Source: Horticoccus luteus (GTDB lineage Bacteria; Verrucomicrobiota; Verrucomicrobiia; Opitutales; Opitutaceae). From it: DNA of 32,000 bases. Made by a program: the position numbers and the translations under genes. The number at the start of each line of letters is the position of its first letter. Within the stretch, counting starts at the first letter, position 1. The notes beneath the pieces were generated by a model. The model made no database searches, was not told where the DNA came from, and worked only from the letters and a program-made list of their open reading frames with translations. Shown here in pieces: positions 1 to 32,000 of this stretch. The stretch is taken from contig NZ_CP080507.1 of NCBI RefSeq assembly GCF_019464535.1, positions 4,110,001 to 4,142,000 on the forward strand, in the 5' to 3' direction.

Positions 1-85
1 GATGCACGAGCGAGTCGAGCCCCTCCGGCAGTTTTTCCAGGCGGCGCGTTTCCGTGCGCCGCACTTCTTCCATCGGCAGCGGCAT
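1..85 (-). CDS. hypothetical protein, N-terminal fragment (gene runs off the left edge)
   Basis: Reverse-strand ATG at 85 (plus-strand CAT 83-85), 3 nt after the stop of the upstream gene (plus-strand CTA 89-91). My translation MPLPMEEVRRTETRRLEKLPEGLDSLVH stays open to the window edge. Too short for the ORF track or for a functional call. The spacing suggests the same operon as the two genes upstream. Confidence 0.3.
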   Translation of the reverse strand, partial: MPLPMEEVRRTETRRLEKLPEGLDSLVH

Positions 86-88
86 CGG

Positions 89-2266
89 CTAAAGCTGGTA
101 GTGAGATTGCAACAACTGCCGGAAGTCCCGGCCCCATTGCACGAGCAGCGGCGACCACGGCAGATCGAAGCGGATCACGCCCGTTCGCCCGTGCCACACC
201 ACGTGGCCCTCTTTCGCCGCCGCCCCGGTCGGCGCCGGCACGCGCGCCACGACGAGAAAGAAAGGTTCGGCCGACCGCAGGCCGCGCGGATCGTCCATGC
301 GCACGCGCACCGCGCCACCCGTCGCCCAGCCCAACGCCGGCGAAGGCAGCACGTCCTGCCGGCCCGGCACCACGCGCCAGTCGGTCACGCGCAAATCCCG
401 CCCGGAAGAGCCTTGGAAACGCACCTCCGCGCCATGCAGGTGTCCGCCGAACAAATCGCCCGCGAAGTCCTGCGGCACGACCGCGTAAAAATCCCACAAC
501 GGCCCGTCGCCGACGAGCTCGCCCACCATCGTCCCGCGCGCCATCCACGTGCCCAGCATGTCATCGCTGTGGGCGGAAACCCATTCGCCCGTCACCGGCG
601 CGCGAAAATCCAGTTGCTCCTGATCGTGCTCGAGCTGCGCCAGCAACATCTCCACCGATTCGCGCCGCTTCTTCATCGGTGCAATCCCCGCAGCCAATTC
701 CGTCAGCATCTGCCGCTCCCGCGCGGCCGCTTGTTCCAGATTTGCGCGCGCCGACGCGATCGACAGCGCCAGTTCAGGGTTCTGCAACGTGACCAACGGC
801 GCGCCTTGCTGTACGCTGGTTCCGCTGGGCACCGCAAAGGATTCCGCCCAGCCGTCGACCGGCGTGAGCACTGTCATCGAGCCCGCGGCCCGCACCACCC
901 CCGCTGCACGAAAATGCCGCGGAAACGGCACCACCCCCAACAAAATCACAATGACCGCGAGGGCGCCGAACGTCACACCCCACGCCCGTTTGCGCACCCG
1001 CTGGATGCGCGGCTCCCGCGTCAGGTAACGCAGCCCGCCGACGACCGGCATCACAAACGCACCGATGAACGTCACCACACCCGCGAGCAGCCCGATGCCG
1101 AAGTAGCGATCCGCCACGAGCAGGATGATCGAGACCGTGATGAGAATGCGATAAACCCAGCTCGCCACGCCGTAAATCGACAGCCACACCGCTTCCTTCC
1201 GGCTGCGCGCCGGGCTCTCGGTGAATTTGCCGCCAAACGCATATTTCTCGATCATGTGCAGCCACTGGCGCGCCGCCCGCGGCTGCAAATTCGGCGAGTC
1301 GGTCAGATCCGCGAGAATATAATAGCCGTCAAAGCGCAGCAGCGGATTGATATTGAAAATCACCGTGGAGACCGACGCCACGATCATGACGTTATACGCG
1401 AGACTGTTGAGCAGCCCGGCGCCGGTGTTGGCCCAGACGAGCGCCGCGATGCTCGCGAAAAACAACTCCGGGATCATGCCCGCGCAGCCCACCATCACGC
1501 GTTTCCACCGCTCGCGAAAGGCCCAGGCGGCCGTCGCGTCCACATACGGAATCGGCGTGAACACCAGCAGGGTCACACCCATCGCGTGCACCTCGCCCCC
1601 GAATTTTTTCACCGCAAACGCGTGACCGAATTCGTGCACCAGCTTCGCCATCGCGAAGCCGAGATACAACAGGAGGAGGTTGCCCGGTTCGAGAATGCTC
1701 TGCGTCTGGTCCTGCGCCTGATCCCAGTGGTTGATGACCGCCGACAGCCCCAGCCCCACCATCACGATCCACAGCAACCCCGCGCCCGGCGTGCAAAGCC
1801 ATTTCACCACCGGCCACAAGCGCCGCAGAATCGGCTCCGGATCGAGCAGGCGGATACGCAAAAAGAAGATGCCGAAAATCTGTGACTTGATCTCCTGCTG
1901 CACCCGCTTCTGGTGCCGTTGAAACAATTGCGCCGTGTCCGCCGGCACATCCGACGCGATCAGGTTGGATTGATACAACTGCGCCAGCATCGAGACGATC
2001 TCGCCCTGGCCCGGCGCGCGGTCGCCATCCCGCTCGAGACAGCCGACCCAGATTTCCTCGATCGTGCGCGTGCCGTCGAGGCGCGCCACAAACTGGTAGG
2101 CCTCCGGCCGGAAACGAAAAAACTGATTCGTGAAACCATCCTGTGCGATGTGCCACGTCTCGCCGCGAAACACCTGTTTCCGAATCGTCACCGACGGCCG
2201 CAGCCGCAGCCGCTGCCCGGCCACCCGATGCCACGACTCGCTGAATAACGCCCGCTGCTCGCTCAT
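89..2266 (-). CDS. fusion protein: PqqD/RRE-like N-terminal domain + peptidase M50 (site-2 protease family) membrane domain + C-terminal HlyD-type periplasmic adaptor domain (725 aa)
   Basis: ORF track 89..2266(-). The HEFGH zinc motif is encoded at 1622-1636 and the second S2P motif NINPLLRFDGYY at about 1328-1354. Several hydrophobic segments are present (e.g. GLLWIVMVGLGLSAVI, GVTLLVFTPIPY, WGVTFGALAVIVILLGVVPF). After the last TM comes a barrel-sandwich/coiled-coil pattern (VLTPVDGWAESFAVPSGTSVQQGAPLVTL ... LEQAAARERQMLTELA ... LDFRAPVTGEWV) typical of HlyD-family MFPs. The N-terminal about 110 aa resembles PqqD (FVARLDGTRTIEEIW...GEIVSMLAQLYQSNLI). Confidence 0.85.
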   Translation of the reverse strand: MSEQRALFSESWHRVAGQRLRLRPSVTIRKQVFRGETWHIAQDGFTNQFFRFRPEAYQFVARLDGTRTIEEIWVGCLERDGDRAPGQGEIVSMLAQLYQSNLIASDVPADTAQLFQRHQKRVQQEIKSQIFGIFFLRIRLLDPEPILRRLWPVVKWLCTPGAGLLWIVMVGLGLSAVINHWDQAQDQTQSILEPGNLLLLYLGFAMAKLVHEFGHAFAVKKFGGEVHAMGVTLLVFTPIPYVDATAAWAFRERWKRVMVGCAGMIPELFFASIAALVWANTGAGLLNSLAYNVMIVASVSTVIFNINPLLRFDGYYILADLTDSPNLQPRAARQWLHMIEKYAFGGKFTESPARSRKEAVWLSIYGVASWVYRILITVSIILLVADRYFGIGLLAGVVTFIGAFVMPVVGGLRYLTREPRIQRVRKRAWGVTFGALAVIVILLGVVPFPRHFRAAGVVRAAGSMTVLTPVDGWAESFAVPSGTSVQQGAPLVTLQNPELALSIASARANLEQAAARERQMLTELAAGIAPMKKRRESVEMLLAQLEHDQEQLDFRAPVTGEWVSAHSDDMLGTWMARGTMVGELVGDGPLWDFYAVVPQDFAGDLFGGHLHGAEVRFQGSSGRDLRVTDWRVVPGRQDVLPSPALGWATGGAVRVRMDDPRGLRSAEPFFLVVARVPAPTGAAAKEGHVVWHGRTGVIRFDLPWSPLLVQWGRDFRQLLQSHYQL

Positions 2267-2276
2267 GGTCGTGCGC

Positions 2277-4109
2277 TCACCACCACAGCTTGAGCCGCAG
2301 GAAATCGACCAACCGGTGCGTCGCCATCCACAGCAGACTGCGGTGGCCGGCCTCGATCTTGGCCACGCCGCTCATCCCCGGCCGGAACCAGTCCGCCCGA
2401 TGGTCCAGCAGCCCATGCACGAGAAAGAAATTTCCATCCCGGTCCGGCATCGCCGACGGCTCGATGCGATCGATCGTCACCTTGAACGTGTCCTCAGGCC
2501 GGCTCGCAAACGCGATGTCCGCCGTGTGGCTGTTCTGGATCTGGTCGATGTCTTTTTCCACCACCCGCATCTCGACGTAGAGCCCCTTCAGTTGGGAAAC
2601 CTTCAGCAGGATGTCGCCGGTCTTCACCGGCGCGCCGATTTTTTCGCGCAAATCGCCTTCGACGACCACGCCGTCAAACGGCGCCCGCATTTCCGCCCGC
2701 GAAAGCCGGTAACGCACCAGGTCAACCCGCGCCTGCGATTCCGCCTGCTGCGCCCGCGCCACGCGCAACTCCGAAAGCTGCCGGTCCGCCTCCGCCTTGT
2801 CGGCTTCGCTCGCGTGCCTCTGCAACTCCGCCTGCGCCGCCGCGAGCTGCACCAGGAGGTCGCTCGTATCCAGTTTCACCAGCACATCGCCCTGCTTCAC
2901 CAGATCACCCGGCCGCACATCGACTTCCGCGAGATAACCTTCGAAGGGCGCCGGCAGATGCAGCAGCGCGTCAGCCCGCACGATGAACGTACCGTCGACG
3001 CGATACGGGAACGGCACGAACACCGCGATCGCGAGCAACACCGCCCCGGCGATCGCGCCCACTTTGATCCACGTCTGTTTCGGCCCGAGAAAGCCTGCGC
3101 ACCACGTGCGAAAGGCCACCGCCCAGCGCGCCCCAAACCACCGGTCCTGCTTCCGCAATTCATCGAGACGCCGCGACACTTGGTCCGCGATCACCCGCAA
3201 CGCCAGCGCATCATATTCGCCAAAAGCCGTCTCGCTGCGCTCGAGCGTCAACACACCCCGCGCCTCGCCTTCCACGCGCACCGGCACCGACAACAAAAAC
3301 GGCACGCGCTCCGCCTCCGCGTAAGCGGCATGATCGCGGGTGATCGCCGTGCTCTCGCTCAGCGCCGGCCAGACGATCTCCTCATCCTGATCGCGCGCTT
3401 CCTCCATGGCCGCCTCCAATCGCTGCACGATCGTCATGCGCTTCTCGAAACGGTCCGTGCCGCTGATCGCCTGCACCCGCACGTAGGCGCCGTCCGTCCA
3501 GCCCAACGCCACCCGCGTCGAGTGGAAACGCGCCGCCAGTTCGTTCACCAGCGACATCGCCACCGCGAGGAAACGCGTATGCGCATTTGTCGCCGCCAAA
3601 ATTTCCAGCGCCTGCGCAAAGTGCTCCACCTCGCGCTTCGTCTTCTCCAGCAACCGCTGCCGCTGATAAAGCAACGGCGTATCCGACGCGAGCCGCAGCA
3701 GCGAACCCGCCGCGACGATCTCGTCGCGCGACGTCCGCGCCAGCGCCACCGCCAGTAAACACGTTTCACCGCCGTCGCCCGTGGACAGCGTCACCAACAG
3801 CAATCCCAACCCGCCGGTCGCATTCGTCGCCGCCGCCGCCAGCCCCTCGGCGAGCGCGCGTTCCGCCAGCGGTCCAAACACCGGACCCGCCAAAGGCAGC
3901 GGAAACTCCCGCGCCGTCGGCCAGCCCGCGGCCAGTCGCCACCCCTCGCCCACGCGCACCACGACAGCCGCCGCGGGCGCCTGCACCAGTTCCGCACAAG
4001 TCTGCGCAAAACGAGGCCAGAATTCCTTGGGGGACCCTTCAAACAGGCGGCACGCTTCGAGCCGGGCCACGGCTTCGGCAGGGGTCGCAAACGGGGAAGT
4101 GTTGTTCAT
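2277..4109 (-). CDS. tandem GAF-like cytoplasmic sensor domains + single TM + HlyD-family periplasmic adaptor (610 aa)
   Basis: ORF track 2277..4109(-). A GAF-like region lies at about aa 160-320 (FLAVAMSLVNELAARFHSTRVALGW...VPVRVEGEARGVLTLERS) and a weaker GAF-like region at the N-terminus. TM segment IKVGAIAGAVLLAIAVFVPF. This is followed by an MFP pattern (APFEGYLAEVDVRPGDLVKQGDVLVKLD, a long coiled coil, MRAPFDGVVVEGDL, LYVEMRVVEKDI). The stop is 10 nt before the start of the M50 fusion gene. Confidence 0.85.
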   Translation of the reverse strand: MNNTSPFATPAEAVARLEACRLFEGSPKEFWPRFAQTCAELVQAPAAAVVVRVGEGWRLAAGWPTAREFPLPLAGPVFGPLAERALAEGLAAAATNATGGLGLLLVTLSTGDGGETCLLAVALARTSRDEIVAAGSLLRLASDTPLLYQRQRLLEKTKREVEHFAQALEILAATNAHTRFLAVAMSLVNELAARFHSTRVALGWTDGAYVRVQAISGTDRFEKRMTIVQRLEAAMEEARDQDEEIVWPALSESTAITRDHAAYAEAERVPFLLSVPVRVEGEARGVLTLERSETAFGEYDALALRVIADQVSRRLDELRKQDRWFGARWAVAFRTWCAGFLGPKQTWIKVGAIAGAVLLAIAVFVPFPYRVDGTFIVRADALLHLPAPFEGYLAEVDVRPGDLVKQGDVLVKLDTSDLLVQLAAAQAELQRHASEADKAEADRQLSELRVARAQQAESQARVDLVRYRLSRAEMRAPFDGVVVEGDLREKIGAPVKTGDILLKVSQLKGLYVEMRVVEKDIDQIQNSHTADIAFASRPEDTFKVTIDRIEPSAMPDRDGNFFLVHGLLDHRADWFRPGMSGVAKIEAGHRSLLWMATHRLVDFLRLKLWW

Positions 4110-4359
4110 GCGTCCAGGGCATCACGACGCGGGCTCCAGCGGGCTACCCGGCGTGTGAAGGGTAAATGTCATCGCGCCGTTTCGCCGTTTTCCAAGCAAA
4201 AATGCGCGATTCCCCGATGGCGGAACGGCCAGACGCCACTCCATGACCGACTTGCCGAACGATAAATTTTCCAAATCTCCGCCCCTCGGATAATTTCGCG
4301 CTGCGACTGGAATGCCGTTGCCACGAGCCCGGGGCGCGCTCATGCCTCACTGCACGTTC
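4110..4359. promoter_or_regulatory. divergent intergenic/promoter region between the GAF-MFP operon (-) and the lipoprotein/ABC operon (+)
   Basis: A 250-bp non-coding gap between two divergently oriented start codons. It contains the most AT-rich stretches of the first 11 kb (e.g. gataaattttccaaatctcc, ccaagcaaaaatgcg). No specific -35/-10 elements could be assigned by eye. Confidence 0.4.
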
Positions 4360-4782
4360 ATGAGCTTCCCGCTTCTTAAATTGCCCGTGCGCTGCGCCCT
4401 CCTTCCCCTCGCTTTCGTGCTCACAATGTTTGTCGCCGCCTGTGGTGGCGGTGGCGGCGGCGGCGGCACACCGCCCACTCCGCCTCCTCCCGTTCCTGAT
4501 CTCGCTCCCGCCTCGATCGCCAATCACACGATCGTGATTGCCGATCCCGACCAACCCACGGTCACGAGCACCTACGCTTTCAGCGCGTCCACTTACACTT
4601 CCCCCGGCGGCGATAGCGGCACCTACAGCTACGGCAAGGTTGCCGGCACGACGACGCAGGCTCAGCTGCAAATCGCTTCGACGTTCAACCCCGTGCGCAC
4701 TTACACGCTCACGTTCACGTCCTCCGCCGGCGGCACCTACGTTGACCAAGTTGGCAAGCACGGCACGTTCCAGTATCAGTAA
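4360..4782 (+). CDS. small secreted lipoprotein with poly-Gly/Pro linker and about 100-aa Thr/Ser/Tyr-rich beta-type domain (140 aa)
   Basis: In-frame ATG at 4360 within ORF 4312..4782 gives MSFPLLKLPVRCALLPLAFVLTMFVAAC with a good lipobox (VAAC). Next come G8, TPPTPPPPVP and a globular-looking C-terminus. No family recognised. Confidence 0.7.
   Translation: MSFPLLKLPVRCALLPLAFVLTMFVAACGGGGGGGGTPPTPPPPVPDLAPASIANHTIVIADPDQPTVTSTYAFSASTYTSPGGDSGTYSYGKVAGTTTQAQLQIASTFNPVRTYTLTFTSSAGGTYVDQVGKHGTFQYQ
4444..4467 (+). repeat. in-frame (GGY)8 trinucleotide tract, with (GGC)5 perfect at 4453-4467, encoding Gly8 right after the lipidated Cys
   Basis: Read directly from the sequence: tgt ggt ggc ggt ggc ggc ggc ggc ggc aca. 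Confidence 0.9.
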
Positions 4783-6058
4783 ACGCGCGCGCCTCGCGCT
4801 CGCCCTGCTGCTGGCCCTTCCCGTCTCCGGCTGCCTCTCCGTCCGGCGCGAACTCGCGCTCGAACAAACCCGCCAGCACGTGGCGTGGGCCGCCCTCGCC
4901 ACTCCGCCCCGCCGTGAAACCCGCACGTTTTCCTGGGCCGGGGCACTCGCGCAACTCCGCGCCGCCAACCCCAAGATTCGCTCCGCCGAGCTCGATCTGA
5001 TCCGCGCCCGGGAAGCGCGCGAGCAAGTTCGCCGCTCGCTGATTCCCCTCGTGAGCTTGCAAAGCGGATACAACCGCAGCTTCGGCGGCAGCTCCCTCAA
5101 CACCTTCGATCCGTTCTACTTTGCCGCCACCGTCTTCTTCGACGTGCCCGGCTTCATGAACTACCGCACGCGCGCGGAAGCCGCCGAACTCACGCTCACC
5201 CGCGCCGAACTCGGCCGCGAAGCCGTCTGGCGCGAACAGGTCACCTCCCTCTACCGCGCCGCCGCCGCCCAGGAAGATCTCGCCGCCCAACTCGCCCGCC
5301 TGCAACGCCAGCAAGCCCGCGCCCGCGCTCTCGCCCCCGGCGCACCCCGCGCCGCCACCGCCGCCCAGCGCCGCCTCCTCCCGGCCCAAACCCGCCTCGA
5401 CGCCCAACTCGCCGACGCCCGTGAAAAAGTCGCCGATCTTCTCGGCCTGCCTGGCACTCCCATCGTCTTTTCCGGGCCGCTCCCCGACCCCGGCTACGAT
5501 CGCGTGGCCCAACGCCCCGCTCCCGCCCAACTCGCCGGCCTGCCCCTCCGCCTTGCCGCCATCGAACTCGTGGCCTTGCGCGCGCGCCAGCTCGGCGTGC
5601 GCCTGCAGGCCTGGCCCGAAGTAAATTTTTCGGTCAGCACCCCCACGCTCTATCGCCGCACCAATGGCCAGAGCGACTACTGGTCTTCCCACGACACCCT
5701 CGCCGGGGCCAACGCCTTTTGGACGCTCGATACCCGGGGCCGGCAGGCCAGCGAGGGCCGCATCCTCACCGCCGAACTCGCCCTGCGCCGCACCATCCTG
5801 GAGCAGGAAGCTCACCGCGTCGCCGCGCAACTCCACACCGCGCTGGACCAGCTCCAGGTGACCGATCGCGAGTTCGCCGCGCTCAACGCCGCCCTGCCCG
5901 ACGCCCCGGAGCGCCTTCGACCCGACCTCCTCGCGCGCCGTGATGCGCTCGCCGCCGAACGCCGCGAATGGGAAGTGGTGTTGTGGTTTTTCGACGACAC
6001 CCGCTGGACCACCCCCGCTCCCCCGACCACCGTCGCGCTCGCCGCCTCCTCCCGATGA
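4751..6058 (+). CDS. TolC-like outer membrane efflux lipoprotein (OMF), Ala/Arg/Leu-rich and divergent
   Basis: Frame of ORF 4538..6058. I prefer the TTG at 4751 (or 4742), which gives MASTARSSISKRARLALALLLALPVSGC with a lipobox (VSGC). Two OEP-like repeats are visible (AELDLIRAREAREQVRRSLIPLVSLQSGY... and LRLAAIELVALRARQLGVRLQAWPEVNFSV...). The stop overlaps the next start (ATGA at 6055-6058). The start codon is uncertain. Confidence 0.65.
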   Translation: MASTARSSISKRARLALALLLALPVSGCLSVRRELALEQTRQHVAWAALATPPRRETRTFSWAGALAQLRAANPKIRSAELDLIRAREAREQVRRSLIPLVSLQSGYNRSFGGSSLNTFDPFYFAATVFFDVPGFMNYRTRAEAAELTLTRAELGREAVWREQVTSLYRAAAAQEDLAAQLARLQRQQARARALAPGAPRAATAAQRRLLPAQTRLDAQLADAREKVADLLGLPGTPIVFSGPLPDPGYDRVAQRPAPAQLAGLPLRLAAIELVALRARQLGVRLQAWPEVNFSVSTPTLYRRTNGQSDYWSSHDTLAGANAFWTLDTRGRQASEGRILTAELALRRTILEQEAHRVAAQLHTALDQLQVTDREFAALNAALPDAPERLRPDLLARRDALAAERREWEVVLWFFDDTRWTTPAPPTTVALAASSR

Positions 6059-7224
6059 CTCCGCCCCTCTTCCGCGCCGCAGCCATCGCCCTGCTCCTCA
6101 CCGGCGCCGGTTGCACTCGCCCACCCGCGTCGACCCGCCCACCCACCCCCGCCGCCTGGCAATGGCAGGACTTCCCCTCCGCCCAAGAGCTGCTCCTCGC
6201 CGAATTACCCGCCGGCGTGCAACCCGTCCGCCTCGACGTCGTTCACGCGCCGGTGGCCGGTGAACTCATGCTCCTGCCTCCTGCCGCCAACGACGCCACC
6301 CTCCCGGCCAACGCCGCGTGGGCGCGCATCACGATCCCCGGCGCCGCCGACGAAGCGCGCGATCTCGCGGACATGCGCCAGCGCCTCACCGAGCGGCGCG
6401 ATCACTATGCCCGCTTCGAGGTGCCCGCCGCCCTCGCCCGCCTCGACCGCGAAATTGCCGACGCCCAGGAAACCCTTTCGGTCGCCCGCTTCGCCCAGAA
6501 ATCGCCCGACCTCTTCCGCGGCGAAGACGCGCCGCTCGATCCGCAACTGCAGCCTTCGCTCTCACCCGCCCAAGCTGAGGCTCAGCTCCAACGCCTCCGC
6601 GAGCAGCGCGCCCAACTCGCCGCCGGCGATCGTGCTGCCGAACCCGCCGACCTGCTCGCGCTCCAAGCCCAGCTCGACCAACGCGACCGCGCGCTCCGCC
6701 TCCGCGATGAACAATTGACGCTCACCGCGCCGTTCGCCGCGCGCCTCCGCCTCGCGCAACCCGGCGCCTCGCGCCACGTCGAACCCGGCGAAATCATCGC
6801 CACGCTTTCCGATTCTTCCGCCCTCGAAGTGCGCGTCCGCGCGACGCTGCCGCTCCTCCACAGCGTGCCGCCGGAAACACTTCAGGCCGTCGTCACCCTC
6901 CCCGGCGGCATCACCGCGCCGGCGGAATTTGCCGGTAGCACGGTCGAACTGCAGGGGCCCGTCCTCGTCACCATCTTTCGCTTTCAACTAGCCGCCACCC
7001 CGGCGCAGGCCACCGCGGTTCCGACCGCCGGCGTGGAGTTGCCTGTGCTCGTGTTTGCCCGCTTGCCGCACGCCGCCCGCATCGTCCCGAAACTTGCCCT
7101 CGTGCGCTTCGATGCGCACGGCGTCCTGCGCGATGGCTGGCGCGCCGGCCTGCCGCGCTTGCTGCCCGGCACGGAACTGCTCGCCGAAGGCCGCCAGGCG
7201 CTCGCGTTGCAACCCGCGCCCTGA
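6055..7224 (+). CDS. HlyD-family periplasmic adaptor (MFP), probable lipoprotein
   Basis: ATG at 6055 inside ORF 5968..7224 gives MTPPLFRAAAIALLLTGAGC (signal peptide plus Cys). A long coiled-coil region follows (EIADAQETLSVARF...AEAQLQRLREQRAQLAA...LDQRDRALRLRDEQLTLTAPFAARL) and then a beta-barrel-like tail (VEPGEIIATLSDSSALEVRVRATLP). It is translationally coupled to the preceding OMF gene. Confidence 0.7.
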   Translation: MTPPLFRAAAIALLLTGAGCTRPPASTRPPTPAAWQWQDFPSAQELLLAELPAGVQPVRLDVVHAPVAGELMLLPPAANDATLPANAAWARITIPGAADEARDLADMRQRLTERRDHYARFEVPAALARLDREIADAQETLSVARFAQKSPDLFRGEDAPLDPQLQPSLSPAQAEAQLQRLREQRAQLAAGDRAAEPADLLALQAQLDQRDRALRLRDEQLTLTAPFAARLRLAQPGASRHVEPGEIIATLSDSSALEVRVRATLPLLHSVPPETLQAVVTLPGGITAPAEFAGSTVELQGPVLVTIFRFQLAATPAQATAVPTAGVELPVLVFARLPHAARIVPKLALVRFDAHGVLRDGWRAGLPRLLPGTELLAEGRQALALQPAP

Positions 7225-7236
7225 AGTCCGCGCCCG

Positions 7237-7875
7237 ATGTTATTCGCGCTGCGCCACGTTACGTTTGCCTACCGGCGCGGGGCCGCGCCCGTGCTTCACG
7301 ACTTTTCCCAAGACTTCCCCGCCGGCCTCACGATCCTGCGCGGCCCTTCCGGCGGCGGTAAAAGCACCCTGCTGAAATTGCTCGCCGGTTACCTCGCGCC
7401 CGCTGCCGGCACTGTGACCACCCGTCACGGCCGCGCCCCCGACGCCGCTTTCCAGCGCCACGACGTCGGCTTCGTTTTTCAACAGTTCAACCTGCTGCCC
7501 GGCGTCTCGCTGCAACGGAATCTCGAACTCGCCGGCTTGATCGGCGGCGTGCCGCCCGCCGTCCTCGCCGCCCGCGTGCAACACTGGCTCGACCGGATGG
7601 GCTTGCAGCCGTGGTCCGCCACTCGCGTCGAACAGCTGTCCGGCGGGCAGATCCAGCGCGCCGCCCTCGCCCGCGCGCTTGTCAAAGCGCCCGCCGTCCT
7701 CCTCCTCGATGAACCCACGTCCGGTCTCGACGATACCAATACGGCGCTCATCGCGGCGCTCGCGCGCGACTGGCTGGCCGCCGGAAATTCTGTCATCGTC
7801 TCCACTCACGATCCCCGCCTCCCGGCGACGCTCGGCGATGCGACGGCGTTGACCCTCGAACTCCCCGCCGCATGA
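7237..7875 (+). CDS. ABC transporter ATP-binding protein (FtsE/LolD/MacB-type NBD, 212 aa)
   Basis: Walker A GPSGGGKST (7342-7368), Q-loop region FVFQQFNLL, signature LSGGQIQR, Walker B LLLDEPTSGLD, H-loop VSTHD. Confidence 0.9.
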   Translation: MLFALRHVTFAYRRGAAPVLHDFSQDFPAGLTILRGPSGGGKSTLLKLLAGYLAPAAGTVTTRHGRAPDAAFQRHDVGFVFQQFNLLPGVSLQRNLELAGLIGGVPPAVLAARVQHWLDRMGLQPWSATRVEQLSGGQIQRAALARALVKAPAVLLLDEPTSGLDDTNTALIAALARDWLAAGNSVIVSTHDPRLPATLGDATALTLELPAA

Positions 7876-8987
7876 ACGCCACCCCGGCTGTCCTGCGTTA
7901 CCTCGCGCACGAATTGACCACGCGCTGGCGGGCGCAACCCATCTCGCCCTTCGCCCGCTGGCTGCTGACCCTCGTGCTCACCGCAGCCGCCGGAGTTTTC
8001 CTCGCCGGTTTCGCGGCGGCGGAAATGGCCCGCCGCGCGCAGTTGCAACACCTCGGCCTCGACACGCTTGTCGTGCGCGTCCCCGCCCGCTCCGCGCTGG
8101 GCGAAGCGGCGCCGTGGCCGGCCGACAGTTGGGCCGCGCCCCTGAGCCACGAAGGCGAACTCACGTGGCTCCAGCAACTGCCACAGCCTGCGTTCAACCC
8201 TTGGGACCGGCCGCTGCCGGCCTTCGCCGCCGCGTTGCCGACACTCGCCGCCCTCCTCCCGGCGGAAGCACCCGCCGGCCGCGCCGTCTGGTTCACGCGC
8301 AGCCTGCCCGCGGGGCGCGACGTGCGGCTCACGTTCCATAACGTCCCGCTCGTCGCGCGCACCGTCCAGCCCGCCGCGCGCTGGCAGGCCTTGGGCCTCG
8401 ATGAATTCGTCCTCCTGCCGCCCCCCGCGGGCGATGTCACGGGCCGGTTGGACGTCATGCTCTTCACGCCCGACGCCGGCCATTCGCTCGCCGACACCGC
8501 CGCACTCGTGGCTGGATTTTTCACCGCAGAAAACGAACCTCCGCCCGCCGTCCAGGATCCCTCTCCCTACCGCCGGGCGCTCGACGAGCTCGTCGCCCGA
8601 CAGGTGCAGTGGCGCCGCGGCATGCTCGTCGCGCTCGCCGGCTGTATCGCCGCGATGTTTGGGTGTATCGGATTGCTGGAGGAGCGGCAGACGCGCTACG
8701 CCCAGGCGTTGCTGCGCAGTCTGGGCGTTGGCCGCGGTTTGCTGTGGGCCAGCGCGTGGGTCGAAAACCTCCTCCTCGCCAACACAGCGCTGCTCTGCGG
8801 CATCTGGTTGAGCGGCACGCTCGCCGCCCGGCTGCTGGCGGGCGTGAATGTTATCAGCCCAGACGTCATGCCGTTAGCTCCGGCCCAATGGCTCTGGCTT
8901 GCCATCGGTGTAAATACCGGTGTTCTCGCCAGTATTTTTCCCCTGGGTCGGGCACTGCGCCGGCCCGTCGGGCAAGTCCTCCCTTAA
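7872..8987 (+). CDS. ABC transporter permease, FtsX/MacB-type (4 TM with large periplasmic loop)
   Basis: The ATG at 7872 overlaps the NBD stop (ATGA 7872-7875). TM1 is WLLTLVLTAAAGVFLAGFAAA, followed by an extracytoplasmic region of about 200 aa. The C-terminus has an FtsX-like three-TM bundle (MLVALAGCIAAMFGCIGLL...YAQALLRSLGVGRGLLWASAWVENLLLANTALL...WLWLAIGVNTGVLASIFP). Confidence 0.8.
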   Translation: MNATPAVLRYLAHELTTRWRAQPISPFARWLLTLVLTAAAGVFLAGFAAAEMARRAQLQHLGLDTLVVRVPARSALGEAAPWPADSWAAPLSHEGELTWLQQLPQPAFNPWDRPLPAFAAALPTLAALLPAEAPAGRAVWFTRSLPAGRDVRLTFHNVPLVARTVQPAARWQALGLDEFVLLPPPAGDVTGRLDVMLFTPDAGHSLADTAALVAGFFTAENEPPPAVQDPSPYRRALDELVARQVQWRRGMLVALAGCIAAMFGCIGLLEERQTRYAQALLRSLGVGRGLLWASAWVENLLLANTALLCGIWLSGTLAARLLAGVNVISPDVMPLAPAQWLWLAIGVNTGVLASIFPLGRALRRPVGQVLP

Positions 8988-8997
8988 ATTCTCGTTC

Positions 8998-10551
8998 ATG
9001 ACCAAGCTGCTCGTATCCATCAAACGCGCCGGACTCGCCCTAGTGGCCGGCGCGGTCACCCTTCCCGCCCTCGCGCAAACCGCGCCGTTGACCCTGCAGG
9101 ACCTGCTCGTTTCTGCGATCAACAACAATTTGGAATTGCGCGCCAAGCGCCTCGACCCCGAAGCCCAGCGTTACCGCCTCGCCGCCGCATGGGGCGATTT
9201 CGACCCCGCCTTCGTCGCCGGCAGCTACGTGCTCTCCTCCGAGCACCCGCAAAACTACCGCGATTTTCTTGCGACCGGCAGCTCCATCACGATCTACCAG
9301 GAAGAGATCATCCACTATGAAGCGGGCTTCACCGGCAAACTGCCCACCGGCGCCAACTACTCGTTGAACACGTTCGTCGAACGCAACGACAACAGCATCA
9401 ATCGCAAGGCCCCCGTCTTCAACGGCAACCTCACCAACCCCAGCGTCAGCGGCCCCGGCTTTCATCCGGAATACGCCGCCACCGCGGTGTTCTCCCTCAC
9501 GCAGCCCTTGCTCCGCGACTTCGGTCTCAACGCCAACCTCGCCGAAGTGCGCCTCAATAAAAGCGCCCTCGCCACCTCCGAGCAGGAAACGCGCGGCACC
9601 CTCCTGCGCATCATGGCCAACGTCGTCGGCGCCTACTACGAAATGGTCTTCGGCCAGGAAAACATCCGCGTGAAGGAACAGGCCGTCGAACTCGCGCAAA
9701 ACCTCGTGCGCGACAACAAGCGCCGCCTCGACGAGGGCAAAATGTCGCCCCTCGACGTCACGCAGGCCCAAGGCCGCCTCGCCGAAGCCCGCGAAGAACT
9801 TCTCCTCGCCCAAAATTTCCTCGCCCAACGCCGCAATACCTTGCGCGAACTCACCCGCGAAAATTTCGATTCCGAAGACGGTGACTGGACCGTCGACAAC
9901 ACCTTCCTCCGTCGCGATCTGCCCGAACTCGACCGCAATCGCCTTCTCCCGGCGATGTTCGAAAACAACCCCGTTTACCTCGCCAACGTCGAAGCGGCGC
10001 GCGCCAGCGACATCCGCCTCACCTACGCGAAAAATCAGCGCTGGCCCCGCGTCGACCTCAAGGCCTCCCTCAGCTACAACGGCCTCGCCGGCGACTGGAG
10101 CCCCGCCTACACCGACTTCGATCAACGCACCGGCCCGGATTGGAACGTCGGTTTCGTCGTCAACATCCCGCTCACCAACCGCGTCGGCCGCGCCCGCTAC
10201 TCCGAGGCGAAGACCCGCAAGATGCAGGCCCTCATCACCGTCAAGCGCACGGAAGTCCAGCTCCTCAGCGCCTTCGATTCGGCGATGCGCGACCTCGCCT
10301 CCGCCCGTGAACGCATGAAACTCGTGCGCGACTCCGTCACTCTGGCCGACTCCGCGCTCACCGCCGAAGAGAAGCGCCTGGCATCCGGCGTCACCACCAG
10401 TTACAACGTCGCCACCGCCCAGCGCGATATGAGCCAGGCGCATTCCCGCGAACTCGCCACGCTCGTCGATCTCAACAAAGCCTACGCCCAGCTCTACGCC
10501 CTCGTCGGCACGCTGCCCCAGCAGTTGAAAGTGGACGTGAAGTCGGAATAA
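8998..10551 (+). CDS. TolC-family outer membrane efflux protein (517 aa)
   Basis: ATG at 8998 inside ORF 8920..10551 gives MTKLLVSIKRAGLALVAGAVTLPALAQ (signal peptide). A canonical OEP start follows (LTLQDLLVSAINNNLELRAKRLDPEAQ). The protein has two OEP repeats with the usual coiled-coil heptads. Confidence 0.9.
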   Translation: MTKLLVSIKRAGLALVAGAVTLPALAQTAPLTLQDLLVSAINNNLELRAKRLDPEAQRYRLAAAWGDFDPAFVAGSYVLSSEHPQNYRDFLATGSSITIYQEEIIHYEAGFTGKLPTGANYSLNTFVERNDNSINRKAPVFNGNLTNPSVSGPGFHPEYAATAVFSLTQPLLRDFGLNANLAEVRLNKSALATSEQETRGTLLRIMANVVGAYYEMVFGQENIRVKEQAVELAQNLVRDNKRRLDEGKMSPLDVTQAQGRLAEAREELLLAQNFLAQRRNTLRELTRENFDSEDGDWTVDNTFLRRDLPELDRNRLLPAMFENNPVYLANVEAARASDIRLTYAKNQRWPRVDLKASLSYNGLAGDWSPAYTDFDQRTGPDWNVGFVVNIPLTNRVGRARYSEAKTRKMQALITVKRTEVQLLSAFDSAMRDLASARERMKLVRDSVTLADSALTAEEKRLASGVTTSYNVATAQRDMSQAHSRELATLVDLNKAYAQLYALVGTLPQQLKVDVKSE

Positions 10552-10565
10552 CGCGCTCCCTCCCC

Positions 10566-11291
10566 ATGAAAAGCCTCTGCCTCACCCTCTTGTTCGCCGC
10601 CGGCGCCGCGATCGTTTCCGCCGCGCCCAAGGCATTTGATGCCGTCATCCTTCCCTACAAGGAGGTGGTCGTCAGTTCCCCGGTCCAAAGCTCCATCACC
10701 GCCATCTTCGTGAAGGAAGGCGATGTCGTCACGCTCGGCCAGCCGCTCGCCCAACTCTACAACAAGATGGAGGAGCTCGATATGAACCGCACCAAAGCGG
10801 CGCTCGAAAAGAAGGAATTCGACTTCAAAGGCTCCAAAAATCTCTACGCCGATAAGATCATCAGCGAAGACGAGGCGCTGAAAAACCGCATCGAACTCGA
10901 GCTCGCCAAACTGCAATTCGACATGGCGTCCGAAGTGCACCATCAGCGCGAAATCGTCGCCCCGATCGCCGGCATCGTCGTCGAGAAACTCCGCGAAGTC
11001 GGTGAGGCCGTGCAGGCCTCGCAACCGATGTTCCGCCTCGTCGACATCAGCCGCGTCTACGTGCAATTCTACGTGCGCGCCGAAGATCTCGCCGCCCTCA
11101 AAGTCGGCGATGAAATGGACGTCCGCTGCCCCGTCGTCGATCCCACCGGCACGTTCGTCGGCAAAGTGGATTTCATCGACCCGCGCGTCGATGCCGCCAG
11201 CGGCCTCATGCGCGTGAAAGTGATTCTGCCCAACGCCGACGGCCGCATCAAAGCCGGTCTGCGCGCCGAAGTTTCCCGCCACGCGGAGTAA
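10566..11291 (+). CDS. short periplasmic adaptor (HlyD/RND-MFP family, 241 aa), cleavable signal peptide and no membrane anchor
   Basis: Signal peptide MKSLCLTLLFAAGAAIVSA/AP. Lipoyl-like half-motifs (SSITAIFVKEGDVVTLGQPLAQL ... IVAPIAGIVVEKLREVGEAV). A short alpha-hairpin. Beta-barrel segment (VYVQFYVRAEDLAALKVGDEMDVR ... MRVKVILPNADGRIKAGLRAEV). Confidence 0.8.
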   Translation: MKSLCLTLLFAAGAAIVSAAPKAFDAVILPYKEVVVSSPVQSSITAIFVKEGDVVTLGQPLAQLYNKMEELDMNRTKAALEKKEFDFKGSKNLYADKIISEDEALKNRIELELAKLQFDMASEVHHQREIVAPIAGIVVEKLREVGEAVQASQPMFRLVDISRVYVQFYVRAEDLAALKVGDEMDVRCPVVDPTGTFVGKVDFIDPRVDAASGLMRVKVILPNADGRIKAGLRAEVSRHAE

Positions 11292-11315
11292 CCGCCTCGC
11301 CTGTCCTTCCCACCA

Positions 11316-11343
11316 AGCGTGCCTCAACCGGCACGCTTTTTTT
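11316..11343 (+). terminator. rho-independent terminator ending the 4360-11291 operon
   Basis: AGCGTGCC (11316-11323), loop tcaacc, GGCACGCT (11330-11337), then a T-run through 11343. It lies 25 nt after the stop of the short MFP gene. Confidence 0.75.
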
Positions 11344-11377
11344 GTGCCCCGCGGCAGGCGGCGGCAAGACCGTCATA

Positions 11378-11400
11378 CCGGGTCGCGGCCCGCGACCCGG
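11378..11400. repeat. perfect 23-bp palindrome CCGGGTCGCGG-C-CCGCGACCCGG
   Basis: Read directly from the sequence. It has 11-nt arms around one central base and lies 108 bp upstream of the cytochrome c start codon, just downstream of the terminator. Confidence 0.6.
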
Positions 11401-11507
11401 TCGCACGCACCTTCGCCTGCATCCACGTCCGCGCCCAGCGGGGACAATTTGCAGCGTTGCCGGAGAGCGACAACCCGCTCTTCCTCCTCAGCTTCACCCC
11501 TGCACGT

Positions 11508-12488
11508 ATGTTCTCCAAGTTGCTCAAAATCCTCGCTGCGCTTCTCGGCTTGGCCGTCCTCGTGGTCGCCGGCGTCCTCTGTTACCTCAAGTTCGCGCTG
11601 CCGAAGGCTGCGCCGGCACCCGCCCTCGTCATTCACGCCACGCCCGAATTGATCGCGCGCGGTCGCTACTTGGCGAATCACGTCGCCGTCTGCATCGATT
11701 GCCACTCGGAGCGCGACTGGTCGCGCTTCTCCGCCCCGCTGGTGCCCGGCACCGAAGGCCGCGGCGGCGAGTCGTTCGATCACCGGTTCGGTTTTCCGGG
11801 CGCGTTCACCGCCAAAAACATCACGCCCGCCAGCGTCGGCGCGTGGACCGATGGCGAACTCTACCGCGCCATCACCACGGGCGTCAGCCGTGATGGCCAT
11901 GCGCTGTTCCCGATCATGCCTTATCTGAATTACGGTCACATGGCCGACGAGGACGTCCGGGCCATCATCGCCTACATCCGCACCCTCGCCCCCATCAATC
12001 ACGCGGTGCCGCCGTCGCGCGCCGACTTTCCGGTTAATTTTTTGGTTAACACGATGCCCGCGCCCGCTGCGCCGCAGCCGTTGCCCGATCCGGCCGACAC
12101 CGTCGCGCAAGGCCGCTACCTCGTCACCGTCGCCGGCTGCGCGATGTGCCACACGCGCGAAGAACACGGCAAGCCCGTGGGCGCGCGGCTCGCCGGCGGT
12201 TTTGCCTTCGATGTCGGCCAAGGCCACATCGTCCGCTCCGCCAACCTCACGCCCGATGACACCGGCATCAAAGCCATGACGCGCGGCGAATTCATCGCGC
12301 GTTTCCAACACTATCGCGATCCAACCAACCTGGGCCCCGTGGACATGGCGAAGGGCGGCTTTCAAACCGTCATGCCGTGGAGCATGTTTGCCGGGATGAC
12401 CGACGCCGACCTCGGTGCCATTTACGACTACCTGCGCACGGTCCCCCCCGTGCCAAACGTCGTCGAGCGCTGGTCCACCGCCCACTAA
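11508..12488 (+). CDS. membrane-anchored diheme c-type cytochrome (326 aa)
   Basis: ATG at 11508 inside ORF 11319..12488 gives MFSKLLKILAALLGLAVLVVAGVLCYL (N-terminal anchor). Two CxxCH motifs are present: CIDCH at 11691-11705 and CAMCH at 12138-12152. Each is followed by a Met-Pro ligand context (FPIMPY, TVMPW). Confidence 0.85.
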   Translation: MFSKLLKILAALLGLAVLVVAGVLCYLKFALPKAAPAPALVIHATPELIARGRYLANHVAVCIDCHSERDWSRFSAPLVPGTEGRGGESFDHRFGFPGAFTAKNITPASVGAWTDGELYRAITTGVSRDGHALFPIMPYLNYGHMADEDVRAIIAYIRTLAPINHAVPPSRADFPVNFLVNTMPAPAAPQPLPDPADTVAQGRYLVTVAGCAMCHTREEHGKPVGARLAGGFAFDVGQGHIVRSANLTPDDTGIKAMTRGEFIARFQHYRDPTNLGPVDMAKGGFQTVMPWSMFAGMTDADLGAIYDYLRTVPPVPNVVERWSTAH

Positions 12489-12542
12489 ACCCGACCGCAT
12501 TTTTCGCGTGCAACGCGCCCGCCCGCGCGGCATGCGCAACGC

Positions 12543-13412
12543 GTGCACGCTCGCGAACACCGCACCGCCCTCGGCCAGTTGCTCTTCGCCGCGCTCTGCT
12601 GGAGCCTCGGCGGTCTGCTGATCAAAGCCGTCGACTGGCCGCCTCTCGCCGTCGCCGGCGGCCGCGGCTTCATCGCGGCGGTGTTTCTCATCGTCACGAC
12701 ACGCGGGCGGCTCCGGTTCACCTGGTCGCCCGTGCAGCTCGGCGCCGCCGTTGCCTACGCGGGCTGCACCGCCACGTTCGTCCTCGCCACCAAACTCACC
12801 ACGGCCGCCAACGCCGTGCTGCTGCAATACACCGCGCCGGTGTGGGTCGCGCTGCTGGGCGCGTGGTTGTTGCACGAACGGCCCACGCGCGCCGATTTCT
12901 TCGCCATCCTCGCCGCCCTCGGTGGCATGGGTTTGTTTTTCGCCGACCGGCTCGATCTCACCAACCTGCTGGGCAACGCCGTCGGTATCTTCAGCGGCAT
13001 CTGCTTCGCCGTCATGGCCGTTCTCCTGCGCAAGCAAAAGGATGGCTCGCCCCTCGAGTCCATCATCCTCGGCAATCTGCTCGCCTGCGCGCTCGGCGTG
13101 CCCGCGATGCTCGGCGCGCCCCTGCCTTCCGCGACCGGCGCCGGCGCCTTGGTGTTGCTCGGCATCGTGCAACTCGGCGTTTCCTATCACTTTTACGCCC
13201 GCGCCATCCGCCACCTCACCGCGCTCGAAGCGGTGCTCGTTCCCGTGATCGAACCCATCCTCAATCCGCTGTGGGTTTTTCTCGTGCTCGGCGAACGTCC
13301 CGGCCACTTCGCTCTCGCCGGCGGCGCACTCGTCCTCCTCGCCGTCACGGCGCGCTCCTGGTGGTCCTTACGACCAACGCCCGCCCCTTCCCTCGCGCGC
13401 ACCACCGCCTGA
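12543..13412 (+). CDS. EamA/DMT-family transporter (10-TM type)
   Basis: ORF track 12543..13412 with a GTG start. The protein is hydrophobic throughout with two EamA-like halves (LLFAALCWSLGGLLIK...LLQYTAPVWVALLGAWLLHERP ; ...GIVQLGVSYHFYARAIRHLTALEAVLVPVIEPILNPLWVFLVLGERP). Confidence 0.85.
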   Translation: MHAREHRTALGQLLFAALCWSLGGLLIKAVDWPPLAVAGGRGFIAAVFLIVTTRGRLRFTWSPVQLGAAVAYAGCTATFVLATKLTTAANAVLLQYTAPVWVALLGAWLLHERPTRADFFAILAALGGMGLFFADRLDLTNLLGNAVGIFSGICFAVMAVLLRKQKDGSPLESIILGNLLACALGVPAMLGAPLPSATGAGALVLLGIVQLGVSYHFYARAIRHLTALEAVLVPVIEPILNPLWVFLVLGERPGHFALAGGALVLLAVTARSWWSLRPTPAPSLARTTA

Positions 13413-13433
13413 GCTCTCGCCGTCGCCGCACCG

Positions 13434-14405
13434 TCAAGCGTGCCGCAATGGCGGCCGCAACTGGATCAGCACATTCGCCGCCGTAATCAATCCGCCGCCC
13501 ACCAGAAGGTTCATCGTGAGCGATTCATTCGCGTAAGCGATCGCCGCCGCCGCCGAAATCAATCCCGGCACGAATAACGCCATTGCGGACCCGAAAATCG
13601 GTTCCACGCAGTAGATCAAGCCGGCCTCGGTCGCACTGATTTTCGGCTGCCACGCATTCATCAACCAATACGCCACCACGGTGCAAAACACCGTGAGGAT
13701 CAGGATGAGCGCCACCCACGCCGGCGACGTCCACATGGTGCCCAGCGCCGCCCAGTCCGGCATGGTCAGCAACGTGAGTCCGCCGAACACCACCGCCTGG
13801 GTCGCGAACATGATCAAGGTGAGATTCAGTGCCCGGTTGGCGGCAAACGCCGGCTTCTCCAGCCACAGAATCTGGCCCATGAAAAAGACCGACGCCAGCA
13901 ACGTCTCCCACTCGCCACGCCCGAGGTGCGCCGCCCGCCAGTCGAACCGCCCAAGAATCGCCACACCCGCCAGCACGAGCCCGCAACTCAGCCACACCAC
14001 CGGACCGGGCGCGCGCCGCGACCGCAACGCCACATAAATCGGAATGAGGATCGCGTAGAGTTGCGTTAAAAACGCGGAGGTCGATGCGGCGGTGAATTGG
14101 AGCCCGTCGTTTTGAAACAGCATGCCCGCGGCGGAAAACAGCCCGATCACCACGCCCTGCGTCCACTCCGCGCGGGTGGAGTGGAAAAACGTCCGCGGCC
14201 GGAATAGTAATATCAAAATGACGCCCAATAGAAAACGCGGCGCCACCACATTCACCGTATAAAACCAGGAGCCCGCCAGCGGCACGAGTCGCTCCTGCAC
14301 CAGCACGACGCCTTTGATGACGGGAAAACTCAGCCCCCAGAAAAAATTGGCGCAAAGGAGCATGAGCAGCGCCCGGGAACGATGCAGGGAGGCGGTGGCC
14401 GTCAT
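13434..14405 (-). CDS. EamA/DMT-family transporter
   Basis: ORF 13434..14432(-). I prefer the ATG at 14405 (MTATASLHRSRALLMLLCANFFWGLSFPVIK) over the GTG at 14432. It has two EamA halves and is convergent with the preceding EamA gene across a 21-bp gap. Confidence 0.8.
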   Translation of the reverse strand: MTATASLHRSRALLMLLCANFFWGLSFPVIKGVVLVQERLVPLAGSWFYTVNVVAPRFLLGVILILLFRPRTFFHSTRAEWTQGVVIGLFSAAGMLFQNDGLQFTAASTSAFLTQLYAILIPIYVALRSRRAPGPVVWLSCGLVLAGVAILGRFDWRAAHLGRGEWETLLASVFFMGQILWLEKPAFAANRALNLTLIMFATQAVVFGGLTLLTMPDWAALGTMWTSPAWVALILILTVFCTVVAYWLMNAWQPKISATEAGLIYCVEPIFGSAMALFVPGLISAAAAIAYANESLTMNLLVGGGLITAANVLIQLRPPLRHA

Positions 14406-14479
14406 GAAAGCCCGCCAGCGTAGGTCGGCCACCCGGGGCGCGCCAAGCGAATTGGCGGCGCCCGCCGGAACGCCGGCAC

Positions 14480-14507
14480 AAAAAAGCCGCCGAGCAAAGT
14501 CGGCGGC
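14480..14507 (-). terminator. rho-independent terminator after the SWIB gene
   Basis: On the minus strand: GCCGCCGA, loop ctttgc, TCGGCGGC, then TTTTTT. On the plus strand this is the A-run at 14480-14485 and the stem at 14486-14507. It lies 26 nt downstream of the SWIB stop codon. Confidence 0.75.
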
Positions 14508-14532
14508 TTGGATAAATGCGTTGAACTGCGTC

Positions 14533-14808
14533 TTACTTCGTAACGTGGCCGGAGACCAACTTGGTCATCTCGAACATCGAAACCGACTTCTTGTTGTTGA
14601 AGATCGGCTTCAACTTGTCGTCGGCGTTGATCTGGGTCTTCACCTTCTTGTCCTGCAGACCGTTCTTCTTGATATAAGCCCAGAGCTTCTTCGTCAGCTC
14701 CGTGCGGGGGAGGGGGCTCGCGCCCACGACGGCCGCGAGAGCGGCATCGGGCGTGACCGGTTTCATGAACGCAGCGTTAGGTTTACGGGCGGGTGCTTTT
14801 TTAGCCAT
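14533..14808 (-). CDS. SWIB/MDM2-domain protein (91 aa)
   Basis: ATG at 14808 inside ORF 14533..14850 gives MAKKAPARKPNAAFMKPVTPDAALAAVVGASPLPRTELTKKLWAYIKKNGLQDKKVKTQINADDKLKPIFNNKKSVSMFEMTKLVSGHV. This is the classic SWIB signature (R-T-E-x-x-K-K-L-W-x-Y-I-K...L-Q-D...F-E-M-x-K-L). GC content is locally low. Confidence 0.85.
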   Translation of the reverse strand: MAKKAPARKPNAAFMKPVTPDAALAAVVGASPLPRTELTKKLWAYIKKNGLQDKKVKTQINADDKLKPIFNNKKSVSMFEMTKLVSGHVTK

Positions 14809-14895
14809 AGTGTGGAGGATTGTGGGTGCTCTACTTTGAGAGCAAGGCACTTCTAGAGGGAAAACGGCCTCTTTGCCTAGGAGAAAAGCGCGGAT

Positions 14896-16761
14896 TCAAG
14901 CGACCGTGCTCCCACCCCGCCGGTCGTCCATCTGCACGAATTGCTCGTAAAGCGCCGCATAGTGTCCGCGCAATGCCACCAATTCCGCATGCGTGCCCCG
15001 CTCGATCAGCCGGCCTTGGTCCAGCACCAGCACTTGGTCGGCGTGGCGGATCGTGCTCAACCGGTGCGCCACCACAAAGCTCGTGCGGCCGCGCAAGAGC
15101 GCCTGCAGCGCCTTCTGCAATCGCGCTTCCGTCAACGCATCGATCGAACTCGTCGCCTCGTCGAGAATGACGAGCCGCGGATCCACGAGCAGCGCCCGCG
15201 TGAAGCAGGCCAGCTGCCGTTGCCCGACGGAAAGACCCGCGCCGCGCTCCCCGATTTCCGTGTGCAACCCTTTCGGCAACGCCTCGAGAATGTCCAGGCA
15301 GTCGAGCTGGCGGGCGGCATCACGTACTTCCTCCTCGGTCGCATCCGGCTTCGCCACGCGAATGTTTTCAAGCAGCGTGCCCGTGAACAGAAAGTTCTGC
15401 TGCTGCACCATCCCCAACTGGCGGTGCAACGAATGGCTGGTGATTGAGTGCACGTCGCGCCCGTCCAACAGCAACTGCCCGCTGGTCGGCAGATAAAACT
15501 TTGCCGCCAAGTTGATGATCGAGCTCTTGCCGCTGCCCGTGTGGCCGACCAAGGCGATCGTCTGCCCCGGCTCCGCCGTGAAACTCACCTCATGCAGCAC
15601 CGGCTTGGTGGGATCGTAGCCAAACCCCACGCCCCTGAACTCCACGCGCATGCCCGTGCCCGCCGGCGCCGGCAACGGCGTCGCCGCCGGATCGTCTTCC
15701 CAGTCCGGCTTCGCATCGATCAAGCGGAACACCCGCTCCGCCCCCGCCATCGCGATCAACGCCTGATTATATTGATTTCCGATCGTCGCGATCGGGGCGA
15801 AAAAGAAATTCGCCATGAAGAAAAACTGGATCAGGTCGCCGATCTCCATCTGTCCGTGAAACGTCCGCCAACCGCCCAGCAGCAACATCACGGCGATGAA
15901 GAACTGGCTGTTGAGTTCCAGCAGCGGCACGAGAATCGCCGAGGTGCGCGCCAGCGCGATGTTATAGCGCGCATGGTCGGCGAGCAGGTTGCGAAACAAT
16001 CCCGCATTGGTCTGCTGCCGCACGAAGCCCTGCGTCACTCGCATGCCGTTGACCGACTCCGCGAGCGTCGCCGTCACCCGGCTGAAGCTCTCCGTCGTCG
16101 CCCGCGTGAGCAGGCTCAGGCGCGTGCGAAATTTCCGGTTTACCACCCAGAGCAAGGGTGCCATCGCCACGACCACGAGAAATAAAACCCAGTCGCGCCA
16201 CGCCATCACCACCGCGGCGAAGAGCATGTTGCCGAACTGCACGATGGAGACGAAAAACACGTCCTGAATGCCGACGCGCAACGACTCCACATCCGACGTC
16301 ACACGGCTGATGATGCGGCCGAGTTTCACGCGGTTGAAAAAGCTCATCGGCATCCGTTGCACGCAGCGAAAAATGTCGGCGCGCAACGTCTTCACCACCG
16401 ACTCGCCGAGTTCGAGCGCGTAGCGCTGCCGAAAGTGAAAGAGCCCGTCCGTCAGCAGTCCGAGCACCCCGTAACCCGCCACCGCCCACGGCAGCATCCC
16501 CAGGTGATGATGCGCGATCGGGCCGGCGATGATCACGCTCATCGCCCACGTCAGCGCCGGCAGCTGGATCGAGCGCACCAGCGTGATGACGATGAGCGCA
16601 TTGCGCTTGCGCGACTGCGTCTTGGTGTAGGCGAAAAGGCGGCGGATAAGCCCCCACTCGAGCGGCCGGAATTGCGCCTCTTCCTCCTCGTTGCGCTCCG
16701 CCCGCACGACCAGCCCGATTTCCACCGGCTTCAAGCCCGGATCCTTTTCGCGCGGCTTCAT
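14896..16761 (-). CDS. ABC exporter, fused TMD-NBD half-transporter (subunit B of a heterodimer)
   Basis: Six-helix type I exporter TMD. Walker A GHTGSGKSS, non-canonical signature LSVGQRQ (15220-15234), Walker B LVILDEATSSID, H-loop VAHRLST. The start overlaps the upstream stop (ATGA at 16758-16761). Confidence 0.9.
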   Translation of the reverse strand: MKPREKDPGLKPVEIGLVVRAERNEEEEAQFRPLEWGLIRRLFAYTKTQSRKRNALIVITLVRSIQLPALTWAMSVIIAGPIAHHHLGMLPWAVAGYGVLGLLTDGLFHFRQRYALELGESVVKTLRADIFRCVQRMPMSFFNRVKLGRIISRVTSDVESLRVGIQDVFFVSIVQFGNMLFAAVVMAWRDWVLFLVVVAMAPLLWVVNRKFRTRLSLLTRATTESFSRVTATLAESVNGMRVTQGFVRQQTNAGLFRNLLADHARYNIALARTSAILVPLLELNSQFFIAVMLLLGGWRTFHGQMEIGDLIQFFFMANFFFAPIATIGNQYNQALIAMAGAERVFRLIDAKPDWEDDPAATPLPAPAGTGMRVEFRGVGFGYDPTKPVLHEVSFTAEPGQTIALVGHTGSGKSSIINLAAKFYLPTSGQLLLDGRDVHSITSHSLHRQLGMVQQQNFLFTGTLLENIRVAKPDATEEEVRDAARQLDCLDILEALPKGLHTEIGERGAGLSVGQRQLACFTRALLVDPRLVILDEATSSIDALTEARLQKALQALLRGRTSFVVAHRLSTIRHADQVLVLDQGRLIERGTHAELVALRGHYAALYEQFVQMDDRRGGSTVA

Positions 16762-18641
16762 GGTTCCGCGCCCTCCTCGCCGCCGGCGGTGAGTTCACGT
16801 GCGTCCACCAGTTGCAGATTGGCGACCCGCCGGTAAGCCCCGCGAGCGGCCATCAACTCTTCGTGCGTGCCGCGCTCCACGATGCGGCCGTTTTCCATCA
16901 CGATAATAAAGTCCGCCCGGCGCAGCGTGCTCAGCCGGTGCGCCACGATAAACGTCGTGCGGCCCGCGATCGCGCGCTCCAACGCTTCGAAGATTTCATG
17001 CTCCGTCTCGCTGTCGATCGCCGCCGTGGGATCGTCCAACAGCAGGATCGCCGGCTCCAGCAACACGGCCCGCGCGATCGCGATGCGCTGCCTTTGTCCG
17101 CCGGACAACGTGTTCCCGCTCTCGCCCAGCACCGTATCGTAACCTTCCGGCAACGCGGTGATGAACTCATGCGCCGCCGCGATTCGCGCCGCTTTTTCCA
17201 CTTGTTCCCGCGTGGCCGTCGGATGCCCGAACGCGATGTTGGCCGCGATCGTGTTCGAGAACAGAAAACTCTCCTGAAACACGAGGCCGATGTTGCGCCG
17301 CAAATCGTCGAGGTGCAGCTCGCGGATGTCCCGCCCATCGATCAGCAGCCGCCCGCTCGTCACGTCGTAAAATCGCGGGATCAAGCTCATCAAAACACTT
17401 TTGCCCGCGCCCGTCGCCCCGAGGATCGCTACCATCTGGCCGGCGCGCAGCTCCAGGTTGATGTCGCGCAGCACCGGATCGACGCCGGAGTAGGCGAAGC
17501 CCACGTTTTCGAACCGCACGTCGCCGCGCAGCCGCTGAAACCGTTCCGCCTGCGGCGCGCTCTGCACCTCAATGTTGGCGTCGATGATTTCAAACACCCG
17601 CCGCGAGCCGATCAACGACTGCTGCACGCTGTTCACCACCGTCGCCACGTTGTTGATCTGCCCCGAAAACTGTTCCAGCAAGCCCGCGAAAACCACGAGG
17701 CCGGTGCCCAGCGGCAACTGCCCCTGCGCGACCAGCCAGCCGCCGTAGGTCAGCAGCACGACCATGTTGACCCGGGTGAGAAAACCCACCGCCGGCGAAA
17801 ACAAACTGATGCGCCAGAAGATTCCCAATTGCTGGTCGTAGCAGGCTTGATTCGCCGCCTCGAAGCGCGCGCGGTTCTCCGCCTCCCGCCCAAAGGCCTT
17901 GGTGACCGCGATGCCCTGGATGCTTTCCGCCAGCAGTTGCACCATGCGCTCCACGAGCGTGCGGTTGTGCGCGTAGGCTGGTTGCGTCGCCCGCGAAAAC
18001 CACATCGAGAGCAGCGCGAGCAGCGGCGTCGTCGCCAGGCACGCCAGCATCAAGCGCGGACTCAGGCTCGCCATGTAGATGATGTAGACGGTCAACGACA
18101 CCGCCATGATCACGCTTTGAAACAGCACCTGATCCAAAAACATCCGCAACGACTGCACGTCGCCGGTCACCCGCGTGATGATCGAGCCGGTGGAGTTCGC
18201 GTCAAAAAACCGGAAGCTCAGCCGCTGCAGCCGGTCGTAAACCGCCCCCCGCAGGTCAACCACGAGCTCCTGTTGCAACAGGCGGTTGACGCTCACGAAA
18301 TACGCGTAATTCAGAAATGCGCGTCCCGCCGCGAGCAGCAGGATCACGCCCGCGATGCCCAAAATCACCTGCATCGGCGCCCAGCCCGCCGGCAGTGCCA
18401 GGCCAAAAATTTTCGGCGCCGGCACCACTTCGCCCGCGCCCGCCGCCATGGTGTTGCGGATGTAGTCGATGCCGAGGCCCGTCAGGCTCAACCCGCTGAG
18501 CCCCATCGTGAGCAGCACCACCTGCGTGGCCAGCACCTTGAGGCAGCCCCGCCGATAGCTCCACGTCAGCCGGAACAACCGGCCGACAACCGCCCAGTTC
18601 GAGAGCGAACTGGCAGCAAGGCTGGAAGACGGCAGCGACAT
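16758..18641 (-). CDS. ABC exporter, fused TMD-NBD half-transporter (subunit A of a heterodimer)
   Basis: Type I exporter TMD. Walker A GATGAGKSV, canonical signature LSGGQRQR. Walker B is ILLLDDPT, with Asp in place of the catalytic Glu (codon at 17031-17033). H-loop VAHRLST. Confidence 0.9.
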   Translation of the reverse strand: MSLPSSSLAASSLSNWAVVGRLFRLTWSYRRGCLKVLATQVVLLTMGLSGLSLTGLGIDYIRNTMAAGAGEVVPAPKIFGLALPAGWAPMQVILGIAGVILLLAAGRAFLNYAYFVSVNRLLQQELVVDLRGAVYDRLQRLSFRFFDANSTGSIITRVTGDVQSLRMFLDQVLFQSVIMAVSLTVYIIYMASLSPRLMLACLATTPLLALLSMWFSRATQPAYAHNRTLVERMVQLLAESIQGIAVTKAFGREAENRARFEAANQACYDQQLGIFWRISLFSPAVGFLTRVNMVVLLTYGGWLVAQGQLPLGTGLVVFAGLLEQFSGQINNVATVVNSVQQSLIGSRRVFEIIDANIEVQSAPQAERFQRLRGDVRFENVGFAYSGVDPVLRDINLELRAGQMVAILGATGAGKSVLMSLIPRFYDVTSGRLLIDGRDIRELHLDDLRRNIGLVFQESFLFSNTIAANIAFGHPTATREQVEKAARIAAAHEFITALPEGYDTVLGESGNTLSGGQRQRIAIARAVLLEPAILLLDDPTAAIDSETEHEIFEALERAIAGRTTFIVAHRLSTLRRADFIIVMENGRIVERGTHEELMAARGAYRRVANLQLVDARELTAGGEEGAEP

Positions 18642-18805
18642 GGTGAGGGTTCAAGCTATGAGCGCACTGCGACGGCGCACGCTGAAAGTTGATTTGTTTC
18701 CCGCCGGCTCCCGCCGCCTCCACCGAAAAGCCGCTCGCCACCGCCACTGATCGCCCTTGTCTGTTCCCGTCGCTCCTGCGTCATCTTCGCCGCTCTTCTG
18801 TCCGC

Positions 18806-19948
18806 GTGAATCTGTTGTCCCGTCATCTCCTCGCCAGCGTGCTCCTGACCTGCGGCCTCGCCGTCGGGCTGTTCGAATTCATCCTCATTGCGGGCAACGC
18901 CATTCAGGACCTGCTCGACCACGTGCTCGCGGGACAGTTTCCGCTCGGCACAGTCCTCCGGCTCGTCGGCCTCCTGGTGCCGTATGTGATTACCTACGCG
19001 CTGCCGCTCGGCACGTTGTGCGGCGTGCTGCTGGTGCTGGGGCGCTTGTCCGCCGACAACGAAATCACCGCCATGCGTGCCGTCGGCCGCAGCGTCGGGC
19101 AGATTTCGCGGCCCATCCTGCTCTTCGGCGCGCTGGGCGCCGTGTTCACGCTTTTCGTCAACTTCGTCGCGATGCCCCACGCCCGCGTTCAATATCATCG
19201 CGAATACGCCGAGGCGCTCCGCTCGAACCCGCTCAGTTTCCTCGTGCCGCGCACGTTCATCAGCGATTTCCCCGGCTACGTCCTTTACGTCGGCGATAAA
19301 CACGGTTCGGAGATGCGCGATTTCTGGCTCTGGCAGCTCGATAGCCAGCAGCGCGTCGTCTCCCTCGTGCGCGCCGAAGCGGGCAAGTTCGACTATGATG
19401 AGGCAACGGATACCTTGCTCCTGACCCTTACGCATGCGACGGCGGAACGTCGCGACAGCAAGAATCCGGAGGAGTTCGGCAATGCGCCGCTCACCTTCAA
19501 TTTCGAGCAAACAAGCGAACGTCTTTCCCTCGACCGCCTGCTCAGCCGCCGCGGCGGTTTCCGGCAAAAACTGCAATGGATGACGTATCCTGAATTGCAG
19601 GCGCAGCTCGCCAAATTCAGCCAGCCGGTGCCGCCGGCGGACCGCAAGGAACAGGCGCGCGACCGGATGAAAGTGCAGATCACGATCCAGGAAAAAATCA
19701 CGCAAGCCGTGGCGGTGTTTTCGTTCGCGGCGCTCGCCATCCCACTCGGCATCCGCATCTCGCGGCGCGAAACCTCCGCCAACCTCGGCCTCGCCGTGCT
19801 GCTGGCCGGCGGCTACTATTTTCTGACCGTCATGATCGGCTGGCTCGACCGGCATCCCGAATATCGGCCCGACCTGCTGCAGTGGCTGCCCAACGTTCTC
19901 TTCCTCGGGCTCGCCCTCTGGCTTTTCCGCCGCATCGATCGAAACTGA
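18806..19948 (+). CDS. LptF/LptG (YjgP/YjgQ) family permease
   Basis: GTG at 18806 inside ORF 18689..19948 gives VNLLSRHLLASVLLTCGLAVGLFEFILIAGN..., the typical LptF/G N-terminus. A conserved LPLG...GRLSADNEITAMRAVG segment is present. A periplasmic beta-jellyroll-like middle (FISDFPGYVLYVGDK...) is followed by three C-terminal TMs. Confidence 0.8.
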   Translation: MNLLSRHLLASVLLTCGLAVGLFEFILIAGNAIQDLLDHVLAGQFPLGTVLRLVGLLVPYVITYALPLGTLCGVLLVLGRLSADNEITAMRAVGRSVGQISRPILLFGALGAVFTLFVNFVAMPHARVQYHREYAEALRSNPLSFLVPRTFISDFPGYVLYVGDKHGSEMRDFWLWQLDSQQRVVSLVRAEAGKFDYDEATDTLLLTLTHATAERRDSKNPEEFGNAPLTFNFEQTSERLSLDRLLSRRGGFRQKLQWMTYPELQAQLAKFSQPVPPADRKEQARDRMKVQITIQEKITQAVAVFSFAALAIPLGIRISRRETSANLGLAVLLAGGYYFLTVMIGWLDRHPEYRPDLLQWLPNVLFLGLALWLFRRIDRN

Positions 19949-20035
19949 GCCGGGCCGCACCCGCCACCGGCGTTGCCGCCACTGAAGCGCGCCAGGCGGC
20001 TTTCCAGGGATCCGCTCAACCCGGGCGGCGCCTGC

Positions 20036-20485
20036 CTAGCGGCTTTCTTCCGAACCCTTTTCGAGCAGGCCCTTGGTCAGAAACACCAGGCCGCCCATTT
20101 GCGTCCACTCGGAAAGGAGGTTGCCAACCACTTGGCCCCATTTGCCGCCCGGCTGCATTTTCATAAAGAGCACGAGCCAGCCCACACCGGTCGCGGCGAT
20201 GGTCAGCAACAGCGAGTGGCGCCACACGAAATCACGCAGTGGATTTCTACGGCGACCTCGCACCGGTCGGCTGTCCGCCGAGTGGGCTTCCAACAAATAT
20301 TTTGTCCCGAGGATGATGACGACGGAGCCGCTCCAGTCAGCGACCGCATTGCCGAAGAAGGCGCCCCAATGCGTGTCGGGATTGGACCGGGTGTAGAGGA
20401 GAATCCAGAGCGCGAGTATCGCCAGCGTGACAAGGCTCAGAGAATGCTGATGAAAAAAACCTTTCGATTTCTTCCGTTTAGCCAT
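20036..20485 (-). CDS. small 4-TM membrane protein with internal duplication (149 aa), function unknown
   Basis: ATG at 20485 inside ORF 20036..20806 gives MAKRKKSKGFFHQHSLSLVTLAILALWILLY.... Two related halves are visible: HWGAFFGNAVADWSGSVVIILGTKYLLEAHS and KWGQVVGNLLSEWTQMGGLVFLTKGLLEKGS. It starts 64 bp downstream of the arnD stop on the same strand. Confidence 0.6.
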   Translation of the reverse strand: MAKRKKSKGFFHQHSLSLVTLAILALWILLYTRSNPDTHWGAFFGNAVADWSGSVVIILGTKYLLEAHSADSRPVRGRRRNPLRDFVWRHSLLLTIAATGVGWLVLFMKMQPGGKWGQVVGNLLSEWTQMGGLVFLTKGLLEKGSEESR

Positions 20486-20549
20486 GCCGACACAGACGCG
20501 CGACGGCGTTGAAAGTTCGACCACCCGGGGTGTTCCTGGACCGCGCCCC

Positions 20550-21452
20550 TCAAACCGCCTGCACCGCGAGCTGTCCGCTGCGGCCATCGATCTCCGCCTG
20601 CATTTGGTCGCACACCGCGAGTTTGCCGCGCTCTTCCAGCAAACGCTGCGCGAGTTCGTCGAGCCGGATGAATTCCACGCCGGCGTTGCGGCATGCCGTG
20701 AGCAGCGCCTGAAACAGTCCGCGTTTGCCCATTCCTTCGATCTCCGCGTGGAGCGTGAAAACGTTTGGCCGGTCGTCGCGCAGCAGCGAGAGATAGTGGG
20801 GCACAATGCGCTCGTCGGGAAACTCCGCCCGTCCGATCAGTTCGTCGAACGTCGGCAGGGTGCTCGGAATCTCCAGTGTCTTGAACACCCGCCCGTTCAC
20901 GCGCGGGAAAAACGGATACGCGCCACGCGCATCGCTCGCGTAGAGCAGACCCGCCTCATCGTAAACCTCGCGGCTCCGCTCGTTGCTCTGCCAGCCCGCC
21001 GCGCCCGCCGTGCGCGCCTCGTGGCCGAAGATCCGCAAAAACTCCGCGCGGGCGGCCAGGAACTCCTCGCGCACCTCCGCGAGCGTCATCTTTTGCACGT
21101 AGTCCTGCCAGCGGTAGTGGTTGTAGCAATGGATGCCGACCTCGTGGCCCGCATCGCGAACCGCGCGCATCACCGCCGCATTGCGCCGGCCTATGTGCGG
21201 CGCCGGCAGCAGCGTGCCGTTGAGCAACGTCCGCACGCCATACATCTGCACGACGCTGGTGCGACTGACCTTCTTGAAAAACCCCGGCCGGAAGACACGG
21301 GTGATGGCGCGCCCGGTCTGGTCCGGCCCGAGCGAAAAGAGAAAACACGCCGGCGCGTTCACGTCCGCGAGATCCGCCAACAGGTTCGGCACGCCTTCCC
21401 GCGTGCCGCGATCCGTGTCGACATCAACTTTGAGGGCGAGTCGAAGAGCCAT
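20550..21452 (-). CDS. arnD: 4-deoxy-4-formamido-L-arabinose-phosphoundecaprenol deformylase (polysaccharide deacetylase family)
   Basis: ATG at 21452 gives [28 protein letters not shown]..., which closely parallels E. coli ArnD ([23 protein letters not shown]). AAGW and TLHAEIEG motifs are also shared. Confidence 0.85.
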   Translation of the reverse strand: [300 protein letters not shown]

Positions 21453-21624
21453 GACTAAGGGGTGTGATGTCGGCTCAGGCGCACGCAAAATTACGCATTC
21501 ATCGGTGCTTCAAACGCTTCGTCGAGCCTGGTCTCCCATCCGTCGAAATAACCTGTCAGGACCACCGGTTTCACGCCCGCAGCGTGCGTCTTCGCGGTCG
21601 GCAGGCAAGCCCTCCGCAAACGCG

Positions 21625-22662
21625 TCACTCCAGCCGGTAATCCTTGTGCGCGAGATGGTAGTCGAGCGTGCGCTTGATCGCCGTTTTCAAATCCACCTTC
21701 GGCTTCCAGCCGAGTTGCTTCTTCGCGTTCGCGATCGACGGCACGCGCTTCTGGATGTCCTGGTAATATTTCCCGAAATACTGCCCCGACGGCACCTTCA
21801 CTGTCTTCGCCGCCTTCACGTGCTCCGCATATTCAGGAAACTCTTTGAACGCGCCGATGATCAGCTTCGCCAGCTCCGCCACGCTCACGTCGTTGTTCGG
21901 ATTGCCGAGGTTGAAGATCTGCCGCGATGCCTTCCCGTCCTTGTTCTCGATGATGCGCAGCAGCGCGTCCACGCCATCGTCGATGAACGTGAACGACCGG
22001 CTCTGCTTGCCGCCGTCGACGAGCTGGATCGGCTTCTTGAAAATCACGTTCGAGATGAACTGCGTGAACAACCGCGAACTGCCCTCCTTCGGTTCGAGCA
22101 CATCGTCGAGCTTCGGCCCGATCCAGTTGAACGGCCGAAACAGCGTGTAATCGACGTTGTCGCGCACGCCGTAAGCGTAAATCACGCGATCGAGCAATTG
22201 CTTCGAACACGCGTAAATCCAGCGCTGCTTCTCGATCGGCCCATACACCATCGAGCTCGTCTCTTCATTGAGCTCCGGGTCCTGGCACATTCCGTAAACC
22301 TCGGAGGTCGACGGGAAAATAATGCGCTTCTTGTATTTCGCGCACTTGCGGACGATTTCGAGGTTCGCCTCGAAATCCAATTCGAAGACCCGCAGCGGAT
22401 CCTTCACGTATTGCGCGGGGTTCGCGATGGCGACGAGCGGCAGCACCGCATCGCATTTCTTCACGTGATATTCGATCCACTCGCGGTTGATCGTGATGTC
22501 GCCCTCGACAAACTTGAAACGCTCATGGCCGAGGCTGTCCTCCAGTTTGTGGGAGCCCACGTCCATGCCGTAAACCTCCCAGTTCTTTTGCGAGAGAATC
22601 GCCCGCGTGAGCGAGCTGCCGATGAAACCGTTGGCGCCGAGAATGAGAACGCGAAGAGGCAT
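21625..22662 (-). CDS. arnA: UDP-glucuronic acid oxidative decarboxylase (stand-alone ArnA C-terminal dehydrogenase domain)
   Basis: ATG at 22662 gives [18 protein letters not shown] (Rossmann GxxGxxG). There are long near-identical runs to the E. coli ArnA C-terminal half: [79 protein letters not shown]. Confidence 0.9.
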   Translation of the reverse strand: [345 protein letters not shown]

Positions 22663-22705
22663 GGCGGAACCCAAGCGGGAAACCGCCGCTTTGGGAAACG
22701 AAAAC

Positions 22706-23611
22706 TCAGAGCACCTGCCCGATGCGCAACTCCCGCTTCTCGCCGTCCCGCCATTCCACGCGCGTCAACTCCAATGCTCCCTCGCTCGTCGCCACCACGA
22801 GCGGTGCGACCGACAGCACCTCGCCCGGCGCACCGTTGCGGCCGCGTGCCGCCAGCGCATCCGGCTCCGCCCACCACACCATCAGCCGTGCGCCGTCCAC
22901 TTCGGTGAACGCACCGGGATACGGATCGGTGACCGCGCGGATCAGATTGAAAATCTCCCGCGAGGTTTTCGTCCAGTCGATGCGCCCGTCCTCCGGCTTG
23001 CGGCCGCCAAAATACGTCGCCTGCGTTTCATCCTGCGGCGTTTCCCGCACGGTCCCGCCGAGCAGCGCGTCGATCTGCCGCGCCAGCACGCGGCGCGCGC
23101 ACGGCAGCACCTTGCGAAACGCTTCCTCCGCCGTCTCCCGCGGCCCGATTGCCACACCTTCTTGATCCACCACCGCGCCCGCATCCGCACTTTTCACCAT
23201 CCGATGAAGCGTCATGCCAATGCGCGGCTCGCCATGCAGCACCGCCCAGTTGATCGGTGCGCGCCCGCGGTATTTCGGCAGGAGCGAACCATGCATGTTC
23301 CACGCCCCGAGGCCCGGCAGCCCCAAGATCTTCGTCCCGATCATGTGCCGGTAATACACCGACAAAATCAAATCCGGCGCCAGCGCCGCGATCTTCTCGC
23401 GCCACTCGGGCGTGTTGACGCTTTCCGGCGTGAACACCGGCACACCCTTCTCCCGCGCCGCGACGGCCGGCGTCTTGAACCAGATTTTTTCGTGCGGATT
23501 ATCCTCGTGCGTGATCAACGCCACGACGTTGTCGCCGCGCTCAAGGAGCAGCGACAGACACTCGTAGCCGACCTCGCTGTAACCAAAAAAGAGAATGCGT
23601 GGCTTCGTCAT
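22706..23611 (-). CDS. arnA: UDP-4-amino-4-deoxy-L-arabinose formyltransferase (stand-alone ArnA N-terminal domain)
   Basis: ATG at 23611 gives MTKPRILFFGYSEVGYECL.... It contains the formyltransferase motifs WNMHGSLLPKYRGRAPINWAVL and GMTLHRMVKSADAGAVV, as in the E. coli ArnA N-terminal half. Confidence 0.9.
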   Translation of the reverse strand: MTKPRILFFGYSEVGYECLSLLLERGDNVVALITHEDNPHEKIWFKTPAVAAREKGVPVFTPESVNTPEWREKIAALAPDLILSVYYRHMIGTKILGLPGLGAWNMHGSLLPKYRGRAPINWAVLHGEPRIGMTLHRMVKSADAGAVVDQEGVAIGPRETAEEAFRKVLPCARRVLARQIDALLGGTVRETPQDETQATYFGGRKPEDGRIDWTKTSREIFNLIRAVTDPYPGAFTEVDGARLMVWWAEPDALAARGRNGAPGEVLSVAPLVVATSEGALELTRVEWRDGEKRELRIGQVL

Positions 23612-23701
23612 GCGCGGCTTAACGAGGACAACGCCGACCTCGTGTGGCGAGCGCGAACGAGCGTCCGCCGACCGTGCGCTCATCCGCTGCGCAATCCACG
23701 T

Positions 23702-24646
23702 TCACCCTTCGCGCACTTCCAGAATCTCTTTCACAAAATACCGCTGCCGCGCCCGCACGACCTGATAGGTGCGCCCGACGTATTCGCCGATGAGTCCGAT
23801 GCCGACCATCGACACGCTCAGCAGGAAAAACACCACGCCAAACAACGTGAAAATCCCTTCCGCCTCCGCGCCGAGAAAGAGCCGGCGGTAGGCCAGAATC
23901 AGCACCAGCAGCAGACTGCCCGCCGAACACGCCATCGCGAACATCGTGAAATACTGCAAGGGCGCGAGCGAGAAGCCGGTGATCAAATCGAAGTTCAACC
24001 GGATCAATTTATACAACGAGTAATTCGACACGCCCGCGTGCCGCTCCTCGTGGCGCACGCCGACTTCGGTCGGATTGCCCGAAAAACTATAGGCGAGCGC
24101 CGGAATGAACGTGTTGATCGCACCGCTGCGCACGATCGCATCGATGATCGGCCGCGAATACGCCCGCAACATGCAGCCCTGATCCGTCATTTCGATGTTC
24201 GTCGTCTGCTTGCGCACGAGATTGACCAGGCGCGAAGCGTATTTGCGAAACGACGAATCGTGCCGCTCCAGCCGGTAACCACCCACGTAGTCGTGCCCCG
24301 CATCCATTTTCGCCAGGAGTTTCGGAATTTCCTCCGGCGGGTTCTGCAGATCGGCATCCAGCGTGAGGATGATCGAACCGCGCACACGCTCGAACGCCGC
24401 CATGATCGCCATATGCTGGCCGTAATTCGCGTTGAAATCGATCACCCGCGTCACGTCCGGCCGTGCCGCGTGCTGCGCTTGCAACAACATAAAGGAGCGG
24501 TCCGCGCTGCCATCGTTGGTGAAGATGATTTCGTAACTCCGCCCGAGCGCGTCGAGCACCGGATAGAGCCGCGCGAAGAGCGTCGGCAGGTTGAGCTCCT
24601 CGTTATAAACGGGAATGACGACCGAGAGTTGAGGCGTCGCGCTCAT
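23702..24646 (-). CDS. arnC: undecaprenyl-phosphate 4-deoxy-4-formamido-L-arabinose transferase (GT2)
   Basis: ATG at 24646 gives MSATPQLSVVIPVYNEELNLP.... The motif TLDADLQNPPEEIPKLLAK is nearly identical to E. coli ArnC. Two C-terminal TMs and the ending GEY-GR-Y--VRARQRYFV are present. The start overlaps the arnB stop (ATGA at 24643-24646). Confidence 0.9.
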   Translation of the reverse strand: MSATPQLSVVIPVYNEELNLPTLFARLYPVLDALGRSYEIIFTNDGSADRSFMLLQAQHAARPDVTRVIDFNANYGQHMAIMAAFERVRGSIILTLDADLQNPPEEIPKLLAKMDAGHDYVGGYRLERHDSSFRKYASRLVNLVRKQTTNIEMTDQGCMLRAYSRPIIDAIVRSGAINTFIPALAYSFSGNPTEVGVRHEERHAGVSNYSLYKLIRLNFDLITGFSLAPLQYFTMFAMACSAGSLLLVLILAYRRLFLGAEAEGIFTLFGVVFFLLSVSMVGIGLIGEYVGRTYQVVRARQRYFVKEILEVREG

Positions 24647-25797
24647 GCTTTGGAGTGAACCGTCAGAATCGTCGTCAACGCCGACGCCACGCGCGCCACG
24701 TCTTCCCGCGTCATCGCGGGAAACAGCGGCAACGAAAGAATGTTGCGACCGATGCGCTCCGCGATCGGGAAGTCGCCGTCCTTCCACCCGAGCGCACGGT
24801 AAACCTTGAACAAATGAATCGCCGGATAATGCACGCCCGTGCCGATGCCCGCCGCGTGCAATTGCGCCATCACTTCGGCCCGCTTCGCGTTGAGGCGCTG
24901 CTCCGGCAGCACGATTTGAAACATGTGCCAGTTCGACTGCGCGAAATCCCGCGGCGGCAATTCCACGCCGAGCCCGCGAAACGCCGGCGCATCAAACGCC
25001 TCGAAATACGCCCGCGCGAGTTCGCGCCGCTTCGTGTTGAACGTCTCCAAATGCGGCAGTTGCCCAAGCCCCACGCGCGCGGCGACGTCCGTCAGGTTGA
25101 ACTTTCCGCCGACCACCTCGACCTCCATGCCGTCAAACCCCGTGCGCACCACGCCCTGCAACCGATACTGCTCCGCCAATTTCGCCTCGCGCTCGTCGTT
25201 CATCACGAGACAACCGCCCTCGATCGTCGTGACGTTTTTGTTGGGGTGGAAACTGATCGAAACAAAATCCCCCGCCGCGCCAATCTTCCGCCCTGCCCAG
25301 TTACTCCCCAGCGATTGCGCCGCATCCTCCACCACGCGCAACCCATGCTTTTGCGCGATCGCGTAAAGTCGGTCGCGATCCACCGGCAGCCCCGCCAGAT
25401 CCACCGGAATGATGGCGCGCGTGCGCGGCGTGATCGCGGCCTCGATGCGCTCCAGGTCGATGTTGCGCGTCACCGGATCGATGTCCACGAACACCGGCCG
25501 CGCGCCGACCTCGAGCACAACGTTGCTCGTCGCCACCCACGAAAGCGGCGTCGTAATCACTTCGTCGCCCTCGCCGATGCCCGCAATGCGCAACGCGATC
25601 TCCATCGTGCATGTGCCCGAGTTGAACACCCGCACCGGACGACCGCCGCAATACGCCGACAACTGCGCCTCCAACTCCTTCGCCTTGGGACCGGTCGTCA
25701 GCCACCCTGAGCGCAGCACGTCGGCCACGCCGTTGATGGTTTCCTCGTCGATGGTCGGACGCGTAAGCGGGAGAAACGGCTGAGCGGTGGTGGACAT
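24643..25797 (-). CDS. arnB: UDP-4-amino-4-deoxy-L-arabinose--oxoglutarate aminotransferase (DegT/DnrJ/EryC1 family)
   Basis: ATG at 25797 inside ORF 24643..26163 gives MSTTAQPFLPLTRPTIDEETINGVADVLRSGWLTTGPKAKELE.... The PLP-lysine context SFHPNKNVT is present. The upstream extension in the ORF track overlaps arnT and is Arg-rich junk. Confidence 0.9.
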   Translation of the reverse strand: MSTTAQPFLPLTRPTIDEETINGVADVLRSGWLTTGPKAKELEAQLSAYCGGRPVRVFNSGTCTMEIALRIAGIGEGDEVITTPLSWVATSNVVLEVGARPVFVDIDPVTRNIDLERIEAAITPRTRAIIPVDLAGLPVDRDRLYAIAQKHGLRVVEDAAQSLGSNWAGRKIGAAGDFVSISFHPNKNVTTIEGGCLVMNDEREAKLAEQYRLQGVVRTGFDGMEVEVVGGKFNLTDVAARVGLGQLPHLETFNTKRRELARAYFEAFDAPAFRGLGVELPPRDFAQSNWHMFQIVLPEQRLNAKRAEVMAQLHAAGIGTGVHYPAIHLFKVYRALGWKDGDFPIAERIGRNILSLPLFPAMTREDVARVASALTTILTVHSKA

Positions 25798-25798
25798 G

Positions 25799-27487
25799 TC
25801 AGGGCTGGTTGCTGAACAGATAATGGTCCCGCGTTTCGCCGAGCAAATGATAACGAAACGCCGGCTCCGCCAAGAGCGGGCCGAGATCCTTCTTGCGCGC
25901 CACCACCCACAGCCGCGCCGGTCCGGCCCACGCGCGGTGAAACTCCGCGTCGTCGATGAAGCGCCCGCTGTCTCGCGCTGCTGGGTCTTCTTCCAGTTCC
26001 AACTCTCCCTTGAACGCCACGAGACCCACGGTCTGCCGCGCGTAGAACGTGAAGTCGTGAAAAAATTCGTGGTAATGCAGCACGCGATCCCCCGGTTTCG
26101 CCTCCGCCCGCACCTGCAACGCCAGTTCCTTCGTGCCCGGTCGCTGAATGTGCGGCGCCGCATAAGTCAGCACACCGAGGAAAAACACCATCGTCACCGC
26201 GATCGTGGCCACCGCCGAACGGCCGCCCCGCGTTTTCGCCCGCCACGGCGCGAGCACGCCCCCCAACATCAGCACCGCCGCCATCGTGATCGCGAACGGC
26301 CGCAGCACCTGCGCCTGCGCCGGATCGCGGATGATTCCCGGCTTGAGCACCACGACCACCAACGCCACCGCCAGCAGCCCCGCCACAAACGAAAACGTCC
26401 GCACACCGGCGCTCAACCGCCCCGCACCCGCCCGCCAGGCCGCCGTCACGCCTACGCCGGCCAACACCGCCAACGCCGGAAAAATCGGCAGGATGTACGG
26501 CACAAGCTTCGAATGTGATTTCGTGAAAAACAGAAAGATAAACGCCGCCCACGTCACAAGAAACCACGCGTCGACGTTGGCCTTGCGGGCCGCCCAACCG
26601 CCGCGCAACGCCTCCCGCGCCCCGCTCCACACAAAGCCCGTCCATGGAAACAGGCCGAAGAAAATGATCGGCACGAAATACCACACCGGCCCCGGCCGGC
26701 TCGCGACGGGCGACATGAACCGCTCCCAGTGTTCATAAACGAAATACCGCTGCGCCCACGTCGGGTTGTGCAGATGTGCCAGCACGTGCCACGGCACGGC
26801 GATCGCGAGAAACACCAGGGCGCCCGTCGGCAGGTGCAGCGGACGCAGCCGCTTCCATTGGTTGAACACCAGCAGCCACAAAAACATCACCGCGCCCGTG
26901 ACGAGGAAGCCCATCAAGCCCTTCGTCAGCGTCGCCAAGGCCATGCTCGCATACACGCCATACATCAGCCAACGCCGCCGCCCGCCCGGCGGCGCCCGCA
27001 TCGCCAGCACGAAGCAAAACAGCGCCGCGCTCATGAGCACCGACACCGCCATATCGAGCAGGATGATCCGCCCGAGCGCGAAGAAGAGCAGCGAAGTCCC
27101 CAGCGCCACGCCCGCCGCCACACCCGCCGCGCGGCCATACAACGCGCGCCCCGCCGCGTAGGTGAGCAACACGCCCGCGAGCGCAAATAGCGCCGGCACC
27201 GCGCGCACCGCCCACTCGTTCAACCCGAAAACTCGCTCGCTCGCCGCCGTCACCCAATACACCAGCGGCGGCTTTTCGAAATAGTTCACGCCGTCGAGCC
27301 GCGGCGTCACCCAGTCGCCGGTCGCCAGCATCTCCCGCGGAATCTCCGCGTAACGTCCCTCGTCCGGGTTCCCCAACGGATAACTGCCGAGCCGAAAGCC
27401 GAACAGCGCGGCAAACAGCAATGCGAGCAGCATGAGGTCGCGCGTCCACGACACACGATCCGGGGCAACGTCAGGCGAGGAAACCAT
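25799..27487 (-). CDS. arnT: undecaprenyl phosphate-alpha-L-Ara4N transferase-like glycosyltransferase (GT83/PMT_2 family, 562 aa)
   Basis: ORF track 25799..27487(-). The N-terminal motif NPDEGRYAEIPREMLATGDWVTPRLDGVNYFEKPPLVYW is typical of ArnT/PMT-type lipid-linked sugar transferases. About 12 TMs. The stop codon (25799-25801) is 1 nt from the arnB start. Confidence 0.8.
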   Translation of the reverse strand: MVSSPDVAPDRVSWTRDLMLLALLFAALFGFRLGSYPLGNPDEGRYAEIPREMLATGDWVTPRLDGVNYFEKPPLVYWVTAASERVFGLNEWAVRAVPALFALAGVLLTYAAGRALYGRAAGVAAGVALGTSLLFFALGRIILLDMAVSVLMSAALFCFVLAMRAPPGGRRRWLMYGVYASMALATLTKGLMGFLVTGAVMFLWLLVFNQWKRLRPLHLPTGALVFLAIAVPWHVLAHLHNPTWAQRYFVYEHWERFMSPVASRPGPVWYFVPIIFFGLFPWTGFVWSGAREALRGGWAARKANVDAWFLVTWAAFIFLFFTKSHSKLVPYILPIFPALAVLAGVGVTAAWRAGAGRLSAGVRTFSFVAGLLAVALVVVVLKPGIIRDPAQAQVLRPFAITMAAVLMLGGVLAPWRAKTRGGRSAVATIAVTMVFFLGVLTYAAPHIQRPGTKELALQVRAEAKPGDRVLHYHEFFHDFTFYARQTVGLVAFKGELELEEDPAARDSGRFIDDAEFHRAWAGPARLWVVARKKDLGPLLAEPAFRYHLLGETRDHYLFSNQP

Positions 27488-27640
27488 GGCGATGGCAACG
27501 CACGTTATTTCCCGCCCGACGCAACGCCATTGTTTTCCGCATCGTGGGCCGCAGCGGAGAGTTTCTCAACGTCGCGGAAAGTATCCGCTTTCGTGAGTCT
27601 GGGCGCTGCGCGGCGGCCACGGCTCCGCGTCGGCCGCCCG

Positions 27641-27985
27641 TCAGTTGTTGCCCGGCGAATAGCCAAACGCCGGCACCGCACCGCCGACCGCCAGCTCCTC
27701 TTCCGCGTGCTCCTCTTCCGCCGGCAATTCCTCGAGCGGCGCAAAGCGCTCCGACGAAAAGCCGAGTTCCTGCTTGTTCGCCATGAAGGGATCGGCCGGG
27801 TTCGTCAGCTCCTGCAACAAGAGCCCCACCGTCGCGGAGTCGCCTCCGTTCACGATTTTCTCCCGACCGAGAAAAACTTCGCGAATCGTGTAAACGTTCC
27901 CCTTCACGGGCAACTGCTTGTAGATCGCCTTCACGAATGCCGGGAAGGTGTCGTTAATGCAGGCAACTCTTTGGCCTTTGACCAT
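27641..27985 (-). CDS. hypothetical protein (114 aa) with acidic C-terminal tail
   Basis: ORF track 27641..27985(-), MVKGQRVACINDTFPAFVKAIYKQLPVKGNVYTIREVFLGREKIV.... It has a balanced, non-repetitive composition, unlike the antisense artefacts. It fills the gap between GH78 and arnT on the same strand. No family recognised. Confidence 0.55.
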   Translation of the reverse strand: MVKGQRVACINDTFPAFVKAIYKQLPVKGNVYTIREVFLGREKIVNGGDSATVGLLLQELTNPADPFMANKQELGFSSERFAPLEELPAEEEHAEEELAVGGAVPAFGYSPGNN

Positions 27986-28160
27986 GCCGCCACGATAACC
28001 GGGTCCCGCCGCGCGTCACGTGCGAACGCATACTTTTCGCGCCAAATGCAGGATCTTCCGATGCCCAACGCCTCGCGAACTCCTGCTTCCCTTGGGCCGG
28101 AACTCTGTGCGCTGTTCCGCGGCCGACGTCTTACTCGATGGGCGGATGAATCTGCTCAAC

Positions 28161-31100
28161 CTAACCGCCGCTCCGGCGCGGCACCGCGAATCGATAGCTC
28201 CCGGAGCCGACCTCGCAGCTCACCGCGCCGTCGGTCGCCGTCACTGCGCGCACATCGTCGCGCCCACCCAACGCGCGTCCGCCTTCCGTCGCCTGCTCCG
28301 CCCCGCCCGGCAGCGTCACGATTCCCGTGGTGTTCGGCGGCAACTCGACTTCGACGAGCAGTTGCCCCGCCGCGATGCGCCACGCCACCGCCACGCGCCC
28401 GCGCGCCGATTTCTGCTCCGCCCGCGCCCAGGAAATTCCTGCCACCGGCTGCGGACGAATCTGCACGCGCGCGAAGCCCGGCCCACTCACATCCGGCGCG
28501 AGCCCCGCGAGATCGCGGTAAAACCACTCCATGATGTGCCCCAGCATGAAGTGATTATGCGAGAGGTCGCGCGCCGCGTGCCACGACTCCGCCAGGCTCG
28601 TGCAACCCAGCTTGAGCTGATAACCGTAGCCCGGTTTTTCGCTCTGCGCATTCATCGCCTGCACCACATCGGAGCGCCCGTTTTCCGCCAACGCCTGCAA
28701 CAGGTAACGGAAACCGACATCGCCCGCCGTCAGCGCATCGCCCCGCCCGCGCACATCGCGCACGATCGCATCGAGCACGGCCGCCCGGTTCTCCGGTGCG
28801 ACGAGTCCGCTCGCCAGCGGCAACGCATTCGCGCACTGCGAACCCGTCGCGTAGCTCCCGCTCGCCGCATCGAAAAATTTCGCGTTAAACGCCTCGCGAA
28901 TCACGTCCGCCTGCTGCGCCAGCGTCGCCGCATCCGCCGTCTCGCCGAGATGCCCGGCGATCTTCGCCATGACCCGCGTATCGAGAAAATAAAACGCCGT
29001 CGCCGTCAGCGCCACCGGCGTGAGCTGCGCAAACGCCGGTCGCCCTGGCCCGAGATCGCACCAATCCCCGAGGCCATGCGAAAGAATGTGCCCTTCCGCC
29101 TGGCTCGCCAGATGCGCGAGGTAGCGTTTCATCGCGCCATAGTGCCGGCGCAACGGCGTGTCGTCGCCCGTCCACTCGAAGTGCTGCCACGCCGCCAGGA
29201 TCAGCGCGCTGCCCCACTCCGGCGAATCGCGAAACCCTTCCGAAAACTGGATGTATTCCGGCGCGATGTCGGGCACGAGGCCGTTCGCGAGTTGCGCGTC
29301 GGCCATGTCATCGAACGTCTTCAGAAACATCCGCGTGAGGTCGAACTCGTAGCGCAACGACGGGCCGTTGAGATGATATTGTTCGAGCCAGCCGAGCTTC
29401 TCGCGATGCGGGCAATCCGTGATCACGTGCGCGAGATTGCTGCGTTGCGCCCAACGAATCAGCGGCCGGATGCGGTTGAATAAATCGCTCGCACACGCGA
29501 AGTCGCCCGTCGCCGGCGATGCCGAATGCACCACCACGCTTTCGAGCGCCACAATGTGCGGCAGCACGCCGTCCTCGCCCGGCGTCAACCGCGCTTCGAG
29601 ATAACGTCCGCCGTGATAGAAAAATCGCGGAAACCACGTCTCTTCGTCACCGCGCCCCGCCAGCGTGTAGCGCCACCACGAATCCGACAATCCCGTGCCG
29701 CCCGAGCCGACACCATTGATCGATGCGCGGTCGATCGAGCCATCCGGATGCGCCAGCTCCGCCGGAATCAAAGTCACCGTCGCGCCCCGCGAACCGCGCA
29801 CCGTCAGGCGCGGCATGATCGACGCGTTCTGGCCGAAATCGAACACCTGCACGCCGGGCCGCAGCGTGCGCACGCCCACCGGACGCAGCGTTTCAAACGC
29901 GCGCATCGGCGGCGCCGCATGCGAAAATCCCCGCAGTTCACCCCCCGGCCCCGCGTGCGTCACCGCACTCGTCCAGCCCGCCACATCCGCCGCCGCCGTA
30001 TCCCAGCCCGCTTGCTCCAACCGCGCATCGTGATCTTCGCCGCCGTAAACACTCGCAAAGGTCGTCGGCCCCTCCCGCACCTGCCAACGCTCGTCCGTGC
30101 CGACGATCTCCACCGTGCCGTCCGCGTATTCGAACCGCAGTTGCGCGATGACCGTGAGCGGCCGAAACGCGTTCTCCAGTTTCAGGTAACGCCCGGGCCG
30201 CACATTGTAAAAGCCGCTGCCCAGAAACACGCCCGCGCCATTGGCGCCTTCGCGCACGAGTGGCGTGATGTCGTGCGTATCGTAAAGGCACGTTTTGGTG
30301 TAGGTCGTCCAGCCCGGCGCCAGCAAATCGAGCCCCACGCGCGCGCCATTGATCGAGAGCTCGTGGTGCCCGAGTCCGCACACATGCAGCAACGCCCGCT
30401 TCAACCCGCGCCGCACCGTGAACGTCCGCCGCGCGAGCAGCGTCGCGTTGTCGCGCGGGTTCGCGCCGCGCATCACTTTGCCATCGACGAGCGCCGCGAC
30501 CGACCACCGCTCGCTCTCCTCGCTGTCGCTCGCCGTCACCGTTGCGCCCGCCGCGATATTGACGCCGCCCGCGAGCACCGCGATCTGGCTCAGCCGCAGA
30601 TAGAACCCGTGCCCGTCGCCATGCAGTTTCGTCACCGTGAGCCGCACGTAACGCACCGTGGTCGACGGCACGGGACGTACCGCGCACACGTGATAGTTCC
30701 ACGGAAAGTCCTCGGCCGTTTGGTCCACCAGCGTCACCACTTCGCGGAAATCCGCCTGCGTCGCTCCTTCGATTTTGAAGCGCTGCGGAAATCCCAACCA
30801 CTCCACGTCGCCGTAACGCACACCATAGAGATGCACTTCGTCGATCGTCCGCTCGGCGCCCAGGTCGAGCGTGATCCATTTCGTCGTCTCCGCGGTCGCC
30901 GCCGGTTCGGAACGATAGCCCCATTGCGGCCGCACCCACTTCAGCAGCTCGGCGTCCGTGATCCATTTCGCCTGCCAGTCCGCCGGCGTCAGCACGCCCA
31001 TCGTCCACGTCGCAATCTCGCTCCACGCCGATTCGCCGCCCGTCTCGTCCCACACGCGCACGCGCCAGAAAATCTCCTCACTGGAACGCAGCGGCCGGCC

Positions 31101-31379
31101 GCCATACCGCAGGAACGTCTGCTGGTCCGACGCCACGCGTCCGCTGTCCCAAGCGTCGACGTTGCCGTCGGCCAGCGCGGCCCGCGCCGTCGCCGCCTGC
31201 ACCTGATACGCCGTCTGGCGCCGCCCGCGACCTTCGCCGCGCAGCTTCCAACTCAAGCGCGGCGGCGCCGCATCCACGCCCAACGGCGACGCTTCGCCAT
31301 CGCAACGCAGATCGTAACACGTCAACGGTTGGACTGCACGGTGGAGAGACGCAGGGGCGGAGACGCTCGGAGAGCTCAT
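28161..31379 (-). CDS. alpha-L-rhamnosidase (GH78) with F5/8 type C (discoidin)-like insert, 1072 aa
   Basis: ATG at 31379 inside ORF 28161..31427. The N-terminus matches GH78 (LRCDGEASPLGVDAAPPRLSWKL...RRQTAYQVQAAT...WDSGRVASDQQTFLRYGG-PL-S-EEIFWRVRVWDE). A discoidin-like stretch follows (KWITLDLGAERTIDEVHLYGV...VRYVRLTVTKL). A six-hairpin catalytic region is present (DCPHREKLGWLEQ, GLGDWCD). No obvious signal peptide. Confidence 0.85.
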   Translation of the reverse strand: MSSPSVSAPASLHRAVQPLTCYDLRCDGEASPLGVDAAPPRLSWKLRGEGRGRRQTAYQVQAATARAALADGNVDAWDSGRVASDQQTFLRYGGRPLRSSEEIFWRVRVWDETGGESAWSEIATWTMGVLTPADWQAKWITDAELLKWVRPQWGYRSEPAATAETTKWITLDLGAERTIDEVHLYGVRYGDVEWLGFPQRFKIEGATQADFREVVTLVDQTAEDFPWNYHVCAVRPVPSTTVRYVRLTVTKLHGDGHGFYLRLSQIAVLAGGVNIAAGATVTASDSEESERWSVAALVDGKVMRGANPRDNATLLARRTFTVRRGLKRALLHVCGLGHHELSINGARVGLDLLAPGWTTYTKTCLYDTHDITPLVREGANGAGVFLGSGFYNVRPGRYLKLENAFRPLTVIAQLRFEYADGTVEIVGTDERWQVREGPTTFASVYGGEDHDARLEQAGWDTAAADVAGWTSAVTHAGPGGELRGFSHAAPPMRAFETLRPVGVRTLRPGVQVFDFGQNASIMPRLTVRGSRGATVTLIPAELAHPDGSIDRASINGVGSGGTGLSDSWWRYTLAGRGDEETWFPRFFYHGGRYLEARLTPGEDGVLPHIVALESVVVHSASPATGDFACASDLFNRIRPLIRWAQRSNLAHVITDCPHREKLGWLEQYHLNGPSLRYEFDLTRMFLKTFDDMADAQLANGLVPDIAPEYIQFSEGFRDSPEWGSALILAAWQHFEWTGDDTPLRRHYGAMKRYLAHLASQAEGHILSHGLGDWCDLGPGRPAFAQLTPVALTATAFYFLDTRVMAKIAGHLGETADAATLAQQADVIREAFNAKFFDAASGSYATGSQCANALPLASGLVAPENRAAVLDAIVRDVRGRGDALTAGDVGFRYLLQALAENGRSDVVQAMNAQSEKPGYGYQLKLGCTSLAESWHAARDLSHNHFMLGHIMEWFYRDLAGLAPDVSGPGFARVQIRPQPVAGISWARAEQKSARGRVAVAWRIAAGQLLVEVELPPNTTGIVTLPGGAEQATEGGRALGGRDDVRAVTATDGAVSCEVGSGSYRFAVPRRSGG

Positions 31380-31414
31380 GGGTGGGAAAACGCGCGCCAC
31401 CGCACGCGAAACGC

Positions 31415-31459
31415 GCCACCGGTGCAAGCGCCATGCGCGTGCACCGGTGGCACTTTTTT
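31415..31459. terminator. strong hairpin (11-bp stem) between the rnk-like gene and GH78; orientation ambiguous
   Basis: GCCACCGGTGC (31415-31425), 15-nt loop, GCACCGGTGGC (31441-31451). The T6 run (31454-31459) follows the stem on the PLUS strand and overlaps the rnk-like stop codon. On the minus strand, where both neighbours are coded, only GTTTCG follows the stem. Confidence 0.45.
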
Positions 31460-31865
31460 AAGCCGCCGACACCGCTTCCTGCTTCGCCGGCGCCACCCGC
31501 GTCAGGCGCAGGCGCCGCGTGCCGCCGGGCATTTCCCAGGCGATTTCCGCGCCCTCGGCGTAACCGAGCAGCGCGGTGCCCAGCGGTGCGAGCACCGAGA
31601 GGCGGCCGCGGGTCGGATCGGCGCGTTCGGGCAGCGTCAACGTGTAGTGGTCAACTTCGTTGGTATCGAGATCGAGCACCGCCACGCTCGACTCCAGGCC
31701 GACCACGTTGGGCGGCAGAGTCGGCACGATGGTGGCGCGATCCAGTTCAGACCGCAGGCGGGCGAGGGTCTTCGCCGTGCGTGCGTCGGAGGCCGTCACG
31801 CCGGAAAGGCGCAGCCGGAGGTTTTCGCAGTCGTTGGCCGAGATGTAGATAATGGGTTCGTTCAT
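31458..31865 (-). CDS. rnk: GreA/GreB-family protein, regulator of nucleoside diphosphate kinase (Rnk)-like (135 aa)
   Basis: ORF track 31458..31865(-). The C-terminal FKBP-like Gre domain (LSVLAPLGTALLGYAEGAEIAWEMPGGTRRLRLTRV) parallels E. coli Rnk ([27 protein letters not shown]). Size also matches Rnk. Confidence 0.8.
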   Translation of the reverse strand: MNEPIIYISANDCENLRLRLSGVTASDARTAKTLARLRSELDRATIVPTLPPNVVGLESSVAVLDLDTNEVDHYTLTLPERADPTRGRLSVLAPLGTALLGYAEGAEIAWEMPGGTRRLRLTRVAPAKQEAVSAA

Positions 31866-32000
31866 AGAGAAACCAGGGTTGAGGGTTGGGGTAAACGAGC
31901 CGCCGCCGGTCGGACGGCGACCCGGGTGAGAAAATCGAGGTCTTCGGTCGAGAGCGTGAAATCCGTCGCGGCCAGCAACTCGCGGAGTTGCGGCGCGCTC
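31862..32000 (-). CDS. C-terminal fragment of an upstream gene (possibly aldo/keto-reductase-like tail), runs off the right edge
   Basis: My reverse-strand translation is SAPQLRELLAATDFTLSTEDLDFLTRVAVRPAAARLPQPSTLVSL*. Its TGA overlaps the rnk-like ATG (ATGA at 31862-31865). The L-x-x-E-D-L-x-x-L tail resembles AKR C-termini, but 45 aa is too little for a firm call. Confidence 0.4.
   Translation of the reverse strand, partial: SAPQLRELLAATDFTLSTEDLDFLTRVAVRPAAARLPQPSTLVSL

What the first reader, a model, noticed from the sequence alone, without database searches (positions are those of the whole stretch)
89..4109. Operon of two inner-membrane proteins that both end in HlyD-type adaptor domains (tandem-GAF-MFP and PqqD-like/M50-protease-MFP) with no transporter gene between them
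Seen in sequence: both proteins have a cytoplasmic N-terminal module, transmembrane segment(s), then a barrel-sandwich plus coiled-coil region of the membrane-fusion-protein type. The second protein has an intact site-2-protease active site (HEFGH at 1622-1636; NINPLLRFDG at about 1328-1354). The two genes are 10 nt apart. A further gene starts 3 nt after the second one (at 85), so the operon continues off the window. Established knowledge: MFPs normally bridge an energised inner-membrane pump (ABC, RND or MFS) to a TolC-like channel. M50/S2P enzymes cleave substrates in or at the membrane. YydH of Bacillus subtilis is an M50 protease in a peptide-export operon. GAF domains bind small ligands such as cyclic nucleotides. 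Inference: here the protease sits where the pump would normally be. This suggests a cleave-and-hand-off device in which a peptide or anchored protein is cut by the M50 domain and released through an MFP/TolC conduit, with the GAF protein acting as a ligand-dependent gate. I know of no characterised example of this architecture.
Basis: partly seen in the sequence, partly recalled or inferred. Interest (0 to 1): 0.78.

Follow-up and report, generated by a model that had tools for sequence, protein, structure and literature searches.

The report
SecA-driven secretion operon for giant proteins
The two genes belong to a widespread but untested secretion machine that uses a SecA-like motor, a membrane protease and a TolC-type channel. 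Its likely cargo is giant surface proteins that carry a short "LEPR-XLL" tag at their N-terminus.

Summary
Window 2277-4109(-) encodes a GAF/membrane-fusion protein. Window 89-2266(-) encodes a PqqD-like/M50-metalloprotease/membrane-fusion protein with an intact, invariant active site. The genes lie 10 nt apart.

The gene starting at 85 is a truncated SecA-like ATPase. A contig identical to the window's end shows its first 193 residues.

GAF-MFP, M50-MFP and SecA-like lie in that order in 59-66 of 62-67 loci from several phyla. A short MFP is usually present and an OEP often is. The window's neighbouring ABC module is lineage-specific (2 of 41 loci).

Kamneva et al. described this locus in silico in 2015 (PMC4452313). 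I found no experimental follow-up.

The new result concerns cargo. Half of the well-flanked loci carry a large ORF, often over 2000 aa, right beside the operon. These ORFs share only an N-terminal basic stretch plus the motif F-x-L-E-x-L-E-P-R-x-L-L-S-A (NCBIfam LEPR-XLL). In the reverse direction, about 25% of LEPR-XLL genes sampled from metagenomes adjoin the system.

The best model is a T1SS-like conduit driven by the SecA-like motor, with the protease removing the LEPR-XLL leader. Cargo transport and leader cleavage are inferred, not shown.

The parts
1..85 (-). 5' end (28 codons) of the third gene, a secondary SecA-like ATPase; the rest lies beyond the left edge of the window
   Evidence: The translation is MPLPMEEVRRTETRRLEKLPEGLDSLVH. 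Contig L204 is 100% identical to window 1-300 and continues the gene to 193 aa, including MATGEGKT. That stretch is 52% identical to the Actomonas SecA-like protein, E=5e-60. The Actomonas protein has SecA_DEAD 2.9e-83, SecA_PP_bind 5.9e-26 and P-loop_SecA 3.4e-51, and no SecA_SW.
89..2266 (-). RRE(PqqD-like)-M50 metalloprotease-MFP fusion protein, 725 aa, with 7 predicted TM helices
1952..2215 (-). Cytoplasmic PqqD-like (RiPP-recognition-element-like) domain, residues about 18-105
   Evidence: The AF2 model shows four strands followed by three helices. PF05402 is found in 28 of 59 relatives. PqqD 5SXY is the only PDB profile hit, at E=0.097. The region is covered by the daptide_HExxH match at residues 21-410.
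932..1837 (-). Polytopic M50/site-2-protease-like membrane domain, residues about 144-445
   Evidence: NF041824 gives 7.9e-53. Peptidase_M50 is found in 45 of 59 relatives. The helices come from the AF2 model.
1622..1636 (-). HEFGH zinc-binding/catalytic motif (H211, E212, H215)
   Evidence: Invariant in 59 sequences down to 32% identity.
1325..1354 (-). NINPLLRFDG, the second S2P motif, carrying the third zinc ligand D313
   Evidence: N305, N307, P308, L309, L310, F312, D313 and G314 are invariant.
92..928 (-). Periplasmic membrane-fusion-protein module (lipoyl, 2x27-residue alpha-hairpin, beta-barrel), residues 447-725
   Evidence: Foldseek against the PDB returns MacA, MexA and AcrA at 1e-11 to 1e-10 with probability 1.00. 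The PDB profile search returns 4L8J at 3.6e-5.
2277..4109 (-). GAF-GAF-TM-MFP protein, 610 aa
3687..4082 (-). First cytoplasmic GAF-like alpha/beta module (residues 10-141); no Pfam hit
   Evidence: Rests on the AF2 secondary-structure pattern only.
3168..3557 (-). GAF domain (residues 185-314)
   Evidence: Pfam GAF 4.5e-7, 30.9 bits against a 22.4 cutoff.
3018..3074 (-). Single TM helix (residues 346-364)
   Evidence: AF2 helix 346-364 with a hydrophobic sequence.
2280..3014 (-). Periplasmic MFP module (residues 366-610)
   Evidence: HlyD_D23 2.4e-19 and TIGR01730 above its cutoff. Foldseek gives about 1e-14 to MFPs.
8998..10551 (+). TolC-family outer-membrane factor of the system
   Evidence: Pfam OEP 6.3e-47. 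Its orthologue directly flanks the GAF-MFP gene in L002, L004, L006, L008 and others, and an OEP is present in 28 of 41 loci.
10566..11291 (+). Short secreted MFP (241 aa), the third adaptor of the system
   Evidence: HlyD_D23 4.7e-25 and TIGR01730 at 126.9 bits. Present in 36 of 41 loci.

Best explanation
The two genes are the first two genes of a three-gene operon: GAF-MFP, RRE-M50-MFP and a SecA-like ATPase. The operon works with the divergently encoded TolC-family channel (8998-10551) and short MFP (10566-11291).

**Shown**
- The domain architectures of both proteins, and the invariant protease site.
- The identity of the third gene as a SecA paralogue lacking the scaffold/wing domain.
- Near-universal synteny of the three genes across Verrucomicrobiota, Desulfobacterota, Nitrospirota, Planctomycetota, Lentisphaerota and Proteobacteria.
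- A reciprocal genomic association with genes for large or giant proteins. These proteins share only an N-terminal arginine-rich stretch followed by F-x-L-E-x-L-E-P-R-x-L-L-S-A (LEPR-XLL).

**Inferred mechanism**
- The three MFPs form the periplasmic tube that docks onto the OEP, as in type 1 secretion and tripartite efflux.
- The seven-TM M50 domain, possibly together with the GAF-MFP anchor, supplies the inner-membrane passage in place of an ABC transporter.
- The SecA-like motor binds the unfolded cargo and pushes it N-terminus first.
- The cytoplasmic PqqD-like domain recognises the LEPR-XLL leader as RiPP recognition elements recognise leader peptides.
- The M50 site removes the leader during export, analogous to the C39 peptidase of bacteriocin ABC exporters.
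- The cytoplasmic GAF modules probably couple activity to a small ligand or to the motor.
For: **Architecture**
- Domain and fold evidence for both proteins.
- The active site is invariant down to 32% identity.
- The N-terminal 410 residues are homologous to RiPP leader peptidases: daptide_HExxH 7.9e-53 and YydH/LiaK 5.6e-9.
- PqqD is detected in 28 of 59 relatives.

**Third gene**
- It is SecA-like.

**Synteny**
- SecA-like lies adjacent in 59 of 62 loci and GAF-MFP in 66 of 67.
- A short MFP is present in 36 of 41 loci, an OEP in 28 of 41 and an ABC module in 2 of 41.
- No other neighbour family is shared by more than 8 loci.

**Cargo link, forward direction**
- 25 of 50 well-flanked loci hold a LEPR-XLL ORF.
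- 16 of the 22 LEPR-XLL ORFs that lie downstream on the same strand open within 400 nt of the last core gene.
- The motif is the NCBIfam NF012209 LEPR-XLL domain.

**Cargo link, reverse direction**
- Of 108 HMM-confirmed LEPR-XLL ORFs sampled blindly from metagenomes, 22 of 84 with at least 1 kb upstream have a core gene in the same short locus. Fourteen of those have SecA-like, M50 or GAF.

**Nature of the cargo**
- Complete LEPR-XLL proteins carry extracellular modules: Big_9, cadherin-like, FG-GAP, fn3, Calx-beta and RTX.
- Their N-termini carry this charged motif in place of the uninterrupted hydrophobic core of a classical signal peptide. This is my reading of the logo; no signal-peptide predictor was run.

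**Independent literature**
- The locus was described by Kamneva et al. 2015.
- In Chlorochromatium, the LEPRxLL giants Cag_663 and Cag_665 fall in the same co-expression cluster as the 'recently acquired secA' Cag_1676.
Against: - Nothing here is experimental.
- The window itself contains no LEPR-XLL ORF. The downstream side, where relatives carry it, lies off the window.
- Half of the well-flanked loci have no LEPR-XLL gene within 10 kb, and about 70-75% of LEPR-XLL genes are not next to the system. Dispersed cargo genes have to be assumed.
- I could not measure whole-genome co-occurrence.
- Some LEPR-XLL proteins also carry C-terminal RTX repeats, the hallmark of C-terminus-first ABC-driven type 1 secretion.
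- The PqqD assignment for the window protein is below threshold.
- No M50 protein is known to form a protein-conducting channel.
- The SecA-like protein lacks the scaffold/wing region (no SecA_SW hit). In canonical SecA that region carries the two-helix finger (textbook knowledge), so its translocation mechanism is unknown.
- Cleavage of the leader is pure inference.
Confidence: 0.55

Rival explanations
1. This is the first reader's model: a pumpless 'cleave-and-hand-off' device. The M50 protease alone replaces the energised pump, and the cut product diffuses out through MFP/TolC. The GAF protein acts as a ligand-dependent gate.
For: There is no ABC/RND/MFS gene inside the operon and none is conserved nearby. 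The protease site is intact. Both proteins have MFP folds.
Against: A SecA-like ATPase gene follows 3 nt after the protease gene here and in 59 of 62 loci. An energising component is therefore a fixed part of the system.
Confidence: 0.07
2. This is a RiPP or small-peptide maturation and export system. The RRE-M50 protease removes leaders from small ribosomal peptides, as MpaP and YydH do, and these leave through the MFP/OEP conduit. The giant genes are bystanders.
For: The best NCBIfam hits are RiPP leader peptidases. Relatives carry a PqqD-like domain. Some LEPR-XLL ORFs are small, at 110-280 aa.
Against: Scores are far below both equivalog cutoffs (179.9 against 300, and 36 against 225). No modifying enzyme or any other gene family is conserved around the locus. 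A SecA-type protein motor is conserved. The recurrent neighbour is a large extracellular-type protein.
Confidence: 0.1
3. This is an N-terminal handling and release module for adhesins that are exported C-terminus first by a conventional ABC type 1 system. The SecA-like/M50/GAF complex holds, unfolds or finally clips the N-terminal LEPR-XLL end, functionally like the LapG/LapD control of LapA. It does not translocate the protein.
For: Some LEPR-XLL proteins end in RTX repeats. The Chlorochromatium study proposes C-terminus-first T1SS export of its LEPRxLL giants. GAF modules suggest second-messenger control. This window has an ABC/FtsX module next door.
Against: The system has its own OEP and three MFPs, which is hard to explain without a conduit of its own. 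ABC genes are absent from 39 of 41 loci. Most visible LEPR-XLL ORFs show no RTX.
Confidence: 0.17
4. These are ordinary accessory adaptors of the adjacent MacB-like ABC pump (window 4312-8987) or of another efflux pump, and the M50 and GAF domains are incidental.
For: An ABC ATPase, an FtsX-like permease, an OEP-like gene and an MFP-like gene lie between the operon and its OEP in this window and in L001.
Against: That module is present in only 2 of 41 loci, whereas SecA-like is nearly universal. The module has its own OEP-like and MFP-like genes.
Confidence: 0.03
5. This is a regulated-intramembrane-proteolysis signalling device, with a site-2 protease cleaving an anti-sigma factor or membrane regulator.
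For: The protein carries the M50/S2P catalytic motifs.
Against: No sigma or anti-sigma gene is conserved nearby. The fusion to an MFP and the linkage to an OEP and SecA-like point to transport.
Confidence: 0.03

Closest known systems
Secondary SecA_DEAD / 'type I secretion-related' conserved locus of Kamneva, Poudel & Ward 2015 (PLoS One, PMC4452313)
   Same: It has the same gene set: a GAF+HlyD protein, a Peptidase_M50-like+HlyD protein, a secondary SecA_DEAD protein without the scaffold/wing domain, a short HlyD/Biotin_lipoyl protein and sometimes an OEP. It occurs in the same phyla. The window is an Opitutaceae-type instance of it.
   Different: That work was purely in silico and named no substrate. 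Added here are the LEPR-XLL cargo association, the PqqD-like/RiPP-peptidase homology of the M50 protein, active-site invariance, structural confirmation of both MFP modules, and a much larger distribution: at least 484 species genomes and 4186 clusters at 50% identity with E<=1e-30.
Classical type 1 secretion (HlyB-HlyD-TolC) and tripartite ABC efflux (MacAB-TolC)
   Same: It uses an MFP tube plus a TolC-family outer channel. Substrates are large, repeat-rich extracellular proteins, some with RTX repeats. The MFPs are anchored by an N-terminal TM segment.
   Different: It has no ABC transporter and three different MFPs, two of them fused to cytoplasmic or membrane modules. The motor is SecA-like, and the candidate signal is N-terminal rather than C-terminal.
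Peptidase-containing ABC transporters (PCATs, C39 domain) of bacteriocin export
   Same: The functional logic is the same: a leader peptide is recognised and cut by a protease that is physically part of the exporter.
   Different: The protease is a C39 cysteine peptidase rather than an M50 metalloprotease with a PqqD-like domain. The motor is an ABC NBD rather than SecA-like, and the cargo is small peptides.
RiPP intramembrane HExxH leader peptidases (daptide MpaP, NF041824; YydH/LiaK, NF058609)
   Same: They are homologous over residues 21-410 (7.9e-53), including the region before the first TM helix. They share the HExxH and NxxPxxxxDG motifs.
   Different: Scores are well below the equivalog cutoffs. 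A 280-residue MFP module is fused at the C-terminus. No RiPP tailoring genes are present, and a SecA-like partner is.
Accessory SecA2/SecY2 systems of Gram-positive bacteria (export of very large serine-rich adhesins)
   Same: A dedicated SecA paralogue is encoded next to very large surface proteins.
   Different: Those systems use SecY2 and Asp proteins and a full-length SecA2. Here there is no SecY paralogue, the SecA-like protein is truncated, and the cell has an outer membrane that is spanned by MFP/OEP.
Giant Omnitrophota and Actinobacteria proteins with embedded divergent SecA_DEAD domains (West-Roberts et al. 2023, bioRxiv 10.1101/2023.11.21.568195)
   Same: A SecA-like motor without the scaffold/wing domain is linked to giant proteins.
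   Different: There the SecA domains are part of the giant polypeptide. Here SecA-like is a separate 668-aa protein in an operon with MFPs.

Membership tests
Kamneva-type secondary SecA_DEAD / T1SS-like locus | GAF + HlyD-domain protein | tested here: met
   Window 2277-4109: GAF 4.5e-7 and HlyD_D23 2.4e-19.
Kamneva-type secondary SecA_DEAD / T1SS-like locus | Weak Peptidase_M50 + HlyD-domain transmembrane protein | tested here: met
   Window 89-2266: Peptidase_M50 5.2e-5 and HlyD_D23 0.0049. The MFP fold is confirmed by Foldseek.
Kamneva-type secondary SecA_DEAD / T1SS-like locus | Adjacent secondary SecA_DEAD protein lacking the SecA scaffold/wing domain | tested here: met
   The window holds 28 codons. 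The identical contig L204 gives 193 aa with Walker A. The full-length orthologue has SecA_DEAD, PP_bind and P-loop_SecA, and no SecA_SW. It is adjacent in 59 of 62 loci. Absence of the C-terminal domains in this organism's own copy could not be seen.
Kamneva-type secondary SecA_DEAD / T1SS-like locus | Short HlyD/Biotin_lipoyl protein, with or without an OEP, in the neighbourhood | tested here: met
   Window 10566-11291 and 8998-10551. Their orthologues directly flank the operon in relatives.
Peptidase family M50 (site-2 protease) | HExxH and NxxPxxxxDG motifs within membrane helices | tested here: met
   HEFGH at residues 211-215 and NINPLLRFDG at 305-314, invariant in 59 sequences and located in predicted helices.
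Peptidase family M50 (site-2 protease) | Pfam PF02163 score above the gathering threshold | tested here: not met
   23.1 bits against 27.2. 45 of 59 relatives match at E<=0.01. This is a divergent subfamily.
Peptidase family M50 (site-2 protease) | Proteolytic activity | not testable with these tools
   Needs biochemistry.
Membrane fusion protein (HlyD/AcrA/MacA periplasmic adaptor) | Lipoyl + alpha-hairpin + beta-barrel fold after a membrane anchor (both proteins) | tested here: met
   Foldseek against the PDB gives 1e-11 for M50-MFP and 1e-14 for GAF-MFP, to MacA, MexA and AcrA. TIGR01730 is above its cutoff for GAF-MFP only.
PqqD / RiPP recognition element | PF05402 match or PqqD fold in the N-terminal cytoplasmic domain | tested here: inconclusive
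Daptide MpaP (NF041824) and YydH/LiaK (NF058609) equivalogs | Score above the NCBIfam cutoff | tested here: not met
   179.9 against 300, and 36 against 225. The protein is homologous but not a member.
Classical type 1 secretion system | ABC transporter partner of the MFP and OMF | tested here: not met
   An ABC gene lies within 10 kb in 2 of 41 loci. The window's ABC module is lineage-specific.
Housekeeping SecA / accessory SecA2 | Score above the TIGR00963, TIGR03714 or TIGR04221 cutoffs, and presence of the SecA_SW domain | tested here: not met
   The Actomonas orthologue scores 550.7 against 800, 434.6 against 930 and 392.4 against 725. It has no SecA_SW.
GAF domain | Pfam GAF above threshold; two copies for 'tandem GAF' | tested here: inconclusive
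   One copy is above threshold, at residues 185-314. The first module (residues 10-141) is GAF-like only by predicted secondary structure.
LEPR-XLL (NF012209) proteins as cargo | A LEPR-XLL gene associated with this operon | not testable with these tools
   None is found in the 32-kb window, and the downstream side lies off the window. In relatives the feature is met: NF012209 scores 23-27 bits against a cutoff of 17, with 25 of 50 loci in the forward direction and 22 of 84 in the reverse.

The most novel reading that the evidence does not exclude
The locus encodes a distinct and widespread class of Gram-negative protein secretion system. Its parts are a SecA-like motor, an RRE-M50 protease-MFP, a GAF-MFP, a short MFP and a TolC-family channel. 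Its dedicated substrates are marked by the N-terminal LEPR-XLL leader. They would be threaded N-terminus first and cleaved on export. These substrates include the largest bacterial proteins known, the 36,806-aa and 20,647-aa LEPRxLL proteins of Chlorobium chlorochromatii. LEPR-XLL would then be a new secretion signal, and the M50/PqqD module a leader peptidase borrowed from RiPP biosynthesis.
Probability: 0.4. Interest if true: 0.9.

Novelty: new member of a known kind. Interest (0 to 1): 0.7.

Why it matters
How bacteria move proteins of 5,000 to 37,000 residues across two membranes is an open problem. The literature I could search invokes ordinary type 1 or type 2 systems, or self-export.

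This operon type was noted once, in 2015, and then apparently left alone. It now has a concrete and testable candidate substrate class and signal. That gives clear experiments:
- Knock out the SecA-like ATPase or mutate H211/E212 and follow one LEPR-XLL protein.
- Fuse the roughly 60-residue leader to a reporter.

If the model holds, it would define a new secretion pathway present in several thousand protein clusters across at least six phyla. It would also explain an orphan NCBIfam domain. And it would show a RiPP-type leader-recognition and cleavage module reused for protein secretion.

If it fails, the pair is still an unusual case of two MFPs fused to a protease and to GAF sensors.

Tried and rejected
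- **Exact look-up of the window's M50-MFP.** It found nothing. The near-identical P0001 contig, L204, then gave 494 nt beyond the window.
- **Literature searches.** Searches for SecA + HlyD + giant + Verrucomicrobia, and for SecA-like + MFP + M50, gave nothing useful. The relevant paper surfaced with 'giant protein/SecA/HlyD/TolC'. I found no follow-up to Kamneva 2015.
- **Pfam on giant ORFs.** The first ~2600 aa of three giant LEPR ORFs gave no domain at all.
- **Clustering of non-core ORFs.** Across 80 loci it found no further conserved partner.
- **Loci without a nearby LEPR ORF.** Their downstream genes are unrelated and show no alternative shared N-terminal motif.
- **The search for related loci with the 29-aa motif alignment.** A first DNA pattern had too few fixed bases. 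Fixing Arg as CGN worked.
- **PDB sequence-profile search.** It found no solved M50 relative.
- **Promoter and terminator scans.** Counts were at chance level.
- **Long antisense ORFs.** ORFs such as window 2..1885(+) were treated as GC-rich artefacts.

Full report
**1. Observation**

The two ORFs are real and lie as described: 2277..4109(-) of 610 aa and 89..2266(-) of 725 aa. The junctions read TGA-GCGCACGACC-ATG and TAG-CCG-ATG, so the spacers are 10 nt and 3 nt and a third gene starts at 85. Promoter-like and terminator-like sites in 1-4900 are at chance level. The three genes are probably co-transcribed.

The 610-aa protein has these features:
- A Pfam GAF domain at residues 185-314 (30.9 bits, cutoff 22.4).
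- Strong adaptor hits: HlyD_D23 2.4e-19, HlyD_3 5.7e-17, and TIGR01730 at 97.7 bits against 94.9.
- An AlphaFold2 model built on 44 homologues with pLDDT 85.2. It shows a first GAF-like alpha/beta module (residues 10-141), the GAF domain, one TM helix (346-364), and then lipoyl, 2x27-residue hairpin and beta-barrel domains.
- Foldseek against the PDB returns only periplasmic adaptors at about 1e-14.

The 725-aa protein is weaker by sequence. Peptidase_M50 scores 23.1 bits, below the 27.2 cutoff, and HlyD_D23 gives 0.0049. Other evidence is stronger:
- Residues 21-410 match the NCBIfam daptide intramembrane metalloprotease model at 7.9e-53, and the YydH/LiaK model at 5.6e-9. Both scores are below the cutoffs.
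- The model (59 sequences, pLDDT 83.8) has an N-terminal four-strand plus three-helix domain, seven membrane helices, and a C-terminal lipoyl/hairpin/barrel module.
- That C-terminal module aligns with MacA, MexA and AcrA at 1e-11.
- H211, E212, H215 and N305-x-N-P-L-L-x-F-D313-G are invariant in 59 relatives down to 32% identity.
- PqqD (PF05402) is not detectable in the window protein but is found in 28 of 59 relatives. PqqD 5SXY is the only PDB profile hit of the N-terminal domain, at E=0.097.

**2. The missing piece: the third gene**

The 28 codons at 1-85(-) align with the N-termini of the genes that follow the M50-MFP gene in relatives. A Logan contig, L204, is 100% identical to window 1-300 and continues 494 nt further. 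It gives 193 residues that include the SecA Walker A motif (MATGEGKT). They are 52% identical to the 668-aa Actomonas aquatica protein, E=5e-60.

The Actomonas protein has SecA_DEAD (2.9e-83), SecA_PP_bind (5.9e-26) and P-loop_SecA (3.4e-51), but no scaffold/wing domain. It scores far below every SecA and SecA2 equivalog cutoff. The operon therefore carries its own ATPase, a truncated SecA paralogue.

**3. Conservation**

The family is large:
- Word-indexed searches scored at least 2922 and 7387 clusters at 90% identity.
- An exhaustive search found 4186 clusters at 50% identity with E<=1e-30.
- At least 484 GTDB species genomes carry a relative.

I examined 80 loci from Verrucomicrobiota, Desulfobacterota, Nitrospirota, Planctomycetota, Lentisphaerota and alpha-, beta- and gamma-proteobacteria:

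| Neighbour of the M50-MFP gene | Loci with it / loci with enough DNA |
|---|---|
| SecA-like, directly downstream | 59 / 62 |
| GAF-MFP, directly upstream | 66 / 67 |
| Short MFP within 10 kb | 36 / 41 |
| OEP within 10 kb | 28 / 41 |
| ABC genes like the window's | 2 / 41 |

One of the three SecA-like 'misses' (L053) is an 8-nt overlap artefact.

In close relatives (L002, L004, L006, L008) the OEP and short MFP directly flank the GAF-MFP gene. In the window and in L001, a five-gene MacB-like module at 4312-8987 has been inserted between them. It comprises a small protein, an OEP-like gene, an MFP-like gene, an ABC ATPase and an FtsX-like permease. Clustering of all other flanking ORFs found no further partner shared by more than 8 loci.

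**4. Prior art**

[quoted passage not shown] They suggested that SecA_DEAD supplies ATPase activity, the M50 protein might form the membrane passage, and GAF is regulatory. Full-text searches found no later work on it.

**5. New here: a candidate cargo and signal**

In many loci a very long ORF follows the SecA-like gene or the short MFP. Often more than 2000 aa are visible before the locus ends, and the Actomonas gene is called at 18,972 aa. These ORFs are unrelated to one another in sequence, and three of them have no Pfam domain in 2600 aa.

All of them carry the same element 6-125 residues after the upstream stop: an Arg/Lys-rich stretch followed by F-x-[LFV]-E-x-L-E-P-R-[LVI]-L-L-S-A-D. 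It is the NCBIfam LEPR-XLL domain, NF012209, scoring 23-27 bits against a cutoff of 17. An HMM of the motif separates cleanly, with 32 ORFs at E<1e-3 and the next best at E=2.4.

Forward association:
- 25 of 50 loci with at least 8 kb of flank hold such an ORF.
- 16 of the 22 that lie downstream on the same strand open within 400 nt of the last core gene.

Reverse association: a codon pattern for E-x-L-E-P-R-x-L-L-S-A was scanned blindly over metagenome contigs and gave 120 loci.
- 108 were HMM-confirmed at ORF N-termini. 41 of these show at least 1000 aa, and the longest visible is 4171 aa.
- 22 of 84 with at least 1 kb upstream hold a core gene of the system. Fourteen of those hold SecA-like, M50-MFP or GAF-MFP.
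- With at least 4 kb upstream, the figure is 10 of 34.

For a locus that occupies about 10 kb of a genome and was detected in under 1% of species (a lower bound), I estimate that chance adjacency would be well below 1%. I did not compute this figure.

Complete LEPR-XLL proteins carry extracellular modules: Big_9, cadherin-like, He_PIG, FG-GAP, fn3, Calx-beta, CAP, and in one case C-terminal RTX repeats.

In the literature I could search, the motif is only mentioned in passing:
- A roughly 8000-aa Vibrio protein carries it.
- So do the two giant proteins Cag_663 (36,806 aa) and Cag_665 (20,647 aa) of Chlorobium chlorochromatii.
- That preprint assigns their export to a sap-like T1SS. However, its co-expression cluster with the giants contains Cag_1676, a 'recently acquired secA'. 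Kamneva et al. list one Chlorobi species among carriers of the locus.

I found no paper linking LEPR-XLL to this system.

**6. Mechanism**

Shown: the architectures, the synteny, the invariant active site and the cargo association.

Inferred:
- Three MFPs build the periplasmic tube onto the OEP.
- The seven-TM M50 domain takes the inner-membrane position of the missing ABC transporter.
- The SecA-like motor, which retains the preprotein cross-linking domain, drives unfolded cargo N-terminus first.
- The cytoplasmic PqqD-like domain binds the LEPR-XLL leader, and the M50 site removes it. This parallels C39 peptidase domains in bacteriocin exporters and the RiPP leader peptidases to which this protein is homologous.
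- The GAF modules regulate.

Weak points:
- There is no experiment.
- The window has no LEPR-XLL gene in its 32 kb. The relevant side is off the window.
- Most LEPR-XLL genes are not adjacent to the system.
- Some have RTX C-termini, so a role limited to N-terminal handling or release of conventionally exported adhesins cannot be excluded.
- No M50 protein is known to conduct proteins.

**7. Verdict**

The locus is a new, Opitutaceae-type member of a kind described in silico in 2015, so it is not categorically new. Its mechanism is still unknown. The LEPR-XLL link found here makes it a testable candidate for a dedicated giant-protein secretion pathway.

Noticed in passing
window 4312-8987 (+): This is a five-gene module: a 156-aa small protein with no family hit, a 406-aa OEP-like protein, a 418-aa weak HlyD_3 protein, an ABC ATPase and a weak FtsX-like permease. 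It sits between the operon's divergent start and the system's own OEP and short MFP, and appears co-directional with them. It is present in L001 and L026 but absent from most relatives, so it looks like a lineage-specific insertion of a MacB-like exporter.
   Followed up: partly
L006:9256-17202, L042:10757-18313, L066:14257-22152: The first ~2600 residues of three giant LEPR-XLL ORFs have no Pfam domain at E<=0.001. Apart from the N-terminal motif, the giants from different clades are not alignable to one another.
   Followed up: partly
L009:14294-15112 and 15301-21210; also L094, L101, L132, L138: LEPR-XLL ORFs are not always giant. Complete ORFs of about 110-280 aa also carry the motif, and in L009 a 273-aa ORF and an ORF of at least 1970 aa sit in tandem after the SecA-like gene.
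   Followed up: no
L067:2666-7387: A complete 1574-aa LEPR-XLL protein lies beside a Nitrospira copy of the system. It combines the N-terminal motif with C-terminal RTX nonapeptide repeats (HemolysinCabind at 1466-1500). This raises the question of which end leaves the cell first.
   Followed up: no
L022:10001-12175; L074:10001-12994: These are exceptions to the synteny. L022 has an M50-MFP homologue with no GAF-MFP, SecA-like, MFP or OEP within 10 kb. L074 has GAF-MFP, M50-MFP and a short MFP but no SecA-like gene.
   Followed up: no
L060, L067, L069, L070, L073, L075, L078-L081 compared with L007-L066: Gene order differs by clade. In Verrucomicrobiota and Desulfobacterota, the OEP and short MFP lie upstream of the GAF-MFP. 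In Nitrospira and Proteobacteria, the short MFP (sometimes two copies) follows the SecA-like gene and no OEP was detected in most of these loci.
   Followed up: partly
L023:12967-15201: The SecA-like gene matches in two pieces (12967-13752 and 14092-15201). This could be a frameshift, an insertion or an assembly problem.
   Followed up: no
window 14896-16761 (-) and 16758-18641 (-): These are two overlapping genes for half-size ABC exporters (ABC_membrane + ABC_tran, 621 and 627 aa), a typical heterodimeric exporter pair about 11 kb from the operon. I did not test whether they are linked to the system.
   Followed up: no
window 25799-27487 (-) and 28161-31427 (-): These encode a PMT-family (dolichyl-phosphate-mannose-type) glycosyltransferase and a 1088-aa alpha-L-rhamnosidase with an F5/8 type C domain. 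They are ordinary Opitutaceae-style carbohydrate genes.
   Followed up: no
window 2..1885 (+), 2130..3758 (+) and many others: Long ORFs (up to 627 aa) run antisense to the real genes. They are Arg/Pro/His-rich artefacts of the 65-70% G+C content, and the same effect produces spurious ORFs of over 1000 aa in several related loci.
   Followed up: yes
SecA-like N-terminus: window 1-85 (-), L204:3299-3400, L002:12221-12320: The SecA-like proteins share a conserved N-terminal extension of about 35 residues (…EVRRTE…LPxGLDxLVHRAHG…) ahead of the SecA_DEAD domain. It may be a docking element for the membrane partners.
   Followed up: no

Follow-up and report, generated by a model that had tools for sequence, protein, structure and literature searches.

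A PqqD-like recognition domain on a membrane protease-adaptor fusion as a candidate receptor for the leaders of giant bacterial proteins

Proteins of 5,000-36,000 residues pose a puzzle of export in bacteria. A 32,000-nucleotide stretch of Horticoccus luteus DNA, called here the window, raises a related question: what does a RiPP-recognition element (RRE) bind when it stands at the front of a membrane protease? The gene concerned encodes a 725-residue M50-HlyD protein on the minus strand (window positions 89-2266 in the ORF list). A preliminary description, made from the letters alone, had placed a PqqD/RRE-like domain at its N-terminus and read the protein as a leader peptidase and exporter for a ribosomal peptide. 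The peptide quoted there is indeed present, as residues 20-108 of this ORF. The interval then assigned to the domain, 1952-2134, covers residues 45-105 only, and the folded domain spans about residues 17-106 (window 1949-2218; Table 1).

Structure prediction and family comparison confirmed this N-terminal region as a PqqD-like RRE. The AlphaFold2 (AF2) domain model, which covers residues 1-130 with a mean pLDDT of 82.8, has strands at residues 19-22, 26-33, 36-43 and 49-52, helices at 54-61, 69-80 and 87-99, and a short strand at 103-105; the full-length AF2 model has the same topology. This is the predicted three-stranded antiparallel sheet followed by three helices of the RRE superfamily fold. 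One detail of the preliminary description changes: the L-D-G motif, there placed inside a helix, belongs to the turn that connects helix 1 with helix 2. When the domain was compared with the PDB by Foldseek, a check that the preliminary description had proposed, RRE domains led the matches: LynD (4v1u), TbiB1 (5v1u/5v1v), TfuB1 (6jx3), CteB (5wgg) and MibB (5ehk). The LynD, TbiB1 and TfuB1 matches had TM-scores on the target of 0.61-0.66 and probabilities of 0.94-0.99, while the E-values of the RRE matches were weak (about 0.03 to 0.6, none below 0.001).

Could the resemblance to PqqD be chance, the N-terminal region being an unrelated soluble domain? The weak Foldseek E-values would suit that reading, and so would several sequence searches. 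The N-domain of the window's protein had no match in a Pfam search, PqqD included, and its sole NCBIfam match was marginal (TIGR03859 PqqD, E=0.026-0.032). A PDB sequence search with the single sequence and the shallow A1 profile returned only spurious D-amino-acid oxidase matches; with the deeper A2 family profile, PqqD (5sxy) ranked first at a non-significant E of 0.15, in the same register as the alignment earlier drawn by eye. The family tells against chance. Of 57 diverse N-domains that are homologous to the query and share 34-51% identity with it, 45 matched PF05402 PqqD at E<=10 and 27 at E<=1e-3 (best 7.9e-9), and PqqD was the only Pfam family to reach the latter level. The nine most recurrent NCBIfam families among these N-domains were all PqqD/RRE types, and RefSeq names orthologues 'PqqD family peptide modification chaperone'. 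Because the homologues match PqqD family models, the likeness is real homology; since the window's own sequence is sub-threshold and 27 of the 57 homologues match, its membership in the PqqD superfamily rests on transitive homology. With RREs as predicted topology and closest structural neighbours as well, a chance similarity is very improbable and is effectively refuted.

The family-conserved residues R51, P85, Q87, E89, L94 and L97 sit on the last strand of the sheet and on helix 3. Judged from the topology, this side appears to be the canonical leader-binding side of RREs, and it is residue conservation that suggests a putative leader-binding groove between strand 3 and helix 3. Ahead of the RRE lies a family-specific segment in which W12 is invariant in alignments A1, A2 and A3, and F8 is invariant in A1 and A2 and nearly so in A3. 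The segment is helical in the domain model and of low confidence in the full-length model.

Table 1. Positions of the M50-HlyD domains and of the cassette genes in the window
Feature	Window position	Strand	Evidence
Family-specific N-terminal segment, residues 1-16, F-S-E-S-W-H-R-V, ahead of the RRE	2219..2266	-	Alignments A1-A3
PqqD-like RRE (winged-helix) domain, residues ~17-106	1949..2218	-	AF2 models, Foldseek, family PqqD matches
Basic linker helix, residues ~110-131, from RRE to membrane domain	1874..1939	-	AF2 helix 111-131, pLDDT 61-69
M50/site-2-protease-type membrane domain, residues ~144-448, about 7 TM	923..1837	-	Profile matches, invariant motifs, hydropathy
C-terminal periplasmic membrane-fusion-protein (HlyD/MacA-like) domain, residues ~449-725 and stop codon	89..922	-	Foldseek, weak Pfam HlyD_D23
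GAF-domain membrane-fusion protein, 610 aa, upstream operon partner	2277..4109	-	Pfam GAF, HlyD_D23, HlyD_3
SecA-like ATPase 5' end (MEEVRRTETRRLEKLPEGLDSLVH...), first ~24 codons, runs off the window	1..73	-	Translation match
TolC-like outer-membrane factor, cassette OEP orthologue	8920..10551	+	Pfam OEP E=8e-47
Short HlyD-type adaptor, 241 aa, orthologue of the cassette short membrane-fusion protein	10566..11291	+	Pfam HlyD_D23 E=4.7e-25

The protease that follows the RRE has intact catalytic motifs. HExxH is found at residues 211-215 (H211-E-F-G-H215; nt 1622-1636), and the later third zinc ligand motif, of the N-x-x-P-x-x-x-x-D-G type, at residues 305-313 (N305-I-N-P-L-L-R-F-D313-G; nt 1328-1354), on separate TM helices. 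Across 25 diverse sequences, no variation is seen at H211, E212, H215, N305, N307, P308, L309 and D313. The Pfam Peptidase_M50 match (PF02163, E=5.2e-5) is below the gathering threshold at 23.1 bits against a cutoff of 27.2, and most homologues carry a precomputed PF02163 match. NCBIfam daptide_HExxH (NF041824) matched residues 21-410 over profile positions 2-368 with E=7.9e-53, its 180 bits falling short of the curated cutoff of 300, so that the protein is not classed as a daptide equivalog. YydH/LiaK (NF058609) matched residues 185-335 with E=5.6e-9 (score 36 against a cutoff of 225), and the JGI family label is the yydH-derived 'putative peptide zinc metalloprotease protein'. Hydropathy and positive-inside analysis predicted an N-in, C-out topology with 7 TM helices.

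The C-terminal domain has a MacA-like fold with a predicted periplasmic placement. Foldseek matched it to MacA (3fpp) with E=3e-12 and also to MexA, AcrA and ZneB; the AF2 model contains an alpha-hairpin of helices 497-523 and 525-550, and the Pfam HlyD_D23 match is weak and sub-threshold. The fusion to an M50 protease and an HlyD part, as described before, thus stands. As predicted, the inner-membrane protein has three parts: the RRE, an M50 metalloprotease with 7 TM helices and, on the periplasmic side, an adaptor of the HlyD type.

The M50-HlyD gene belongs to a conserved cassette of TolC-like channel, short HlyD, GAF-HlyD, RRE-M50-HlyD and SecA-like ATPase, which occurs in at least 558 species of many phyla; the RRE-M50-HlyD family comprises 1,832 clusters at 50% identity. 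With a profile from the full-length protein alignment we gathered 82 related loci. Of 70 loci, 63 have the GAF-HlyD gene directly upstream of the M50 gene, and 63 have the SecA-like gene directly downstream of it. The translation of window positions 1-73 matches SecA-like N-termini on an 82%-identical contig (L003) and on L001, L084 and L085; full SecA-like genes are present on the syntenic contigs L084 and L085, and in the relatives these proteins have SecA_DEAD, SecA_PP_bind and P-loop_SecA domains and no wing/scaffold. In tblastn the TolC-like protein scored 439 bits against the OEP of Actomonas (L001), which comes first in the cassette there; in the lineage of the window, the gene for the TolC-like protein has moved to the end of the divergent operon. 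The short HlyD adaptor was matched in most loci by tblastn. Kamneva, Poudel and Ward (2015, PMC4452313) described such loci, with GAF-HlyD, Peptidase_M50/HlyD, a SecA_DEAD protein, an HlyD/biotin-lipoyl protein and sometimes OEP, as 'secondary SecA_DEAD / type-I-secretion-like' and their role as 'completely unknown'. The window holds this gene set: GAF-HlyD, M50-HlyD, the start of the SecA-like gene, short HlyD and OEP.

What could such a cassette handle? Genes for giant proteins of 4,000-19,000 aa recurrently flank it, and ORFs of at least 1000 aa were found within flanks of up to 10 kb in 34 of the 82 loci. At their N-terminus the giants have a basic stretch and then F-x-[LVF]-E-x-L-E-P-R-x-L-L-S-A-D-P (x after R being [LVI]), the NCBIfam LEPR-XLL motif. 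It occurs at an ORF N-terminus in 17 of the 82 GTDB loci, against 0 in the reversed-sequence control, and all six N-termini tested passed NF012209 LEPR-XLL. L084, at 69% identity the closest relative with shared synteny, encodes an 11,992-aa giant with FVIEELEMRLLLSATP next after its short HlyD gene. We also inspected five operons with an annotated giant gene on RefSeq plasmids. Each opens with a 4,000-12,700-aa gene, and the motif is present in 5/5 giants (at the annotated N-terminus in two, upstream of a mis-called start in one); two of them are named LEPR-XLL.

The association also runs in the other direction. Of 120 metagenome stretches chosen by the motif alone, 14 contain M50-HlyD, SecA-like or GAF-HlyD genes too; chance would give fewer than one by a rough estimate. 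The two-way genomic association of LEPR giants and cassette is far above chance. Against a leader role, 106 of the 120 stretches, many of them short contigs, have no core cassette gene, and a scan of the 32,000-nt window for LEPR-type motifs found no ORF with one. In the literature, searched for LEPR-XLL, the motif strings and a link of RRE, M50 and HlyD, no paper was found that ties the giants to the cassette. Cag_663 and Cag_665, two giants of Chlorobium, 'lack known signals' according to a 2026 preprint; both carry LEPRxLL, and an acquired secA is co-expressed with them. Cag_1676, a secA gene of Chlorobium, is a candidate for the cassette ATPase.

For the RRE, the likeliest ligand is the leader at the N-terminus of giant proteins that are secreted or exposed on the surface. 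The model toward which we lean, by a modest measure, is that the cytoplasmic RRE is a substrate-selecting head, which captures the LEPR-XLL leader for M50 processing and SecA-like-driven export via HlyD/TolC; we infer binding, cleavage, export and export direction alike. M50-HlyD, GAF-HlyD, short HlyD, the TolC-like channel and the wingless SecA-like ATPase would then form one envelope-spanning exporter. The leader would be bound by the RRE as an added beta-strand and thereby be placed at the M50 active site, on the cytoplasmic leaflet side, where it would be clipped or held, and the SecA-like ATPase would drive the polypeptide into the HlyD/TolC conduit with its N-terminus ahead. Further points speak against this model: the usual substrates of site-2 proteases are membrane-embedded helices, and the LEPR leader lacks a hydrophobic run of TM length; nor does the cassette show an obvious protein-conducting channel.

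The preliminary description had instead pointed to a small RiPP, the precursor and tailoring genes of which would lie outside the window. Recruitment of the protease to a leader-bearing substrate is reasonable, because the RRE is fused to M50 and a membrane-fusion-protein fold and because there is a precedent in daptides, which were found via RRE domains at the N-terminus of an intramembrane site-2 protease, the RRE being proposed to guide leader removal (PMC10028931). A small RiPP with missing modifying enzymes is improbable, even though RRE folds are characteristic of RiPP pathways and the closest characterised relatives are the RiPP proteases daptide MpaP and YydH/LiaK. Some complete short ORFs of 64-144 aa in metagenome contigs also bear the LEPR motif, so that small substrates are conceivable. 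However, the window contains no short precursor with a modifying enzyme. When 9,359 ORFs of 83 loci (the 82 related loci and the window) were clustered all-against-all, only the five cassette genes and antisense shadows recurred. The 82 related loci showed no conserved short ORF and no tailoring gene of the radical-SAM, YcaO, lanthipeptide or any other type, and we therefore rejected a RiPP cluster. The invariant partners are secretion components and a SecA-like ATPase that has a preprotein-binding domain, the neighbours that recur are giant proteins instead of peptides, and the daptide score is below its cutoff.

A rather unlikely alternative, which still deserves attention, is that the RRE fold is real but serves some ligand other than a RiPP leader or the LEPR-XLL tag. 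The domain might dock a partner (the SecA-like ATPase, GAF-HlyD or DUF3467), auto-inhibit the protease or serve another class of secreted proteins. RRE-like winged helices occur in non-RiPP proteins as well, for example Rv2067c and NO66 among the Foldseek matches, and the GAF sensor domain of the partner suggests regulated assembly. Most LEPR-motif loci do not adjoin a cassette, and the window has no LEPR gene, both of which would agree with such a role. On the other side, conservation is centred on the last strand and helix 3, the usual peptide groove of RREs, the length and character of the leader motif fit known RRE ligands, and the association with LEPR giants runs both ways.

A broader proposal, to which we give somewhat less than even credence, is that a recognition element of RiPP type has found a use beyond natural-product biosynthesis, in a separate and widespread secretion pathway where it acts as receptor for the signal of LEPR-XLL giants. 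M50 would remove or hold the leader, and the SecA-like ATPase would drive N-terminus-first, possibly co-translational export via a conduit of three adaptors and TolC. The giants concerned would reach tens of thousands of residues and would include the largest known bacterial ORFs. A putative leader-peptide receptor on the central protein of the cassette and a conserved tag on the adjoining giants make a testable receptor-signal pair, for which both the peptides and the domains are defined. If true, the RRE concept extends beyond RiPP biosynthesis, and RRE-guided genome mining must treat the RRE-M50-HlyD family as a non-RiPP class.

The window is a member of the locus type of Kamneva et al. (PMC4452313), with the same gene set in the same phyla; their paper has no PqqD/RRE domain (0 mentions), substrate, giant-protein or LEPR-XLL link. 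Like daptide MpaP/DapP, the window's protein has an N-terminal RRE fused to an intramembrane M50/site-2-type metalloprotease, the profile match spans the N-domain through the protease core, and 15 of the 57 isolated homologous N-domains match NF041824. Unlike MpaP, it has an extra last TM helix and a HlyD/MFP domain of about 275 aa and belongs to a SecA-like/TolC cassette, and no MpaB/C/D/M genes or short precursors, such as daptide ones with ELExMEAP and a C-terminal Thr, are found near its gene or in the 82 related loci. The epipeptide proteases YydH/EpeP/LiaK have a similar M50 core, and that match shows no RRE or HlyD part. PqqD, TbiB1, TfuB1, LynD and CteB, the closest structural neighbours of the RRE, share its predicted three-strand, three-helix winged-helix topology. 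Compared with PqqD, the lasso B1 proteins, LynD and CteB, the window's copy is too diverged for the Pfam threshold, is preceded by the conserved F-S-E-S-W segment and is attached to a membrane protease-adaptor fusion, and it would probably bind a giant protein's leader in place of a RiPP precursor. Peptidase-containing ABC exporters recognize double-glycine leaders through a C39 domain, and HlyB has a C39-like domain in RTX type I secretion. By analogy, both those exporters and the system proposed here would fuse a cytoplasmic substrate-recognition module to an inner-membrane exporter that works with an ATPase, HlyD and TolC. They are unrelated in recognition fold (RRE versus C39), protease class (M50 versus cysteine) and motor (SecA-like versus ABC), and the proposed signal of the window's system is N-terminal on proteins of thousands of residues.

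The RRE-M50-HlyD protein is encoded by an ORF of 725 aa (table below) in DNA of about 65% G+C, and its nearest homologues come from Opitutaceae (Verrucomicrobiota). The preliminary description had placed a PqqD/RRE-like domain at 1952-2134. The peptide it showed is present as residues 20-108 of this ORF, although those coordinates span just residues 45-105. When the window's own domain was searched by sequence, no match was found in Pfam or the PDB, and the match to TIGR03859 PqqD in NCBIfam was marginal (E=0.026-0.032). From 18 homologues, AlphaFold2 modelled residues 1-130 (mean pLDDT 82.8) with strands at 19-22, 26-33, 36-43 and 49-52 followed by helices at 54-61, 69-80 and 87-99, and the full-length model (pLDDT 84.3) has the same N-terminal topology. 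Foldseek of the residue 1-130 model against the PDB, a kind of comparison that had been proposed, ranked RRE domains first: LynD (4v1u), TbiB1 (5v1u/5v1v) and TfuB1 (6jx3), with TM-scores on the target of 0.61-0.66 and probabilities of 0.94-0.99, followed by CteB and MibB; E-values were modest (0.03-0.6).

By HMMER, 1,832 clusters among 1.84 billion representative proteins contain the domain, and in nearly all of the best 150 of these matches it was N-terminal, in proteins mostly of ~715-740 aa. Among 57 diverse N-terminal domains, 34-51% identical to the query, 45 matched PF05402 PqqD at E<=10 and 27 at E<=1e-3 (best 7.9e-9), while no other Pfam family reached E<=1e-3. All nine NCBIfam families recurring most often in this set were PqqD/RRE types, namely PqqD, PRK02079 (a second PqqD model), PqqD_rel_X, lasso PqqD, ScmD, daptide_HExxH, ApyI, HvfC and WgkC. 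The best PDB sequence match of the family profile was PqqD 5sxy, in the register drawn in the preliminary description. Because structure and family evidence settle what sequence searches with the window copy leave negative or marginal, the N-terminal domain is an RRE, which confirms the domain named in the preliminary description; in orthologues it is already part of database annotation, and RefSeq names many of them 'PqqD family protein' or 'PqqD family peptide modification chaperone'.

In 25 diverse full-length sequences, HExxH (H211, E212, H215) and N305-x-N-P-L-L-R-F-D313 were invariant. From hydropathy and the positive-inside rule, the protein is predicted to have about 7 TM segments, with a strongly basic loop ahead of the last one, and a periplasmic C-terminal part of ~275 residues. 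Since the same analysis places the N-terminus in the cytoplasm, the RRE is predicted to be cytoplasmic. In fold, the C-terminal part belongs with the membrane fusion proteins (MacA 3fpp, E=3e-12; MexA and AcrA also matched), and residues 497-550 form a helical hairpin.

When one genome per GTDB species was scanned, at least 558 species proved to encode the RRE-M50-HlyD protein; they belong to Verrucomicrobiota, Planctomycetota, beta-, gamma- and delta-proteobacteria, Nitrospirota, Desulfobacterota, Spirochaetota, Fibrobacter, Bacteroidota and Methylomirabilia. In the 82 loci compared, a SecA-like gene lay directly 3' in 63/70 and a GAF-HlyD gene directly 5' in 63/70, and the cassette was usually completed by a short HlyD (about 240-330 aa) and a TolC-like OEP. 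On related contigs the SecA-like gene encodes SecA_DEAD, SecA_PP_bind and P-loop_SecA domains, with no match to a wing/scaffold domain. Its RefSeq labels are inconsistent ('prepilin peptidase', 'DEAD/DEAH box helicase', 'translocase', 'hypothetical protein'), so a keyword search for the system will overlook this gene. Kamneva et al. 2015 (PMC4452313) had already described the cassette bioinformatically, as the 'secondary SecA_DEAD / type-I-secretion-like' locus. These authors, who count one Chlorobi genome among the carriers, identified no substrate, described the function as completely unknown and nowhere mention PqqD or RRE.

Features of the window and of related stretches (L-handles; positions are those of each stretch)
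Feature	Position	Strand	Remarks
SecA-like ATPase gene start	1-73	-	first ~24 codons, MEEVRRTETRRLEKLPEGLDSLVH, at left edge
RRE-M50-HlyD protein	89..2266	-	ORF, 725 aa
GAF + HlyD protein	2277..4109	-	610 aa; directly upstream of the 725-aa ORF
Divergent operon	4312-11291	+	includes ABC ATPase, permease-like protein, OEP, short HlyD
TolC-like OEP + short HlyD	8920-11291	+	end of divergent operon in the window's lineage
Cytochrome c protein	11319-12488		Pfam; follows short HlyD; unrelated neighbour
ArnT/PMT-type glycosyltransferase	25799-27487		Pfam; unrelated neighbour
Alpha-L-rhamnosidase, 1,088 aa	28161-31427		Pfam; unrelated neighbour
Mis-started giant leaders	L084 395-640; L216 225-330 (NZ_CP123586.1 ~183225-183330)	-	
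SapC family protein	L216 558-1355 (NZ_CP123586.1 183557-184354)		adjoins giant gene, Alisedimentitalea plasmid
DUF3467 protein, ~95-115 aa	L206 12857-13138; L207 12735-13055; 14 GTDB loci, e.g. L059 6823-7119		
SecA-like ATPase, variably named	L207 17213-19129; L206 17133-19118		

The domain had been read as probably marking a leader peptidase/exporter for a ribosomal peptide. This interpretation is partly supported: a recognition domain on a leader-guided protease remains a reasonable reading, but a RiPP pathway is unsupported. When all ORFs from related loci were clustered, neither a small ORF nor a tailoring enzyme proved to be conserved, which argues against a RiPP cluster. To the left, where a search for RiPP genes had been advised, the window edge instead begins a gene (alternative start at position 85) whose start matches the gene 3' of the orthologue on related contigs; 'left of the window' therefore points to the SecA-like motor protein. 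In 34 of the 82 loci, ORFs of 1000 aa or more, most of them cut off by the 10-kb flank, lie beside the cassette, and in Actomonas aquatica an 18,972-aa gene follows the SecA-like gene. The visible N-termini of these giants share a conserved motif (e.g. FELEALEPRVLLSADL), which 17 loci show, compared with 0 when the sequences were reversed as a control, and 6/6 N-termini tested passed NCBIfam NF012209 'LEPR-XLL domain'. Reciprocally, 120 metagenome stretches were retrieved by the LEPRxLLSADP motif alone; it stood at the start of long ORFs in almost all of them, and M50-HlyD, SecA-like or GAF-HlyD genes occurred on 14/120 against <1 expected by chance on a rough estimate, although most motif-bearing contigs showed no cassette. 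In 109 unique leaders, a basic N-region (net charge +2.4) precedes F-x-[LVF]-E-x-L-E-P-R-[LVI]-L-L-S-A-D-P, a median 36 residues from the first Met; the mode of retrieval biases this consensus at the search-pattern positions. Some LEPRxLLSADP ORFs in metagenome loci (L092, L104, L110, L117/L160/L178, L123, L138, L156) are short (64-144 aa) and stop-closed, and may represent either giant genes broken by a frameshift or true small substrates with a leader.

Five RefSeq alphaproteobacterial plasmids carry an operon of giant, DUF3467 (4/5), GAF-HlyD, PqqD/M50-HlyD and SecA-like (4/5) genes, with short HlyD and TolC last where present. PGAP names two of the giants LEPR-XLL; in two more the motif is at the annotated N-terminus, and in the fifth it lies just upstream of a mis-called start. 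Some giant genes are called, by PGAP too, from an internal Met, with a LEPR-type leader hidden in frame upstream (FVIEELEMRLLLSATP, upstream of the called start in L084; VVEQLEPRLLLAAD). In the proteobacterial, planctomycete and Nitrospira cassettes the DUF3467 gene separates the giant gene from GAF-HlyD, and tblastn detected none in the window or verrucomicrobial loci; a putative chaperone role for the giant substrate would fit. The SapC family protein may be another recurrent accessory, and a sapC homologue precedes the Chlorobium giant Cag_663 (2026 preprint).

The 32-kb window has no LEPR-type ORF, and the cognate giant gene, if any, is outside it. L084 (69% identical) is the closest relative that shares the synteny of the window exactly; there, an 11,992-aa giant follows the short HlyD. 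The divergent operon opens with a 156-aa ORF (by eye lipoprotein-like, without a Pfam family), weak OEP-like and HlyD-like proteins and an ABC ATPase, and closes with a 371-aa ORF, a TolC-like OEP and a 241-aa HlyD; the 371-aa ORF has no Pfam match, and its homologue in the relative L085 has a weak FtsX match. Because this gene order is kept in L003, L084 and L085 and a LEPR-motif giant follows the operon in L084, it points to an additional ABC-type module linked with the system in Opitutaceae. Elsewhere, about 21.6-27.5 kb resembles by eye an Arn-type lipid A aminoarabinose cluster. GC skew is below zero in every 2-kb window of 1-32000 (-0.04 to -0.23), so that cumulative skew drops steadily, consistent with a single replichore.

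We propose that the cytoplasmic RRE would take up the giant protein's N-terminal leader as an added strand. Residues conserved in the family (R51, P85, Q87, E89, L94, L97) would, from the modelled topology, be placed on the final strand and helix 3, the leader-binding site of RREs. The M50 site, close to the cytoplasmic face, would then cleave or hold the leader; the usual targets of site-2 proteases are membrane helices, which is a weakness of this proposal. The SecA-like ATPase would feed the chain into a conduit made up of TolC and three types of HlyD adaptor, and with an N-terminal signal, export could start before a chain of 10,000-36,000 residues is fully made.

In the literature, we found only passing mentions of LEPR-XLL, in two papers, and no paper connecting it with RRE and the RRE-M50-HlyD/SecA-like cassette; the link to LEPR-XLL giants appears new and is testable. 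The Chlorobium chlorochromatii giants Cag_663 and Cag_665 (36,806 and 20,647 aa) carry an N-terminal LEPRxLL, are without known transport signals and are co-expressed with a recently acquired secA, Cag_1676 (2026 preprint), and Omnitrophota giants have wingless SecA_DEAD and preprotein-binding domains fused in. Among characterised proteins, the daptide RRE-M50 protease is the nearest relative (NF041824 matches residues 21-410, E=7.9e-53, score under cutoff); the daptides were discovered as a class through RREs that form the N-terminal part of fusions with an intramembrane site-2 protease (PMC10028931). The domain studied here is a new architectural variant of this known RRE-M50 fusion.
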